64,000 nt of DNA from a virus. Below are positions 1-64,000 of the stretch, piece by piece (position 1 is the stretch's first letter; each line of letters opens with the position of its first letter). The notes below the pieces were generated by a model. That model searched no databases. It worked only from the letters and a program-made list of their open reading frames with translations, and was not told where the DNA came from. Position numbers and translations under genes: made by a program. The stretch is taken from IMG/VR virus record IMGVR_UViG_3300027857_000004, positions 1 through 64,000 of that record; one strand, given 5' to 3'.

Positions 1-2
1 GA

Positions 3-224
3 GACTTCGGCTGGCACCAGTATCAAATCACCCGTGCGTATCGGCCTCTGCGACCGCACTGGATTATCCCGATTCTGTATCAGCGCTGCACTGCTGACCT
101 GGGCCTCGTGAGCTGCAATACCACGAACGCCAGCTCGTTCAGTGGAGCTGACAGCTTCACCTCCATCGGAGTGTGCGGCGACAACGAGTCACCAGTGATT
201 GGGCCGGGTGTGCCCACGCTGTAA
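3..224 (+). CDS. 3' end of a gene entering from the left edge, probably the major capsid protein (partial)
   Basis: Open frame DFGWHQYQITRAYRPLRPHWIIPILYQRC...PGVPTL* ending TAA at 222-224. It is followed by strong hairpins and lies upstream of the virion/tail genes, while the portal is at the opposite window end. The capsid call is inferred from position. Confidence 0.55.
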   Translation, partial: DFGWHQYQITRAYRPLRPHWIIPILYQRCTADLGLVSCNTTNASSFSGADSFTSIGVCGDNESPVIGPGVPTL

Positions 225-231
225 ACCCTTT

Positions 232-347
232 CGATGACTTCTTTGTGGCCCCGAGAGGGCCACTAGAGTCATCGGGGTAGGGGAACCTTCGGGGGCTGTT
301 TGGCGCCTCAACAGCCAGCAGCCCCCGATTCATTTTTCAGAATAGCT
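232..347 (+). terminator. Two tandem hairpins; the second is followed by a T-tract (intrinsic terminator)
   Basis: CGATGACT/AGTCATCG encloses GTGGCCC/GGGCCAC; then CGGGGGCTG/CAGCCCCCG is followed by ATTCATTTTT. Confidence 0.7.
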
Positions 348-352
348 TTTTT

Positions 353-1171
353 ATGATTAACGACACAGTCTTTCAACCGGCTGACTCGGACAACAACCTG
401 TTGCGGAAAATCCTCACCCGATTGAACCTGGGCATTTCCACGTCAGGTGGCGGAGGCGCAGGTGGTGCAACACAGATTCAAGACGGGACCGCGAGTGGCA
501 ACGCTAGAGTCCTGGGCGCGTCTACGCCAAACCTGACGACCGACCCGGCTTTGCTGGTTCGTATCGGCGACGGCGACGTGCGCGCTTCGGTGGCTAACGG
601 CGCCGATGTCACGCAGGGGTCGACAATCGATGCGGCAGCGACCGACTCTACTTCGGCCTGGACCGTTGTGTCGTTGCTAAAGGGACTTTTTGCAAGGTTG
701 GTCATCAACAACAATGTCGGCGGATATACCTTCACCGCGAAAATCAACCCAACAATTTCCACGTCTGCATACTCCGCCGGTTTCACGGTCGGAGCGATTC
801 AGACGTTGACGAATGCCGTTCGAAAATCGGGAGGCACTGCGATTCTAGAATCACTTACTCTTCTGGATAAGTCAAACCAGAAAGCTGCGATGGACATTTT
901 CATTTTCGATGTCAATCCCGCCGCAGCTACTACGACTGACCACGCTGCTTTCGCGTTTAGCACGAACGACGTGAACGTGATTGCACGCGTTTCGGTGGCA
1001 GCCACCGATTATGTGACCGTGAACAGTGAAGCGGTTGCGGTGAAGTCCGGCCTGGGCATCGCTGTGCAAGCCTCGGGCAGTGCCAATTTGTATGCGGTAG
1101 CGGTGACATCTGGAACGCCAACGTATGCGGCGACCGCGCTGCAGTGGGTCTGGGGATTATTGCAAGACTAA
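353..1171 (+). CDS. Putative virion structural/decoration protein
   Basis: 272 aa, Ala/Thr/Ser/Gly-rich with a beta-rich C-terminal half; directly after the putative capsid gene. Confidence 0.5.
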   Translation: MINDTVFQPADSDNNLLRKILTRLNLGISTSGGGGAGGATQIQDGTASGNARVLGASTPNLTTDPALLVRIGDGDVRASVANGADVTQGSTIDAAATDSTSAWTVVSLLKGLFARLVINNNVGGYTFTAKINPTISTSAYSAGFTVGAIQTLTNAVRKSGGTAILESLTLLDKSNQKAAMDIFIFDVNPAAATTTDHAAFAFSTNDVNVIARVSVAATDYVTVNSEAVAVKSGLGIAVQASGSANLYAVAVTSGTPTYAATALQWVWGLLQD

Positions 1172-2079
1172 TGCCTAATCCGATTTTCAATCGAAGACTG
1201 TTAGCTGCTGCGCAAGTGGCAGCCGCCTCGCTCGACCCGGTAGCAACAGCTTGGGAAGCTCGCGTAATCGCCAATGGTGGCGCAGACCCGTCTGCGGCTT
1301 ACGTTCAAGCCGTGTCAGACCTTGTGTCTGGTATGAAGGCAGACGGCGTTTGGTCAAAGATGATTTTCGTTCACGGCGTAGTGCCTGGGCCGATAGTCGG
1401 AATTAATCCACCCGCTTCGAGCTGCTATGCGCCCAACACTCCTATTCTTGTCGGTCCGTCTGTGAACGAGCTATTAAACAACAACGGGCAGCACGCTGCT
1501 TCTGTTTGGCCTGTTGCTGGCTCATCAATAATCACCCTAGATGGACTGAACAACTGGACTTCCGATTTGGGCTGCACTAGCTCGGTTATGTGGGGTGTAG
1601 GGCAAGGCGCAAGCGCAACAAATATAGGGTGGTCAGTTTATGTCTTTACCGAAAACAGCAATCCCGTTTTTGGTTGCACTGATAACGTAGTTGGAACTAA
1701 TAACAGCGCGCCATCCGCTGGCGCATGGACGTTGGAGTGCGGCTCGTGTTGCGGTAGCGCTGGGTCTTTTACTCCAGGCTTTACGAAAGGGTTTTTCTCA
1801 GTCAATCGAACTGCGACCAACGTGCTCAAGATTCATGCCGCTAATTCTAGCAATGCGCCTGCAACAGTATATACATTTTCTGGCAACGATACTTCCGACC
1901 CGCGGCAAAACGCTTTTAGTGTTTATTTTCATGGCCGGAATGGTCCAGCTGCGACTGTTAATGGAAGTTACATACTGAGTCTTAACCTTTGCCATCAGGC
2001 ATTGACACTAGCCGACTTCACGTTTGTATATAACCGAGTCCAGGCTTTTAGAACGGCAATTGGAGGTGGTTTTGTATGA
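1171..2079 (+). CDS. Putative virion/fibre-associated protein
   Basis: ATG at 1171 overlaps the upstream TAA. Segments SGMKADGVWSKM and YNRVQAFRTAIG resemble phage structural proteins; AT-richer than its neighbours. Confidence 0.5.
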   Translation: MPNPIFNRRLLAAAQVAAASLDPVATAWEARVIANGGADPSAAYVQAVSDLVSGMKADGVWSKMIFVHGVVPGPIVGINPPASSCYAPNTPILVGPSVNELLNNNGQHAASVWPVAGSSIITLDGLNNWTSDLGCTSSVMWGVGQGASATNIGWSVYVFTENSNPVFGCTDNVVGTNNSAPSAGAWTLECGSCCGSAGSFTPGFTKGFFSVNRTATNVLKIHAANSSNAPATVYTFSGNDTSDPRQNAFSVYFHGRNGPAATVNGSYILSLNLCHQALTLADFTFVYNRVQAFRTAIGGGFV

Positions 2080-2492
2080 ATTCGCAGCATATCACAGAAA
2101 CTCAGCTCGCTGCTTTTGCGACACTCAATTTGTCAGCTGCTGCGGTTGCGCACACTATCGACCAAGCTTTGCCTCACGTAGCGACCGCTTTGCAAGTCGC
2201 TATTGCCGCAGTCACCCTGTATCACCTACTCAAAAGAAAGCGTTATGCGAAGAATCATTCTGTCCCTATCTCTCATGTTATCACTCCTAAGCCTCACGGG
2301 GTGCATCAGCAGCCTAATCCCGAAGACAGTGGAATTCGGCCAGAGCAAGGTCCATCGTTTTCCGGAACCGACAAGCTCGCAGAAGGAACTGCAGAAAGAA
2401 GCAGCGGAGCTGGCGAAGGAAAAGGCTGCTCAGACTCTGTTAGCTGCGACTGCGGAAAACACAAGCACAAACGTCATTACCCCCGCGCGTGA
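2076..2492 (+). CDS. Putative holin-like membrane protein
   Basis: Hydrophobic N-terminal ~52 aa ending in basic KRKRY; ATGA-coupled to the upstream gene; the tail overlaps the next gene in another frame. Confidence 0.4.
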   Translation: MNSQHITETQLAAFATLNLSAAAVAHTIDQALPHVATALQVAIAAVTLYHLLKRKRYAKNHSVPISHVITPKPHGVHQQPNPEDSGIRPEQGPSFSGTDKLAEGTAERSSGAGEGKGCSDSVSCDCGKHKHKRHYPRA

Positions 2493-3000
2493 GACGGCAG
2501 TTTTGACGGACGCAGTTGCGGAATCGGTAGGGGTTCCGGCTTCGCGGCCAACTGAATCGTCTCAAGCCCTGGCGGATGAGTTGCGAGCCTCGATTGCCAA
2601 GCTTGATAAAAAAATCGAGTCATTTAAGGCCGAGAACGAGAAAGTGGCTGGAAAGAAAGTCGAAGGAAGCGGTCTGATACAGGTGCCATATTTTCTATAT
2701 GCCGGTGGATTCGTTCTGATTGTTGTCGTAGGCTGGCATTTGGCTAAGACCGCTTTGACAGTTGCCTCCGCAGCCAACCCGGGCGCGTTAGTGGGAGTTG
2801 GCGCGATGAATGTTGCCGGTTCACTCGCTGGCAAGGGATTGACGCAGGTTGTCCAAGGAGGTAAAGATTTTCTTGGCTGGGTGAACAAAGAAGTCTCGGA
2901 CCCCATCTTGAAACAGAAAGTTTTGGATGCGTTTACTTCCTCGCATAAAATGGCGCAGGATAGCGACGTTCAATCCGTAGTCAAGCAGCTCATCAAGTAG
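2245..3000 (+). CDS. Lipoprotein with coiled coil and internal TM helix (unimolecular spanin-like)
   Basis: MRRIILSLSLMLSLLSLTGC is a signal peptide II with lipobox LTGC; coiled coil LADELRASIAKLDKKIESFK; TM segment YFLYAGGFVLIVVVGWHL. Confidence 0.55.
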   Translation: MRRIILSLSLMLSLLSLTGCISSLIPKTVEFGQSKVHRFPEPTSSQKELQKEAAELAKEKAAQTLLAATAENTSTNVITPARETAVLTDAVAESVGVPASRPTESSQALADELRASIAKLDKKIESFKAENEKVAGKKVEGSGLIQVPYFLYAGGFVLIVVVGWHLAKTALTVASAANPGALVGVGAMNVAGSLAGKGLTQVVQGGKDFLGWVNKEVSDPILKQKVLDAFTSSHKMAQDSDVQSVVKQLIK

Positions 3001-3001
3001 T

Positions 3002-4147
3002 ATGCCTCAAGGATTTTGCACAGATTGCGGCGACGGCGGCGACAATGACCGGGGCGGTTTGCCCGAGAGTGACGAGGCATTGGGGCGGGGTCGGATGAAA
3101 GACAATCCGATTGACACCTGTTCCGGACGGTTTATGTCCTGTCACAACCCGTGCGGGCACGGGCCGGACAATCGCGCAAATTGCGAAACGCTTCCGAGCC
3201 AGATTGAAAATTTCATCAAGCAGTTTTTCGGTGACGTAATCAAAACGGAAGTTAATGGACAGGTTCAATGGTCTCTACCGTGTTCGCTCGATGTTGGCTT
3301 GCTCAACAACCCGCGCGGAGCGACCGAGCCGTTAGGCTGCTATTTTCTCCGGCTGTTTTCAACGGGCATCACCGGCTTGACCGGTCCGCAAGGCGCCGCT
3401 GGAACTAACGGCGCGAACGGGCAGAATGCGTTCACCATCGTGACGCACGGTTTCAATCAACCCGCGTTAAACAATCCTCAGATTCAGGTAAGAACTGAAT
3501 TCAATCCGGTGTTGGTGCAAGACTTGGTGGTTTTCATCGACAATTCGGGCTGGTATCACATTGACCAAGCTAACCCGGATGGCACGCTGTTCTTGACAAT
3601 GATAGCGGTCCTGGCGGGCGCCCCGGCATTTATTCCGGTTAATTCGCTCGTGGTTGCATCAGGTGCGCCGGGCGCGAACATCGTCGGCGACCCGGGTCCG
3701 AAAGGAGAGAAGGGCGATAAGGGCGACACTGGCGACCAAGGCCCGCAAGGGCTACCGGCGCCCACGAGTGGCGTCACCAACACCAACGGACAGTATCACG
3801 AGGGCGCCGGAACTAATTTTCATCAGGCGGTAAACTCGTGGAACGCAGTTTATTTTGTGGCGTCTAACCCAGTTGTGACGCTTCCGAATGTTGGCCGGTA
3901 TCTTTTCACCGTCGTAGTCGCGATGCAGCCCGATAATAACGGCGTGCCTTTCTTTGCGAGAATGTTCAATACAACCACCAACACCGACTTAGTCGAGGCA
4001 CAAGTCACGCTGATTGCGGACATGATGGTCCCTATGACGGTGCTCGTGGACACGCTCTCTATTAACAATAACGTTGCTCTTGAGGTCTTTGGCGCCGGGA
4101 CTGTGTTTCCTCTCTATACGACTATCACATGGGTTCAAATCGCGTAA
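3002..4147 (+). CDS. Collagen-repeat fibre protein 1
   Basis: Two Gly-X-Y runs (e.g. GDPGPKGEKGDKGDTGDQGPQG) and a beta-rich C-terminal head. Confidence 0.75.
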   Translation: MPQGFCTDCGDGGDNDRGGLPESDEALGRGRMKDNPIDTCSGRFMSCHNPCGHGPDNRANCETLPSQIENFIKQFFGDVIKTEVNGQVQWSLPCSLDVGLLNNPRGATEPLGCYFLRLFSTGITGLTGPQGAAGTNGANGQNAFTIVTHGFNQPALNNPQIQVRTEFNPVLVQDLVVFIDNSGWYHIDQANPDGTLFLTMIAVLAGAPAFIPVNSLVVASGAPGANIVGDPGPKGEKGDKGDTGDQGPQGLPAPTSGVTNTNGQYHEGAGTNFHQAVNSWNAVYFVASNPVVTLPNVGRYLFTVVVAMQPDNNGVPFFARMFNTTTNTDLVEAQVTLIADMMVPMTVLVDTLSINNNVALEVFGAGTVFPLYTTITWVQIA

Positions 4148-5154
4148 TCTGTGAATCGCTACAGAGCGAAGTCAACAATTTTGTTTCCGCATTTTTCGGC
4201 GCGGTCACTAAAGTTGATGTATCGCCCGGCGTGGTCGATTGGCAACTGCCGTGTGGCCTAGACCTGGGGCTGCCTTCGAATCCGCGTGGATTCGGCGAAG
4301 GAATCTCTTGCTATTTTCTCCGTCTGCTCCATCAGTCAATCGTTGACTTTGCTGGCCCGGCAGGGAATGTCGGTCAACCGGGAACAAACGGCCAACAAGG
4401 GTTTTCAGTGACCTTGTCCGCGTTTAACCAGCCAGTCAATTCGAGCACGATTGTCACGGTAAGATATTTTCTAACATCGGCTATTCAGACGGCGGAATTT
4501 GTCTTTGTCCAAGGGTCCGGCTGGTATTCGGTGCTGGATGCGACTAATGGCGTCTTATCGTTGTCGCTTGTGCGAGCCATTGGAAATCCGAAAAGCATAA
4601 TCGATGCTGGTCGGATTGTTATTCCCGTTGCTCCAGGCGGGCTATCTATAAAAGGTGCGCCCGGCGTTCCTGGCGACAAGGGGGATAAAGGCGGCAAAGG
4701 CCCAACCGGCCAGCGCGGTCCTACCCTCTTAAACGGACCCACGCAGCAGAATGGAATTTTTGAAGGAGGGCCGAATTCAAATTTTTCAACCGGTTTGAAC
4801 GGAGCGGTCCCCGTGGTTTTTGGAACGGTTCCAGCGCAGGTTATTCTTCCTGTCGCTGGGCAATACCTTGTTCGGTTTACCTCAACCGTCACGAACCAGT
4901 CTTCAGCGGTAAACTCTCCGTTGAATCTCAGCTTACAAGATACAACGGATACTAGTGTGAACACGCAAGCACTCACTACGTTAACAGAACCAGCTTTTGA
5001 GGGGGGCGTGGGATTTAACCAAAGTGTCACCGTCAACGCGGTAGGTATCGTCACTACACTCAGCCCGAACAATGTTCTGCAGCTTTTCGCCAACGGGCTT
5101 TTCTGGCAAGTCAGGTCAACTTACACGAGGATTTCATGGGTGCGAATAACTTAA
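4129..5154 (+). CDS. Collagen-repeat fibre protein 2 (paralogue of 3002..4147)
   Basis: Shares FFG..W.LPC.LD.GL..NPRG..E...CYFLRL and two Gly-X-Y runs with the upstream gene. Confidence 0.75.
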   Translation: MGSNRVICESLQSEVNNFVSAFFGAVTKVDVSPGVVDWQLPCGLDLGLPSNPRGFGEGISCYFLRLLHQSIVDFAGPAGNVGQPGTNGQQGFSVTLSAFNQPVNSSTIVTVRYFLTSAIQTAEFVFVQGSGWYSVLDATNGVLSLSLVRAIGNPKSIIDAGRIVIPVAPGGLSIKGAPGVPGDKGDKGGKGPTGQRGPTLLNGPTQQNGIFEGGPNSNFSTGLNGAVPVVFGTVPAQVILPVAGQYLVRFTSTVTNQSSAVNSPLNLSLQDTTDTSVNTQALTTLTEPAFEGGVGFNQSVTVNAVGIVTTLSPNNVLQLFANGLFWQVRSTYTRISWVRIT

Positions 5155-5375
5155 AGTGTGACCGGGATGAAGACGGCGACCACCGGCGACGAGGCGACTG
5201 CACACTACCGGTCGTGCGTGACAAAATCACGCTGCCGGACGGGACCGTGCACCGGCGCATTCTTTCACACGAATGCCGGGCGCCGCAAGGCGGAGACAAG
5301 ACTGTAAAACCCCCTGTGTATCAGCTGACTGTGAAGAATCCTCCGGACGGAGAAACATTCCTTCCGGGTAGCTGA
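5136..5375 (+). CDS. Hypothetical protein
   Basis: 79-aa ORF filling the gap and overlapping the upstream gene end. Confidence 0.5.
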   Translation: MGANNLKCDRDEDGDHRRRGDCTLPVVRDKITLPDGTVHRRILSHECRAPQGGDKTVKPPVYQLTVKNPPDGETFLPGS

Positions 5376-5397
5376 AAAACCACCGACTGTTAATAGT

Positions 5398-5769
5398 ATG
5401 GAATCGATGCCAATTGAGCTAGGCGAAAAACGTGAAGATACCTATGACGAGAAAATCGGCCTAGGGCACCCTACGGACGCCGGTGAAACTATTTATCCAA
5501 AGTTTTGTTACCGGGGGCCAAAAGATTTGGATTTGCCTGATTGCGGAACAATGGTGATTTGTTATCAGAAGACGACTGAGAAATACAAAGCCAACGAAGA
5601 AGGCGAGCACTATTACTACGAGTGCGAAATCACCGTGAAGCGCATTCTAGCTGCCGAAGAGGAAAAAGACATTCGCCCCTCGAAGCGCGACATGAGCGCG
5701 GATGATGCGCTCGATGCGCTCGCAAAAGCAAAATCGGAAGATAATGAGAACGAGGGAGACGAATATTGA
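5398..5769 (+). CDS. Acidic hypothetical protein
   Basis: 123 aa; preceded by the CGACT promoter motif (5362-5392). Confidence 0.65.
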   Translation: MESMPIELGEKREDTYDEKIGLGHPTDAGETIYPKFCYRGPKDLDLPDCGTMVICYQKTTEKYKANEEGEHYYYECEITVKRILAAEEEKDIRPSKRDMSADDALDALAKAKSEDNENEGDEY

Positions 5770-6401
5770 AAAGCTGTTCTCGTTGCAAAAAAGAAAAGCC
5801 ACTTTCAGATTTTTATACCTGCAAAGACGGACGTGTTTTGTCACATTGTAAAGAATGTGGACGCGCCCGGGCGTTGCGTTGGTATTCTGAAAACACAGAA
5901 AAAGCCCACTTGGCGATGGCAGCTTGGGTTGCTAAAAATCCGGAAGGTCGAAAACGAATCGCCAATAAATCTGCAAAAAAACGCCGTGATGCTGATTTGG
6001 AAGCTGCTAGGGCTTACGGGAGATTGCAGGCGAAGAAGCACAAACTGAATCGGTGGGCGTATCGTGCGAAGCAACGACAAGAAAACCCAGAATACAATTT
6101 GATAAACAATCTTCGATGCCGGATTTACGTGGCGTTGAAGGGCGCAAATAAGTCGGATACCACAAAATCTTTATTGGGGTGTTCGGTGGCTGAATTGAAG
6201 CTGCACTTGTCGGCTCAATTTAAGCCCGGCATGACCTGGGAAAACTATGGCCCAGTATGGCACGTAGACCACATTAAGCCATGTGCCAAGTTTGATTTGT
6301 CTAGGTCCGACGAACAAAAAAAATGTTTTCATTTTTCCAATTTGCAACCCTTGTTTGCTGTGGAAAATATCCGGAAAGGAGCCGCTTATCTTCACAGTTG
6401 A
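5766..6401 (+). CDS. HNH homing endonuclease
   Basis: N-terminal CxxC...CxxC; C-terminal GMTWENYG..WHVDHIKP...CFHFSNLQPL...N..K. Confidence 0.85.
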   Translation: MKSCSRCKKEKPLSDFYTCKDGRVLSHCKECGRARALRWYSENTEKAHLAMAAWVAKNPEGRKRIANKSAKKRRDADLEAARAYGRLQAKKHKLNRWAYRAKQRQENPEYNLINNLRCRIYVALKGANKSDTTKSLLGCSVAELKLHLSAQFKPGMTWENYGPVWHVDHIKPCAKFDLSRSDEQKKCFHFSNLQPLFAVENIRKGAAYLHS

Positions 6402-7395
6402 CTCAATTTGGGATGACTCCAAAGAAATTATTGGAACTTGTAATGATGCGAAGCTTTTACGCTGGATAGGGGACGCTGTTGGGTTAGTAGCCAACAAAGA
6501 AGACTTAGAAGGAATAAAGGGATATTTAGATGTGTGCTCGGTCGGTTGTCATTGTCATGAGAACAAGACGTGTGGGTCATCGGCGGGGTGCGGTCGCCGG
6601 TGCGTCACTCTTCCTCGTGAAGTCCAGACCGTAATTGGCGTCAACGTGGGCGGGCAGCCCGCGGTTGGACGTTCGGCTCTTTTCAGTTTCCACCTAAACG
6701 GTCCTGGTGACTGCAAGCGCGGCGTGTGCGAGTGGTCATTTGATGACAAAGGGTTCGGCTGGCCAACTTATCGCGACCTGATTCATCCGGCCAAGCTCGT
6801 GGCATTTGTCAACACGCCGGAAGACAACAATGTTCCGCTGATTGTTTTTGGATATGATGACCAGGGAAATGTTCTTCGCCGACAGGAAAATGGTGTGTGG
6901 CTTAACGGGCTGCTTGTTCCTACTATTTTCGGTGTTGCAGTTCCTGATTTGGGCGCCCCTAATGTGGCTCGCATTACGAGCGTTCAAAAGGGATTGTCGG
7001 TCTCGCAAATAACGCTGAGCACAATCGACAACAGCGGCGCCGCGCACACCGTCCTGGGCACATACGAGCCGGATGAGACACTTCCCCAATATCGGAGATT
7101 ACGTTTAAACAGGAGTTGCTCCTGGGTGCGAATCGCTTTCATCAAGACCATCGCGGAGTTTCGCTACAAGAGCGACCACATTCCGATGAGCAGCAGGCTC
7201 GCTTTTCTTCTCGCGCTGCAGGCCAGGAAATTCTACAAGGAATTGCGAATGGCTGAAGCTCAGCAATACGAGGCGAACGCCGCGCGCATGGAACTTGAAG
7301 CGCAGCTTAAGCTGGAGAGCCCGAACGCGATGATGCCGCCGCAAGTGCTCGACTGGAGTCAGCCGCGCGACAAGTTTGAGTATGACATTCGGTAA
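6388..7395 (+). CDS. Putative head-tail adaptor / tail tubular protein A-like
   Basis: Long ORF just upstream of the nozzle-like gene. The probable start is the ATC at 6388, 6 nt after AAGGAG (the ORF track start at 6283 lies inside the HNH gene). Confidence 0.5.
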   Translation: MFTVDSIWDDSKEIIGTCNDAKLLRWIGDAVGLVANKEDLEGIKGYLDVCSVGCHCHENKTCGSSAGCGRRCVTLPREVQTVIGVNVGGQPAVGRSALFSFHLNGPGDCKRGVCEWSFDDKGFGWPTYRDLIHPAKLVAFVNTPEDNNVPLIVFGYDDQGNVLRRQENGVWLNGLLVPTIFGVAVPDLGAPNVARITSVQKGLSVSQITLSTIDNSGAAHTVLGTYEPDETLPQYRRLRLNRSCSWVRIAFIKTIAEFRYKSDHIPMSSRLAFLLALQARKFYKELRMAEAQQYEANAARMELEAQLKLESPNAMMPPQVLDWSQPRDKFEYDIR

Positions 7396-7400
7396 TCGCG

Positions 7401-9437
7401 ATGGCTTCAACGTTCGACAGTTTACCGCCAGGAACAAGGCTGCTCGACTTCGACAGCACTTGGCCCTCTGGCGTTCGGTCCGACACTGACCCGGCGCAAA
7501 CTCCGCTCGGTTACGCTTGGTCCGCCATTAACATGCTCAACGTGGGCGGCATGTGGGCTTGCCGTCCTGGTTACAAATGCTGGGCAACTCTTCCGGATGG
7601 AAATCTTCAGGGCGCCGCTATTTTCAGACCGTTAGTAGGCACGGAGATTTGTCTCGCTGCTGTTGATGGCGTAATCTACCGAAGCACGTTTCCGTTCACG
7701 ACGTTCACTCCGGTGCCCGGTCTGCTGTTCAGCCCATTCGCGGAGCAATTGTTTTTCGAGCAGACTTTCCAGTCAGCAGAACGCATAACGCCCAACAACC
7801 TCATTTCCGCCATAAAAATAATTCCGAGCAAAGCGGTCATGTTTATTCAGGATGGCGGCTTCTCAGCTCCAGGTTGGTTCGATGGCGCGAATGCCGGGCA
7901 GCTCGTTGGTGACCCGTTCGAAACTCCGAGCGGTTCAATGATGGTTTGGGTTGGTGACCGGCTCTGGGTAGCAAGTCAGGAGCAGCTTTTCGCGTCCGAC
8001 ATCGACAACCCATTTAGCTTTCGCGAAAACATTTATCTAGGCAGCGCAAGCAGCTTTTTCTTCGGTCATGAAATCACTGCGATGGTTCGGACTCCCGCTA
8101 TCGAGGCGCCGCAGCTCATGGTATTCACTGCCGTAAACGGTTCTATCGTTCAGGCGAACATCAGAGACCGAACGCTCTGGCCCACGACCGTGAATTTTCA
8201 ACAGGAAGTAATCCAGGTCGGAAATCTCTCGAACCGCTCGACCGTTTCGCACTTCGGGCATCTCGTGTGGTTCGGTCCGTCCGGCGTAGCCTTTTTTGAC
8301 CCGGCTCAATCTGGAAAAATCACAACGCGTTTGCCAACTCGTGACAACGAAATGTTGGTGAGTAAATCTACTCTCGATGATGACCTTTCGTTGGTGGCTA
8401 CAGGGGCTTTTGGTCAGTTTCTATGTATCAGCGTCCCCGCAGAAGATAGATTTAATTTGCATACTTGGGTTCTTAATCACGCTAGCTTCACTAGCTTGTC
8501 TGATGATTCTGGACCTGCTTGGGCAGGATACTGGCTAGGCACGCGCCCTGTGCAATGGATGGGCGGCACCGTTCAGGACGTCGAAAGATTGTTTCACGTA
8601 AGCGTAGACGACGATGGGAAAAACAGGCTGTGGGAAGTTTTCCAGCCCAACCGGCTCGACAATGGGTGCCCGATTACGTGGGCGCTTTTCACGCGCGGCA
8701 TGTTCGGTCAAACTGCTAACGTAACACCGAAACCGCCGGGCAGTAAAATACGTTTGAAGTGGGTAGACGTCGCTCTCAGTGCTGTTGAGGAAGACCTGGA
8801 CATCGCGGTTAAATACGCAGGTGGCATGAGCGGCTCGTTTAAATCGACTCTCGTAAAGAAGCTGGAAGTTGAGCGAGGTAGCTTGTCGAACGACACTGAA
8901 ATTGATATTAACTCTCCAATTTTTCAGTTCAAGCCGGAATCTCGAACGATTCGGACCGAAGATGCCGCAGAGCAAACCGCACCGGAAAGCGGAGCGTGCG
9001 GCGTAGAGAAGCATCAAGACGATTTTATTGATACGAATTTTCAGCTGCTGGTAGTCGGGCATGGACCGGTGACTATCCGCTGGATTCGTCCGGTGGCTAT
9101 CATGGAAGCACCCGAGCTTACCGGTAGCCCGTTTGCTTGCCAGGATGAAACCGGATTACACGCGGTTCGATACGATGGAGCAGCAACGAAAGCGGATACG
9201 TTTGCAGAGTTGGTCACCGCTCTCGCGAACGCGCCTGAAGATTTGTTCACCTCTGTGGAAACGGTTACGCTGACCGAAGACGGATTCGTTGGGACCGGAA
9301 TCGGCACAGCCGAGAGCATTGTTTCGCAACGCGCGGCTGACCGAGTGGCTCAGATTATCGCAACCAAGTTCGCAGAACAGGAGTTGTCTGCGTTGGTTCC
9401 TTTCATATATTCTACAGGCGAGGGCTTTGGGCCATGA
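7401..9437 (+). CDS. Putative tail nozzle / head-closure (tail tubular B- or P22 gp10-like) protein
   Basis: 678 aa, beta-propeller-like composition (WVGDRLWVA...LFASD); position in a podovirus-like tail module. Confidence 0.6.
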   Translation: MASTFDSLPPGTRLLDFDSTWPSGVRSDTDPAQTPLGYAWSAINMLNVGGMWACRPGYKCWATLPDGNLQGAAIFRPLVGTEICLAAVDGVIYRSTFPFTTFTPVPGLLFSPFAEQLFFEQTFQSAERITPNNLISAIKIIPSKAVMFIQDGGFSAPGWFDGANAGQLVGDPFETPSGSMMVWVGDRLWVASQEQLFASDIDNPFSFRENIYLGSASSFFFGHEITAMVRTPAIEAPQLMVFTAVNGSIVQANIRDRTLWPTTVNFQQEVIQVGNLSNRSTVSHFGHLVWFGPSGVAFFDPAQSGKITTRLPTRDNEMLVSKSTLDDDLSLVATGAFGQFLCISVPAEDRFNLHTWVLNHASFTSLSDDSGPAWAGYWLGTRPVQWMGGTVQDVERLFHVSVDDDGKNRLWEVFQPNRLDNGCPITWALFTRGMFGQTANVTPKPPGSKIRLKWVDVALSAVEEDLDIAVKYAGGMSGSFKSTLVKKLEVERGSLSNDTEIDINSPIFQFKPESRTIRTEDAAEQTAPESGACGVEKHQDDFIDTNFQLLVVGHGPVTIRWIRPVAIMEAPELTGSPFACQDETGLHAVRYDGAATKADTFAELVTALANAPEDLFTSVETVTLTEDGFVGTGIGTAESIVSQRAADRVAQIIATKFAEQELSALVPFIYSTGEGFGP

Positions 9438-10012
9438 AGTCGATAACATTTATTTACGCGTTAAAAGAGCCGGATACCGGAGAAATTCGATATGTGGGAA
9501 AATCGGATTCCCCAAAGGAACGCTTTAAACAGCATGTTCGAGAAGCCAAAAAAGGTGGGACGCACAACCGGACGTGGATTTTATCTTTGCAAAAATTAGG
9601 GCTTCTTCCGGTTTTGGAAGTTCTGGATTCTGTGCCTAGCGTAGAATGGGATTTTTGGGAACGGGAATACATTCGGCTGTTTAAAGCTTTGGGGTTTCGT
9701 TTGACCAATACCACGGAGGGCGGAGACGGAGTATTTTTACGAGTGCCTGGATTTACAGGTAAGAGGCATTCAGAAGAATCCAACGAAAAGAATCGTTTAG
9801 CGCATTTGGGTAAGAAAAGACCCCCAGAGGAGTGCGAAAAAATTTCTTTGGCTTTGAGAAAAAGGTCTGCCGAAGTTCGAGACCGGGCCGCTTCTAAATT
9901 GCGAGGCATTCCCAGACCAGTGCACGCCAAACCGTCTTTTGCAGGCCGAAAGCATTCATTGGAATCGCGATTAAAAATGAGCGAATCGGCAAAAAAGAGG
10001 AGGGTCGCGTGA
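9434..10012 (+). CDS. GIY-YIG homing endonuclease with NUMOD3-like motifs
   Basis: FIYALKEP...RYVGKS...RF.QH, LTN.T.GGDG, G.RHSEES and GRKHSLESRLKMSES. Confidence 0.85.
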   Translation: MKSITFIYALKEPDTGEIRYVGKSDSPKERFKQHVREAKKGGTHNRTWILSLQKLGLLPVLEVLDSVPSVEWDFWEREYIRLFKALGFRLTNTTEGGDGVFLRVPGFTGKRHSEESNEKNRLAHLGKKRPPEECEKISLALRKRSAEVRDRAASKLRGIPRPVHAKPSFAGRKHSLESRLKMSESAKKRRVA

Positions 10013-11364
10013 TTTCAAATTTGGTATTGGATACCTTATTTTCAAGGCGTCCAAAAATAAGGTATGTGTCTCCGCCGATTTGCGGGCTCATCCAGTCGCC
10101 CACAAGCTCCGGCGCCCCGGCAGTGTCGCTCGAAACAATCAGCCCATTGGGCACGGTTCATTACTTTTTCACTGATGGCGGTCTAACGTGGGACTCGTAT
10201 CCAGGCGCGATTTGTTACAATGTTTACCGTTCTAACCTGGGCTCGACTTCTTTTCTTGGGATTGTCGAGTGCGGACCGCAACAGATTTTGCCCGTCGACC
10301 CAGGGTGCTACGTTGTCACCGGGGTAACGCAGGATGGAGAAACACCATTCGGGCAGCCCATCTGCACTCAAACGCACATTCCGCCTTGCTCGGTGCCGGT
10401 GCATTATTTTATCACGGATGCTATCGGAGGTTTGGTGTTGCGTTGGGACGCTTTTCCAGATGCAACCTGTTACAACGTTTATCAGGACGGCACGAAAATC
10501 CAATCGTGCATACCTTTACAGGACGTGCCGGTCTCGCCCCCTTTAACGGGTCAGACTTGCTTTGTAGTCACCGCGATTGCTCCTTGTGGCGAAACTCCGC
10601 AGAGCACACCGGTTTGTTTGTCGCCACCTCCACCTCCGCCATTGCGAAATGGACTCGTGGGGTATTGGCCTTTGGATGAACAGGTAGGAGTTACCCCGGT
10701 CTATAATCCGCCCGCGATTGATTTTTCAGGAAACGGAGAAAATCTCCCACTTACGAACGGTCCGAGTGCACAATCGAACACCGGGCTCGTCAATCGCTGC
10801 TTTTTCCAGAGCACCAGTGCGAACCTGTCGCACCCGGACGATGCTTTTCTGGGCATGGGACCGGGCAAATCGTTTACCATGACCGGCTGGACATTGGGAA
10901 TTGGTTACGGATTCAGCAGTGCTATAGTCTATTCGAAATGGTCAGTCGCTAACAAAGATTATGCAGTTTATATCGCGGACGATGGGGTAAATTTTCAATT
11001 GAAGTTCACGGCATACGATTTGACGGGTTCGCCGCAAACCGCTATTTACGCGGTGCCAGTGGCAGGGCGCCCCAATAACACGGATTGGCATTTCATCGCG
11101 TTCGGATACGACGATTCTTTGCAGCAAATCTGGTTGCAGCTCGACAACGGAACAAAGGTAACCGCTCCGTGCGTTGGCGTTCATCGAACAGTGGCTCCAT
11201 TCGGTTTAGCGGACACGACCAACACGGCGGACATTGCGCCGTCTGCCGGTTCTATCGGTAATTACGACGAGACCGCTTTTTGGGACCGTCCGTTAACTGC
11301 GGCTGAACTGACTCTGATTTACAACACGAACCTGGGCGGCCAGCCGCTCTCAATCCTTATTTAA
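10009..11364 (+). CDS. Tail protein with duplicated FN3-like repeat and C-terminal LamG/concanavalin A-like domain
   Basis: Two repeats HYF.TD...L.WD..P.A.CYNVY...C.VVT.....GETP; then GLVGYWPLDE...WHFIAF.YD...G.YDETAFWDRPLT..E...IYN. Confidence 0.7.
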   Translation: MISNLVLDTLFSRRPKIRYVSPPICGLIQSPTSSGAPAVSLETISPLGTVHYFFTDGGLTWDSYPGAICYNVYRSNLGSTSFLGIVECGPQQILPVDPGCYVVTGVTQDGETPFGQPICTQTHIPPCSVPVHYFITDAIGGLVLRWDAFPDATCYNVYQDGTKIQSCIPLQDVPVSPPLTGQTCFVVTAIAPCGETPQSTPVCLSPPPPPPLRNGLVGYWPLDEQVGVTPVYNPPAIDFSGNGENLPLTNGPSAQSNTGLVNRCFFQSTSANLSHPDDAFLGMGPGKSFTMTGWTLGIGYGFSSAIVYSKWSVANKDYAVYIADDGVNFQLKFTAYDLTGSPQTAIYAVPVAGRPNNTDWHFIAFGYDDSLQQIWLQLDNGTKVTAPCVGVHRTVAPFGLADTTNTADIAPSAGSIGNYDETAFWDRPLTAAELTLIYNTNLGGQPLSILI

Positions 11365-11365
11365 T

Positions 11366-12199
11366 ATGGCACTCAAAGCAACAAACCTAACGCTGCAGGT
11401 GGCGCCGCTGCCTCCGACATTCAAAGGGACTCCGAACGATTTAGTCGCGCAAATCGTCGCGCGGACTCGAATTCTTTCGCCGAGCGGCACGAATTTCATT
11501 TTCATCGGCGACACCGAGCCGACGAGCAATGTGGGTCCGTGGCTCAAAGGCGGCACACAATGGTGGGTCTGGTCCGACACGCTAAATAAGTATGTCCCGG
11601 TCGACATTTCGGCATCGTTCACGATTCCATTTTGGGTCAGCAACTCGCAGCCTCCGAATGCTACGCCGCCGGTGTGGCTGAAGACCGAGAAAGACCAGAC
11701 TGACCAAACAATCGGTCAATTCGGAAATCCGGTAGGCTGGTTTTTCTGGAACCCGGCTACTTCGGCCTGGGTGCCGTGGAATTCTGAACCGATTTCTGGG
11801 CCAACATCTGCGCGACCGGCTAATCCGGAAAATCTTCAGCAATTCTATGACACTGATATCGGCTGCTTGATTTGGTTCGAGCGTAGCCAGTGGCGGACTG
11901 TGTCAGGCGTTCCCGGGGACGTCAAATCGGTTCTGTTCACCACCTTGGGGGCTGCCTTGATAGCGAACCCAGGCTGGGCAGTTGTTGGCGACGTCGCCCC
12001 TCAGTTGATTGGCCGGGTAATCATGCAGGCCACTCAAGACCCAGGTGCGACTCCGGCGGCTGTGCTAAATCCGCCAACGAACGTGCCATCGCGCGCGGCT
12101 TTCGACACGTTCGGTGAAAACTCCGGAATTCAGTCAAATCCAGGGAGCACGCTGACAATTCCGCCCCAGGTAGCGCTCTGGCACCTGTATAAGCAGTAA
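11366..12199 (+). CDS. Putative tail protein
   Basis: Trp/Pro-rich; GPTSARP...YDTDIG.LIWF and GVPGDVK are motifs typical of tail proteins. Confidence 0.55.
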   Translation: MALKATNLTLQVAPLPPTFKGTPNDLVAQIVARTRILSPSGTNFIFIGDTEPTSNVGPWLKGGTQWWVWSDTLNKYVPVDISASFTIPFWVSNSQPPNATPPVWLKTEKDQTDQTIGQFGNPVGWFFWNPATSAWVPWNSEPISGPTSARPANPENLQQFYDTDIGCLIWFERSQWRTVSGVPGDVKSVLFTTLGAALIANPGWAVVGDVAPQLIGRVIMQATQDPGATPAAVLNPPTNVPSRAAFDTFGENSGIQSNPGSTLTIPPQVALWHLYKQ

Positions 12200-12234
12200 T
12201 AGCGGTAAGGCCCGAATAGAGCGACTGTTAGTAG

Positions 12235-12675
12235 ATGATTCGTCGCTTGAAACGGCCAGATGAAATATCGCTTACGATTGAGAAGGTGATTTTGGGCTGT
12301 CCGGAGCGGAACTGGACACCAAAGCGCATTAGCGCGTGTTCGCTAGTTGAGGCGTTTTCACCGCGCGGTGAACAGGTGAACATCTACGGTGCGTTTGAGC
12401 CGGAGGCAGTTGGATTTTTGATAGGGTTCGTAATTGATGACCCGACGACCGGAGAGAAGACCGGCAGCGAAATGTGCTGGTTCGTGTTGCCCGAATACCG
12501 GGGAACTGGAGTTGCAAAAGCTTTGTTGGGTGCATTTGAAAGCGATGCTAAAGCGGCTGGAGCAACGCGAATGCTCGCTGGGTTTTCGATGTTCGTGCAC
12601 GTGCCGAAGATGATTAAGCTTTACAGGCATCTGGGGTATCAGCCCCATTTGGTGACGGTCAGCAAAAAGATTTAA
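12235..12675 (+). CDS. GNAT-family acetyltransferase
   Basis: WFVLPEYRGTGVA acetyl-CoA-binding motif and LY.HLGY; sits just before the ejection genes, as in many podoviruses. Confidence 0.85.
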   Translation: MIRRLKRPDEISLTIEKVILGCPERNWTPKRISACSLVEAFSPRGEQVNIYGAFEPEAVGFLIGFVIDDPTTGEKTGSEMCWFVLPEYRGTGVAKALLGAFESDAKAAGATRMLAGFSMFVHVPKMIKLYRHLGYQPHLVTVSKKI

Positions 12676-12676
12676 T

Positions 12677-13666
12677 ATGGGTGACGTTCTTGGATTCGTT
12701 GGGCAGCTCGGTGCGGCAGGCATTAGCGCGGAAGCGGCTCAGACCGCGCAGGAAATGCAGCTCGCTGCCATTCAGCAGCAGCGGCAGTTCGTCTATTCCA
12801 ATCTCGACCCGAGCGTAATCGGCTCAGCTGCCACTGCCGCTGATGCTGCTCGCGCAAAGAATCAGCTCGCGCTACAAGGACAGATTGACCCCGCACTGCT
12901 TCAGGCTAGGTATGCGAGCGAAGCGAAACTGAATTCAGACCTTTCGAGTCTGGGGGTTCAATCAGGACAAGTTGCTGACCAAGCGACGAAAGAAGCGCTC
13001 GCGGGCACACCCGGGCTGACCGATGCGAAAAACAAATTGGTAGATGCTGCGTTAGACCAGCTCAAGGCTGGCGCAACTCTTCCGCCCGATGTCGAGGCGC
13101 AGCTTGTCCAGTCCGGACTGGAAAATACCGGAACGGTCACCCAAGGCGTAGGCGGCGCTCAAGGAATCGGTGGCACGATGCTGAGAACGATTCTCGGAAC
13201 TGCCGGTGTGAACCTTCAGCTGCAGCGGCAGAATCAGGCAGCCCAGTTGCTGACGTCCGCTTCGAATCTCGATGCGCAACGGCAACAGATTCTGCAAGGA
13301 CTTTTTCCCAAGTTGCAGTCTCAACAGCTTTCAAATCTCGCAGGCGCCGGTTCTGTTTTTGGAACCGCGCAATCTGCCGCGCCGAATGCCGGGCTCAGTG
13401 GCCAAGACGTGGCTAACATTTGGCTCGCGCGAGTCGGTGCAACTAACTCGCTGACCGCGCAACAGGGTCAAGTGTTGGCTCAAGGCGCGATGAACCAGGG
13501 CAACATCTGGAGCAATGCGTTGGGCGGAGCGACCGGCTCGGTCGGAAACTCTCTGCCGACCTTGGCACAAATCGTTAAATCGTCCCCCTCGACAGGCTAC
13601 ACCCCGATAACGCCATCTGCCGCTGCGAGTGAAGGCGGAGATATTCCGATAAGCCCGAATTTTTAA
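12677..13666 (+). CDS. Putative internal virion / DNA ejection protein
   Basis: Ala/Gln/Gly-rich helical protein with a hydrophobic Gly-rich N-terminus; follows the GNAT gene. Confidence 0.6.
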   Translation: MGDVLGFVGQLGAAGISAEAAQTAQEMQLAAIQQQRQFVYSNLDPSVIGSAATAADAARAKNQLALQGQIDPALLQARYASEAKLNSDLSSLGVQSGQVADQATKEALAGTPGLTDAKNKLVDAALDQLKAGATLPPDVEAQLVQSGLENTGTVTQGVGGAQGIGGTMLRTILGTAGVNLQLQRQNQAAQLLTSASNLDAQRQQILQGLFPKLQSQQLSNLAGAGSVFGTAQSAAPNAGLSGQDVANIWLARVGATNSLTAQQGQVLAQGAMNQGNIWSNALGGATGSVGNSLPTLAQIVKSSPSTGYTPITPSAAASEGGDIPISPNF

Positions 13667-13672
13667 AGCCGC

Positions 13673-14152
13673 ATGATACTCAATAACGGCTGGACAGTTA
13701 ATACCTTGATTCCTCAATCGGTCCGCGACCTGATTGGGACATTCGGCACTTCGTCCAGCACTCAGGTTGACCCCTCCGCATTGGCGGAAAGAAAAGACAT
13801 GATGGCAGAAGGCTACCGTGGCTTTTTCAGACCGCTACCCAGGCAGGTGGCGCCACCCGCTCCGGCGCCCGCAACGCAGCCGGTGTCTGTTCCTGCTTCG
13901 CCCAGTCTGTTATCGGCAGTCTTCGGAAACGGTAACAAGCCGGTGCAGAATTTTAACGCGTCTGGGAATTTTCAACCGGTGCCGCCGCCTGAACCGAGCA
14001 GCCCGTCATTTTTTCAGGTGCCTTCATTTTCGGAATCCGGTTGGGTAAGTCCGACTATGGATTCGAGCGGCTTTTATCAGATTCCTAAGTCAACACCGTC
14101 GAACGTCAGGCCGATAATGCCGGTAGCGTCGACTCAAATGCAACCGAGATAA
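13673..14152 (+). CDS. Pro/Ser-rich hypothetical protein
   Basis: 159-aa ORF tightly spaced between ejection-type genes. Confidence 0.55.
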   Translation: MILNNGWTVNTLIPQSVRDLIGTFGTSSSTQVDPSALAERKDMMAEGYRGFFRPLPRQVAPPAPAPATQPVSVPASPSLLSAVFGNGNKPVQNFNASGNFQPVPPPEPSSPSFFQVPSFSESGWVSPTMDSSGFYQIPKSTPSNVRPIMPVASTQMQPR

Positions 14153-14156
14153 TTTT

Positions 14157-15887
14157 ATGGCAGGAATAGGTCAAGATGCAGCGCCCGTTTCAGTTCCGGA
14201 AGGTCCGCTAGTTTCGCCGTCTGTGCTGCCCGACCAAAACGCGGCAGTTCAGAACATGATTGATGCGTTTCACAAGGGCTTTATAACTAGCCAGGACATT
14301 GTGGACAGGATTGGCGACCGCGGACAAGCTCAGAAAAAGGCGTTGCTTGAATCTCTCGGTGAATACGTTTCGCCTGACGCGATTAACTCGCGCATGGCTG
14401 CTTACAAGGCATCCGGTGCGCAGTCCGCTCTTGCGACTCAGGCTGCCCAGGCGCAATCAGCGGCTGGACTGCCCCAGGCGACCGCAGGACTCGCTGCGAC
14501 ACAAACAGCGGCTGCCCAAGCGGCAACCGTTGGGGGCGCCGCCGGTCTTCAAGCTTTTCAATCTTACGCACCGTGGTATGGCGAATCGCCGGACGACTAC
14601 AAGACGTCTACCGGCGCACCGGACTTCGCTGCGATGACGTCGCGCGGCAACAAGATGAACGCCGAAATGGCGCTCTCGCAAAACTGGATTAGCCAGCTCA
14701 CCCCGGCTACGGACAGGACTGTAAAGGATGCCGCCGGTGGCGAATACACTCAGAAGCTAAATAAGTTCGGCGTGAACGTAACGCCTCCGGACCCGAATTC
14801 TGGCTACCCAGGTTCGCCCGCATACTGGGCCTATGTGAAGCAGCTCGATAAGGTGCTGCCGGAGTTTCATCCGATGCGCGGTCAGTTTTTGATGACTCCG
14901 ACAGGTGGTGATGACACAGTTCCTGGGCATCCGGCTGGAACCGTTTCGCCGCACACTCCGGCGCCCGTCCAAGGTGCACCCACGATATACGGCACCGGCG
15001 TGACCGGCGGAGAACCTGCCCAAATTTCTGCGGCTCGTGCGCAGCTAGTGAACAGCGGCATGGAACCGGTTGCGGTGAATCAGCTCACCCCCGCGCAAGT
15101 TCAATCGCTTGTCACTCCGGCTGCCCCATCGTTGCCGGGTATTCCTCCGACCGCTCCGGTGATTCAACCTGCTGCTTCCACACCTACCGCAGCCGGGCTC
15201 ATCCAACCTGGAGTGCCTCCGGCATCCGCTCTCGGTGTTCCAACTGTCGCGGCGAAAGGTTCGTATCAAACGCCGAGCGACATCAAAACACAGTTGGTGT
15301 CCGACCCGGTTTACAAGACGTTCGCTGAGCAGCAAAAATACGCTGAGAACTTCAAGACCGTCGCGGACGCAATCGAATCGTCACCGGCGCCGAATAAGAA
15401 AGTTCAAATCAACAACGATATCGGGCTCGCCGAAAGCATCATCAAACTGTATGACCCGCAAGCCGCGTTGCGCGAATTCAAATGGTCAAAACTTGAGGAA
15501 GCTCAGCCTTGGCTGGAAAAAATCGGCGCGCTAAAATCGCTTGTGCTGCGAGAGGGCGCTTTCACGCCTGAATCTCGCCAGCGGTTGATTAAGATGGGCG
15601 ACGATATCATTAACGGCATGGAAAGCTCGGTGAAAGGCCGGTTGCAACAGGCCGATTCGATTGCCCGCGCGTCCGCCCAGACCGCCGGGCAAGACCCACA
15701 GACTTGGTCTAACCAAACGTTAACTTCGAACGAGAAGCGAATTTTGGCTGGTCAACCTTTTCGAGAGAGCGGTGCATCGGCAGCTACTGGCGCAATGCCA
15801 AAAGGTGTTCCACCTGGGTCTGTCCCGATGAATATTCCAGGCCGCGGCACAGTGTGGAAATCGCCAACCGGTCAATTCTTCCAATAA
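14157..15887 (+). CDS. Putative internal virion / DNA ejection protein
   Basis: 576 aa, Ala/Pro/Gln-rich; C-terminal helical region containing IIKLYDP..ALRE. Confidence 0.55.
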   Translation: MAGIGQDAAPVSVPEGPLVSPSVLPDQNAAVQNMIDAFHKGFITSQDIVDRIGDRGQAQKKALLESLGEYVSPDAINSRMAAYKASGAQSALATQAAQAQSAAGLPQATAGLAATQTAAAQAATVGGAAGLQAFQSYAPWYGESPDDYKTSTGAPDFAAMTSRGNKMNAEMALSQNWISQLTPATDRTVKDAAGGEYTQKLNKFGVNVTPPDPNSGYPGSPAYWAYVKQLDKVLPEFHPMRGQFLMTPTGGDDTVPGHPAGTVSPHTPAPVQGAPTIYGTGVTGGEPAQISAARAQLVNSGMEPVAVNQLTPAQVQSLVTPAAPSLPGIPPTAPVIQPAASTPTAAGLIQPGVPPASALGVPTVAAKGSYQTPSDIKTQLVSDPVYKTFAEQQKYAENFKTVADAIESSPAPNKKVQINNDIGLAESIIKLYDPQAALREFKWSKLEEAQPWLEKIGALKSLVLREGAFTPESRQRLIKMGDDIINGMESSVKGRLQQADSIARASAQTAGQDPQTWSNQTLTSNEKRILAGQPFRESGASAATGAMPKGVPPGSVPMNIPGRGTVWKSPTGQFFQ

Positions 15888-15888
15888 A

Positions 15889-18800
15889 ATGGCAGACCCG
15901 ATTACATTGACGCCGGACGAAATCGCTTCGGCGACTCCAATCACTCAGCCTACTGCTCAACCGGTGCAGCTCACGCCGGAAGAGATTGCTTCTGCTCAGC
16001 CGGTCAATCAGGCAAACCCGGTAAATCCTATTCGTGATTTCACGCCGGACCAGCTCGTCGCTCTCCAACGGCAAGCACCTGAGAGTTTCGATATCATTCA
16101 GCAATTTCTCTCCGACCCGACCGCGCAAAAAGACCCTGCCGTTAGGCGGAACGCTGAGCAGGCGTATCATCAACTCCGCCAAGAGCCGTGGTATCACGAT
16201 TTGCCGACACCGGCGCAAATGGCGGGGTCTGTTGGCACTATCGTCAAAGGTTTCGGCAAGCAGGCGAGTAATTACGCCTATGCGGCAGCTGGCGCGCCCG
16301 CACTCGGAATCGCAACCGCAACCGGCGCAGGTGATGAACAATCCCGCCAAGAACTGGCGACCGAAATTCAGAACAAGATTGCAACGAACTGGGCAGGCAC
16401 AGAGACCGGTCTCACCGGATTAATTTCGCAGATTGGCAAAGTAGTCAGCGCAACAGGCCGGGTGCTCCATATAAACAAGCAGCTCGCCGACTACACGCCG
16501 GAAGACAAAAGCGCAGCTTTTCAAGACGCGCTAACCCAGGCGCAGCAAATTCAATCAGCGATGAAGGGACAGGGACCGCTCATGCAAGCGGTGGGCGGCA
16601 ACATCGTGCCGTCACTGAATCTCAAACCCGAAGAAGTTGCCACCGCAGCCGCTGGCGACCCATTTTCGTGGGAAGCGATGGGGACTGGATTAGGCGCAGC
16701 CGGGAAGCTAACGCGCGCCGCGATTCCCGAGGCGGCTCGCGCGGCGATTCAAGATGTTTCGCAACGGGCAGTCGACACACTCGCCAAAGGTGTGACCATT
16801 CCCGCCGGTGCTGCTATTTCATCTTTTGGCAAACTGGCCGGTATGGGAATCGAAAGAGCCCCCGGCGCAGCGGCTGCCGGAGCTGTTCTTGGCGCCACTC
16901 ACGCACTCGGTCTCCCCGGTGAACTTAGCGGCTTCTTGGCTGCCGGTTTAAAAGACATTCGGTCTGCCCCGATAACTCGGCTAGGTGAAGCAGTCGGTCA
17001 AGCTGCCTCTGAGGCACCCGCATTCGGGCGACAAATTACCGGCGCTGAACCGGTCACCGGCGCCTACGCTCAATTAGGACGCGATATCGTCAAATCGATT
17101 CCCACTGCCGTAGCAGATATCGGCAAAGGCGCGGCATTCGACCTGGGGCTCGCTGCGACGTCTGACACGCCGCAGGAAAAGCAAGCGGTTGGGCTGGGCA
17201 CAACGTTAGGAATTCTCGGAGGCGTAGCTGGCGCAGGAAAACGCGCTCTAACCGGACAGCTAATTGCACCGCGCGAATTCACCGGCAACGCGAACTATTT
17301 ACCAGGAACTGGAACAGTTCCGATTTTGGAAGATTTGACCCGGCAAACGTTCCCCAGCATGACGCCGGGCCAGCGTGTCCGGTTCAACGCGACCAGAGAT
17401 TTTCTGCGCGGCGCGAATCCGAATGCAGACATTTTCGTCAGCTCTGGCTCAGATGCGACAGCTAAAGCGTTGACCGACCTTGGCTACTCGCCGGACGATG
17501 CTGCCCGGCTCAGCTCACAAGGTGGCGTCACAACCGAAATTAACGGTCACAAAGTCGCCATCGTCAATGCCGACAGCTTTGATACCGCGCCACACGAAGC
17601 TCGCCACGCGATTGAGAACGTAATGGGCGAGCAGGCACTCCGCCAGCTCGATGACGAAATCAGTTCCGCATACGGAACTAAAAACATGGACGCTATCGGG
17701 CGCTATTACACGTCCAAGATATTTCAGGGGCGAGACCCGGGCGCAAATTGGCAGACGCCTCTTCTCGATATCACGGGCGAAGGCGAGCGGATGGCGCGTG
17801 AGAAATTAATTCAGCAAGGAGTGCCGGACGACCAACTCAAACAGCAATCGTCCGACTGGGGAAATGTTTTGACTCCGGCGGAGATGCAAGACGCAGCGAA
17901 CCGTTACGTGGCTCGCGAAATCGCCGCAGAGAATTTCAGCACTTGGTTCAGCAAGATGGGCGGAGACGTCAACGCGAAACAACAGGTGCCCGAGAAGCTC
18001 GCGCAATGGACAGCCGCCGTGATGAGAACCTTCGGCGCTGAACCGCTCGCCGGTCAGGTCAGTCCGCTTGGATTGCCGCTCTCCAGCAAAGTGATTCAAC
18101 GAGTGGGTGAGCAGGCGCGTGAGTTGACCCGACCGAGTGTCGAACCGGCTGAAGAACCAGCTACCGGTGCGCCGAGACCCCCGGAAAAGGAAGCGCGCAA
18201 CGCAGTCGAATTAGCGAGAACCGCGCCCGATGTTCCGGTAGCCGGTGGCACGAAATCGCAGCGTGAAATTCTCGGGACCGTCGCCGAAGCGATAGCGAAC
18301 CGGACCGGCGTAAAGCTCAATTACCTGTCAGCGCCGGAGGAACCGGCTGCCGCTACGACGTCAAACCGGCCAGTTCGGCGTCAGATGATTGAGATTTTTC
18401 GCTCGATGCCGGAGTCGGCACGCAAACTCTGGGAGAAAACTTTCTTCCCCGACAAAGTCACGAAGTCGAAAAAGGGTTATCAAATTCAAGGCTGGGCACC
18501 GGAAGTCTTTGCCGCCAATGCGCACAAGTTGGCAGGCACAATCGCCAGCACGCCGGAAATGGCTGGCCTGTCTCCGTATGAAGTCGACCCGGCAACAAAG
18601 TCATTTACGCCAGAAGCTTGGCAGCAACTGTATAACGACACCAGCCGATTTGTGGCGAATCAGCAGTCCGGACGCACCGGTTCAGGTGTCCCTCTCGAAG
18701 TTCCGCCGGGAATGCAAGAGAAGGGATTTTTCAAACCGCCGTTGAAACCGGGCGCAGGTTCGCTCGACCAACGCAAGGCCGATTTTATTTCGATGCTTTT

Positions 18801-21800
18801 CAACTTCAAGCTGCCTGACACTGCGCGGCTCGGAGGTGGAAAGTTCCCGCTCAATGTCGCCGGGCAGGAAGTAAGCAAAGCGACTATCCCGGGACGCATT
18901 GAGTCGCCAGTGATTCCCAGACCGGAATTTACAGAGGGCGCAGTCAAGAAGTTTCCCGAACTGCAAGGCAGACAGATTCTGGAAGTCAATCCGGTCCGGA
19001 ACGAATTCGAGAATGCGGCGCTGAAGGCGAATAAGCCGATGCCTTCGTTCATCGAATCCGTTCAGAAATTAAACCTGGAGCACATCAAGGAAGCGGAACA
19101 CGCTCCGGAAGCGTCTCCGGAATTCCGCGGCAACACTTTAACACTGTCAGCCGGATTCGCGCCGAAAACGAACGAGCCGCGAGCCGTTAAAATGGCGGCT
19201 ATTCGCGACGAAGGCACCGGCAGGGTTTTCGAGGGTCCGATGCATGCGTCCGCTACGCTCGACTGGCTGCGCGACAAGCACGCTGACAAAATCGATGAAG
19301 CTGGCAATCTGCCGCCCGAAGTAGAATTGGATGCCTGGAATTCGCACCCCAACGTAACCGAAGGATTTACTACAAACAATGGTGAGTTTCTTAACCGAGA
19401 AGAGGCGTTCGAAAGAGCCCAAAGCTTTGGTCAGATGCCAGCTGCTGTAGACGAACCTGGGGCTTCTTTAGAATCCACCGCATTTGAAAAACACAAAAAG
19501 TTAATATCTGCGTTCGCTCCAGCTTCTCGTGAGCAGATGGCAGAATATGAACGTCAACGAGCCGCCTACGAAGCGACTCCCTGGTGGAAGCGTCCACCCG
19601 TAGGGGAGACCGAAACCGGACGGCACACTTCCTACGCCGGTGACCCGGAATCGGGTTTAGTTCTGCACAGCGCGAAGCAGCGCAGCACCGTTTTCGTCAG
19701 GCCGGGAAACGAAGCGAACGCTTTTCTTTCGAAGTGGCAACAGGCGCCGAACCAAGCGGCAAAAGACCAAGTGGTGGAATCTTATTTCGGTCCGACTGGT
19801 GCGCAATTTGCGCCCGATAAAAAGACGTTCATCGTTCGGCACGGCTCGACCGAAATGAACAACTCGGACCCGGACAAAGACTTGATTCGCGGCCATATCG
19901 ATGTTCCGCTCGATGATAAAGGCAGACGCGAAGCGGGTGAGGCTGCTCAGAATATCGCCGACCAAGGCGGAGTTAACCACGTCATCGCGTCCGACTTGGG
20001 TAGGACGCAAGAAACCGGCCAGATAATCGCCGATAAGAACGGCGCGACAATGGAATTAGACCCGGGGTTGCGGCCTTGGAAGTTCGGTCCGACAATCGAA
20101 GGCAAGCCGACGGCGAAGATGCTGCCTGAGATTAAGCGGCTGACCGAGAACCCGGATGAGAGACCGCCCGAGGGTGAAACGTTCAACGAATTCAAAGACC
20201 GCTTTCTGGACGCTTTCCATCGCGCGCAAGAGAATCACGCCGACAAAAACACTGCGATTGTGACGCACTACCGAGGCACGAAGTTGCTCGATGCGTGGCG
20301 CGCTACCGGAACTGACAACGACACAATCGACAAGGCTATTTTCGAGAAATACGACAAAGACAAAACGCCGGGCAACGTTGACGTTGTCGACAAAGCCGGT
20401 GCTGAGCTAGCGCCAGAGCCTGAGAAACAACCAGCAGTCGATAAAGCGGCTGAGTTAATGCGGGATGCGAATGACGATGTCAGCCGACAATGGGCAAGCG
20501 AAGCAGCCGCGCAATTCGCCGCGAAAAAACCTGTCGAAGGTGGGCGAAAATCCAAACAGGATTGGACACTGCGAGAGGGGCCGGGTCTTTTCAGCAAAGC
20601 GTGGATTCTGCCCGATGGCAAACCGGTTCAGCTTGGCGGCCAATGGCACCACGAGTGGCTGAATGAGAATCCGAACATCGCGAAAAAATATGGTCTTAAA
20701 ACTACCACTAGCGCTGAAGACAACCGTTCTGAGGCTTTGCAAAAAGGGTTCGCTCGTGTTAACTATGAAAAAAACACCGGCACGCTCAAGGTCGAAGCTC
20801 GCGCGCAGGATTGGCAAAAAATAGCACCGGCAATCAGGCAGCTAGCGGAAACTAATCTGCGCAAAATCGACAACATGGACGTTCATCTGCTCGACTCCAA
20901 AGCGCAGCGAATAGTCGACTCTGATGGGGTGGCATTGCACACATACGACCCGGGCGAGAAGATGGACCATCTTCCGATGATATCGGAGCCGACGAGCACG
21001 ACCACGATGAGTGCACAAGCTCCAGCAGAAAAAGCTCAATTTTCACCTAGTAAAAAAGAAGATAAAATAAGAGCGGTTGAAAGATACAAACAATTTTGGA
21101 TTTTGAACAATGGTGAAATAGTGCCTTCTCCAGAAGGGCACATGGCTTCTGCTAGAGACGTGCTGCCCCACGAAACCATATTAGAAGACCGTAAAACTGG
21201 TGTGGCAGGTTCCTTATATGATAGCATGCAAAACCGGGGGCATCTTCGGGGCATGCTAATGGAATATCCAAACAAAAGCATAGAAATTGAGGGGTCGGTA
21301 AAAGTGCCAGTGTCCAGATTAGCAAAAGAATCCATAGAAGATATTTCACACGCTCTCGAAAGACCAGCAAATATAAATGGAAAGCGACTGGAGACTGGTT
21401 TTCCGGAAGAACAAGGTCCGGGCCTCGTCTCAAATCAATTCGCACCGAGCGACCATCCGCGCGCTATTCGCGGCGCCGCTGTGCGTGACCGTGAGACCGG
21501 TAAGATTTACGAGGGTCCGATGCACTTCTATGCGTTGCAGCGAGCGGAAGAGGCGGGCGCGACCGGGATACATGACGAAGGTTTTATGACGAACAGCGGC
21601 GAGTTTTTGAATCGCCGAGAAGCATTTGACCGAGCAAAAGAACTAGACCAGTTGAAGACGCCGGAAACTCCGCAGCAAGCGGAAGCGTTGGAACGCGCAG
21701 AGCGATTCGGCGCGTTATCGGAACAAGTCAAAGGCATCCAATTCGCGCCACCGAATCAAGACGAGCTGGACAAAATCAAATCGGGCGAATCGTTCGGTCA

Positions 21801-23559
21801 AACGTTCAACCAGGACGGTTCGGTATGGCAGCCCACAAACAAAAAGCAGGATATCGTCACACTCGCCAGTGTCAACATTCCGACTGCCCAATTGAGTCAG
21901 GACGAAGTCCAGAAAGCATCTGCCCCCTACTCCGATTTGCTGAACAATCCGAATGTCAAACTCGGTGCGTTCAATTTCGAGCAGGCCGGTAAGCCAATGA
22001 CGAGTATCGATATCAACGCCATCGTGCCGCAAGCACACCGCGAGAATTCGCTCAAGTTCGCCAAGGACAACGACCAGATGGCGATTTTCGATATGGCGAA
22101 AAACGATGTGGTGAACACCGGCGGCGCCGGTAACACGAAGCTGACCACTCCGGCGCACATTGCCAAAGCTCTGCCCGCGCTACTCGCTGGAGAACCAGTT
22201 GATGTCGACCGGATTTTAGCTGCCCAACATCGCATAGCGTCGAACATTCCGGCTGGCAAAAAGCCTTTGCCTGTCAGTGACGACTTGTCGGTCAAGTCAG
22301 CTCTCGCGCAGACGACGATGGACAAGTTCACCACCGAAGTTGCGGACCGAATCAAAAGCAATCCAGGTTTTCGAGACATCAAAGGAACGTCTCCAGAGAA
22401 AGTCCTGCCGCAGATTGTGAATCGGATGGCTGAGAATATCCGTTTCCTTTTCGACAAAGCGACCGATGCGAACAAAAAACTGTGGAAGCAATGGTATGAC
22501 ATCGCGAACGATTTAAGCCATCGCCTGGGTGGCGAATTCGAGCTGCCCCACTTTGCTGTCGCCGGTATCAATGCCCGGCTCTCGCCGCAAAAAGATTGGT
22601 ATATGAACGTGACGCTGACTCGCAAGCTTCTTCAGACCGTTGCGGCGGACCCGGCGTGGAGCGAAAGCGACAAACTGTTCACGCGGTCAGTTCTGGAGAA
22701 CGCCGAAACAGCGCGCCGCAAAAAATTAGCCGATGACGGCGAAACTCCGACCCAGAAAAGTATCGATGCATTTAACGACCGCATTGCGAACGTGGAGAGC
22801 ATTCCGGAAGGAAAACGAGTAAGCGAAATGACGCCGGAGGATGCCGCTTACTTGATTCGCAGTCACAACGAACTGAAGGGCGACAAAATAATTGTCGACC
22901 ACAATTTCAAGCCGGTCAAGGGAGCGGGCAAACTGACGTGGCAGACATATGAGGCACTCTCTGATGCGTTGAAGATTCTGCGCAACCCGACTCTCGAAGA
23001 AATCAACACCCAGCTCGGGAGCAACCACAAGGTCAGAAGTTTTTATAACAATCACGTCGACCCGATGAACCCACAAGACGTGACTGTCGACACTCACGCC
23101 GTCGCAGCTTCGCACTTAATGCCCTACGGGAGCAAGAACAAACCTATCTTGGAGAACTTCGGAGCGGTCCGGCACAAAAACTCCGGCTACAACGGAAGCT
23201 ATTTCGTGACTGCCGATGCGTATCGGCAGGTTGCAAAAGAAGTTGGCTTACTCCCGCGCGAAGTTCAATCTATCGTGTGGGAACAAATGCGCAACACGCT
23301 GACACCGGCAGGAAAGCGGACACCTGGATTGGTGAAGCAGACCGACGCAATCTGGGCGAAAGCAGAGAAGGGAAAAATCACTCGCGACGAAGCACGCAAC
23401 CAGATTTACAGCCTTTTCGAAAAGGTCAGCGGTAACAAAGCGAGCAAAGGTCAAGCGGACTGGTATGACGAGTATCTGGCGAGCAAAGAGCAAGCGTTCG
23501 CAAAAGATTTCGAAGGTAAAGAAAGTCTAACACATGAAACTGCCGAACAGCCATTTTAG
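15889..23559 (+). CDS. Large polyvalent internal virion protein (HExxH peptidase-like, histidine phosphatase, duplicated small modules, HhH-glycosylase-like C-terminal domain)
   Basis: 2556 aa. HEARH at 17593-17607; IVRHG...RGHIDVPL...SDLGRT...GETF...IVTH phosphatase at about 19825-20400; LSPQKDW...KVRSFYNN...VTVDTHA...QSIVW at about 22490-23290. Confidence 0.75.
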   Translation: MADPITLTPDEIASATPITQPTAQPVQLTPEEIASAQPVNQANPVNPIRDFTPDQLVALQRQAPESFDIIQQFLSDPTAQKDPAVRRNAEQAYHQLRQEPWYHDLPTPAQMAGSVGTIVKGFGKQASNYAYAAAGAPALGIATATGAGDEQSRQELATEIQNKIATNWAGTETGLTGLISQIGKVVSATGRVLHINKQLADYTPEDKSAAFQDALTQAQQIQSAMKGQGPLMQAVGGNIVPSLNLKPEEVATAAAGDPFSWEAMGTGLGAAGKLTRAAIPEAARAAIQDVSQRAVDTLAKGVTIPAGAAISSFGKLAGMGIERAPGAAAAGAVLGATHALGLPGELSGFLAAGLKDIRSAPITRLGEAVGQAASEAPAFGRQITGAEPVTGAYAQLGRDIVKSIPTAVADIGKGAAFDLGLAATSDTPQEKQAVGLGTTLGILGGVAGAGKRALTGQLIAPREFTGNANYLPGTGTVPILEDLTRQTFPSMTPGQRVRFNATRDFLRGANPNADIFVSSGSDATAKALTDLGYSPDDAARLSSQGGVTTEINGHKVAIVNADSFDTAPHEARHAIENVMGEQALRQLDDEISSAYGTKNMDAIGRYYTSKIFQGRDPGANWQTPLLDITGEGERMAREKLIQQGVPDDQLKQQSSDWGNVLTPAEMQDAANRYVAREIAAENFSTWFSKMGGDVNAKQQVPEKLAQWTAAVMRTFGAEPLAGQVSPLGLPLSSKVIQRVGEQARELTRPSVEPAEEPATGAPRPPEKEARNAVELARTAPDVPVAGGTKSQREILGTVAEAIANRTGVKLNYLSAPEEPAAATTSNRPVRRQMIEIFRSMPESARKLWEKTFFPDKVTKSKKGYQIQGWAPEVFAANAHKLAGTIASTPEMAGLSPYEVDPATKSFTPEAWQQLYNDTSRFVANQQSGRTGSGVPLEVPPGMQEKGFFKPPLKPGAGSLDQRKADFISMLFNFKLPDTARLGGGKFPLNVAGQEVSKATIPGRIESPVIPRPEFTEGAVKKFPELQGRQILEVNPVRNEFENAALKANKPMPSFIESVQKLNLEHIKEAEHAPEASPEFRGNTLTLSAGFAPKTNEPRAVKMAAIRDEGTGRVFEGPMHASATLDWLRDKHADKIDEAGNLPPEVELDAWNSHPNVTEGFTTNNGEFLNREEAFERAQSFGQMPAAVDEPGASLESTAFEKHKKLISAFAPASREQMAEYERQRAAYEATPWWKRPPVGETETGRHTSYAGDPESGLVLHSAKQRSTVFVRPGNEANAFLSKWQQAPNQAAKDQVVESYFGPTGAQFAPDKKTFIVRHGSTEMNNSDPDKDLIRGHIDVPLDDKGRREAGEAAQNIADQGGVNHVIASDLGRTQETGQIIADKNGATMELDPGLRPWKFGPTIEGKPTAKMLPEIKRLTENPDERPPEGETFNEFKDRFLDAFHRAQENHADKNTAIVTHYRGTKLLDAWRATGTDNDTIDKAIFEKYDKDKTPGNVDVVDKAGAELAPEPEKQPAVDKAAELMRDANDDVSRQWASEAAAQFAAKKPVEGGRKSKQDWTLREGPGLFSKAWILPDGKPVQLGGQWHHEWLNENPNIAKKYGLKTTTSAEDNRSEALQKGFARVNYEKNTGTLKVEARAQDWQKIAPAIRQLAETNLRKIDNMDVHLLDSKAQRIVDSDGVALHTYDPGEKMDHLPMISEPTSTTTMSAQAPAEKAQFSPSKKEDKIRAVERYKQFWILNNGEIVPSPEGHMASARDVLPHETILEDRKTGVAGSLYDSMQNRGHLRGMLMEYPNKSIEIEGSVKVPVSRLAKESIEDISHALERPANINGKRLETGFPEEQGPGLVSNQFAPSDHPRAIRGAAVRDRETGKIYEGPMHFYALQRAEEAGATGIHDEGFMTNSGEFLNRREAFDRAKELDQLKTPETPQQAEALERAERFGALSEQVKGIQFAPPNQDELDKIKSGESFGQTFNQDGSVWQPTNKKQDIVTLASVNIPTAQLSQDEVQKASAPYSDLLNNPNVKLGAFNFEQAGKPMTSIDINAIVPQAHRENSLKFAKDNDQMAIFDMAKNDVVNTGGAGNTKLTTPAHIAKALPALLAGEPVDVDRILAAQHRIASNIPAGKKPLPVSDDLSVKSALAQTTMDKFTTEVADRIKSNPGFRDIKGTSPEKVLPQIVNRMAENIRFLFDKATDANKKLWKQWYDIANDLSHRLGGEFELPHFAVAGINARLSPQKDWYMNVTLTRKLLQTVAADPAWSESDKLFTRSVLENAETARRKKLADDGETPTQKSIDAFNDRIANVESIPEGKRVSEMTPEDAAYLIRSHNELKGDKIIVDHNFKPVKGAGKLTWQTYEALSDALKILRNPTLEEINTQLGSNHKVRSFYNNHVDPMNPQDVTVDTHAVAASHLMPYGSKNKPILENFGAVRHKNSGYNGSYFVTADAYRQVAKEVGLLPREVQSIVWEQMRNTLTPAGKRTPGLVKQTDAIWAKAEKGKITRDEARNQIYSLFEKVSGNKASKGQADWYDEYLASKEQAFAKDFEGKESLTHETAEQPF

Positions 23560-23767
23560 AATCCCGGCTATATCTCCGGAAGATAAAGACGTGCCCGAAA
23601 TCGAACCCCAGCAGGCGTTCGTCGCAGACCCTGAGTCCGACACCGTTAAAAAACTGGCGAAGCTAATCGGCTGGGACAAAGTCAGGGAGCTGGCCGAACC
23701 GACCCCGAAAGAATCGACTGCCCACCTCGTGCAGCCTAGCCCCAGGTCAACAATCAACCGACTGTAA
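23534..23767 (+). CDS. Hypothetical protein
   Basis: 77-aa ORF overlapping the end of the giant gene. Confidence 0.4.
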   Translation: MKLPNSHFRIPAISPEDKDVPEIEPQQAFVADPESDTVKKLAKLIGWDKVRELAEPTPKESTAHLVQPSPRSTINRL

Positions 23768-23771
23768 TCGT

Positions 23772-24506
23772 ATGCCAGATGCCCAATCTTTAGTCCAACC
23801 TTTAGCCGCACCGATGCCGCAGACCACTGGGGGTGCGCCAATACCCAACACCGCAGACGGCGCAGCTGGGGGCAGCCCTGCGCCGAATTCGGCCACTCCT
23901 GAAGGCCCAGCCATACCCAAGGAATTGGTGAAGCACCCAGCCTTCCAGGCACTGTTCTCCGGCGCGCCGCCCGCGCTATCCTATCACATTAAGGGGTTTG
24001 CCGACCGCGATGAGCGGGAGCTATTCTCTAAAAACAAAGCCTTTCTCCAAAAAGCCGGGATATCGGTTTACAAGTCAATCAGCGGAGATAGGGGCGTGAT
24101 ATTCAATGCTTTACATGTTCATCCGCAAGACCTGTATGCGGCTGACAAGATGGGAAAACTCGACCAGATTGCCCCCGACTTTGATGTCGTAAATCACGCG
24201 GTGGCGAAAAGCGGCATATCGAACCCGGTTCTGCGGGTTGGGCACGTCCCAGCGGCGCCACCGATGTCCAGGTCAGCCACTATAGCGCCCCAATCTGCGT
24301 CCCAGGATGCCCTAGCACAGCGCGTAATGGGCAACCAAGCTCCTGGGCCGGGGCAAACCCCTCCCGTGGCTCCTACGCTTCCTGCATCAGTTCAAAAGCG
24401 GCTTCTAGCAGAACGTTCTGCGAACCTAACGCCCGGGGCACCAACCGCGGGACAGGCGCCTGGGCAGGGCCGTCTGTTAAATTCGATTTTGAAACCGGTT
24501 CAGTGA
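23772..24506 (+). CDS. Hypothetical Pro-rich protein (last gene of the virion arm)
   Basis: 244 aa; has its own CGACT promoter motif at 23737-23767. Confidence 0.7.
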   Translation: MPDAQSLVQPLAAPMPQTTGGAPIPNTADGAAGGSPAPNSATPEGPAIPKELVKHPAFQALFSGAPPALSYHIKGFADRDERELFSKNKAFLQKAGISVYKSISGDRGVIFNALHVHPQDLYAADKMGKLDQIAPDFDVVNHAVAKSGISNPVLRVGHVPAAPPMSRSATIAPQSASQDALAQRVMGNQAPGPGQTPPVAPTLPASVQKRLLAERSANLTPGAPTAGQAPGQGRLLNSILKPVQ

Positions 24507-24957
24507 CCGGAAAGTTAAGAAGAGCAAACTGTCCGAAAAGCGCTAGGGCACGCTTGTCATACGCCTGGGCTGCCTCAATGGCCGTATCGAAGCAGCCGAT
24601 GTGTATTCGCTGTCGGTCTTTGCCGATAGTGGCATAGTATTTATTTCCTCGATTTGGCCGGAAATGAACGCCCTTGTATCCGCTTTTGTTACGCTTAGGC
24701 TTGCCTTTATTTGCTTGGTTTTGAGAGTTGGTGCAGTCTCTAAGGTTGTCCCGCTGATTGTTTAACCCATCGCCGTCCCAGTGGTCTGAAAATTCGTAAT
24801 CCGGATTAAGAAGTTTATGCAACGGAATGCTACTAACGGCATAAACTGTATTTTTGTCCTTCCGCTTCTTGGCTTGCCATTTGAATTTACTTAAAAATTC
24901 AAAATCGGCGTCATCGACTTTTGTAACGAATCCTTGCGTGAGTTTAATTTCTTTCAT
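24373..24957 (-). CDS. HNH homing endonuclease with AP2 DNA-binding domain
   Basis: MKEIKLTQG...VDDADF, DHWDGDGLNNQRDNLR..T.SQN..N, SGYKGV...IG.FDT..EAA.AYD..A...FG.FA.LNF. Confidence 0.85.
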   Translation of the reverse strand: MKEIKLTQGFVTKVDDADFEFLSKFKWQAKKRKDKNTVYAVSSIPLHKLLNPDYEFSDHWDGDGLNNQRDNLRDCTNSQNQANKGKPKRNKSGYKGVHFRPNRGNKYYATIGKDRQRIHIGCFDTAIEAAQAYDKRALALFGQFALLNFPVTEPVSKSNLTDGPAQAPVPRLVPRALGSQNVLLEAAFELMQEA

Positions 24958-24969
24958 TGTCTTCAATAG

Positions 24970-26268
24970 CTATTCTATCGGGAACCCGGCGGGAATGGTG
25001 TAGGGCAGCTTGTCACCCACGGCATCCGCGAATTTTAGCGTCAGCGGGTATTCAGCCGTGCGTCCGTATTTCGGATGCACGAACATCAGCCGTTGCATAG
25101 GGTCAACCGGATTGAAGTTGCCCGCTAGAGCAAACCCGTCGAGCCCAGGGAAGCCGCCATTGATAATCACCTCGCCCAACGCATGCGGAAGTTGAATGCC
25201 CCGGTGAAGATGCCCCACGAGGTAATAGTGCGGCGATTGCCGGTCGTGCTTCGTGAACAACTGGGTCGTGGTGGAAATCTCACGCGCAATAGCGTGGTTC
25301 GGAATTCCAAGCGCTTTGTCTCCACCGCGGAGGTGGTCACCGTGCGCCGCTCGAAATGTGAAACCCTGGACTTCGAAAACTGTGAACGGCTGCTGGTTCA
25401 AATTCCAGCGAATGTTTTTAAGGTCGCTTGTCAGTGCCTCAACCAGCGCATACAAAAACATATCGAGGTTCGAATAGCGATTGTCAGTCGGCATCTTGTG
25501 CTGAGACTGCCACCGGGTGTGGTTGCCGACAACAGTGTGGATTCGAATCTGAGGAACGCGCGCCGACAGCACTCGGAGAAATTGCGCGATAGCGTGCCCG
25601 GCGCCATAGAATTGCGAGAAGAGCGTGGTGTGTTGGCCAGCTTCAACGCCGTGATTCAACGCGCCGTGCAGCATGTCGCCCAGCATCGCAATTACCAGCT
25701 CATCGATTTTGACCGTCGTGTGGTTTTCCAGAATCGACAGCACTGATTCTTCCAGATACTTCAGGCGCGACAGGAAAATGCTGAAGTTGTATTCGCCGAA
25801 CCCGAGCGTTTGCTCCGGCGTGATTACCTGTCCGACGTGGGTGTCTGAGAAGAGAAGAACTGCGCTCTGGTTCGCGCTCTTGCCTCCCACCTTTCGAACC
25901 TGTGTAATCGCTGGCGCTGCCGCATACGACTGCGGAGCGATTGCCCTGATATCAGCAACCAGAGCATCCACAACCGAGTTTTCATGGAGAGCTTTTTCAT
26001 ATTTCGTTTGGAGCTGAGAATATCGTTTCCGCCACAGCTCACCGGTGGCGCGTTCCTGGTCTTCCGAATATTTCGACTCAGCTGATGTAGTCGCCACCAA
26101 AGGCTGTAGGCCCAGGCCCGCTATCTTTCGTTCCACCGCTTTGTGGGTTCTTCCGAGTGCCTTTGCGAGCTGCCGGACGCTTAGCCCGCTTTCTCGAAGG
26201 TCCGTTAACATTTTCTCTTCGCTCGGTCTCCACGGGTTTGCTTTGCTCTTGTTGGGTCTGTTGCTCAT
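24970..26268 (-). CDS. Calcineurin-like metallophosphoesterase with N-terminal HTH
   Basis: SDTHVG, LGDMLHG, VGNH, AHGD and VGHLH metal motifs; N-terminal W...E...L...GLSVRQLAKALGRT. Confidence 0.85.
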   Translation of the reverse strand: MSNRPNKSKANPWRPSEEKMLTDLRESGLSVRQLAKALGRTHKAVERKIAGLGLQPLVATTSAESKYSEDQERATGELWRKRYSQLQTKYEKALHENSVVDALVADIRAIAPQSYAAAPAITQVRKVGGKSANQSAVLLFSDTHVGQVITPEQTLGFGEYNFSIFLSRLKYLEESVLSILENHTTVKIDELVIAMLGDMLHGALNHGVEAGQHTTLFSQFYGAGHAIAQFLRVLSARVPQIRIHTVVGNHTRWQSQHKMPTDNRYSNLDMFLYALVEALTSDLKNIRWNLNQQPFTVFEVQGFTFRAAHGDHLRGGDKALGIPNHAIAREISTTTQLFTKHDRQSPHYYLVGHLHRGIQLPHALGEVIINGGFPGLDGFALAGNFNPVDPMQRLMFVHPKYGRTAEYPLTLKFADAVGDKLPYTIPAGFPIE

Positions 26269-26887
26269 TATTTTTGGGATACGGTTCAGGCGTCTGACCA
26301 TTTTCAATTTGTTGTTCTCTGCGTTCTAAATACTGCGCCACAATCGCGGGCACGCCCTGTTCGAAAACTTCGTCGAACGCGCGCAAAGCAGCCTCCGGCG
26401 ATTTGCCGGTGCCGATGATGCAGTTATTCGCATCATTCGGGTCACCGATAAAAGCGGCGTAAGTCACTCCGTCCACACATCGCGCAAGGGCTGGGTGAAA
26501 CCGAAAGTGCGGAGTGGTGTAGTAGTAAGCCGCCTGCGCTTGGTGCTCCAGAAACTTTTTATTCAGCGCGTGCGATTCGAGAAACTCTTTTTCGAGTGCG
26601 TGCTGCTTGTCCAGGCTCCAGCGGCATTTGTCGGCAATAATAGCTTCGAGTGCTTCAGTCGCTTTGATGAACAGATTTTCGGCAGCGATTTTCGCTTCGG
26701 GCGGCATCGTGTCGGTCTGTTCCTGCGGCTCGCTCTGGCCGAACATTCCCACGTTGGGAGGATTGCGCAAACTCGCCAAAGCGAGACTGGCAATCTGCAT
26801 CAGATTATTAATCTGATTTTGAGTCGTGACTTCCGCGTTCGGGAAAATCAACTGTGATGTCGGCGTTTTCGGCTGCTGACCATTCAT
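26078..26887 (-). CDS. Hypothetical protein
   Basis: ATGA-coupled to the ruvC-like gene; its low-complexity tail overlaps the next gene. Confidence 0.6.
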   Translation of the reverse strand: MNGQQPKTPTSQLIFPNAEVTTQNQINNLMQIASLALASLRNPPNVGMFGQSEPQEQTDTMPPEAKIAAENLFIKATEALEAIIADKCRWSLDKQHALEKEFLESHALNKKFLEHQAQAAYYYTTPHFRFHPALARCVDGVTYAAFIGDPNDANNCIIGTGKSPEAALRAFDEVFEQGVPAIVAQYLERREQQIENGQTPEPYPKNNEQQTQQEQSKPVETERRENVNGPSRKRAKRPAARKGTRKNPQSGGTKDSGPGPTAFGGDYIS

Positions 26888-27393
26888 CGTCTTGCTAGAG
26901 TTTGTGCTGCCCATTTCCAGATAAAGATAGCGTCAACCGCATTATCGTCCAACTCTTTTTTCGAGAATTCTGGATGCCTCATTTTCAGCGCACGCGCCAT
27001 CATCGATTTGTCCGCGTTGCCCGCGCCGGTGGCAAATTTCTTCAGCGTAGTCACGGGCACGCACTCAACCGTGACATCAGCGGCATTCGCTGCAATCCAC
27101 ACCACGGCGCGAAAGCTTGACCAGAGTTGTGTTTGCTTCGTGTATGTCGAGAATTCCACGTCTTCGAAAATAATCGCGTCGAGCTTCGTAGTTTGCAATT
27201 TCCCGGCGAGCCATCTTTCGAATCTCAAGACTCTCGGGTCCGAGGTGCGTGTCAATCGCATCCTGCCGAATTGTGTCACCTCTGTTTTGGTTGCCCACAG
27301 AATGCTTCCCGCTTGCGGGACCGGCGCGCCGATGCCGGTTTGCCCCAGGCAATAGCCGGTCGTTGTGCCCAGGTCTAGCGCTAAAATATTCAC
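26884..27393 (-). CDS. RuvC-like Holliday junction resolvase
   Basis: ILALDLGTTTG, IIFE, LKKFATG.GNADK..M, DDNAVDA. Confidence 0.9.
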   Translation of the reverse strand: MNILALDLGTTTGYCLGQTGIGAPVPQAGSILWATKTEVTQFGRMRLTRTSDPRVLRFERWLAGKLQTTKLDAIIFEDVEFSTYTKQTQLWSSFRAVVWIAANAADVTVECVPVTTLKKFATGAGNADKSMMARALKMRHPEFSKKELDDNAVDAIFIWKWAAQTLARR

Positions 27394-27398
27394 TCATA

Positions 27399-27881
27399 CT
27401 ACAGTCGGCATTTTCCAAAGTTAAGGAGAGCGAATTCTTTGTGATACCGGACAGCCGCTAAATCGTAAGCCCTTGTTGCTTTTCTTTCATCTGCAAAATA
27501 TCCCAGATGATGCTGCTTTCCGTCGAATCGTATCAGAGCTTGCCACAAGGAATACCGGGCATACCAGCTAACCCCCTTGAACTTACTGGCGCAGTTTTTA
27601 AGCTTCCTTCTGTTTCGTGAGTTTTCGCCATGCGTTGCATTTCTAATGTTTTTGCGACGGTTATCAAGCCCGTTTAAATTTTCATGGTCTCCCTGCTCAT
27701 GCCGCTTCAATCCCAGGATTAGCCTATGCATGCGTATCGTGCCGACACCCGGTTGGCGCCGCAGCGCGTATTTGCGCCCGTCTTTCTTGGTCTCAATTTG
27801 CCACTTTCATTGGCTAAGCCATTCAAAATCACAATCATCAACCAAAGCAAACTGACCCTGCGTAAGTGGTATGCGCTTCAT
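27399..27881 (-). pseudogene. HNH-AP2 homing endonuclease with in-frame TGA at codon 25
   Basis: Reads MKRIPLTQGQFALVDDCDFEWLSQ*KWQ...MHRLI...DH.N.NGLDNRR.N.R. TGA (27807-27809) sits where paralogues in this genome have Trp (WLNQWKW). Confidence 0.85.
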
Positions 27882-28561
27882 TCGGACAGTTCCTCCTTAA
27901 GTTTCGCAATTGCACGATTCCAGGTGACTCCAATCCAGGCGCGGCTGCAATTGAATTCTTCTCCTGCTTCCCGAAACGAAAAGCCAGTGTGCCGGATGAA
28001 AAGAATAACGGCGCGCTCAAACGGCGTAAGGCAGCCGATAACTTTTTCAATCGCTTCCCACTGTTCTTTCGCGTCAATCGCGCTGAAGTCAGGTTCAACT
28101 TTGCCTTCGATTTCTCCGCTTTCATCAACGCCTTCGATTTCTCTTTCTATTCCTCTCCGGCTAGCGGTGCGGTCTCTACCCTCTTCGATATATGCATCCC
28201 AGCTCGTGGTGTGCGCCTTTTTCACTGTCTCTAAGCCTCTCCAGTATTCGGTCAGCAAACCGCGGAGAGCTTTCTTGGCGAAATGAAAATACCTTCCATG
28301 TTTCGGGTCAAAGTTTCGAGCTGCCCGGTCAAGAGCTTTGTAGGACACGCTCACTAATTCACCATCTTCAACTTGGTGCTTGGACAGCTCTCGCAGATAC
28401 AACACTGCCTCCCGCAAGGAATGCTCAATCAGAAAATTAATCGCCTCTCGGTCTCCCTTGCGACGCTTGATTCGGCCTGCGTAATGGCGCTCTTGCTCGA
28501 CCGTCAGCGGCTCATCGAGAAGCTGTTTAAACACTATGCTTTCTTCGGTTGTGGTGCTCAT
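27878..28561 (-). CDS. Phage RNA polymerase sigma factor (sigma70-family regions 2 and 4)
   Basis: LT.EQE...GDREAINFLIE.SLR...ELVS...AL.RAARNFDP.HG.YF.FA; C-terminal LTPFERAVI...GFSFREAGEEFNCSR HTH. Confidence 0.85.
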   Translation of the reverse strand: MSTTTEESIVFKQLLDEPLTVEQERHYAGRIKRRKGDREAINFLIEHSLREAVLYLRELSKHQVEDGELVSVSYKALDRAARNFDPKHGRYFHFAKKALRGLLTEYWRGLETVKKAHTTSWDAYIEEGRDRTASRRGIEREIEGVDESGEIEGKVEPDFSAIDAKEQWEAIEKVIGCLTPFERAVILFIRHTGFSFREAGEEFNCSRAWIGVTWNRAIAKLKEELSE

Positions 28562-30705
28562 GGTTGTGGTGGCTTAGAAAAGGTCCAGACTCTCGTCTTG
28601 CTGTTCGCATCAGTGCTGACTTCCGCTTTGACCGAATTCTCTTTCTGAAGTTGCTCTAAATACCGGTTAGACTGCTCCAACCGCAAGCTGCGGAGAATCG
28701 ATTCGTTGAGCGGGTTCGACATCAACAACCGGTTAATAGCAGAGACTGTGCCGGACCAAACGCTCTCGCTCGGATTTTCACGGAACCATTGCGCGAGAGA
28801 GTCGAGCAGAATTTCCTTAAAAGGCGCACTCGGGTTCGTCTGATTGCATTGTTCAAGCAGACTCGGCTCTTGAAAACTCACGAATCCGTATCGCGGGTCG
28901 CGTTCGATTTCGTCCGACACTTTCCAGTCGAGCAGCCATCGTGCGTAGTAGGGCAGCTCGGCGCGGATGAACCGGATTGTGTCTTCTCGATTCGGGAATT
29001 TAAATGCGCGCCCTTCGTTATCTGCGATGCAGCGGAAAAGATTAAGCTTATCGAGAGAGCTGTTGTCAAGCGGGCCGATAATTCGACTTGACTGAAAATC
29101 GAGATTTGCGGTGATGCCTAACCGGCCAACCCATTGAACCATACAAGGAACTTCGAACTTCTTATGAAATTCCCACTCCGAGTTGGCCGCAATTTTTTTG
29201 AACAGCATATGCGTCCGATTTGCAGTTGCGTAGCTCGAAGTAGGCGTGTCATCATCTAACACCATGTGAGGCACCGCTAACAACTGAGAATTAAATGTTC
29301 CGCCGTCGACCAAAAATCCGCTTGCATCCGCAAAACCCCCAACAAGAGTGCCTATGATTTGACGATTCACAAAAGTCTTACCGATGCCCACGCCTCCTTG
29401 CAACACAAGATTCTGTCCAGGCCGCGGCATCCACAGATAAGCGCTTTCGTAATAATATTTCAACCATGCGTTGAACCGGATAAGCTGCTCCGGAGGGTCA
29501 AACAGAGTCAAGAAAAAGGTAGAGATAAATGGAAAGTTTCCCACGCTTCCGAAAATCTGTGCCCCGATAGCGGGTTCAAGTGGCTTGCTATCGTAAATGT
29601 TGAGTGTCCGCTTGCCCTGGTATTCAATCAACCCGGGTCGCATAAAAACAAATGGCGCTGCTCCTACCACGCGCTGTTGGCAATGAATGTGGTCCAGAGC
29701 CCTGTCGACAGCTGAATGGCCCTGCCCATCCGGCTTAGCAGACATTCTGCAGGACACTTTCAAGTAATTTGTAAACTCTCCTCGCTCCGAGCTAGCCCAA
29801 CTCTCACCAATCTTTCGATGGTATCGGTGCCCATCAAAATAAATGTCCGAGGTTCCGGCTGCGACAGATTTTTCTGCAAACTCTGTGATGAATTCCTTGC
29901 CCAAAATCGATGCCCAATCATAAAACATCTTCGTCGCATGCGCCGAAAACGTCAGCATGCCTTCGGCTTTGACGATGGCTGAAAGCGGAGAAACTGATTC
30001 TGGAATAAAAAACGACGGCCCTTGGGAACCTTCCGCAAACTCTCCAGGCCAGTTGAAATTTGGGAATTTTTCTTTGATAGCCTTTTCCACCACATCGAGA
30101 CCTACATTCACCTGCGCCATTTCTTTGAAGCGGAAAGCTTGCGCTATCTTCACGAAGTGGGCCTGAAGCTTCGAAAAAGGCACCGGTCCATGCCCCGTAG
30201 CTTTCCAAATATCGCCTCGACAAAACAATCGGCTAGTCGTTGTCAGCGCGGGCAAGTCGAGAGCCGGAAGCAGATTTAGATTCAAAAATTTCTCGCACGA
30301 TTGAAGAAAGTAAACTCCAAAATCATTCCCGTCGACCAGCAATGGACGTTCTAAAATCCAGATGAGCCTTCGGTTTCCGCCAAGGGAGGTTTCCACCCAG
30401 GACGCTTTTACCGGCATACTTTCGAGAGCTTCATCAATGCGTGCATCGGGAATAGGAATGTCGTAATCGGCTACGATGGCATGAACCGCACGAACCGGAT
30501 TGTCTTTACCGCAGCGCACCCCCGCGTTTACGCCTTCGAGACCGCTATAGAAGCAGTGCCGGGTAGCCGGATTCTGATAAAAATTTTGACGCTCGTGCTT
30601 GTCTTTGCGTATCTGCTCCGTGATTTGTTCTGTGACTTGAAATTCCCAAGGCAGCCCAGGAACGACGGATTGAGTAACGAGATTCGGGGCAAAGAAAAAA
30701 TTCAT
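28558..30705 (-). CDS. DNA primase/helicase (prim-pol-like N-terminus plus P-loop NTPase)
   Basis: VADYD and ETS.GGN motifs N-terminally; LVLQGGVGIGKT Walker A, VLDD Walker B and ITAN. Confidence 0.75.
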   Translation of the reverse strand: MNFFFAPNLVTQSVVPGLPWEFQVTEQITEQIRKDKHERQNFYQNPATRHCFYSGLEGVNAGVRCGKDNPVRAVHAIVADYDIPIPDARIDEALESMPVKASWVETSLGGNRRLIWILERPLLVDGNDFGVYFLQSCEKFLNLNLLPALDLPALTTTSRLFCRGDIWKATGHGPVPFSKLQAHFVKIAQAFRFKEMAQVNVGLDVVEKAIKEKFPNFNWPGEFAEGSQGPSFFIPESVSPLSAIVKAEGMLTFSAHATKMFYDWASILGKEFITEFAEKSVAAGTSDIYFDGHRYHRKIGESWASSERGEFTNYLKVSCRMSAKPDGQGHSAVDRALDHIHCQQRVVGAAPFVFMRPGLIEYQGKRTLNIYDSKPLEPAIGAQIFGSVGNFPFISTFFLTLFDPPEQLIRFNAWLKYYYESAYLWMPRPGQNLVLQGGVGIGKTFVNRQIIGTLVGGFADASGFLVDGGTFNSQLLAVPHMVLDDDTPTSSYATANRTHMLFKKIAANSEWEFHKKFEVPCMVQWVGRLGITANLDFQSSRIIGPLDNSSLDKLNLFRCIADNEGRAFKFPNREDTIRFIRAELPYYARWLLDWKVSDEIERDPRYGFVSFQEPSLLEQCNQTNPSAPFKEILLDSLAQWFRENPSESVWSGTVSAINRLLMSNPLNESILRSLRLEQSNRYLEQLQKENSVKAEVSTDANSKTRVWTFSKPPQP

Positions 30706-30941
30706 GCGAAATTTGGACTGGCGAATTCATTTCCGTCCTGGTGGTCCGTCCGAATCCTTGGTTCAGTCAATCCGAGGATTTGCCGGTGCATGTAGACATA
30801 CCTTTTGCGGCCTTCGCGCCGCGCGGCATGCCAGAGACCGGTTGGCCTTTTCTGTGCGGTCCATTTCCATTGATTCAACCAATCAAAATCAGCGTCATCA
30901 ACCAAAGCAAACTGGCCTTGAGTAAGCGGTATCTTTTTCAT
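30702..30941 (-). pseudogene. Truncated HNH(-AP2) homing endonuclease remnant
   Basis: Paralogous N-terminus MKKIPLTQGQFALVDDADFDWLNQWKW...YMHRQIL...DHQDGN, then stops before the HNH Asn residues and the AP2 domain. Confidence 0.8.
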
Positions 30942-32917
30942 TTCAGGTAGTGCTGGACTTCCTTAGCTTCGGCGCCGATGGGACAGCCGGGCAGCCATTC
31001 CGGCGTCTTGCTCATTTCGTGTTCGACATCGCGTGCGGTCACGCTTTTGTCCACTTCCAGAATTGCTTCGTCGTGACTTGAGAAAAGGTTGCACCAGCCG
31101 TTGGAGTCCATCCGCACAACTGACTCGCCGAACACGTCGCGTGCGATTGCCTGGGTGACGTTCTCGACAATCTTTCCGCCATACCAAGGAAGCCGCCGGT
31201 GTCCGTCAGTGGTTGCGGTGTATTCCCAGTTGCGGCGCGGCTTGCCGGTCTCTGGGTCTTTAACAATCTTGAGCACTCCTTTGATGTCGGCGTAGCACAT
31301 TTTGCGTCCGTTGGGCAGCGTCACCGGCATGTTGCCGCCAATGCTCCGGCGAAATGCGTCGTCCATTTTCTCCCACAGTTTCACAATCTTCGGATTATTC
31401 TTGCGGAATCCGTCAACCAGATTGCGCGCGAATGTTCCATAGCCGGGCACTGTTTTGACTTTGCCGGTAGCTTGGTCCGTCACCTCGACTGTCTCCGGGT
31501 CAGTCTCAGTCAGGTCCATGCCGCTCTCTTTTAACGCGGTGCTGATAAACTTTTTCCAACCCGCTTGATAACCCAGCTGCAGCACCTGGATTTTAATCAG
31601 CTTGTATTCTTTAGATGCTTTGTCCATCTTCGGACCGCTGTAACCCATCGTCGTTCGTGCAAACGATTCGTATATCGACATTCCCCCTGATATTTTTTCG
31701 AGCAGTTCCTTGTTACCGGTCAGCCAACCCAGCACACGCGGCTCGATTTGTGCAAGGTCACTGACTATCATTTTAGTGCCTGGACGCGGAATAATCAGAG
31801 CCCGAAAATCGATAGTGCCCTTCACCCAGGTTGGGTAGGCGCCGGTGTCGTCAAATTGCTCCATCGCGGCAAAAACTCGCCGGTCGTCGGTCTCCATCAG
31901 GCAGTGTTCGTTTTGGAAGACGGGAACCTTCCGCATGTTTTGCATGTTGATTCGTGCGTCACCGGACCACCGTCCTGTGTGCGCCCCGAAATACTTCAAA
32001 CTGAACGGCATTATACCGTCGTCATTTAGCCGCCTTTTGACAAGTAAGAGAGTCTTATATAGCTTATTAATACTTCTCCATGCGGTCACCGCGAAAATCC
32101 AGGGATGCTGCGGAGCGTAGGTGTCTTCCCACTCCTGGTAAGCTTCGGCGTCTCTCGTTTTCACCGGCGGCGCCGGGATTCCTTTCCGTCTGCACTGCTC
32201 GACTATGCATTTCGTTGACGTGGGCGAGGCGTTGAATTCATCCCAATCGTCTGAGTCGTCGTCCTGCATCCACGGAATCTCTTTCGTGGTTCGCATGAGC
32301 ATGTCATGAGAGCGATTGAGATATTCATGGAGAAGTTCGACGTTGATTTGCACTCCGTGCATGCCCTGCTCAATTGTCAGGTCAGATAATCGCTGCTCGA
32401 CACTCGGCATCTGCGCAGAAAAATCGTTCCACAACCTCCAGCACCACAGCGCGTCATCCTTTGCGTAGCGCAGCATGTTGACCCGCTCTTGCTCGGAGAA
32501 GTCATTCGGCCAGCGCTTGCCTTCTGCGTTTGCCCTAGCGGATTTATCTAGCTTGATTTTAAAAAGGTGCTCAACCGCTGCATCTAACGAGCGGCGATTA
32601 CAGAGATAGCTGGTCAGGTTCGCTGTGCACTTCCATCCGGCAAAATTGATTTTCGGTGCGAGTTTCTGTTCCACCAGACGGTTGTAAACCGTTTGGTCAA
32701 ATCGGCGATTGTGGCTCAGCAGGACTTTCCCGTCCAGCGCATTCCAATTAAATTCGGACGGATGCCCAGACCACGCTCGCTCGCCGTCGCAATATGAAAG
32801 CATGTAGGTATCAAACAGCTCATGCTGAACGTATTCCTCCGGCAGATTGCCGGACACGCTACACTTCAATTTGCGGCTGTAGAATGTTTCGAAGTCGATT
32901 GAGACAAATTTAGACAC
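30938..32917 (-). CDS. DNA polymerase family A with 3'-5' exonuclease
   Basis: IDFET (ExoI), HN..FD (ExoII), Y...D (ExoIII), TGRWSG..INMQN, SDLAQIEPRV (motif A), K...L.LGY (motif B), HDE (motif C); GTG start at 32917 after a promoter. Confidence 0.92.
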   Translation of the reverse strand: MSKFVSIDFETFYSRKLKCSVSGNLPEEYVQHELFDTYMLSYCDGERAWSGHPSEFNWNALDGKVLLSHNRRFDQTVYNRLVEQKLAPKINFAGWKCTANLTSYLCNRRSLDAAVEHLFKIKLDKSARANAEGKRWPNDFSEQERVNMLRYAKDDALWCWRLWNDFSAQMPSVEQRLSDLTIEQGMHGVQINVELLHEYLNRSHDMLMRTTKEIPWMQDDDSDDWDEFNASPTSTKCIVEQCRRKGIPAPPVKTRDAEAYQEWEDTYAPQHPWIFAVTAWRSINKLYKTLLLVKRRLNDDGIMPFSLKYFGAHTGRWSGDARINMQNMRKVPVFQNEHCLMETDDRRVFAAMEQFDDTGAYPTWVKGTIDFRALIIPRPGTKMIVSDLAQIEPRVLGWLTGNKELLEKISGGMSIYESFARTTMGYSGPKMDKASKEYKLIKIQVLQLGYQAGWKKFISTALKESGMDLTETDPETVEVTDQATGKVKTVPGYGTFARNLVDGFRKNNPKIVKLWEKMDDAFRRSIGGNMPVTLPNGRKMCYADIKGVLKIVKDPETGKPRRNWEYTATTDGHRRLPWYGGKIVENVTQAIARDVFGESVVRMDSNGWCNLFSSHDEAILEVDKSVTARDVEHEMSKTPEWLPGCPIGAEAKEVQHYLK

Positions 32918-32924
32918 GGAAACT

Positions 32925-32953
32925 AGCTTGGCAGGAAAAAGAAACGGGCACAA
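32925..32953 (-). promoter_or_regulatory. sigma70-like promoter of the DNA polymerase operon (leaderless)
   Basis: TTGTGC-N17-CAAGCT with extended TG, GTG start 7 nt downstream. Confidence 0.5.
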
Positions 32954-32980
32954 CTCGTTTTGAGCGAGCTGTGCCCGTTT
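32942..32980 (-). terminator. Intrinsic terminator overlapping the polymerase promoter -35 element
   Basis: Hairpin AAACGGGCACA...TGTGCCCGTTT, followed on the minus strand by CTTTTT. Confidence 0.7.
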
Positions 32981-32983
32981 GAA

Positions 32984-33328
32984 TTAGCGCGTTGCACGCG
33001 CCGTGCAGCCGACTGTTGGTTGTCTCTTTATCTTATTCTGGATGATTCGACCAATGAGCCGATTCAGTTCCGGTTCCAGCCGGTCCATTAGCGCGCCGGT
33101 GGTGAACCGCAATTCGGTTTCCAGCGGCTCGTCTAAAGTCACCGGATTGTTGTTGCGAATGTTTCGGATGAGGCATTCCACGTCTGTCAGCGTCTCCGTG
33201 ATGAAGTCCTGGCCCACACGGGTGAACTTTCCCGCTCGGAACTTTTTTGAGCAAGCGAGTGCGTGCTCACGGATGGCGGATTCGTTCAGATACCGGCCCG
33301 AAGCTAAGTCCAGCGTTTCACTACTCAT
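32984..33328 (-). CDS. Hypothetical protein
   Basis: 114-aa ORF with AGGAGG upstream of the ATG. Confidence 0.65.
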   Translation of the reverse strand: MSSETLDLASGRYLNESAIREHALACSKKFRAGKFTRVGQDFITETLTDVECLIRNIRNNNPVTLDEPLETELRFTTGALMDRLEPELNRLIGRIIQNKIKRQPTVGCTARATR

Positions 33329-33452
33329 CGATACGCCTCCTTCTGTCGGTCCGCATAACACGTATTGCAGAGCGTGACTTTTCGGCGCAAATCGCTAAAG
33401 CCCGGTTAACTGTCTCGTGCAGCGTTTCAAAATATATGTCACTCATGCCATC

Positions 33453-33481
33453 AAACTAGCACGGCGTTTAAACGGGCGCAA
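33453..33481 (-). promoter_or_regulatory. sigma70-like promoter (leaderless, 41-aa ORF from 33446)
   Basis: AAAAACGAG-TTGCGC-N17-TAGTTT with extended TG; ATG 6 nt downstream. Confidence 0.65.
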
Positions 33482-33499
33482 CTCGTTTTTGAAAGATTT

Positions 33500-33530
33500 A
33501 AGGGCAGCTGATGCTTTCACCAGCTGCCCT
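33500..33530 (-). terminator. Hairpin downstream of the SSB-like gene
   Basis: AGGGCAGCTG...CAGCTGCCCT perfect 10-bp stem; a second hairpin TTGCTCAT/ATGAGCAA is adjacent. Confidence 0.55.
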
Positions 33531-33573
33531 AATGCTTGCTCATAATCATGAGCAACCAGCGCGCCAAAACCAA

Positions 33574-34437
33574 CTAGCTGCTTGAACCGCCGGGGAGAAC
33601 TTCACGGACGAATTCCATAAAAGCTTCGCTTGACTTCTCCTTTGGTAAGGCAACGGGCACCCAGGCGGCGTGACCACCGGGATACTTGTCTTCGCGGGAA
33701 CTTACGGAGTAAGACCAGCTCGGAAAACCTCCGTGGCGGAGGGCGCCTAAGCGACGAGCGGGAAATAATGTCTTCTTGCACAACTGAGTGTAACTCGTGC
33801 CACGGACTGCCCACAAAGCTAACGCAACTTTCTTTCCGGCAACGTCATAGACAAAGACTGTCCCGTCATCGGCGATTGCTTCGGGCTTCTCAATGGCAAC
33901 CATACAGTCGGCCAACGGTTCAAACCGCTTCATGCCGGAATCTTTTTTGAGCTGCCACTCGCGATAATCCAGAGTGCCTCCGTTCGCGCGCACTTCCTCT
34001 TCACTCGCGACGAGCAGACCGCGGGCGCCACCTTCGCACTTTTCTGCGTAGCGAGTAGGTCGGAACCCAAGAAATGTCATCGTCACGGGCGGAGTCGCCG
34101 CGCGCTTCAACGTGCTGGTCTTTGCCTCGATGATGGCGGGCAAGAAAAGAACGAGCTGCTGGCCATAGAGAATCGAGCCGGATTCGAATGACTGCGATAA
34201 GTCACCTATGTTCTGCACAATGTTGCAGCGAGGGAGCTGCATGTCAGAGAAGTCCGGCAAAAGGTCTCCGAGCAGAAAAGACTGCCTCGCCGGTGCGGCG
34301 AATGACGACGCTATCGCGGGCAGCTGCGTGCCCGGAACGGCGGGCGACGGTTTAGCCGGTTCTTGCGTTACGGTGGCCGCAACTTCCACGACCGGAGTCG
34401 CGGGGTTCGCGGGGTTATTGCTGAGATTCACTTCCAT
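33574..34437 (-). CDS. Putative ssDNA-binding / replication accessory protein
   Basis: SDMQLPRCNIVQ..G motif near the N-terminus; lies between the exonuclease and the polymerase. Positional inference. Confidence 0.5.
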   Translation of the reverse strand: MEVNLSNNPANPATPVVEVAATVTQEPAKPSPAVPGTQLPAIASSFAAPARQSFLLGDLLPDFSDMQLPRCNIVQNIGDLSQSFESGSILYGQQLVLFLPAIIEAKTSTLKRAATPPVTMTFLGFRPTRYAEKCEGGARGLLVASEEEVRANGGTLDYREWQLKKDSGMKRFEPLADCMVAIEKPEAIADDGTVFVYDVAGKKVALALWAVRGTSYTQLCKKTLFPARRLGALRHGGFPSWSYSVSSREDKYPGGHAAWVPVALPKEKSSEAFMEFVREVLPGGSSS

Positions 34438-34450
34438 ACGTTTGTTCTTT

Positions 34451-35707
34451 CTATTTTTGAATGTTTGTGTTTTCTGCGTTCTCATCGGATTTGACACTAG
34501 GTCTAGCCTTGAGAAAAGTAAATGGCGGCTGCTTCACAACTGCGCCCAGCTCTTCAACTTGCTTTTTGAACTTTTCGACCCAGGCTTGCTTTTGTCCCCG
34601 AGGCGCTTTCTCCGCGATGAGCCCTTCCACTGCGCCGAACGTGGTGTCAAGGGTAGAAGCGAATTCGGCAGCCGTGATATAATCAAGCGCAGCCTCCCGA
34701 TATTTTTTCAGGTCAACTAACTCGCGCTTTTCGGTCGTCTGAAGAGAGAATCCGATGGGCACCGGAGCGTCTCCCCGTAAGACTCGGTCCGACAGGACGG
34801 ACTTGAATGCCTTCGCCCACACGCTGACAATCGATGCCAGCTGGAGAGCGAGCTTGGTCTGGTTCGGGTCCATTATCTGAGTAGGCGTGATTGAGTCAGG
34901 CATTTCGAGCGGGTGAAACTTTTTGCCGATTTGCAAGAAAAGATTCAGCGCTTTGTCGCACTTGCCGAGGTGCTCACAGAAACCACAAACGGGCGAATAC
35001 GGAGCAGCCATAGAAAAGTCCCCCTTTGCTCTCGCTTCACGAGCGCGAGCCACTGTCGCACACACGCGCGCATAGTGCATTGGAATTTCCTGCCGTGCGA
35101 TTTTCGAATACGTAATGGGTCTCTCAGTGACGTGCGGCTGGAGAAAATCGACATACACTTCTTGGACTTTCGGATAGTGGTGAAACACTCCGAGTGCGTA
35201 TGCGATGCCCTGCAGGTTTTCTTCCGCGTGAGTAACCGGCCAAATGCCATACTTATAATCGAGAATCACCGCTTTTTTCTGGTCCCACGAAAGTAGTAGC
35301 TTGTCCAGGTAACCAGCGGTTGTGGCGACCGTGCCGTCGTCGTAAATCCGGTCATCTATTCGCAGATAGCACTCGTTAATGTCGAGCACTTGCATTTCGA
35401 AATCGGCGGGGTGCGCCGGGTTCTGAGGCTCGTCGCGTTTGTATCGAGCTTCAACAGCTTCCTCAATGAGCTGCTGCTTACGCATCGCAACATGCTCTAA
35501 ACACTGAGCGACAGCAGCGGAGTCTTCGTCACTGATTCGCTCGTCATCGGTCTCTTTCTCAGCCGCGCCGTGCGAGCGGGTTCCGGCAATGGTGCGCTCA
35601 TGCAGTTTCTTCGGCTGCCGGGATTTGTAGCACGGACACGCTTCGAGCGATTCAAGCGTGCTCGGAGAGGTTGGATGGTGCGGGCGTTCTTTAATCTCGG
35701 TGTCCAT
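34451..35707 (-). CDS. PD-(D/E)XK / Cas4-like exonuclease (DUF2800-like)
   Basis: HH..SPS......CP, GT..H, GYLD...ILDYKYG...A.EN.Q..AY, CGFC....C. Confidence 0.8.
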   Translation of the reverse strand: MDTEIKERPHHPTSPSTLESLEACPCYKSRQPKKLHERTIAGTRSHGAAEKETDDERISDEDSAAVAQCLEHVAMRKQQLIEEAVEARYKRDEPQNPAHPADFEMQVLDINECYLRIDDRIYDDGTVATTAGYLDKLLLSWDQKKAVILDYKYGIWPVTHAEENLQGIAYALGVFHHYPKVQEVYVDFLQPHVTERPITYSKIARQEIPMHYARVCATVARAREARAKGDFSMAAPYSPVCGFCEHLGKCDKALNLFLQIGKKFHPLEMPDSITPTQIMDPNQTKLALQLASIVSVWAKAFKSVLSDRVLRGDAPVPIGFSLQTTEKRELVDLKKYREAALDYITAAEFASTLDTTFGAVEGLIAEKAPRGQKQAWVEKFKKQVEELGAVVKQPPFTFLKARPSVKSDENAENTNIQK

Positions 35708-36176
35708 ATTTCTCTCTCATTTCTCGGTAACTTTTTATAGCGTGGCAATTGGCGCAACGCACCTCACATTTTTCTATTTCATCTAAGACCAACGACCACT
35801 GCCGGGTTCTACCTTCTCCAATAGTAAAGCATTTCGTTCCTCTGACGTGGTCAAAGTGTAAAGCTGCCGGATGCTTGTTATAGCCACAATCGAGGCACCC
35901 TCTGGAGGATTTTATTTTGTTAATTTCCTGATGCCGCCATCCAAGACTTTTTCGGCTCCATCCGGCGATTCGTTTTTTGCAGGCAGGGCACCTGACGTGA
36001 TAAGTGCAAGCCGGTCCACTGTTAAGCGGGCACCGCCAATTTTGTCGATTGTTTTTTCGAGTAGCCGCGGCGCGCGCTCGATTAACGTCTCGTGTTTTTA
36101 TACAAGCGGCACAAGGAAAATGATACCGACAACCCTCGGTGCCGGATGGGCATTTAAATTTGAGAATATGCGACAT
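35691..36176 (-). CDS. HNH endonuclease with duplicated Cys-rich N-terminal repeat
   Basis: C.DCG...L.FDHVRG.K...EIEKCEVRCANCH; two CP....C.YH..C.AC repeats. Confidence 0.85.
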   Translation of the reverse strand: MSHILKFKCPSGTEGCRYHFPCAACIKTRDVNRARAAATRKNNRQNWRCPLNSGPACTYHVRCPACKKRIAGWSRKSLGWRHQEINKIKSSRGCLDCGYNKHPAALHFDHVRGTKCFTIGEGRTRQWSLVLDEIEKCEVRCANCHAIKSYREMREKYGHRD

Positions 36177-36421
36177 TAAACTTCTCCACCTTCGGTAGCC
36201 AAAAGCTCTCGTAGTTTTGCTTGAACACGAAAAAGAGCTTGGCATTCAATCCTGCGCACCATAGTGTCCGATATACCGAGCGCTCTGCCCACTTCTGTCA
36301 GACCTTTCCGCTTGTCGAGCTGGTCTGCGATTGCGGCGCCGATTCGCATTTGCTCACGAAACGCGACCGTTTTCTGCTGCGGGATATAACTGGGCTTCCC
36401 TGCTTTTCGAGGTGTGCTCAT
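36176..36421 (-). CDS. sigma70 region 4-like HTH protein
   Basis: LTEVGRALGISDTMVRRIECQALFRV. Confidence 0.7.
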   Translation of the reverse strand: MSTPRKAGKPSYIPQQKTVAFREQMRIGAAIADQLDKRKGLTEVGRALGISDTMVRRIECQALFRVQAKLRELLATEGGEV

Positions 36422-36422
36422 A

Positions 36423-36635
36423 TTACAGCCAGATTGGAGTAGCGGGTGGCACAGATGTCCGGTAAACCTGGAACGCATCAGTGACGGCGTAGAAAGCTCG
36501 ACTGCATTTCGCTGGTTTGGTGCCGCTGCGTTCCCGACTGTGCGTCGTCAACGACTTTTCGAGATTGGCGGTGTCTGTTGGCCGGAGACCGAGGTGGTCG
36601 CGAGGCTCTGCTGTTTCGGATAGGGCAATTTGCAT
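36423..36635 (-). CDS. Hypothetical protein
   Basis: 70-aa ORF whose ATG is 9 nt below a TTGTGT-N17-TACATT promoter (36645-36673). Confidence 0.5.
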   Translation of the reverse strand: MQIALSETAEPRDHLGLRPTDTANLEKSLTTHSRERSGTKPAKCSRAFYAVTDAFQVYRTSVPPATPIWL

Positions 36636-36681
36636 ATTTCAATTAATGTATCAGTTTTCGACCACCTACACAACTCATCTT

Positions 36682-36714
36682 TTTTCGCGCGGGTGGCTGG
36701 TTAGCGCGCGAAAA
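36682..36714 (-). terminator. Hairpin terminator after the 36729..36923 gene
   Basis: TTTTCGCGCG...CGCGCGAAAA inverted repeat. Confidence 0.5.
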
Positions 36715-36728
36715 TAAATTAAATTCAA

Positions 36729-36923
36729 TTAATAGCTCGACATGACTTTCTTCGCCATGCTGTCCTGGGCCGGTTTGCCTGTCGGTTTCCAGCCATGCTC
36801 GACCGCATTCAGCAATCGCTTCTGACGCGCCGCCTTGGCAGGAGTGGTGGCTTTCGCTTTGATTCCGCCGGGCGTTCGGACCTGGACTTTTCCTTTGCCC
36901 ACTGATTTCATTTTGACTGGCAT
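36729..36923 (-). CDS. Small basic protein
   Basis: 64 aa, Lys-rich, RLLNAVEHGWKPTG; own CGACT promoter (36929-36959) and a downstream hairpin. Confidence 0.75.
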   Translation of the reverse strand: MPVKMKSVGKGKVQVRTPGGIKAKATTPAKAARQKRLLNAVEHGWKPTGKPAQDSMAKKVMSSY

Positions 36924-36942
36924 ACCTCTAATAGTCGGCGAT

Positions 36943-37212
36943 TTACATCATCAGCGCTAGTAAAGAGTCAATCTGCCTGCCGTAGTGCTTGTCTCTCCAG
37001 GTGTCGTAAATTCGCTTGCGCTTTCCTCTGGGTGGGCGCGGATGAAATCGAGCGTTTGGCCCGGCGACACGTTCCCAGTAATTGTGGCGTCGCAATTGTT
37101 TTTTCGACATCGACTTCAACCCATGCCAGTGCACAGCATGAATAAAGCGAATCGCATTTCGGAGTGCTCGTTCGGGTGTCATAAAAACAACGAAGTGATG
37201 AGGGCAGCCCAT
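36943..37212 (-). CDS. Hypothetical basic protein
   Basis: ORF in the tightly packed minus-strand small-gene array; start uncertain. Confidence 0.4.
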   Translation of the reverse strand: MGCPHHFVVFMTPERALRNAIRFIHAVHWHGLKSMSKKQLRRHNYWERVAGPNARFHPRPPRGKRKRIYDTWRDKHYGRQIDSLLALMM

Positions 37213-37466
37213 GCGATGACTTCAAGAATCGCCCGGTCACGAACTAACTGGCGCCGGGTTTTTTGCGGCTCGAACTGGGCACGCAATATACACGAAAAGC
37301 AAATGGCACTCATTCTCGTTCGTGCTGCTCGCTCCCGCGCGGAGTCCAAAAGTATCTTGTGCCGTCCCACTCGGTGTAACCGTCGCCGCCAAACAGGCCG
37401 CGAGCAGCGAGGAATTGGGTAACTCTGGCGTGATACCAAGTCGAGGGAAAATAGTAAGTAACCGTG

Positions 37467-38189
37467 TCAGTAAGCCTCCGCTTCCTCACGCGTGATGAAA
37501 AAGTGAATACCACCGGAGCATTCAACACGCGGGTCCGGGTCAAAAGAAGCGGGCCTTACAACCTTCCCGACCACGTATTTAAACTCCGGGTCGTGGCTAC
37601 TTGCCCCGGCGCCCGAAATGACTTTCGCATACTCAGCGCGACACTTTCGGCCAATCAAACCGCCAACTCGCTTTGCCTTTGCCGGAATCTTGAGTTTGCA
37701 AATGCTTCCGCCTGAAAGTTTCTTCCAACCAATCAAATCGCCTTCCGGAACTATCGTTTTAATGAAAAGAATATGCTCCCAATTTGTCGCGCCGCTGAGG
37801 TCCGCGCCGCTGAGGTCCGCGCCGTAGAGGTCCGCGCCGTAGAGGTCCGCGCTGCGGAGGTCCACGCTGCGGAGGTCCGCGCTGCAGAGGTCCGCGCTGC
37901 GGAGGTTCGCGCCGTAGAGGTTCGCGCTACTGAGGTTCGCGCTAATGAGGTTCGCGCTACTGAGGTCCGCGCCGTAGAGGTCCGCGCCGCTGAGGTCCGC
38001 GCCGTAGAGGTCCGCGCTGCGGAGGTCCGCGCTGCGGAGGTCCGCGCTGCGGAGGTTCGCGCTGCGGAGGTTCGCGCCGTAGAGGTCCGCCGTCGATGCA
38101 ATAGCGGCAGCAACCGCACCACCGATTGTTTCGGCATCGGTCTCAAAGATTACTTTTTCGTCCCAACGATTTTTGATTTGAATTTTCAT
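37467..38189 (-). CDS. Pentapeptide-repeat protein with C-terminal DUF5758-like domain
   Basis: About 20 A[DN]L.[SG] repeats; C-terminal GWKK...RKCRA...CSGGIHFFITREEA. Confidence 0.9.
   Translation of the reverse strand: MKIQIKNRWDEKVIFETDAETIGGAVAAAIASTADLYGANLRSANLRSADLRSADLRSADLYGADLSGADLYGADLSSANLISANLSSANLYGANLRSADLCSADLRSVDLRSADLYGADLYGADLSGADLSGATNWEHILFIKTIVPEGDLIGWKKLSGGSICKLKIPAKAKRVGGLIGRKCRAEYAKVISGAGASSHDPEFKYVVGKVVRPASFDPDPRVECSGGIHFFITREEAEAY
37789..38091. repeat. 15-bp tandem repeat encoding the pentapeptide pairs
   Basis: Variants of GCGCTGCGGAGGTCC / GCGCCGTAGAGGTCC repeated about 20 times. Confidence 0.9.
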
Positions 38190-38197
38190 GTTTGTTT

Positions 38198-38437
38198 TTA
38201 GCTAAAATACGATTCGATTAAGTGGTCACGCTCGATGCCTGTCTTCGCCTTCCGGAGACGGGTGACAAACTTTGCCGCTTTCGCCGGAGCGAGAAACACG
38301 GTGTTTCGGAGTTTCGCACTGTGCAACACAATCCCATCTGCTACGCTGCCCGTCCAGCTGCAATGCCGGTTGTGGTTGTCTTCCACCTTTTCAGTGGCAC
38401 GATTATTCATCGCGATTATTTCAGTAAGTCCGTGCAT
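38198..38437 (-). CDS. 79-aa protein paralogous to a module of the giant virion protein
   Basis: RHCSWTG...GIVLHSAKLRNTVF...IESYF aligns with RHTSYAG...GLVLHSAKQRSTVF...VESYF encoded at 19621-19788. Confidence 0.8.
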   Translation of the reverse strand: MHGLTEIIAMNNRATEKVEDNHNRHCSWTGSVADGIVLHSAKLRNTVFLAPAKAAKFVTRLRKAKTGIERDHLIESYFS

Positions 38438-38646
38438 ATAAAATTGTTGATTCCAGATTTCATCGCTGCCGCGAATTTCGAAACGTGGCAGTTACAAGCC
38501 GGGCGAAACTCCCAGGCCGGGTGTTGCGGCGGCAGGTGCGAATTGTGCACCGTGAAAACTCGCTCTGGGCAGTCTTCGTTATGCTTGAGATTGAGCAGCA
38601 CGTCGATTGCCAAGTCGGCAGGGATTAAAACGTTGTCGCTGTTCAT
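38416..38646 (-). CDS. Hypothetical protein
   Basis: 76 aa, H...C...CNC; promoter TTGCAT-N17-TAATTT at 38672-38700. Confidence 0.55.
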   Translation of the reverse strand: MNSDNVLIPADLAIDVLLNLKHNEDCPERVFTVHNSHLPPQHPAWEFRPACNCHVSKFAAAMKSGINNFICTDLLK

Positions 38647-38726
38647 AACCAGTATTCGTCAATCGCCCAGGAAATTAGCACGCACATCAGCACGATGCAA
38701 CCGAAAAAAGATGCGTCGGTCATGGG

Positions 38727-38843
38727 TCAGTCAAACAGATAATTAATTAGCCAGAACGCCAGAACTACCGAGGCGATGACCAGTGCGGGCACGACCCACA
38801 GGGTATTGTTGATTGCGACTGCGTCGATTTGTGCGAGGGTCAT
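38727..38843 (-). CDS. 38-aa single-pass membrane peptide (below the ORF-track cutoff)
   Basis: MTLAQIDAVAINNTLWVVPALVIASVVLAFWLINYLFD*; starts 4 nt after the upstream stop. Confidence 0.55.
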   Translation of the reverse strand: MTLAQIDAVAINNTLWVVPALVIASVVLAFWLINYLFD

Positions 38844-38847
38844 AAAA

Positions 38848-39006
38848 TCAGGGAGCTTGATAAATGAGCGACGAGCGGAACAAACCGGCGCTCTCGCGAA
38901 TCAGTTTGTAGCCCGCGTTCTCCAGCCGAAGCTTTTTGCGCTCAGCAGCGCGCAGACTCTTGATATCTTGCCCGTCCCACTTGACCTCAACTTGTTTTCT
39001 ATTCAT
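38848..39006 (-). CDS. 52-aa basic protein (below the ORF-track cutoff)
   Basis: MNRKQVEVKWDGQDIKSLRAAERKKLRLENAGYKL...; ATG 6 nt below TTGACA-N16-TATTCT (39013-39040). Confidence 0.65.
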   Translation of the reverse strand: MNRKQVEVKWDGQDIKSLRAAERKKLRLENAGYKLIRESAGLFRSSLIYQAP

Positions 39007-39049
39007 GCCAAAAGAATATCACACCTCGCGAAACTGTCAACAGTTTGTT

Positions 39050-40543
39050 TTAGTCTATTTGTAAGTTGTTGGGAATCAGGTCATTGTCGAGCAGCGCATC
39101 CAGATTATTCAGCTTCGCTGCGAGTGCTCTGCGCATCGGCACCTCGACCGATTTCGCCGCGAAAATCACCCGGTAATATGCAGCCGATTTGCCGCCATCG
39201 CGAGCAAGGCGACCGAATAACTGCCTCATCGCGGTTGCTGAGTCGGATGGAAACACGATACCCACTCTTGGAGAGTCGCCAGTTAAATCGTGAAGCGAAA
39301 GAGATTCCCGGCCAGCTTGATTGTTCACTATTAGCTCGCGGAATTTGTTGGCCTGAAAATCGTCCACAATCTGCTGGCGGTTTTTTGTGTTGTTCCCGTC
39401 GATTATGCGAGCGTTCGGAAATCGTTTAAACAGCTCATCAATTGTGGCGCGAAAATTCACGAAGAACGCGACCGAGTTTCCTTTTTCAATATAATCCTGG
39501 CCCAACTCAGCGGCTACCCCAATTTTCAAAAGTTCGATGAGCTGCCTTGCGCGTAGCCTTTTTGTCAAAGGCAATTCCGGGTTAATGTCTAGCGAAGCGC
39601 GTTCCTGCAGCTTCGAGTAAGAGTCCGCAATATCGGCATACAGCGCGTTGAGAGCTTCGGTGTCCTTGTCCGGCAGCGTGTATAGTTCAGCCGAAATATG
39701 CCGTTCGGGAAAATCGGGTATGTCTTTTTCTGAAAGTCTAACGCCGCGCATCTGAGTCCGAATGTCCGCCATGATAGCGAGCTGGTCGGCCTGGGACGCT
39801 TGCCATGCCCAGCCTCGCATGGGCACACGACGGCAGCCTTTTCGATAGGCCCAGTTATCGAAGTTGGCTAAGCCATGCAAGCCGAGAAGATAACCCAGCG
39901 CGCGCATCTGGAGTGGCGAGTTAGCAGGAGTGGCGGACAGCGCTAGCGTCATAATGCCTTGCCGTTTGGCGGCAATCATCATTTCCGCGTTTAAACTGTC
40001 ATTCGCGGCGCGATGACATTCGTCTAGGATGATAAACTTAACACCAGGATGAAACTGAAAGCGACCGTAACGGTGCGGGCGAACTTTAGTTTGAACGCAG
40101 TGCGTGCCAAACCTGTGGTGAGGGCAAGCCATGAATTTCTCCGCCTGCATTTCTACAACCCGCAGGCAAACGACGCATTGAAAAAATTCTCTTTGCGTCT
40201 TCGAAAGCGGTAAGCCCCCGCTCCACGAACCCAAACTTGTTCTCCCGCTGCGCAACATTTCCCAGCTGAGTATGGTGCAAGTGTCGCCGAAATGTGAAAA
40301 AGCTCTCTTCCATGACTCTACAGAAATCGCCGGAACAACTGCCAAAGTTGGCACGTTAAGATATACAGCCGCGGCTGCAGCTGTGTAACTTTTTCCCGCA
40401 CCAGTCGAACTTGTGTCAATAGCTGCCCCATGCTGTTTGAGAATTTCAATGAGCTGTTCAGCTGGCTTGATTTGCCAAGGCCGGAGTTTCTGGGAAATTT
40501 GGGCAGGCAAAAGCCCCCCAATATCGTTTAGCGGCGTCATCAT
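39050..40543 (-). CDS. Superfamily 2 (SNF2-like) helicase
   Basis: LRPWQ, TGAGKS, ILDECH, LSATP, GRESLSL, Q.FGR..R.G; Cys/His insert CVVC...CPHH...HC. Confidence 0.9.
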   Translation of the reverse strand: MMTPLNDIGGLLPAQISQKLRPWQIKPAEQLIEILKQHGAAIDTSSTGAGKSYTAAAAAVYLNVPTLAVVPAISVESWKRAFSHFGDTCTILSWEMLRSGRTSLGSWSGGLPLSKTQREFFQCVVCLRVVEMQAEKFMACPHHRFGTHCVQTKVRPHRYGRFQFHPGVKFIILDECHRAANDSLNAEMMIAAKRQGIMTLALSATPANSPLQMRALGYLLGLHGLANFDNWAYRKGCRRVPMRGWAWQASQADQLAIMADIRTQMRGVRLSEKDIPDFPERHISAELYTLPDKDTEALNALYADIADSYSKLQERASLDINPELPLTKRLRARQLIELLKIGVAAELGQDYIEKGNSVAFFVNFRATIDELFKRFPNARIIDGNNTKNRQQIVDDFQANKFRELIVNNQAGRESLSLHDLTGDSPRVGIVFPSDSATAMRQLFGRLARDGGKSAAYYRVIFAAKSVEVPMRRALAAKLNNLDALLDNDLIPNNLQID

Positions 40544-40973
40544 AGGCTCGCGCTGCTTCCTCTTCTGAACAGAAGTATCCTACATCTATCCATTTGTAAT
40601 TTACCGTAATCCTAGAACGCCATTTATTGCAATTAGGCGCCCAGGAGACTCCTTTAAATCGGCTCGAAGTGGCACCCTTTTCTTTCCCTCTGTTCGCGCC
40701 GTTCTGAGCCGTGGTTGCTTTTCTAAGATTGTATCGCTGGTTGTTTAAACTGTTTCGGTCTTCGTGGTCGACCTTTACGCCAGAAGGAACCTGTAAAATC
40801 TCTCGGTGCATCTGGAACTGCAAGCTTCGTCCAAGTTCTGGAAAATATTCTCCTCGACACGCGTATAATCTTCCCCTGGAGTTACGCACTTGCCATTTCC
40901 ATTGCATCAGCCAATCGTAATCGGCGTCATCCACCAGCGCGACCTGACCCTGAGTTAAAGGAATTTCTTTCAT
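40458..40973 (-). CDS. HNH homing endonuclease with AP2 domain
   Basis: MKEIPLTQG...MHREIL...VDHEDRNSLNNQRYNLR.AT..QN..N...S.FKGVSW...EAARAYD.AA. Confidence 0.9.
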   Translation of the reverse strand: MKEIPLTQGQVALVDDADYDWLMQWKWQVRNSRGRLYACRGEYFPELGRSLQFQMHREILQVPSGVKVDHEDRNSLNNQRYNLRKATTAQNGANRGKEKGATSSRFKGVSWAPNCNKWRSRITVNYKWIDVGYFCSEEEAARAYDDAAKRYWGAFACPNFPETPALANQAS

Positions 40974-41311
40974 GAGATTTTGATTTTTCGGCTAACTCTG
41001 AACGCATTGAATTCTTGCTGTTGCTTCGTCAGTTGTGCTAAAAAATATTCTCCATCGCTCTGCGTCCGGAAACGAAAAGGAAACGGGTCGGCGGCCCAGC
41101 CCGTCCCACTCTTGGGCTGAATCCTAAGCTCCCACACCGCGTCGAGCCACTCCTGGTTCGGTAGCGCGCATTCTCGTCCCAGGCATTTACGCATGACGAA
41201 CGGCGGTATCGGTCCCGCGTGCTTGCGAGACGTTGCCCAGGAGAATGCGGGACACGCTGCGATGGCACTCACAGCGAGACAGACCGACTTGAAAAAACTT
41301 CTGCGGTTCAT
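40970..41311 (-). CDS. Protein with twin-arginine (Tat)-like signal peptide
   Basis: MNRRSFFKSVCLAVSAIAACPAFSWA; TGATG-coupled to the upstream gene. Confidence 0.6.
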   Translation of the reverse strand: MNRRSFFKSVCLAVSAIAACPAFSWATSRKHAGPIPPFVMRKCLGRECALPNQEWLDAVWELRIQPKSGTGWAADPFPFRFRTQSDGEYFLAQLTKQQQEFNAFRVSRKIKIS

Positions 41312-41832
41312 CAGAACGGGATATCGGAAAACCGAGAACACTTTGGTCCGTGCATCTTTCCTGGCGAAGAGCCGCACTCCTGGCAATAGCTTTCCACCCG
41401 CTCAACGCAAGGGCTCGGATAGCCCGGCATAAGGTCGGCGCATACCGGGCACAGCGGGCTGCACGACACTGGTGCGGTGGTGGCTGCCGCCTTCTCTGCT
41501 TCAAGTTCTTTCTGAAGCAGCGCAAGGGCTCGCCATGCCATCTTCGCACTGTGCCGGGTGCCATCCTTGTCGAGATTGCCTCGTTGCAGGAAATGGCGGA
41601 GAAGAGTATCGGCCTCGTCACCTGACTTCGTCCGGTCCCAGTGCAGCGGCTTGCCGGTATTGTGCTGCTCGTTGCCGATGTAGGAGACATTCGCCACGAC
41701 CGCACACGCATCGGGGAAGTAATCTAATAGGCCGGAGGCAACTGGAAATTTTTTACGCTCGGCGGCTGAATCCGGAAGCACGGTCGCGCGAGTCGGGGCG
41801 CCGCCAATACCTGGGCATGATTCGTTACTCAT
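41311..41832 (-). CDS. dATP/dGTP diphosphohydrolase (DUF5664-like) with Cys-rich tail
   Basis: ERK..P..SGLLDYFPDA...VA.VS..GN.QH......W.R.KS.D..D.L.RH......D.DG..H.AK.AWRALA.LQ. Confidence 0.75.
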   Translation of the reverse strand: MSNESCPGIGGAPTRATVLPDSAAERKKFPVASGLLDYFPDACAVVANVSYIGNEQHNTGKPLHWDRTKSGDEADTLLRHFLQRGNLDKDGTRHSAKMAWRALALLQKELEAEKAAATTAPVSCSPLCPVCADLMPGYPSPCVERVESYCQECGSSPGKMHGPKCSRFSDIPF

Positions 41833-42290
41833 GGTCTTTTCCTCAACTGATATTTTCCATCTTTCGAAATCTTAACATACCAGATGTCCAGGTCGAACCG
41901 TTTTGCAATCTCAATTTCGGCTTGCACACCTGTCGATTCTTTCCAGCCCGGTATCGTCAACACGATGAGCATGTCGGATACGAAAAGGAAATCGGTATCG
42001 ATTTTCTGCCAGAATCCCCAGTCACCTTGCATCCCGGCGAGGTGAAGCGCGTGCGAGTGGATAATTGGCGAAAACACATTCAGCTTGTGATTCTCCATCA
42101 GCCACTTCGCCGCCTTGACTGCCTCGTCGCACCGCATCGACTTGACTTCGTTGTCGGTGCAATGAACGAAATGAGTTACATGCAGCCCGCGCCGAACTGG
42201 AGAATACGGTGAAGCTAGATACGCGAGCGGGAAGTTTTTCACCCCCATTACTAAGTGCGGTGCTAGCGGGTCCATGACTCCGTTCCTCAT
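41829..42290 (-). CDS. DUF1937-like (nucleoside deoxyribosyltransferase fold) protein
   Basis: YLASPYS...VFSPI.HSH...W...D..FL...D.LIVL..PGW.ES.GV.AEI..A. Confidence 0.85.
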   Translation of the reverse strand: MRNGVMDPLAPHLVMGVKNFPLAYLASPYSPVRRGLHVTHFVHCTDNEVKSMRCDEAVKAAKWLMENHKLNVFSPIIHSHALHLAGMQGDWGFWQKIDTDFLFVSDMLIVLTIPGWKESTGVQAEIEIAKRFDLDIWYVKISKDGKYQLRKRP

Positions 42291-42478
42291 GACATTTCGG
42301 CAACTTTTTTGCGCAGCTCATCGACCGCTTGGTTCGCCACACTCGCAGCTGCCGGAGCGATGCCGTAGTGATGAAGGCAAGCGATAAAGGCATGCTTCCA
42401 GAAGTCGATTTCTCCTGGCACTTGCGCCTGACGCTTTTCATAACCTTCGGGAAGCTCAATTACGGATTTGTTTGACAT
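42287..42478 (-). CDS. Hypothetical protein
   Basis: 63 aa, ATGA-coupled. Confidence 0.6.
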   Translation of the reverse strand: MSNKSVIELPEGYEKRQAQVPGEIDFWKHAFIACLHHYGIAPAAASVANQAVDELRKKVAEMS

Positions 42479-42490
42479 ATTTTTTTAATG

Positions 42491-42961
42491 TTAGAAGTTG
42501 GTGACTGCAAACTCTCGATACATTTTGCGGGCAGCGGCATCGTAAGCCTTGGCCGCATCAACCTCGCTTGAAAAGCTGCCTAAATATAGGCGTTGCCCGT
42601 CTGCGTAAATGCGCGCCATCCACTGTTCCCGATAACTATGGACTCCCTTATACTGGCTTGAACACCCGCTTCGTTTCCTTCGGTTTCTGTTATTTTGCGA
42701 GAAAGTGGCTGGGCGCAAGTTGTGCCGTTGATTGTCTAACCCGTTTCTGTTTTGATGGTCCACTCGCGGGCACCCCGGAAGCAAAACGCTATGCATTCCA
42801 ATCGTGGTTTGCTTTCGCGTAATAGGGTCACGCGGCGACTTGCGAGAGGCATAGAACGTGTTGTCAGCCTTTATCGCATGCCAGTTCCACTGGCTCAGCC
42901 AATCAAAATCGGCATCGTCCACTAGGGCAAACTGACCTTGAGTGAGCGGAATCCGTTTCAT
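42491..42961 (-). CDS. HNH homing endonuclease with AP2 domain
   Basis: MKRIPLTQGQFALVDDADF...VDHQNRNGLDNQRHNLR...SQYKGV...YLGSF.SE.DAAKAYD.AA. Confidence 0.9.
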   Translation of the reverse strand: MKRIPLTQGQFALVDDADFDWLSQWNWHAIKADNTFYASRKSPRDPITRKQTTIGMHSVLLPGCPRVDHQNRNGLDNQRHNLRPATFSQNNRNRRKRSGCSSQYKGVHSYREQWMARIYADGQRLYLGSFSSEVDAAKAYDAAARKMYREFAVTNF

Positions 42962-43317
42962 TGAACCCGAGGCACAATTGTTTTCTCGACGATTTTGCCA
43001 CCCTTCTCGTCCGCCTTGCGGCTGGTCTTGTCGTATTCGCCAGCGTTGCGGTTGCGTTCGAGTGGCCAATATTCCTGTGGGATAGCATCCGGCCTTGAAT
43101 CAGCCGGTGTGTTCTTCTTTGATTTCTTCATAATATGTTAATTCACTCATTTGGTAAAACGCTCAACACGTCCCAGTCTTCCATTGACTTTTCTGTTTCG
43201 CTGACCACATAACTCCACGGGTCTTCGCTCGCCTGACTGGCGGTGCAGTTGTCGCACACAAGCTCTTTGATGCCCGTGCAGCGAATTTTGACTATGTGGC
43301 TTTTGTCGCCGGGCATG

Positions 43318-43569
43318 TCAGTTTCCTTCCAGTGAAGCGGGCATCTGGCTGCCGTCGCATGAATGCTTCGGTGGTAGCGCAGCAACGAGGTCAAGAAAAG
43401 CCTGGATAGCGGCGTCTGCCTTTGCAACAGCTTGCTCAACAGTAGGTGTCACGGTGACGCTACCAAAGCAATTAGTAGGATTGATAATAGTCTGGGTGCG
43501 GGCAAGCTCGCTCGTCACGATGTCGCGCCACCAGGCTTGAAGCTCCGGATATTTTGAAAGATTAATCAT
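43318..43569 (-). CDS. Hypothetical protein
   Basis: 83 aa, coupled to its neighbours. Confidence 0.55.
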   Translation of the reverse strand: MINLSKYPELQAWWRDIVTSELARTQTIINPTNCFGSVTVTPTVEQAVAKADAAIQAFLDLVAALPPKHSCDGSQMPASLEGN

Positions 43570-44558
43570 ATAACCATTAAAGATTCTACGACAGTTTCGG
43601 GTGCGGACACAACTTCTTTCCTGAACTGGTCCGGCGTCATCAAGCGGTCCGTGGCTGGCATCTTGGCCGGTTCGTCCATCCAGATTACACGGAGACGTGG
43701 CTTGCCATTACGCTGCTGAGATAGCTGCTTCGACACTTCGTTGTCGAGGTGCGTAGTCAGCGCGTTAGACGCACCGCCGGAGCCGACTGCGTGATAGTGA
43801 ACGAACCCAGCTGCCTCAAGCGCTTTGAATTCAGCTGACGTTTGGACACCTACAACAATCGATTGACCTTGTGTGGCAGGAATGCTACCGAGAATCAAGC
43901 CAGCCCAGAAACCGGCGGTGCCGAAATCGGCGAACGTTTTTCGAATCAGGCCGAGCAGCAGCAAACGTTCGAGAGTGTAAGGCGCCGATTGCGATTGAAT
44001 ACCTTCGCCCCAGGCACGAAAAGGCGCCACCAAAGAGGCGGGCGGTTCGCCTTTGAGCTGGCAGGTCGACTTGAGCACTTCGGCTGCCGTCTTATTCAAG
44101 CTGACGACTGCAGTCGAAACAGGCAGGTTGACTAACAGCCGCTCAATACCGGCGTTGCCGCCAATGCGACCGGTCACGAAAATCTTGGGCAGGAACTGAA
44201 CGGGCGCGGGCGACACGGAATCCACGGCTTGTTCAGTCTCGTTTACAGCAACAGAGGTAGGACCAGCCACAATCGGGGCAGATACCTGGGACGGTTGGCC
44301 TGCAGAGGAAGCTGCCAACTCCTTGAAAGCGCGCGCGACTTCGGCTTTTGATTCCGGCGCGAGCACCATTCGCTCCGCGTCGTCCGGTGTCGCCGGGTTG
44401 TTTAGCTGCGCCACGATTGACCGCAGAGTTGCGACGTCCGCGCTGTGCCCGTGCAGTGTCTTCGGCACTACCGCTTTTTGCGTGCCCAGACCTAGTTCTG
44501 CATCGGCAGGAAGGTTTGGGTTGATTGAAAACTTTTCTCTTTCTTGTTCGGTGGGCAT
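43566..44558 (-). CDS. Hypothetical protein, possibly a degenerate dNMP-kinase fold
   Basis: KIFVTGRIGG at the P-loop position but without GK[ST]; later FW...IVV.V....E...L...GF pattern resembles dNMP kinases. Confidence 0.4.
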   Translation of the reverse strand: MPTEQEREKFSINPNLPADAELGLGTQKAVVPKTLHGHSADVATLRSIVAQLNNPATPDDAERMVLAPESKAEVARAFKELAASSAGQPSQVSAPIVAGPTSVAVNETEQAVDSVSPAPVQFLPKIFVTGRIGGNAGIERLLVNLPVSTAVVSLNKTAAEVLKSTCQLKGEPPASLVAPFRAWGEGIQSQSAPYTLERLLLLGLIRKTFADFGTAGFWAGLILGSIPATQGQSIVVGVQTSAEFKALEAAGFVHYHAVGSGGASNALTTHLDNEVSKQLSQQRNGKPRLRVIWMDEPAKMPATDRLMTPDQFRKEVVSAPETVVESLMVI

Positions 44559-44562
44559 ACAT

Positions 44563-45054
44563 TTACAGAGCTTTGATTAAACGGGAGTCAGCTTCGCTTT
44601 TCAGCGCAGCCATGAAAACATCACACGCGACGGCCTTACGATTTAACATTTCGATTGCCTGCTCAAGCAGCCGCTTCGCAGCTGGTGACGAACCGCCGAG
44701 GATTTCCAGCCGGGCGGCTTGTTTCTTGAGTAGCCTGTCGATAGTGACGCGGCTCGAAAAGGTTCGCTTTGCCCATTTCGCCAACTGTGATGCATTCGCT
44801 TTGCGGCAGCGGTCCGCACAGTTCTGAGCGAATGATTTCGGTTCGAGTGTTGAGCAGAAAATTCCATCTGCCCGGGCAAGGTGGCAGTTCTTGCGAAGGC
44901 GCATTGTCAGGCGAGCACCTGGAGCACACAGCAATTCGGTGGCGACTTCGGCTGGCATCTGGTCGGGCAGCTCGATTACGCCGCGGTTTTGAGGAATCGG
45001 TTTGGACTTTTTGTTTTTGTTGAGGTGTCGATTCATATTTGTATCTTGGCCCAT
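44563..45054 (-). CDS. Hypothetical protein
   Basis: 163-aa ORF in the array; contains C...C..FC...C...C. Confidence 0.55.
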   Translation of the reverse strand: MGQDTNMNRHLNKNKKSKPIPQNRGVIELPDQMPAEVATELLCAPGARLTMRLRKNCHLARADGIFCSTLEPKSFAQNCADRCRKANASQLAKWAKRTFSSRVTIDRLLKKQAARLEILGGSSPAAKRLLEQAIEMLNRKAVACDVFMAALKSEADSRLIKAL

Positions 45055-45242
45055 TTAGCAACGATTTTGGTTATGGCTTTTCGCATTCTTCGTTTTACCG
45101 GATTTCCGATTGACTTCGGCTCAACAGAAAAAATATCTGTCAGCACTGCACAAATAATTTTCTGATTGTGCAGCCTAGCGAGTTGGTTCATGCTAGTGCC
45201 CGGCAGAATCAGACGCTTTAGTTCCATCGTCTCGAAACACAA
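45033..45242 (-). CDS. Hypothetical protein
   Basis: Short ORF in the array. Confidence 0.4.
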   Translation of the reverse strand: MCFETMELKRLILPGTSMNQLARLHNQKIICAVLTDIFSVEPKSIGNPVKRRMRKAITKIVAKWAKIQI

Positions 45243-45362
45243 CGTCCTGGTTTGATTCTACTTCGGCTGCCTGCTCTTCAGCAGAGTAAACTCTGCCGCC
45301 ATCGTCTTTATTGGAACCGTCATTTGGGTTGTTCATTTGTTTTGTGTCTTTCTTTGTTTGTT

Positions 45363-45713
45363 CTACCTAGTTTGTTCATGGTCATTCGGATTGAACTGTA
45401 AATCGATTGGCCGGTCAGCGCGAGTGGCAGCTGGATACGTGCCATTGAAAATTCGACCCACGGAAACATTAAAGGTCTCCCAAATGCGAGTGTGCGGTCG
45501 AAAATAAAGGTCACCTTCTTCGATTAGTTCGCCCTTCACTAAATGGCGACACCCAATTGGAGGTGGCTCGGGTCGCTTGCCCTTCCAATCGATAGCGTCG
45601 AAATTCCGCCTGTAACTCTCATTCAGTGGGCTGCGGGATTTGTCACCCTTGCCTGCGGTTCGGTGGTTGTTGTCGAACAAATCGCGGCGGTTCGATATGT
45701 GGCGGCTACTCAT
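45363..45713 (-). CDS. Hypothetical protein
   Basis: Contains AGKGDKSR....YRRNFDAIDW, a pattern common in small phage proteins. Confidence 0.6.
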   Translation of the reverse strand: MSSRHISNRRDLFDNNHRTAGKGDKSRSPLNESYRRNFDAIDWKGKRPEPPPIGCRHLVKGELIEEGDLYFRPHTRIWETFNVSVGRIFNGTYPAATRADRPIDLQFNPNDHEQTR

Positions 45714-46209
45714 ATCTAAGTGTGCGTTTACAAGTCGGACAAGTGCGGCTATCGCACCGTTGTTCAGCGAAGCATATCGCTTCAACTTCTCGGTCCCACT
45801 TGTCTGGAGTCATGCAGTCTACGAAGTCAGTTAGAAAACTCCCAGCCGGTATGCCAGAGAACAATACAGTGACCGATTGACCTTGCAGGTCAGGCGGGAT
45901 TTTCGTTTTCAGGAACGGATACACAGTCTCAACTGATACCCAATTAGTAGTCATTTGAGCCGGGAACCAGCGAAGCAGCCAGCCAGGAAAATAGGTCTGC
46001 TTGAAACTGTCCCACCAAGTGCGCGGAGTTTCATACTGATACGGCTTCTGCTGCTCAGCGACAATCTGGGCGCGAAGAGTGCGAACAAGTCGTCGCCCCT
46101 CGCGGTCCCAGCTCTCTCCGCATTCATACTGCGAGTTGAACAACGTGACACCGATTGACCGCAAGTCGAGCGTGACTCTGCCGATTGAATTGAAAAACGA
46201 TTTACTCAT
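45706..46209 (-). CDS. Hypothetical protein
   Basis: P.TWWD.FK..YFP.WL.R.FP motif; C-terminal C...CPTC. Confidence 0.6.
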   Translation of the reverse strand: MSKSFFNSIGRVTLDLRSIGVTLFNSQYECGESWDREGRRLVRTLRAQIVAEQQKPYQYETPRTWWDSFKQTYFPGWLLRWFPAQMTTNWVSVETVYPFLKTKIPPDLQGQSVTVLFSGIPAGSFLTDFVDCMTPDKWDREVEAICFAEQRCDSRTCPTCKRTLRYE

Positions 46210-46421
46210 TAGCGGAGTTAACGAACAATGAGAGAACGTAAAACCATCAGAGCCCACAATCCGAAAACTACCGTCCAATAATGCAGGGCAGGGAGACCGA
46301 AAACTGCAACAGCAACGCAAACCTGAGAGCGATGGAGAAAATGACAATCAGCGGCGCCAGGAGACCGGCGGCACCTCCAGTTGCAGACAGACCGATAGTC
46401 GTTTTGACTTTCTCGATTAGA

Positions 46422-46733
46422 TTAGTCACGGGGCGCCTCCTCCTTCTCGGCTGCGGCTGCCACAGCTTGTTCATGAAGCTGCTTCATCCCGTTGACGCGG
46501 TTCAGAATCGCGCCAACCGAATTGATGAGCGGCTCATACTCAGTGCGGACGGCGAACCAGCACGCGAGTAAGACGCTGGCATGCTCGTAGAGGGCAGTCC
46601 GGACATACGAGTCCAGGCCAGCTTTTTCAGCATCGCTTGTCTTCGTGAGAATCTTTTGCGCGCTGAGTGCGTTCAGTTTGTTCACCGCGTTAATCAAATC
46701 GCGGCCTTCGTTCAGTTCGAGAGGTTTGTTCAT
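46422..46733 (-). CDS. Hypothetical helical protein
   Basis: ORF from MNKPLELNEG. Confidence 0.6.
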   Translation of the reverse strand: MNKPLELNEGRDLINAVNKLNALSAQKILTKTSDAEKAGLDSYVRTALYEHASVLLACWFAVRTEYEPLINSVGAILNRVNGMKQLHEQAVAAAAEKEEAPRD

Positions 46734-46847
46734 AGCCAGAATTTGTTGTCTTTGTCTGCGTGTGTGCTGCTGAAATCTTTGCCGGTCGGACAAAATCCTG
46801 CGGGTGCGGGTCGTTCACGCAATCCGGTTTGTTTCATAACGAGAGAA

Positions 46848-47492
46848 CTATGACAGAGTGGCAGACTGGACACAACTCGTTTCTGTGTATTTGCGAGAAG
46901 CCGCGAGAGACTCCTGGTTGTAGCGGTCAAGAAAGCGCTTCAGCTCGAAGTCCTGTGCCGCGACTAGCAACTCAAGCGCTGCAATTCGTTTCTCTAGCTT
47001 CTCAACTTCTTTGAGCACCAGGACATTTCTTGGGCGCCTTTCAGTCACCTCACCGGGCTTGTGCGGCGTCTCACTCAACAGCCCTTGTGATTGAAGAGAT
47101 TGCTGGATTTGGAGCAACACAGCGACAATCGCGGATTCGCTACTCAGGTCCGCTAGTGCGCGTTCTTTCGACAGGCACAAGCGAGGTTCCTCCATATAGC
47201 CGCGCTGACGAAAAGGCCAAAAGTAGACCACCAGCATGCCGGACAGCCGAATCGCCGAAGCGATATCGGACGACCTGAATTTGCCAAACAGTCGCTGTTT
47301 ACCGGCGAGATAAAGCGAGGGCCGGTAGTAAGGTGAGAGAAAAGACAAATTGCGGAGAGGCTCGGTCCCCAGCTGGACGCGTCGACACTTCGCCACCTCT
47401 TCGGGTGTCAGTTCGGTTGTGAATTTAATCGTGGCAAGAACGTTGCAAAGTGCCCACGTTTTCTGCTCCGGCGTGATTGCTAATGTATTCAT
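46848..47492 (-). CDS. Hypothetical protein, first gene of the minus-strand arm
   Basis: 214 aa with C-terminal coiled coil; ATG directly below the CGACT promoter at 47498-47528. Confidence 0.7.
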   Translation of the reverse strand: MNTLAITPEQKTWALCNVLATIKFTTELTPEEVAKCRRVQLGTEPLRNLSFLSPYYRPSLYLAGKQRLFGKFRSSDIASAIRLSGMLVVYFWPFRQRGYMEEPRLCLSKERALADLSSESAIVAVLLQIQQSLQSQGLLSETPHKPGEVTERRPRNVLVLKEVEKLEKRIAALELLVAAQDFELKRFLDRYNQESLAASRKYTETSCVQSATLS

Positions 47493-47542
47493 ACACGTAA
47501 CAGTCGTTTAAAAACAGACGAGCCGCTACAACTATTTTTAGC

Positions 47543-47731
47543 CAGCACGCCAGCACACCGGATGAGTATGGGTAGAGCTTACCCTTCCTATTAGGTAATT
47601 ATAGGACAGTTAATTCACTATTTATATACTATATTTAATATAATCACACGCGTTAATATAATAAATGTCCTAGAATAAGTTAATAGGAAGGGTAAGCTCT
47701 ACCCATACTCATCCGGTGTGCTGGCGTGCTG
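47543..47731. repeat. Perfect 51-bp inverted repeat flanking an 87-bp AT-rich core (candidate replication origin)
   Basis: 47543-47593 is the exact reverse complement of 47681-47731; the core is almost all A/T; located at the strand divergence point. Confidence 0.9.
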
Positions 47732-47767
47732 AGTAATAAGCTACCGGCGTGCGCCTGTTTTTCGTAA

Positions 47768-47798
47768 TAGCGCTGCGCCCTCCGGCGACCGACTGTTA
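47768..47798 (+). promoter_or_regulatory. Phage-specific promoter motif TAGCG-N17-CGACTGTTA (representative copy)
   Basis: Same motif and spacing at 13 gene starts (listed in findings). Confidence 0.8.
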
Positions 47799-47802
47799 AT
47801 CA

Positions 47803-47976
47803 GTGAGCAAGAAAAAGCATCGTCCGCGGAAGAATCCGGACCCACTTTTCGACAACCAGCCGCAGTCGCTCCAGACCCTGAACAAAGTCGCGAAGCGCGG
47901 CATTCGGCTGCAAGAGCGTGCCCAGTGGTGGGCGCAAGCCCCAAATAATCCCGACTCGCCTACTTACACCGGATGA
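47803..47976 (+). CDS. 57-aa basic protein (below the ORF-track cutoff)
   Basis: GTG 4 nt after the promoter motif; MSKKKHRPRKNPDPLFDN...TYTG*, ATGA-coupled to the next gene. Confidence 0.65.
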   Translation: MSKKKHRPRKNPDPLFDNQPQSLQTLNKVAKRGIRLQERAQWWAQAPNNPDSPTYTG

Positions 47977-48503
47977 GTGCAACGACTTTTATTTACGCCC
48001 TTAAAGAAGGTGGAATCGTTCGCTACATAGGCAAAGCCGATAACCCCGCGAAACGATTCAAGCAGCATCTTCGGAATGCGGCCAAAGGTCGAACATACAA
48101 GGACCGCTGGATTCAATCGATGCTGACTCGCAATGAGCCCGTTGTGCTCGATGTTTTGATGCGGATTCCGGTAGCAGAGTGGGACTGGTGGGAACGCGCT
48201 TACATTTCTATTTTCGGGTTAGTGTTTCCTTTAACTAATTCGACCGAGGGAGGCGATGGAGTTTCGGGAAAAGTTGTCTCGGATTCTAATAGAACGCGAA
48301 CATGGTCAACGAAAAGCCGGAATAAAATAAGCATTGGAAATAGAGGTAAAAAACGTTCGCCCGAAGCACGCGTACGGTATCGAGCTATAAAGAAATCACC
48401 TGCGCAACTAGCTGCGCTCGCTCTCGGTTCCGCGGCAAATCGAGGAAGGCAAAAGCTCCCTGATGGAAGCTGGGTCTACCCTAAAGATTTTCTTGGCCTA
48501 TGA
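47973..48503 (+). CDS. GIY-YIG homing endonuclease
   Basis: FIYALK...RYIGKA.NP..RF.QH...WE..YI...LTNST.GGDG. Confidence 0.85.
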   Translation: MSATTFIYALKEGGIVRYIGKADNPAKRFKQHLRNAAKGRTYKDRWIQSMLTRNEPVVLDVLMRIPVAEWDWWERAYISIFGLVFPLTNSTEGGDGVSGKVVSDSNRTRTWSTKSRNKISIGNRGKKRSPEARVRYRAIKKSPAQLAALALGSAANRGRQKLPDGSWVYPKDFLGL

Positions 48504-49147
48504 AAGAAAAGAAAACACGCTCAGAAAAAGTCATCGAGGCAGCGATGAAGAATCCAGTTTTTCAAGAAATGGATAAGAGCATCGCTGAAGTTGACGCGAC
48601 AGAAACACTGCCACCGGCTGATGTAGACCAGACGTTTGAACTGTTCTGCATTTTCATGGGCGACGTCGAGCGAACAGCATTGTCTGCTGGGCTGCCCCGT
48701 GAAAAGATTGTCGAATATTCAACACAATTTGGGTGGACCGAAAAGATAAAAGTTCTCGTGGACATGCGGCTTTCTTCTAAGCCGGGCGACTCGGAGAGAG
48801 GCGTGAACCGTGCAATTAATTTTTTGCAGGCCCACAGATTACGCAACGTTTTGCAAGGTGTGCTGAAGAAGTTGACTACGATGTCATCGAGCGACCTGTC
48901 TGATTTGTTGTTCGCGACCGAGGTAGACCGCAAAGGAATCGTCACGCGCAAGATTGTCACGCGATGCTTTGCTGACCTTGCTTCGGCCTTAGAGAAAACA
49001 CACTCGATGACATACCAAGCGCTAGCGGACACGGTCGGAGACCGAAAGGCCCGAGAAGATTCTGACCCAACCGAACACAAAACAACCGCGGAGCTTCATA
49101 TTGCCTTGACTAAGGCAATGGCGGAGGCTCGCACACCAACACAATGA
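48500..49147 (+). CDS. Putative terminase small subunit
   Basis: HTH-like N-half (FELF...GDVERTA...W..KI) plus helical C-half; no other TerS candidate is adjacent to TerL. Inference. Confidence 0.45.
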   Translation: MKEKKTRSEKVIEAAMKNPVFQEMDKSIAEVDATETLPPADVDQTFELFCIFMGDVERTALSAGLPREKIVEYSTQFGWTEKIKVLVDMRLSSKPGDSERGVNRAINFLQAHRLRNVLQGVLKKLTTMSSSDLSDLLFATEVDRKGIVTRKIVTRCFADLASALEKTHSMTYQALADTVGDRKAREDSDPTEHKTTAELHIALTKAMAEARTPTQ

Positions 49148-49425
49148 ACGTTCGAGAATTAAAGCAATTGCTGGCAAAGTTTCCTCCAGATTGTGACGAT
49201 ATGCACGTTTTCTTGACTACTGCCGTGAGCGGCAAACCCGAAGTCGATTTAGTAAGCGGAACGGGATATTTTAGGTGGGTCGGTAGCAATGGCGAGGAAC
49301 TAACTGTAATTGCTATCATCGGTCACCGTGAGATACAACGTCAGGTTGAGAGCGGGCGCATGGAAGCTCCCGAAGGATACCGGCCAGCTGATGGCGGCGA
49401 AGGCGAAGAATGGAAGAAGGGCTGA
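49144..49425 (+). CDS. Hypothetical protein
   Basis: MNVRELKQLL..FP.D..V, a common phage small-protein start. Confidence 0.65.
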   Translation: MNVRELKQLLAKFPPDCDDMHVFLTTAVSGKPEVDLVSGTGYFRWVGSNGEELTVIAIIGHREIQRQVESGRMEAPEGYRPADGGEGEEWKKG

Positions 49426-49490
49426 TGTGCAAATATTGCACCTAAGCGAAATTCGTCGCGCCGCTCGGGCGTGAGTGCAATATTTGCACA
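49426..49490. promoter_or_regulatory. Pair of palindromic operator-like boxes GTGCAA-N3-TTGCAC
   Basis: 49426-49441 and 49475-49490 are exact 16-bp reverse complements and each is itself a 6-3-6 palindrome. Confidence 0.6.
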
Positions 49491-49800
49491 CGAAATTTCG
49501 TTGTGTTGAGTATCAACAGCTTATCGAAGCTGTTGTTTTGATTCGACAAATCCCCGACGGTCCGGCGAGCTGGCGCCACGCTGCCCAGCCTTGCCCCCAG
49601 GCTGGCCCAGGCGCGCGCCGCCGGTCCGAGGTGAAGGTTGACCCTCCCTACGCTCCATTAACGTTAAAGGGGGGCGGCGTGCCGGGACGCTTCGCTTACC
49701 GGCAGAGCTTGGTTGTAAAAAATGTTTTATCGTGCTGACTTCCAATGAGTTACGAATGAGAAGTTGTGTGCTGCCGGGATAGCTGGTATACTGTCGTCGT

Positions 49801-50493
49801 ATGGGAACAAAACATTTGGCTATAGTAGAAACGCAAGGTGTTTGTCTTCCGGAACTTACGCCGGAAGGACACGTAACATATCGGCGACGGCCCAAGGTTA
49901 GGAACTGCGGACGGAGGATTTCTCCGGACGAAGTCAAGCGGCGTTTGCTGGTCCGAGATTTGAAATGCTTGGACATTGTAATTCGAGGTATTCGTCGGAA
50001 GCTCATTAATCGGCGGGACGCCCTTGCGGCGTATCACGAGAAAGGCGACGTGAAGCGGCAGCTTGCTACTTTCGCACCTACGATGAGGCGGCTGCTCGAC
50101 CGTCAGGCGAAACGACAGTCCAGTGAGTTGGCAAGGTTTACCAAAGCTGCGCAGGCAGTAACCGATAGATTCAACGGGCAGGTTAAAACCAAACTCATCC
50201 GGAGGTTGCGCCGGTATTTTGAAAAAGCGTTCTGGACAGGCAGCAAATCGGCGCGCACGCACGAGCTACTTGGTTGCACCGTTGACGAGGCACGGCAGCA
50301 TTTAGAAAAGCAATTCGCGCCCGGCATGACCTGGGCGAATCACAGTTTCAAAGGCTGGCACATCGACCACAAAATCCCGCTTGCCAGTTTTGATTTGTCG
50401 GACCCGGAGCAGCAGAAAAAGGCGTTTCACTTCTCGAATCTGCAGCTGCTTTGGGCTCGACCGAACTTGGTTAAAGGCGCCCGAATCTTGTAA
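49801..50493 (+). CDS. HNH homing endonuclease (paralogue of 5766..6401)
   Basis: LLGC.....HL..QF.PGMTW.N....WHIDH.IP...FDLS..EQ.K.FHFSNLQ.L; own promoter TTGTGT-N17-TATACT at 49764-49792. Confidence 0.85.
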   Translation: MGTKHLAIVETQGVCLPELTPEGHVTYRRRPKVRNCGRRISPDEVKRRLLVRDLKCLDIVIRGIRRKLINRRDALAAYHEKGDVKRQLATFAPTMRRLLDRQAKRQSSELARFTKAAQAVTDRFNGQVKTKLIRRLRRYFEKAFWTGSKSARTHELLGCTVDEARQHLEKQFAPGMTWANHSFKGWHIDHKIPLASFDLSDPEQQKKAFHFSNLQLLWARPNLVKGARIL

Positions 50494-50623
50494 GAAAAAC
50501 ACACCAGTATTTCTTACATAGGGGAAATCCCCCATAGCGCTAATCCGCCGAATTAGCGATTATTCTTAGGGAGGCCAACCGCTTCAAAGTTGGCAGATGA
50601 CCGTGCTGGCTTCTTAAACCAAT

Positions 50624-51886
50624 ATGGCCACAGAAGTCGACATTCAGAGTCCGATACCCGTTCCAATCAGCGGGCACGTCGTAGTTGACACCGGTTCGAT
50701 TGCAATCGGCAACTCGATAAACATCGCCAACTTTCCGATAACGTATCCCGTTACCGGCACCGTAGACATAGCTAATCTGCCCGCGATTCAGTCCGTCCTG
50801 CTCACAAATCCACTTCCGATTTTAGTCGCCACAGTCGGCGACGTGAACATTGGCAACCTCCCGGCGGTTCAGACAATCACCGGGTCGGTAACCGTGTTGA
50901 ATTTTCCAGTCGTCCTACCGGTGACGATTGCGAACTTCCCGGCTATTCAAGCGGTGGAGATTTCCGGAACCGTCCCGATTAACGGGGTTGTCACCGTTTC
51001 GAATTTTCCGTCACTCCAGCCGGTCAGCGTAGTCGGCGGAGTGGATATCCTTGACAGAGTCAGCCGCTCGCTCGGGCACGTCACCGTCGACAACTTCCCG
51101 GCGGTCTCAGGCACAGTCAGCGTCAGTAATTTTCCAGCCACGCAGCCGGTGAGTGGCAGCATATCAGTTAGCAATTTTCCGGCAACACAACCGGTCAGTG
51201 GAACAGTCGCTATCAGCAACTTCCCGGCATCCCAAGCGGTCACCGGCGCGTTCTTTCAGGCGACTCAGCCGGTGTCTATAGCGGCGACGATTTCAGCAGA
51301 TGTCACGGACCGAGCCGCCCGGTTGCTCGGTCACGTCACGGTTGACTCGCTGCCGTCCGTAGCGGTCAACAATTTTCCAGCGACTCAGCCGGTGAGCGGC
51401 ACGGTGGCGGTTTCTAATTTTCCTGTCGTTCAAGCGGTGTCGATTCCGGTTGTGCCGTCTCGGCAGTCCGTCATGTTGTCGTGGGAACGCTCTGCCGGTG
51501 GCATAGCAGAGAGTGCGCTAGTTGCGTTTACCAACGGAACGCTGAACGCAGTGAATCTCGCTGCAGCTTCCGCATACACGGTGAGTGCGGGGAAGACGTT
51601 ACGCATAACGCAAATCAATGTTGTTGCCCGCGCAACCACTAACGTTGTTTTCAATAGCCGGGTTCGAATCAGGCAGGCAGCCGCAGTCACAAACGCTTCG
51701 CCGATTATCTGGACAGCCGAAATCGGTGCCTCAGTGAGTGCGGTAGTGGCGGAAGCGGAATTTTTCGAAAGCTATTCGCCCGACGGCGGAATCGAAGTGG
51801 CCGCGGGCCAGCAAATCACTTTCACCCACCTAGAATCAAGCGCCACCGGCACGGTGTCGCTTGTGATTATTGGTTATGAGTATTAG
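50624..51886 (+). CDS. Repetitive beta-rich virion fibre/decoration-like protein
   Basis: About 13 repeats of V.VSNFPATQPVSG plus a C-terminal domain shared with the next gene. Confidence 0.7.
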   Translation: MATEVDIQSPIPVPISGHVVVDTGSIAIGNSINIANFPITYPVTGTVDIANLPAIQSVLLTNPLPILVATVGDVNIGNLPAVQTITGSVTVLNFPVVLPVTIANFPAIQAVEISGTVPINGVVTVSNFPSLQPVSVVGGVDILDRVSRSLGHVTVDNFPAVSGTVSVSNFPATQPVSGSISVSNFPATQPVSGTVAISNFPASQAVTGAFFQATQPVSIAATISADVTDRAARLLGHVTVDSLPSVAVNNFPATQPVSGTVAVSNFPVVQAVSIPVVPSRQSVMLSWERSAGGIAESALVAFTNGTLNAVNLAAASAYTVSAGKTLRITQINVVARATTNVVFNSRVRIRQAAAVTNASPIIWTAEIGASVSAVVAEAEFFESYSPDGGIEVAAGQQITFTHLESSATGTVSLVIIGYEY

Positions 51887-51922
51887 TGGCGAAGGCTACA
51901 AAATAGCGCGACTGTTATCGGT

Positions 51923-52699
51923 ATGCCTGACCATGACAGACCTTTTAATCCGCCGGTGTTCCTTGGCGGCAGCACGCAGCCCCGGCAGCAGCAATTTGTT
52001 TTCGTCTCTAACGCGTTAAAGCTGGACCCGAACGGTCCGCCGGTGAAGCTTGACCCGAATACGCCGGTCAAGCTCGACCCGAATTCGTCTGTCGCGGTTC
52101 GCGGTCCGATTAGCCTCGACCCGAACGGTCCGCCGGTAAAGCTCGACCCGAGCACATCGGTGACGCTTCACGGCAATCCGAAGGTAGCGCTCGCTCGGGG
52201 TAATGAGTCTGCTTCGGTTGACTTCAACGGAATCGCGCAGCCGGTCACTTTTTCGAATCCGGCACGGTCGTATCTATCGCTCGTGTGGGAACGTCTTCCT
52301 GGGGCTATCACCGAAAGCGTGTTAGTGAACTGGACAAGCGGCACGTTCCAAGGCAACAAAATCAATCCGGTGGCGAGTAGCTACAAAGTGACAAACGGCA
52401 AAACGCTTCGCATAACCCAGCTCGGGATTGCGGTCATCGCCACGGCTGCCACTGTTTTCAATTCGCGATTCCGGTTGAGAATGAACGGACCCCAGCCGGT
52501 GACAAACAGCTCGCCGATTTTCTGGCAGGGTGAATTGGGAATCAACACTCCGACCGCAGCGGTCGGTCAGGAAAATTCAGACAGTATTTTTCTTTTCGAT
52601 GGATTCGAAATCCCCGGTGGAACGAGTATCACGTTCACGCATATCGAATCCGTCGCCACCGGTCTGGTGTCTCTTTCTTTAGTCGGATATGAGCAGTGA
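51923..52699 (+). CDS. Paralogous fibre/decoration-like protein with VKLDPN repeats
   Basis: Five LDP[NS] repeats; C-terminal WER..G.I.ES.LV...GKTLRITQ...VFNSR...ITFTH.ES.ATG.VSL...GYE. Confidence 0.7.
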   Translation: MPDHDRPFNPPVFLGGSTQPRQQQFVFVSNALKLDPNGPPVKLDPNTPVKLDPNSSVAVRGPISLDPNGPPVKLDPSTSVTLHGNPKVALARGNESASVDFNGIAQPVTFSNPARSYLSLVWERLPGAITESVLVNWTSGTFQGNKINPVASSYKVTNGKTLRITQLGIAVIATAATVFNSRFRLRMNGPQPVTNSSPIFWQGELGINTPTAAVGQENSDSIFLFDGFEIPGGTSITFTHIESVATGLVSLSLVGYEQ

Positions 52700-53246
52700 C
52701 TCGTTAGCCTTTATTTATATTTTAAAAGACCCGGATACCGGAGAACCGAGATACGTTGGCAAAGCCAAGAATCCAAAGGTTCGGTTTTCGGAGCACGTAT
52801 GTCCTTATTTTTTGAGACGCAACACGCATAAAAACAACTGGATAAAGGCGTTGTTAGGCGTAGGAACGCTGCCCGTCCTAGAAGTGGTAGCGGAGGTCCC
52901 GAAAAACGAATGGAGTTTTTGGGAATGCCGTTACATAGAGTTTTTTAAAGAAGTTGGTGCCCGGCTAACAAACGCCACACGGGGAGGGGAAGGATTCACC
53001 GGAAGGCATTCGCAGGCAACTCGTGAAAAAATAGGCAATGCGAATCGTGGGCAAAAGAGGTCTTTAGAGACGTGCGAAAAGATACGACTTATTAAAATAG
53101 GGCACTCGGTCTCTTCCGCAACGAGAGAAAAGTTGCGGGCCGCAAACCTAGGAAAATTTCCCTCCGCCGAGACGACCGCTAAACGCAGAGTAGCTTTGCT
53201 TGCAAGATGGAAGCGAGTCAAAGAAGCGGGCGCGCGACACTTATAA
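52689..53246 (+). CDS. GIY-YIG homing endonuclease with NUMOD3-like motifs
   Basis: FIYILKDP...RYVGKA.NP..RF.EH...LTNAT.GGEG..G.HS..TREKI. Confidence 0.85.
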   Translation: MSSDSLAFIYILKDPDTGEPRYVGKAKNPKVRFSEHVCPYFLRRNTHKNNWIKALLGVGTLPVLEVVAEVPKNEWSFWECRYIEFFKEVGARLTNATRGGEGFTGRHSQATREKIGNANRGQKRSLETCEKIRLIKIGHSVSSATREKLRAANLGKFPSAETTAKRRVALLARWKRVKEAGARHL

Positions 53247-53289
53247 AAAAGAGTTGTGTGCTTTGGTTCGCCCTGCTACGCTTTCCCCA

Positions 53290-53466
53290 GTGCGTAGACA
53301 AATCACGATTGTTTGGGACGATGATTGCGAGTTCGATAGCGCCGACCACTATCGTTTCCAGGCCGAATTCTTTCGGATTCTGCAGTTGCTCGCACAGAAG
53401 TTTTTGAAGCAGGAAGAAGAAAAAAATGGCTACCGAACGCGAATCAAAATCACCCAGGACAGCTAA
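53290..53466 (+). CDS. Small hypothetical protein (leaderless)
   Basis: GTG 7 nt after TTGTGT-N17-TACGCT (53254-53282). Confidence 0.5.
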   Translation: MRRQITIVWDDDCEFDSADHYRFQAEFFRILQLLAQKFLKQEEEKNGYRTRIKITQDS

Positions 53467-53803
53467 TGTCCATGACCGGCACGGCGGTTGGATAGGCGTT
53501 GACCTGGATGGCACGCTTGCCCAGTATGACCATTGGCGCGGTATTGACCATATCGGGACGCCAATTCCGAAAATGCACAGTCGCGTTATGCAGTGGCTGG
53601 ATGAAGGCAAAGACGTTCGCATATTCACTGCACGGGTGGCGAATGGGCCAGAAGCGATTGGATATATTGAGGCGTGGTGCCAGTATTGGCTCGGTAGAAG
53701 ATTGCCGGTCACAAATGTGAAGGACATGAAAATGTATGAGCTATGGGACGACCGCGCAGTTCAGGTGATTAAGAACGCCGGAGTTCGTGTAGACGGTAAA
53801 TGA
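53426..53803 (+). CDS. HAD-superfamily phosphatase
   Basis: IGVDLDGTL, IFTAR, TNVK, WDDRA. Confidence 0.85.
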   Translation: MATERESKSPRTANVHDRHGGWIGVDLDGTLAQYDHWRGIDHIGTPIPKMHSRVMQWLDEGKDVRIFTARVANGPEAIGYIEAWCQYWLGRRLPVTNVKDMKMYELWDDRAVQVIKNAGVRVDGK

Positions 53804-53866
53804 ATTTTCACAACCAAAGCGAAACAAAACAATCAGTTGGCTAAATCCTCCTCCGTTTAAACACCT

Positions 53867-54259
53867 ATGTGGTTTAAAAAGTTCTACGCCCTACTTGCAG
53901 TTTTCATGTTGACTTGCAGTGTTCATGCAGGTCCGCCCAGTCCGCCTGACCAGCTCATTGACGCAATCTGCGGTGACGTTGTCACTCACCCGATTCAATT
54001 GGTGTATTTCACCGTCACGCCCCAAACCGATGGCACCCAGTTGGCCACGTTCATTATCCGCGGCGTCGGCAAATGGTCTCTGTATGAGGTTTGCCCCGAT
54101 GCGACCCAACGTGTGATGGCATCCGGCATCGACGATGTCGACGGTGACTATTTGCACCTCGTCATCCTTCCGAATGACGGAATGTATGTCCGCTGCGGTT
54201 TGGAACTTTTCAACATGCACGGGTATCCAGGGCTTTTCAATCCCGGCCAGCTTCCCTAA
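53867..54259 (+). CDS. Secreted hypothetical protein
   Basis: Signal peptide MWFKKFYALLAVFMLTCSVHA. Confidence 0.65.
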   Translation: MWFKKFYALLAVFMLTCSVHAGPPSPPDQLIDAICGDVVTHPIQLVYFTVTPQTDGTQLATFIIRGVGKWSLYEVCPDATQRVMASGIDDVDGDYLHLVILPNDGMYVRCGLELFNMHGYPGLFNPGQLP

Positions 54260-54281
54260 TCTCAACCAGCTCCTAGGGGCC

Positions 54282-54316
54282 GCCCTCTGCCGTTTACCCT
54301 TTTTCGGCAGAGGGTG
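54282..54316 (+). terminator. GC-rich hairpin after the 53867 gene
   Basis: GCCCTCTGCCG ... CGGCAGAGGGT stem. Confidence 0.45.
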
Positions 54317-54333
54317 CCGCCCGATAAAATAAA

Positions 54334-54600
54334 ATGCCATACATCCCGCAAGAAGAACGAAACTATTTAGACCCCGCAATCACCGAGCTGGTTATCAAGT
54401 TGCGGTGCACCGGATGCGGCCCAGGGCAAATGAACTATGTGATTTCCAGAATTTGCAATGAGCTTTTTGATAGCAACCCCAGCTACGCGAGGATAAACGG
54501 AATCGTCGGTGTGTTGGAGTGCGCCAAAGCAGAATTCTACCGGCGCAAAGCGGTTCCGTATGAGGAGAACAAAATAAAAGAGAACGGAGACTTGCCCTGA
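54334..54600 (+). CDS. Conserved phage hypothetical protein
   Basis: MPYI..E.R...G..NY.I......Y..IN.I.GVLEC.K.EFYRR...PYE..KI.ENGD. Confidence 0.8.
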   Translation: MPYIPQEERNYLDPAITELVIKLRCTGCGPGQMNYVISRICNELFDSNPSYARINGIVGVLECAKAEFYRRKAVPYEENKIKENGDLP

Positions 54601-54705
54601 AGTGGAAACAGACCGACTGTAAAGAGTGACGCAGGATGACAGTTGGCAAAATTCAACGTGGTTTGCGTTGTGGCTGAAGCTGGCACGTCACGAAAAATAA
54701 AATAT

Positions 54706-54849
54706 ATGGAACTTGCGCCTTCAATCACATCGATTGTGTTGGTCAACTTGCTTGGTCTCGTTGTTGAATTAGGATTGTTCGCCGCGAAAACCGCTATCGT
54801 TGCGTTCGCTGCGAAGAAAGTTCTCTCGCGAGTTGCGCCTTTGAAATAA
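54706..54849 (+). CDS. Small membrane protein
   Basis: MELAPSITSIVLVNLLGLVVELGLFAAKTAIVAFAAKK... Confidence 0.45.
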   Translation: MELAPSITSIVLVNLLGLVVELGLFAAKTAIVAFAAKKVLSRVAPLK

Positions 54850-54889
54850 AGTCGCGACTGTTCTTGGTCAGGGAACGAGCATAACGATT

Positions 54890-56224
54890 ATGGAAAATTT
54901 TGATACACTCAGCGCGTCCGTTTCGGGCGCAGACGGCAGCGAACAGGTTAACCTTACGTGGACGAATGTCGTCCCGGGGTTTCCGCCCATTGTGGCGTTC
55001 GGTGTTCAGAGAAAACGGTTTGGCCGCGGCGACGATGACTGGACTACTCTCGTCAGCGCTTTGACTCCGGTGGTCGTTCCGGTTCCTCCGGCGAGCGGTC
55101 CCGGGCCTGCTGGTCTTGCGCCAGCGCTTGGTTTGGCCAGCACCTTCGAGGTTCTCGCCGCCACCACTATCACCAACACCGGGCCAACCGTTGTAAACGG
55201 TGACTTGGGCATGAGCCCCGGCTCTGCCGTGACTGGATTTCCTCCCGGGGTAATCACCGGCTCAGTTCAGATTGGCACTACTCTCGCCACGAACGCGCAG
55301 ACCGATTTGACCACCGCTTACAATAACCTGACCGCGCGTGGTCCCGGCACCGTCGTCGGCACCACTGACTTGGGAGGCAGCACGCTGACCCCCGGCGTCT
55401 ACTCTTCGGCATCTACCATGCTGATTTCTTCGGGCGACTTGATTCTGGACGGCCAAGGCAATCCCGGTGCGGTGTTCGTTTTCATCGTCGGTTCAGCTCT
55501 CACCGTTGTCACCCCTCGCAAGGTGGTCCTGATTAACGGCGCGCAAGCTGTGAACGTTTTCTGGGCTGTCGGCAGCTCCGCCACAATCGGAGTCAGCTCG
55601 GTTCTCCAGGGCTCAATTTTGGCGGTGACTTCCATCACGCTCAACACTGGTGCCACCGTAGTGGGCCGGTTACTGGCCCAGAATGGCGCCGTCACTCTCG
55701 ATTCTAATCCGGCTACGCTTCCGGTTCTTGCTGCACCTGCTCCCGAAGGAGTAGCGATTCCGGTGCCCACGCCGTTTGCATTCACCGATTCTCCGGCAGA
55801 AGGCGACTGGACATATCGTCTGCGGGCTGTTTTGACGCAAGGCGGCACGAACAATCTCGGCACGTTCATTTACTCGAACAGTGTCAACGTGACCACCGAG
55901 GCAACCACCGGCGAGGTGACCTTGACATTGTCTGCTTCGCCTGACGGTGATTTGCCCGCTTACACTCGGGTGACTCTGAACTGGGTCATCGACGGGGACG
56001 CTGTTGACGTGCGGCGATATGAGGTGCAGCGAACACTCGACCGCGGCGCCACCTGGAAGACCGTGCATCAGCAAGATGAGTTTTCGAGCTTGAGCTATGC
56101 CGAGGTGCTTCCTCCGGCTCTCGGCGATGTTTTCTACCGGGTCATTGCGGACTTGCCTTCGGCCACGCCCCCGTATCAGACGGACGTGCAGAGCATTTCC
56201 AACAGTGTGACGGTTCGCACATAG
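54890..56224 (+). CDS. Ice-binding-like (DUF3494) protein with FN3-like domains
   Basis: LG.A.TF.VLA.TTITNTG.TVVNGDLG.SPG.AVTGFPPG...AQ.DL..AY...DLGG.TLTPGVY...LDG.GNP.AVFVF...A.NVFW.VGSSAT.G....G.ILA..SITLNTGA.V.GRLLA.NGAVTLDSN at about 55125-55707. Confidence 0.9.
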   Translation: MENFDTLSASVSGADGSEQVNLTWTNVVPGFPPIVAFGVQRKRFGRGDDDWTTLVSALTPVVVPVPPASGPGPAGLAPALGLASTFEVLAATTITNTGPTVVNGDLGMSPGSAVTGFPPGVITGSVQIGTTLATNAQTDLTTAYNNLTARGPGTVVGTTDLGGSTLTPGVYSSASTMLISSGDLILDGQGNPGAVFVFIVGSALTVVTPRKVVLINGAQAVNVFWAVGSSATIGVSSVLQGSILAVTSITLNTGATVVGRLLAQNGAVTLDSNPATLPVLAAPAPEGVAIPVPTPFAFTDSPAEGDWTYRLRAVLTQGGTNNLGTFIYSNSVNVTTEATTGEVTLTLSASPDGDLPAYTRVTLNWVIDGDAVDVRRYEVQRTLDRGATWKTVHQQDEFSSLSYAEVLPPALGDVFYRVIADLPSATPPYQTDVQSISNSVTVRT

Positions 56225-56228
56225 TGGC

Positions 56229-56774
56229 ATGAATCAGACCGTTTTCATTTACGGTCTGAACGACCCCGAGACTGGTAAGTGCCGGTATATCGGAAAATCC
56301 GATAACCCGGCGCACAGATATCGGTTGCATCTTTGGAACGCCAGCCGGTATAAAACGCACAAAGATTGCTGGATAAAATCTTTGCTTAGCTCGGGTAAAG
56401 TTCCGGTGTTAGAAGTTCTTCGGGAGGTTCCCGTGGCCGGATGGCAAGTTTGGGAACGTGCGTTTATTGAGGTGTATCAAGAACGCGGATTCGATTTGAC
56501 CAATCTCGCGGTTGGCGGACTAGGAGGGCAGTCCGGAAAGTCTCCATCCGCAGAAACGCGGTTAAAGCTTTCTTTGGCACTGCGAGGAAGACCTGGACGG
56601 ATTCCATCGGAAGGCACCCGCAATAAAATTTCCAATGCTCTTTCTGGACGGTCTCTTTCGTTAGAAACGATTCAGAAAATGTCTGAGTCACGGACAGGAA
56701 AGTGCTCGCCCATTAAGGGGAAGCCTTGGTCCGAAAAACGACGCGCCGCACAAAAGCTAATTGCGTCTCAGTAA
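56229..56774 (+). CDS. GIY-YIG homing endonuclease with NUMOD3-like motifs
   Basis: FIYGLNDP...RYIGKS.NP..R...H...WE..FI...LTN...GG.G; SAETRLKLS. Confidence 0.85.
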   Translation: MNQTVFIYGLNDPETGKCRYIGKSDNPAHRYRLHLWNASRYKTHKDCWIKSLLSSGKVPVLEVLREVPVAGWQVWERAFIEVYQERGFDLTNLAVGGLGGQSGKSPSAETRLKLSLALRGRPGRIPSEGTRNKISNALSGRSLSLETIQKMSESRTGKCSPIKGKPWSEKRRAAQKLIASQ

Positions 56775-56797
56775 AAAACAACCGACTATTAATTACT

Positions 56798-57013
56798 ATG
56801 GCACTTACAGCATCGCAGCAAGCGCAGATTCAAAGCGCGATTGATTTAATGGATAAAGGCTCTGCATATCAGACGCCTTTTTCCGAAGACGTTATTTCGA
56901 GAGTCGCCCAGGCCGCCGCTAGTTCTGGATTTCTCACGACTGGCGCTTTCTATGAGCAGGCGAAACTCGAACCTATCGCCACATTGCTGAAATTTTTGGT
57001 GTTCGTCCCCTGA
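56798..57013 (+). CDS. Small hypothetical protein (possibly structural)
   Basis: MALTASQQAQI...; CGACT promoter at 56761-56791. Confidence 0.7.
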   Translation: MALTASQQAQIQSAIDLMDKGSAYQTPFSEDVISRVAQAAASSGFLTTGAFYEQAKLEPIATLLKFLVFVP

Positions 57014-57097
57014 CTACACCTACAACCATAGGCCGGTTAGGCCACGTAAGGGCGGCTCAGACAGGAATGAGTCGCCCTTATACTTTCAGAAAAAGAG

Positions 57098-57126
57098 TTG
57101 CGCCCGATATATTGGTATGTTAGAGT
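57098..57126 (+). promoter_or_regulatory. sigma70-like leaderless promoter of the membrane-protein/recombinase cassette
   Basis: AAAAAGAG-TTGCGC-N17-TAGAGT with extended TG; ATG at 57133. Confidence 0.65.
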
Positions 57127-57132
57127 TTTCGC

Positions 57133-57543
57133 ATGAATGACGTGGTTGTGGCAGCGGTCGTGGGGCTCTTTCTGCTGAAGTGGGCCGTAATAATCGGTTT
57201 TTTTCTCTGGCTCGCCAACGGGGTAGGCAACATTTTTAAAGCCGCCTCGGTAGTCGCTAATGGGCAGCTCGTCATCAATCCTCCGGCGCCCGCCCGCGAC
57301 CCGGGTATGCTTCAAATTGAAGCCCAGGCCAAATCGAACTGGATTGACTCACACCCGCAGCACCCTAGCAACCCGCAGCATGCGGAATACGTGGCCGAAG
57401 AACTAGCGAGGCGAAAGGCTTACGAACGTCGGTTAGTATGGAAAGCCCCGGCGCCCCCTACGCCTTTTGCAGCGAAAGCCGCTGCTTGCTTTTTCGTGCC
57501 GGTTTTGGTCGGTCTTGTTATTGCCATCGTGCGCGCACAATGA
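57133..57543 (+). CDS. Two-TM membrane protein
   Basis: Hydrophobic N- and C-terminal segments. Confidence 0.7.
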   Translation: MNDVVVAAVVGLFLLKWAVIIGFFLWLANGVGNIFKAASVVANGQLVINPPAPARDPGMLQIEAQAKSNWIDSHPQHPSNPQHAEYVAEELARRKAYERRLVWKAPAPPTPFAAKAAACFFVPVLVGLVIAIVRAQ

Positions 57544-58319
57544 ACGCCTACTCTTACATTCGAGTCAGTTCAATCGGGCAAGTCGATGGCGACGGTCCCG
57601 ACCGGCAGCGCGATGCGATTCGTGCGTTCTGCGCCAAGTTCGCTATCGAGCACCAGGGAGAGTTTCTCGAAGCGATTACCGGCAAGACTGAGGCTGTCGA
57701 CCGGCCAAAGTTCGTTGAGCTTCTGTCCAGTATTGACCGTTTAAACGGAGTCGCTGACGCGCTTCCTGAGATTGGCTACAACGTCCCTCTCAAGCGGCTG
57801 AAAATCGATTGCATCATTGTCGAACGCATGGACCGGCTGGCGCGTGACCTGATTGCCTCCGAGTTGCTACTGCGAGAATGCCGCGAGCGGGGTATCCAGG
57901 TTTTCGCAGCCGACCAGGGACAGGTCGTAGACATGGCGTGCAACACGGGCGACCCTACCCAGACGCTTATGCGGCAAATTCTCGCTGCGATTGCGCAGTG
58001 GGAGAAGAGTGTGCTGGTTCTCAAGATGGCGACCGCGAAGTCCAGAATCCGCAAGGAATTGGGCAAGTGCGAAGGTCAAAAACAATTCGGCGAGAAGATG
58101 GGCGAGCGGGAAGTCTTGCGCCAGATGCGCGAATTAGCCGAGGTTCACAAGCTGAAGTATTCGGAAATCGCGAAAGAGCTGACGCGCCGGGGAATTTTCA
58201 AACGGAACGGGAAAGAATGGAGTCGCAATTCGGTGTATGACATGCTGAAGCGGCGCGACACGGTGAAACCTATTTTCGCTGTGACGTTGGAGCGGATAAC
58301 ACCTGAGACTAAAAACTGA
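57540..58319 (+). CDS. Serine recombinase (resolvase/invertase family) with C-terminal HTH
   Basis: YSYIRVSS..Q, RQ, TGK...DRP, IIVERMDRLAR, AQWEK; C-terminal YSEIAKEL...G......W....V. Confidence 0.9.
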   Translation: MNAYSYIRVSSIGQVDGDGPDRQRDAIRAFCAKFAIEHQGEFLEAITGKTEAVDRPKFVELLSSIDRLNGVADALPEIGYNVPLKRLKIDCIIVERMDRLARDLIASELLLRECRERGIQVFAADQGQVVDMACNTGDPTQTLMRQILAAIAQWEKSVLVLKMATAKSRIRKELGKCEGQKQFGEKMGEREVLRQMRELAEVHKLKYSEIAKELTRRGIFKRNGKEWSRNSVYDMLKRRDTVKPIFAVTLERITPETKN

Positions 58320-58320
58320 T

Positions 58321-58506
58321 ATGCGAGGCGGAAAATTTAACTGGCCCTCTTTCACGAGGGATGAGGAACGGGCGGGCAAAATCATGAACGGCGCCGACCC
58401 GGCACACAAAAACATGAGCTGGGAAGCGTGGGAAGCAGCGCAAAAGATTGCGGGGATTTCTCGCGACACGCGGCTGGCTGGAAGCCCGCGAAAAGCGAGT
58501 AAGTAA
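58321..58506 (+). CDS. Small hypothetical protein
   Basis: 61 aa, ATG 1 nt after the recombinase stop. Confidence 0.55.
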   Translation: MRGGKFNWPSFTRDEERAGKIMNGADPAHKNMSWEAWEAAQKIAGISRDTRLAGSPRKASK

Positions 58507-58511
58507 TTTCG

Positions 58512-58760
58512 AACCGGGCGCCCTAGTAACCAGGGTGAAGTTACGCCTGGGGCAGCCGTGACCCGACCAGCGTCAACTGGTGCCACGGAATAAGAAAAAG
58601 AGGGAGACAGACCGGAGTAGACAGTCCGGGGCGAAAAGCCTACTGTCCGGAGTAATTACCCGGCTAGGTGCCCCGCAACCGTGCTTTTTAGCACGGGAAT
58701 ACGCGACTATTAGCCAACCGGGGCTTACTTATCGCGCGGGGTAAAAGTCCCAACCGGTCG
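58512..58760 (+). ncRNA. Candidate structured non-coding RNA
   Basis: At least seven stems packed into about 250 nt with no credible ORF; family not recognised; strand inferred from context. Confidence 0.4.
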
Positions 58761-58801
58761 TTTTCTGTAGCGAACCGCCGTTTTAAAGCCGACTGTTATG
58801 A

Positions 58802-59074
58802 GTGGCCACTACAATAGTTGCGAAGTATTCGGAGCGCGACCTTCCCCTCGCCCGGCTCTGGTTGAGAAGCTGGAAAGCCCGCGGATGGAAGACCGCAATA
58901 AAGTTTGACCAGGGGATTTCGTTCCGAGTCATCAATTTCGGTCTCTCCGGTCGTGCGACAAAAAAGATAAGACCAAAAAACTTTGGCTCGCGCGGCTGGG
59001 AGACCGCCCCTTTGGTGAAGTTTCCACCTGGAGCGACGGAGGAACAAGTTCTGAATTGCGGGAGGGCAATCTGA
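58802..59074 (+). CDS. Hypothetical protein
   Basis: LW.RSW.ARGW; GTG just below the CGACT promoter at 58768-58798. Confidence 0.65.
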   Translation: MATTIVAKYSERDLPLARLWLRSWKARGWKTAIKFDQGISFRVINFGLSGRATKKIRPKNFGSRGWETAPLVKFPPGATEEQVLNCGRAI

Positions 59075-59075
59075 A

Positions 59076-61031
59076 ATGTTTCCGGAGGGCTCGCGGGAGA
59101 AAGTCCTAGCATCCGATGTCGCCCGGCTCGTCCACGCCGGGAACAAGTTTGAAGCTGCGCAAGCGGTCACCGAATATTTCAAAGTCAAGAATCCGCTCAA
59201 AAAAGACCAGCCGCCGGAGGCAGCGAACACCGTCCTGATTCCGTATGTCCGAAACATAATGGAGCAGGGCGCACTTGAAGAAGCCGCGCAAATTTTCTGG
59301 ACCCCGAACCAGTTTACACCGGAGCCCAACTCGGTGAAACAGGTGTGGAATCTTTTCGAGACGTCCGACATGGGACTGATTCCAGGCGCCGCCTCAATGG
59401 GCAAGAGCTTCAATATGGGAGTCCGGTTGTTTCTTGAATGGGCGCGCGACCCGCAATTCACCACGGTGCGCGTGCTAGGTCCGAGCAAGGACCACCTCGA
59501 AGCGAATTTGTTTTCGCACATGGTCTCGCTTCACTCGCAGTCCACTTTGCCGATGCCCGGCGAGGTGGGCGAGCTGTTTATCGGGCTGACCCGTCGCGAC
59601 CAGTTGAGCTGTATCCGTGGCGTCATCATTCCGAAGGGCAACTTAAAGAAAGCAGGCCGGTTGCAAGGAAGTAAACGCCGCCCCAGGCCGAGTCCGCACC
59701 CGGTGTTCGGTAGCATGTCGCGCATGTTCATTTTCTTGGACGAAATCGAGAACATCGCGCGCGGTATTTGGGCTGACATCGACAATATCTTGTCCAACAC
59801 GGAAGAGAGCGGGCAAGGCTTCAAGATTTTCGGCGCATATAATCCGAACGACCCGTATGACGAGGTAAGCAAACGAGCCGAGCCTCCGTTCGGTTGGGAG
59901 AACGTCGACCCGGAAGTGCATTTTCGCTGGAAGTCTAAACGCGGCTGGGACGTGTTGCGGCTCGATGCTGAGCAATGCGAGAACGTCAAGCTGGGCAAGA
60001 TTATTTATCCCGGCTTGCAGACGCGTGGTGGGCTCGAAAAAATTGCGGCTAACGCCGGGGGCAAGGTGTCGCCCGGCTACTACATCATGGGGCGCGGTAT
60101 GTATCCGCCGATGGGAATCGAGGCGACCGTGTTTCCGCCGGGAATGTTGGCCAAATGTAGAGGCGAATACATCTGGTTCGATGAGCCTGTCTCGGTGGGC
60201 GCGACAGATTTAGCTCTCGAAGGTGGCGACGACGCGATTCACACAATCGGAAAGTGGGGATTAGCGACCGGCATCAAGTGGCCAGCTTCGATTGACTATC
60301 CGAACGGGCACACCACGATGTTTAAACGGGCAGATGGCAGCGCGCAACCGCGATGGGGTCTTCAGGTGAACCAGCAATTCGTGCTTCCGAAAGGTGACAC
60401 GATTGCGATGAAGAAATCGATTCTCGAAATCAATCGGAAAACCGGCGTGCGCCCTGAGTTTTATGCGTGCGACCGCACGGGGCACGGCGCCGGTGTCGCC
60501 GATTTGTTGCGCTACGAGTGGTCGACTCTAATTCATGACGTGAATTACTCGATGGGAGCGAGCGAAGAGAAAATAATGGCCGAGGATAGCAAGCTCGCGA
60601 AGGAACAATACGAGCGAATGTTTTCGGAGCTGTGGTTTGCCACGCGCATGTGGGCCGAATTTCAGTATTTGCTTTTCAGTCCGGCAATGGACTTGGCCAA
60701 GGTGGCTGAGCAAATCGGCAGCCGCCGGTTCCGAGTGCTCTCGGGTAAGTCAAAAGTGGAGAGTAAAAAGGATTATGAGAGTCGAGGGTATAAGTCTCCG
60801 AACGAGGCGGACTCGCTGACGCTGTTAGTGTATGCCGCGCGAAAAGGTAGCGGGCAAATTCTGTCGATGCACGGCGAAGACGCCAACACCGCTGGCAATC
60901 TTTCGGACGACTGGTATGAAGCGAACTACCCAGGCGGCGCGCGGATTGACGTAAGTAACCGTTTTGAGACGCTCGAAGACGGAGAGATGCCGAGCATACC
61001 GTCCGAATTGTCCGCCGGAGGCTGGTCATGA
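59076..61031 (+). CDS. terL: Terminase large subunit
   Basis: GAASMGKS Walker A, IFLDE Walker B, GAYNP motif III, TDLA..GGD and D.TG.G.GV.D nuclease motifs, ESK...SPNEADS. Confidence 0.88.
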   Translation: MFPEGSREKVLASDVARLVHAGNKFEAAQAVTEYFKVKNPLKKDQPPEAANTVLIPYVRNIMEQGALEEAAQIFWTPNQFTPEPNSVKQVWNLFETSDMGLIPGAASMGKSFNMGVRLFLEWARDPQFTTVRVLGPSKDHLEANLFSHMVSLHSQSTLPMPGEVGELFIGLTRRDQLSCIRGVIIPKGNLKKAGRLQGSKRRPRPSPHPVFGSMSRMFIFLDEIENIARGIWADIDNILSNTEESGQGFKIFGAYNPNDPYDEVSKRAEPPFGWENVDPEVHFRWKSKRGWDVLRLDAEQCENVKLGKIIYPGLQTRGGLEKIAANAGGKVSPGYYIMGRGMYPPMGIEATVFPPGMLAKCRGEYIWFDEPVSVGATDLALEGGDDAIHTIGKWGLATGIKWPASIDYPNGHTTMFKRADGSAQPRWGLQVNQQFVLPKGDTIAMKKSILEINRKTGVRPEFYACDRTGHGAGVADLLRYEWSTLIHDVNYSMGASEEKIMAEDSKLAKEQYERMFSELWFATRMWAEFQYLLFSPAMDLAKVAEQIGSRRFRVLSGKSKVESKKDYESRGYKSPNEADSLTLLVYAARKGSGQILSMHGEDANTAGNLSDDWYEANYPGGARIDVSNRFETLEDGEMPSIPSELSAGGWS

Positions 61032-61606
61032 GTCTTTCACTTAATACAAACGTGTATCCGAAGACAGGATATCAATTCAAAGATGGCGACGGAGTGCTCC
61101 ATGTATCAGACTCCTGGGACGGAGTCATCGCGCGCGTGAAAATGTATCGTCAGCGGCGCGGAATTGCGGTCGGAGACCCGGCATCTGAGGTGACTGCGTA
61201 TGCGTGTGCGAACAATCCGGGGCTCTGCAGGCAAGAAAACGAAGCGAACAAACAAGCATTGAAAGTCGCGAGCTTGAAAACACGAGTGCTGCAGTATTTG
61301 AGCGGACTCCGCTCGATGAAAGAACGAGAGCCGCTGCCTTTTGTGACCGATGCGGAACGGGCCGCCCGGGCAAACGTGTGTGCGAGCTGTCCAAAAAACG
61401 CGGCTTTACCGGACGGTTGCTCTTCGTGCAAGAAGGCAGTCAGCGAATTGCGTAAAACGGTGATTGGCGACCGGTTTGTGGACGGGAGACTGAACGGATG
61501 CGTGGTTATGGGAGAAGATTTGCCTTCCGCGGTCCATATCGACCACACTAGGGTAGATAATCCTGAGCTGCCAGGGCATTGCTGGCGGAAAATTCAGCCT
61601 GTATGA
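61028..61606 (+). CDS. Cys-rich hypothetical protein
   Basis: RA.VC.SCP.N...C..C...C...HCW. Confidence 0.7.
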   Translation: MSLSLNTNVYPKTGYQFKDGDGVLHVSDSWDGVIARVKMYRQRRGIAVGDPASEVTAYACANNPGLCRQENEANKQALKVASLKTRVLQYLSGLRSMKEREPLPFVTDAERAARANVCASCPKNAALPDGCSSCKKAVSELRKTVIGDRFVDGRLNGCVVMGEDLPSAVHIDHTRVDNPELPGHCWRKIQPV

Positions 61607-61857
61607 GCATCGTAATTAGATTTTGGCACTTTTTCAGCGCGTTTTGCCTCTCGGTATGGGCAAAGTGGCGTGGTTATGCGGTTTTGGCACCCGCACACGC
61701 TCAAATAATCCGGCATTCGACCTGTTTGGGCTGCGATAAGCTCGATGACGACATTTGCACCGAGTGCGGATGCCTTGCGTTCGCAAAAACGCAGCTTTCG
61801 ATGGAAAAGTGTCCGCTCGGTAAGTGGAAACGGATATTTATAGCGAAGCAGCCTTAA
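61603..61857 (+). CDS. Small Cys-rich protein
   Basis: R...C..C......C.ECGC....K......CPLGKW. Confidence 0.75.
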   Translation: MSIVIRFWHFFSAFCLSVWAKWRGYAVLAPAHAQIIRHSTCLGCDKLDDDICTECGCLAFAKTQLSMEKCPLGKWKRIFIAKQP

Positions 61858-61876
61858 AACTCCGACTGTTAAAGAC

Positions 61877-64000
61877 ATGGCAGACGCAGACAGACCGTCC
61901 GAGGCGTTACCTTTCGCCCTAACGAACACCGGGTATCCAACAAATGCCCTAGGTGCGATTATTCAGTCGCCCGAAGTCACAGCGAAGGGTGAACCTACGC
62001 AGCGCAGCGTTCGCGATATCGCCCAGGCGCGTGATATCGTCCGGACCGTGATGATGGCATCGCGAAATCGCTCAATTGTGAATTCGCGAATCCTTGCGAA
62101 GTTCAATGCCGAGCGTCCGTATAACGCGGACCGGCTTGAGGCAGAAGGATTAGGCTGGCGAAGCAATTTTACCACTAAGCCACTGCCGAGCATGATTGAA
62201 CAGGTGGCGCCGCGGTTCATGGCAGCCATTAACGGGCTCAAGTATTTCACCAACTCGTCGCTCTCAAATAAGTGGCAAGCGTCGACCGAGAAGACAGAGG
62301 ATTTTCGAAAAGAAGTCACCCAGACAATCAAGAATCACAAAGGCTTTCGAACGCTCATCGAAGACATCGCTTTCAACAATGCGCTGTTCGGGCACTCGAT
62401 TGTTTCGTGGCTCGATGATTACAGTTTTTTCCCGCGCCACTTCGACCAGGATTTGTCGTTCGTCGCGGACGGCACGAAATCCGATACACGATGGGCGCAG
62501 ATTGTGGTGTTGAAAGAGAATCTTCTCACGCACGAGCTTTTCGCGCAAATCGAAGACAAAGAATCCGCGGAAATCGCGGGCTGGAATCTGCCGAACACTG
62601 CGCAGGCGATTAATCGCGCCTCACCGATTCAGGTTCGCGACCGGCTGAATGTCGGCGGAACTTTGGAAACGTGGTATCAGAATGCGCTTCGAGAGCTGAC
62701 TATCGGCGCCAGCTGGATGGCGGGCAATTCGATTGTGGTGGTTTACAATTTGCTCGTGCGCGAAGTCACCGGCAAGTTTTCACACTACCGAATGGCTGGC
62801 CCAGAGTTGACAGATATTTTTCAACGGCTCGACCAGTTCGACAATGCGTCCGATTGTCTTACATTTTACTCTTTCCAAAAAGGCAACGGCACTCTCCACG
62901 GCAGCAAAGGAATTGGCCGAGACATTTACGAGCTGGCGGGGATGCTCGACCGAACCCGAAATGAAATCGTTGACCGGCTGATTATGTCCGGCAAGACGCT
63001 CGTGCAGGGCGATGCGAAACGGTTTCACACTTTCAAGACTGGAGTGTTCGGCAACATGATTTTGCTGCCGAAAGAATGGACCGTGTTGGAGCAGAAGATT
63101 GATGGCAACGTCGACAGCTTTATCAAGCTCGATGCATTTTTCAAGCAATTAGTGAACGAGCTGATTGGCTCGACCAGCACGCCGAACGTCGCGCAAGCGG
63201 GCGAGGGAATGCGTTCCCCGGCGGCATGGAATCTTCTCGCTTCTCGGGAAGAGGAATCTCGCGACATTCGAATCACCCGTTTTCTCGAACAGTTCACCGA
63301 CATGGTGGGCACGATGCAGAAACGCATTTGCGACCCGGACGTTGTCGAAGATGACGCGAAAGAATGTCGTCGTCGATTGCTTAAAAAGATGTCAGAAGAG
63401 GAACTGCAGGAACTAGCGCACAGCCCAGTTGCAGGCACCGTCAGCGATTTGACCCCGCAGCAACGGCAGCTGACAGTCATGCTCGCGCAGGAGAAGAAGG
63501 GCAACCCGCTTTACAATCAGCGGCAGTTGGAAGTTGAAGATTTAACCGCTCGCGTCAGCGCGGAATTCGCAGACAAAGTTTTGCTGCCGGACAACGACCC
63601 GACTGAGCAGGCCGAGCAGACTCGAATGCAGAACCTGGAAATGACTTTGTTGAGTGCCGGGCAGGCAGTTGAAGTCAGCCCTCGCGATAATCACATGATT
63701 CACCTCCAGGTGATTATGCCAGTTGCTGAGCAAGCGGGCGGGCATATCCAAGATGGCAGCATTGGCGTCAATGTTCTCGAAGCGATTGTAGCGCATATCA
63801 ACGAGCATTATCAGCAAGCGCTGAAGCAAGGCGTGAAGCAGGAAATGCTCAAAGATGTCAAAACTTTTCTAGCCAAAGCTGGCCCAGCGATAGCGAAGCT
63901 GCAGCAGATTGAGCAAGCTGCACAAGCACACGCGCAGGCCGGGCAGCAGCTCTCGCAAGGTCAAGAACCGGACATGCCGGGGCTCGTGAATTCTCCCACG
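61877..64000 (+). CDS. Putative portal protein (runs off the window end)
   Basis: Apparently open frame from ATG 61877 (MADADRPSEALPFAL...) to the window edge, over 700 aa and helix-rich; follows terL and has its own CGACT promoter at 61841-61871. Confidence 0.7.
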   Translation, partial: MADADRPSEALPFALTNTGYPTNALGAIIQSPEVTAKGEPTQRSVRDIAQARDIVRTVMMASRNRSIVNSRILAKFNAERPYNADRLEAEGLGWRSNFTTKPLPSMIEQVAPRFMAAINGLKYFTNSSLSNKWQASTEKTEDFRKEVTQTIKNHKGFRTLIEDIAFNNALFGHSIVSWLDDYSFFPRHFDQDLSFVADGTKSDTRWAQIVVLKENLLTHELFAQIEDKESAEIAGWNLPNTAQAINRASPIQVRDRLNVGGTLETWYQNALRELTIGASWMAGNSIVVVYNLLVREVTGKFSHYRMAGPELTDIFQRLDQFDNASDCLTFYSFQKGNGTLHGSKGIGRDIYELAGMLDRTRNEIVDRLIMSGKTLVQGDAKRFHTFKTGVFGNMILLPKEWTVLEQKIDGNVDSFIKLDAFFKQLVNELIGSTSTPNVAQAGEGMRSPAAWNLLASREEESRDIRITRFLEQFTDMVGTMQKRICDPDVVEDDAKECRRRLLKKMSEEELQELAHSPVAGTVSDLTPQQRQLTVMLAQEKKGNPLYNQRQLEVEDLTARVSAEFADKVLLPDNDPTEQAEQTRMQNLEMTLLSAGQAVEVSPRDNHMIHLQVIMPVAEQAGGHIQDGSIGVNVLEAIVAHINEHYQQALKQGVKQEMLKDVKTFLAKAGPAIAKLQQIEQAAQAHAQAGQQLSQGQEPDMPGLVNSPT

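Follow-up and report, generated by a model that had tools for sequence, protein, structure and literature searches.

The question raised by this locus is how a small stand-alone gene of a phage is related to one segment of a giant protein encoded in the same genome. The window analyzed, a stretch of 64,000 nucleotides (positions 1 to 64,000 of IMG/VR record IMGVR_UViG_3300027857_000004), includes a multi-module protein of 2556 aa at 15889..23559 on the plus strand, recognized from the ORF list, its translation and Pfam, and a gene of 79 aa at 38198..38437 on the minus strand, recognized from the ORF list, its translation, BLASTP and its homologues. The preliminary description regarded the two as paralogues and the pair as direct evidence for the recruitment of free early-type genes into an injected polyprotein.

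BLASTP paired residues 19-78 of the 79-aa protein with residues 1240-1300 of the giant (52.4 bits, E 3e-13, 25/61 identical, 37/61 positive, one gap), the two copies thus being 41% identical. The conserved core of the embedded copy, residues 1245-1300 at 19621..19788 on the plus strand, translates as RHTSYAGDPESGLVLHSAKQRSTVFVRPGNEANAFLSKWQQAPNQAAKDQVVESYF within the 2556-aa ORF. Searched in six frames with the 79-aa protein, the 72,597-base genome gave two places only, the gene itself (E 1.2e-51) and the module (E 2.6e-11), and the converse tblastn search from the giant module recovered the free gene (E 7.8e-12). The real alignment scored 50.8 bits against a best of 23.5 bits among 1000 shuffles of the module, and a profile of 77 family sequences matched residues 1212-1305 of the giant with a domain E-value of 4.6e-25. 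Paralogy of the module and the 79-aa gene, as first described, is confirmed by the BLASTP, shuffle and profile results.

The embedded domain forms module M2 (residues 1211-1306; 19519..19806, plus strand), and it is bounded by junction motifs on both sides: S-A-F-A-P upstream (residues 1207-1211; 19507..19521, plus strand) and A-Q-F-A-P downstream (residues 1305-1309; 19801..19815, plus strand). The homology ends at F1300 of the giant, which corresponds to F78 of the 79 residues in the free protein, with AQFAP four residues after the E-S-Y-F of the module, so that the match does end at the small protein's C-terminus. Directly after AQFAP begins module M3, a histidine phosphatase (19813..20514, plus strand; Pfam His_Phos_1 at residues 1314-1465, E 2.9e-30). 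At the other end, M2 lacks the helix with which the free protein begins, MHGLTEIIAMNN, and has instead an unlike N-terminal stretch, EQMAEYERQRAAYEATPWW, and the family profile covers only its own positions 11-81 in this module.

That the similarity is due to chance, or that the 79-aa ORF does not represent a gene, has a negligible probability and can be considered refuted for practical purposes. Such a reading could point to the lack of RNA or protein evidence for the ORF, to the lack of a strong Shine-Dalgarno sequence by eye, and to the start of the ORF overlapping the upstream ORF by 22 nt. It is contradicted by the alignment score together with the shuffle control, by 89 clusters of free proteins of equal length and with conserved ends, by a conserved place adjoining a helicase and by a confidently predicted fold.

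The family search gave 118 matches at E<=1e-3, which after cleaning left 112 genuine clusters at 50% identity; six multi-stretch matches (P0063, P0096, P0097, P0103, P0113 and P0118) were dropped as low-complexity repeats. By length the clusters divided into 89 of at most 131 aa, 12 of 132-400 aa and 11 of more than 1500 aa, and the members came from viral or metagenome contigs only. Near-invariant positions are N11, S27, H39, S40, A41, R44, T46 and F57, while the invariance of K42, located between A41 and R44, is limited to alignment A1, of six sequences. The family has a conserved C-terminal end E-S-Y-F, and in 45 of 94 free proteins the C-terminus comes 0-1 residue past E-x-x-F. The Cys of an R-x-C-[S/T] motif is present in 61/94 free copies and in 0/13 embedded copies, and the free and embedded forms may thus differ in function.

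The free protein was modelled confidently (AF2 pLDDT 91.7) as a predicted alpha/beta fold with one helix followed by a three-stranded sheet and two further helices. Foldseek returned no PDB match for the small protein at E<=1e-3. A wide structural search of the PDB had a best Z of 3.4, the search of BFVD found one uncharacterised viral protein (E 2.1e-4), and the Atlas gave no match for the small protein that was usable by its features and, with the embedded module, no match over 0.78. In sequence searches the 79-aa protein matched no Pfam family at E<=0.1 and no PHROG, and a PDB sequence-profile search gave a single match of 14 residues (E 0.025). Pfam PqqD (PF05402) was absent among the matches listed for 77 members at E<=1, covering 25 of 26 families, and none of the ten family clusters looked up carried a name. 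In tblastn searches of 50,697 phage records the small protein had no match; the one hit in a prokaryote genome, 22 residues within an ORF for a membrane protein in a MAG of the Acidobacteriales, was judged spurious. The family is unnamed, although it could stand under an 'LPD' label in the domain alignments of PMC5512222. As to its activity, the likeliest candidate, though one that we would sooner doubt than accept, is non-catalytic binding via the H-S-A-x-x-R-x-T hairpin, which is near-invariant in the family, with a protein, a peptide or a nucleic-acid/phosphate compound as the ligand.

The free form has the distribution of a core gene, not of an accessory one, in a soil phage lineage with genomes of approximately 72 kb, and is placed beside an SNF2-type helicase in the replication block. 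It was found in all six related genomes of 90% completeness or more, adjoins the helicase in 7/7 loci examined (the window included), and has homologues of 73-87 aa with 64-72% identity. The proposed role in host takeover or anti-defence gained no support; the free gene acts as a core gene in all six complete genomes. An early timing is hinted at only by the position in the replication block and by a sigma-70-like consensus site (TTGACA-16-TATTCT with TG present; 39013..39040, minus strand), no more than a consensus match, which separates the helicase gene from the cluster of small genes containing the free gene. The region holds six such sites compared with 2.6 +/- 1.7 in shuffles. For positions 36500-40500 of the window no RNA run was listed, the one run listed being soil-metagenome DNA and possibly the source of this DNA.

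Phylogenetic analysis placed the two copies of the window in different supported clades. The free copy belongs to an all-free clade of ten rows (support 98/86), while the embedded copy is paired with the embedded module P0032 of another phage (support 96/80), with which it shares 51% identity across 67 columns. A tree constrained to unite the two window copies was worse by 45.9 lnL (p-AU 0.042), whereas a single clade of all 13 giant modules was not rejected (p-AU 0.176). On the careful tree, based on 82 columns, the free/giant label changes five times and the well-supported branches force at least three changes, with the direction not set; none of 200 bootstrap trees needed only one change. 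The tree supports a family that toggles between free and embedded states. Since the window copies fall in separate supported clades, the paralogy is old and not the result of a recent recruitment, and the embedded copy is of a lineage of embedded modules common to giants and not a recent copy of the phage's own gene. The claim that the pair directly shows recruitment of the phage's own free gene could thus not be upheld, and the injection, the early-type expression and the cleavage implied by 'polyprotein' in the preliminary description are inferences. A recent in-genome duplication, the literal sense of recruitment, would agree with both copies being present in one genome, but the two are less identical to each other than the embedded copy is to P0032, and the clade supports and the topology test also speak against it; it is disfavoured and in our estimate very improbable.

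The giant itself is the last large gene of a plus-strand block that also contains tail-fibre-like genes. Apart from the tail-fibre-like hits, the structural genes of this phage had no PHROG or Pfam match, and its virion context is therefore read from gene order. Eight segments bounded by junctions were found, mutually unrelated except for M1 and M6, and the giant looks like a string of independent beads; besides the histidine phosphatase, Pfam detected DUF7178 (residues 2175-2276), on which no paper was found. No clear membrane segment is present, only one weak hydropathy peak of 1.21 at residue 324. Related giants have a common N-terminal part of approximately 1100 aa with an HExxH domain, 35-47% identical across relatives, followed by a shuffled C-terminal cargo of which every relative has another subset in common with the window's giant. 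The cargo of related giants includes ART-PolyVal, radical SAM, methyltransferase and His_Phos_1 domains. The embedded small domain occurs in 2/6 giants of the complete related genomes and in 7/100 related giants listed. No match was found among the 50,697 phage records by megablast of the giant gene or by tblastn of its residues 1-1100.

The free/embedded pair is the only one in this genome, as M2 alone of the eight segments has a match outside the giant. The cargo of other giants likewise matched only the free gene in this genome; alignments of P0054 and P0039 that run past the free gene were judged same-frame extensions and not further pairs. For module A, no free homologues of similar length were found by a word-based search of limited sensitivity.

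The junctions show a pattern that extends over the giants. In the window's giant QF[ASMT][PA] occurs five times as compared with 0.36 in shuffles (maximum 3 of 300). Over 100 giants, the cargo parts contained 572 instances of QF against 277 expected, but the N-terminal 1000 aa 147 against 167 expected. Proline stands two residues past QF in 297/572 of the cargo cases (Pro frequency 0.063), and QF.P is counted 297 times in cargo as against 17 times in the N-terminal parts. For the stricter pattern F-[MSA]-P the median count per giant is only one. In other ORFs QF.P was met as single occurrences only, with no pattern at protein ends, and no junction of this kind was found in literature on internal virion proteins, polyproteins and ejection proteins, as judged by listing.

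The ends of the embedded copies can be compared with those of the free proteins. Ten of 17 embedded copies start as [F/Y]|M-[HFWY]-x-[L/P], with Met right after the junction Phe or Tyr, while in five, the window's included, the canonical Met-helix start is absent. Most of them end at E-x-x-Phe as the free proteins do: ExxF is the last residue of the giant in two copies, is directly joined to [M/L]-P in three, and is followed after 3-13 residues by the next [Q/R]-F junction in nine. Because the bead ends, Met to Phe, are those of the free proteins, a cut after the junction Phe would yield a look-alike of the free protein.

A candidate for such cutting is found in the common N-terminal part. The conserved HExxH domain (17263..18222, plus strand; HEARH at residues 569-573) is a candidate zincin-like peptidase; the motif is invariant in alignment A4 and present in 95/100 giants. 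In the AF2 model (pLDDT 82.6) three strands precede the HExxH helix, and the segment modelled has a near-invariant E219. The top structural matches were the Certhrax N-domain (Z 7.2, rmsd 4.6, 170 aligned), anthrax LF (Z 7.0, rmsd 4.5, 168 aligned), PPEP-2 (Z 6.9, rmsd 3.7, 151 of 185 aligned) and PPEP-3 (Z 6.1, rmsd 4.1, 157 aligned), Z values of about 7 being in the middling range of the comparison tool; many further zincins matched at Z 3.7-4.5. The modelled domain would resemble the M34 zincins (anthrax LF, PPEP-2/3) in having HExxH on a helix after a three-stranded sheet, but differs in that no match is detected at the sequence level. Foldseek gave no match at E<=1e-3, no Pfam peptidase family matched giant residues 461-780 even at E<=5, and the sequence-profile search of the PDB had no match at E<=10. 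A search of related loci with the single HExxH segment found none, whereas the alignment query succeeded. The model thus gives weak support for a zincin-like peptidase fold. Anthrax LF and the PPEPs are endopeptidases that act on short linear motifs, with which the junction of the giant, having a fixed Pro, can be compared.

Free and fused versions of one domain fit the concept of polyvalent proteins published for phages and conjugative elements, in which many unrelated domains are joined in one polypeptide encoded near late genes (Iyer, Burroughs, Anand, de Souza and Aravind 2017, PMC5512222). According to the same source a zincin-like HExxH domain was proposed to cut the polyvalent chain into units, the MPTase core has three strands ahead of the HExxH helix and a Glu farther downstream on a second helix, and polyvalent domains also occur as solo genes, from which 'repeated accretion from solo modules' was argued. 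The giant likewise has several unrelated domains in one polypeptide (eight segments, among them His_Phos_1 and DUF7178) and solo-gene counterparts (89 free clusters compared with 11 in giants). Its HExxH domain may also be MPTase-like, the model showing the three strands with the HExxH helix and E219 being near-invariant, but it had no Pfam match. Homologous giants have PF18760 ART-PolyVal (P0127, E 2e-17; P0186, E 2.9e-15), but by Pfam neither this nor any other of the domains named in PMC5512222 is present in the window's giant. Conversely, the giant has a histidine phosphatase and its lineage an explicit Q-F-x-P junction word, while 'histidine phosphatase' and 'linker' both have 0 occurrences in the main text of PMC5512222. 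For delivery together with the DNA, as in polyvalent proteins, the pointer in the giant is gene order, at the end of a block with tail-fibre-like genes.

The reading that we favour, and that we hold to be on balance probable, is that the two copies are old paralogues of an unnamed alpha/beta family, met so far in uncultured viruses only, one a core free gene and the other an exchangeable bead in a polyvalent-type giant. The embedded form would be one swappable bead in the variable C-terminal cargo, where modules are joined by the family-wide Q-F-x-P junction. The giant would be carried along with the virion and cleaved behind the junction Phe, with its own zincin as the probable protease, and the bead released would have nearly the same ends, Met to Phe, as the product of the free gene. 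If the bead is released with such ends, the same activity may be supplied from two sources, the bead and the free gene.

It is also possible, in our estimate rather unlikely, that the giant stays uncut, with the QFxP sites as flexible hinges, the embedded domain as an adaptor or scaffold in cis and the free paralogue in a separate replication job. No cut has been observed, and N4 vRNAP, ArdC and TraC1, although they have MPTase domains, undergo packaging or transfer without being cleaved (PMC5512222). The distribution of the conserved Cys between free and embedded copies and the different first helix of the window's bead would also agree with separate roles. A hinge, however, needs no conserved Q-F-x-P word enriched in the cargo only, the bead boundaries are the natural ends of the free proteins, and an invariant HExxH domain travels with the cargo.

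The virion RNA polymerase of phage N4 (gp50, EF056009) is similarly a giant protein of a phage of approximately 70 kb with terminal repeats, as here, and it has an MPTase domain (aa 2130-2448) and is packaged and injected (PMC5512222). Comparison by hhalign gave a probability of 0.18 against residues 1-1000 of gp50 and 0.6 (E 0.095) against residues 2050-2550, the MPTase region, and a relationship between the HExxH domain and N4 vRNAP was rejected as no homology was detected by hhalign. Furthermore, no RNA polymerase module was found in this phage, which instead encodes a sigma-factor-like protein. The internal proteins and Alt of T4 and the Dar proteins of P1 enter the head, where a protease trims them, and after injection act before phage genes are expressed. 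They are encoded by separate small genes with a targeting peptide and are cut by the prohead protease. In the present phage, by contrast, a single chain carries the cargo together with a candidate peptidase of its own, and a prohead protease was not recognised; the processing of P1 DdrB and DarA is described in PMC5512222.

The free protein might alternatively be a trans-acting partner of the giant, for instance a peptide-binding factor or chaperone for the junctions or the Phe-ended products, which we consider improbable. The free gene and the giant do occur together in 6/6 complete genomes while the bead is optional, and the E-S-Y-F C-terminus of the free protein resembles the P-side of the junction. 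The nearest structural neighbours, all weak, are PqqD-family and leader-peptide-binding proteins: a PqqD Atlas cluster (TM 0.57/0.65, 60 residues), TbiB1 with its leader peptide (PDB 5v1u; Z 2.8, rmsd 3.6, 47 residues) and lasso B1 (Z 2.2). PqqD/RRE domains have a small three-stranded sheet packed on helices like the predicted 79-aa structure, which differs from the PqqD family in an extra N-terminal helix and in having only two helices after the sheet. These similarities are, however, all below the levels that the tools treat as meaningful, a Pfam PqqD match is missing, and it is awkward for a partner to be sometimes a bead of its own substrate. A more specific version, decidedly improbable, is that the free protein is a PqqD/RRE-like reader of Q-F-x-P junctions or Phe-ended products, passing them to the zincin or to the packaging machinery; if this were true, the bead copies would be self-service versions of the reader.

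Under the reading of old paralogues, the coincidence of the free-protein ends with the bead ends defined by the junctions predicts cleavage after the junction Phe, and the free/embedded pair is a natural ruler for the possible cut sites of a polyvalent protein. The accretion of solo domains by polyvalent proteins has been published before, and the present gain is therefore incremental. The analysis nevertheless defines a sizeable, unnamed and virus-only family of small domains, which is a core gene of the approximately 72-kb soil phage lineage, and the small free gene offers an easy handle on what one cargo bead does.

The virus record is 72,597 bases long with direct terminal repeats, and the window covers its bases 1–64000. 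The stretch 19621..19788 (+), whose translation is the peptide quoted in the preliminary description, lies inside the 2556-aa ORF of the giant protein (15889..23559), and the free small gene is an ORF of 79 aa at 38198..38437 (-). In BLASTP, residues 19–78 of the free protein paired with residues 1240–1300 of the giant (52.4 bits, E 3e-13, 25 of 61 positions identical). The highest score from 1000 shuffles of the module was 23.5 bits, compared to 50.8 bits for the real pair, and six-frame searches of the whole genome found copies of the family at two places only, the free gene and the giant module. The reported paralogy therefore stands. Also the claim that the match stops at the C-terminus of the small protein, with AQFAP soon after, was correct: F1300 of the giant lies opposite F78 of the 79-aa protein and the motif occupies residues 1305–1309. 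The module lacks the first helix of the free protein and has another N-terminal stretch instead.

Seven x-F-[A/S]-[P/A] motifs divide the C-terminal 1470 residues of the giant into beads: M1 (residues 1092–1208, first copy of module A), M2 (1211–1306, the embedded small domain), M3 (1309–1542, His_Phos_1), M4 (1545–1717) and M5 (1720–1850), both without a match, M6 (1853–1951, second copy of module A), and M7 (1954–2556, DUF7178). M1 and M6 (19162–19512 and 21445–21741, both +) are mutual paralogues (identity 41% by tblastn, E 6e-16, and 45% when aligned with MAFFT), and both beads begin equally far past a junction (..FAP-x-x-x-PRA[V/I]..). No free homologue of module A came out of a word search restricted by length.

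The 100 related giants listed by a word-based search measure 1405–3510 aa and lie on contigs of up to ~78 kb, the longer contigs being mostly ~70–75 kb. The first ~1100 residues of the giant are common to the relatives at 35–47% identity, while the subset of beads differs in each; their cargo includes ART-PolyVal, radical SAM, methyltransferases, a nicotianamine-synthase-like domain, DUF3293, LRV and His_Phos_1, and, in the precomputed annotation list only, GNAT. In these 100 giants the QF dipeptide was observed 572 times against 277 expected in the cargo part, and 147 against 167 in the N-terminal 1000 aa. QF.P occurred 297 and 17 times, respectively, so that proline stands two residues past QF in 297 of the 572 cargo cases (background frequency 0.063). 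On these counts, the AQFAP of the window is the local form of a Q-F-x-P junction used throughout the family. In other parts of this genome the junction word occurs singly only. Only a minority of giants carry the embedded copy: seven of the 100 listed, and one of the nine whose frames are complete at the IMG/VR loci. Most of the related giants (L015–L019, L023–L038, P0032, P0039 and P0072) share a tail of the form ..[I/V]-[Q/E/T]-P-R.. in the last eight residues, which may be a terminal signal; the giant of the window ends differently, in ..ETAEQPF. Precomputed annotation places PF26092 on this giant and many relatives, our own Pfam search being without PF26092.

The six-sequence family profile, run against 1.84 billion representatives (E ≤ 1e-3), gave 118 matches, of which six were rejected as low-complexity repeats. 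The remaining 112 clusters included 89 of at most 131 aa, 12 of 132–400 aa and 11 of more than 1500 aa. Near-invariant residues are N11, S27, H39, S40, A41, R44, T46 and F57. Of the free copies, 61 of 94 have the cysteine of R-x-C-[S/T], versus none of 13 embedded ones, which distinguishes the two states systematically; in the free gene of the window it is C26 (codon 38360–38362, -). The family had no sequence match in Pfam, PHROG or PDB, no name in any source looked up, nothing credible in 185,579 species genomes and no match among 50,697 phage records. The AlphaFold2 model of the free protein is confident (77 sequences, pLDDT 91.7) and has a helix at 4–14, strands at 27–31, 35–40 and 45–49, and helices at 51–63 and 67–76. 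Fold searches with it found no clear relative, the nearest named neighbours, PqqD-family leader-peptide binders, being weak (TM 0.57/0.65, Z 2.8). Our preferred guess for its role is non-catalytic binding via the conserved H-S-A-x-x-R-x-T hairpin, in which K42 is invariant in the six-sequence alignment only.

Free members typically start with M-[Y/H/F]-x-L, and in 45 of 94 the C-terminus lies no more than one residue past E-x-x-F. Among 17 embedded copies, 16 of them in giants and one in a 348-aa fragment, M-[H/F/W/Y]-x-[L/P] immediately followed the junction F/Y in ten, as in ...PKVQF|MHSPEGIKKMN of the related genome G004. One copy has I in place of the start M, one has Y-S-P before the start, and five, including M2 of the window, lack the canonical first helix. 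At the other end, E-x-x-F provides the final residue of the giant in two copies, directly abuts [M/L]-P in three, and is followed by the next [Q/R]-F junction after 3–13 residues in nine. Cleavage of the chain behind the junction Phe would release a bead near a free gene product in length and ends; the coincidence of these ends is the main argument that the giant may be cleaved.

A candidate peptidase lies in the giant itself. HExxH at residues 569–573 is present in 95 of the 100 giants and invariant across a 15-sequence alignment, and in the AF2 model of the domain (pLDDT 82.6) the HExxH helix comes after three strands, the same core layout as described for the MPTase of polyvalent proteins by Iyer et al. 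2017 (PMC5512222). An exhaustive structural search with the model placed zincin-type folds on top, with Z middling by the tool's own note: Certhrax N-domain (Z 7.2, rmsd 4.6, 170 aligned), anthrax lethal factor (7.0, 4.5, 168), PPEP-2 (6.9, 3.7, 151 of 185) and PPEP-3 (6.1, 4.1, 157). Neprilysin, Zmp1, thermolysin and collagenases ranked lower (Z 3.7–4.5). Because the Z values are middling, Foldseek, Pfam and PDB sequence searches gave nothing, and hhalign found no significant match to the MPTase region of N4 vRNAP, a zincin-like peptidase is considered likely but unproven.

The maximum-likelihood tree (43 rows, 82 columns) placed the free copy of the window inside an all-free clade of ten rows (UFBoot 98 / SH-aLRT 86) and the embedded copy as sister to the embedded module of P0032 (96/80). 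Uniting both window copies cost 45.9 lnL (AU p 0.042); uniting all 13 giant modules cost 26.7 lnL and was not rejected (AU p 0.176). By the separate supported clades and the AU tests, the paralogy of the pair is old, and giants inherited the bead or exchanged it with one another. The free/giant label requires five changes on the tree, at least three changes being forced by supported branches, and none of 200 bootstrap trees needed a single change only; repeated switching appears likely but not secure. The proposed recruitment of free genes into the giant is partly supported: the family occurs in both states, but the window pair are old paralogues, and switching may have run in either direction.

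The free gene lies in a minus-strand replication block with DNA polymerase, exonucleases, a RuvC-like resolvase, a sigma-factor-like gene and helicase; its neighbours are the SNF2-type helicase immediately upstream and a pentapeptide-repeat gene downstream. The helicase again adjoins it in six related IMG/VR loci, in which the downstream neighbour differs. The gene was found in all six records at least 90% complete (G000, G001–G004, G006), and therefore behaves as a core gene; among fragment records it was found in G005 and G010 and not in G007, G008 or G009. A sigma-70-like consensus match (39040..39013, -) precedes the small-gene cluster, a weak hint of early expression; a search for RNA data covering 36500–40500 came back empty. 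The pentapeptide-repeat gene (37467–38189, -; Pfam E 1.6e-43), 8 bases downstream, has a C-terminal DUF5758 (E 7e-20), and other genes occupy its slot in relatives. A 76-aa ORF (38416–38646, -) shares 22 nt with the start of the free gene; its ..L-P-x-x-H-P-A.. motif recurs in the ORF that precedes the free gene in the related loci L003 and L005, and the ORF is missing in other relatives.

Homing-endonuclease-type genes (HNH, endonuclease VII-like, GIY-YIG, NUMOD3) are unusually many and spread over both gene blocks, at 5766–6401, 9434–10012, 35691–36245, 40458–40973, 42491–43069, 47973–48503, 52689–53246 and 56229–56774. An Ice_binding-like domain (Pfam E 1.3e-60) occurs in a 444-aa protein (54890–56224, +). 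The phage has a serine recombinase gene (Resolvase and Recombinase domains; 57438–58319, +); no relatives of the phage were found in any prokaryote genome searched. Past the window, at genome positions 67351–69916 (L020 6352–8917), two nucleotide-sugar epimerase-like genes beside a Mom-like DNA-modification gene hint at DNA or surface sugar modification. The large plus-strand ORFs at 1–15887 and 59076–64000 had no PHROG/Pfam capsid, portal or terminase match, the exception being collagen-like tail-fibre matches at 3002–5154 (+). The lineage lies a long way from characterised phages.

Iyer et al. 2017 (PMC5512222) describe polyvalent proteins as having many disparate domains, which a zincin separates and which also exist as solo versions, and speak of 'repeated accretion from solo modules'; the whole picture of the window system matches this concept. 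ART-PolyVal, carried by homologous giants, ties the lineage to the polyvalent-protein class. The system is thus of a known kind, a solo domain doubling as a polyvalent-protein bead, and to the concept it adds an unnamed small family, an explicit junction word, and bead ends that coincide with those of free proteins.
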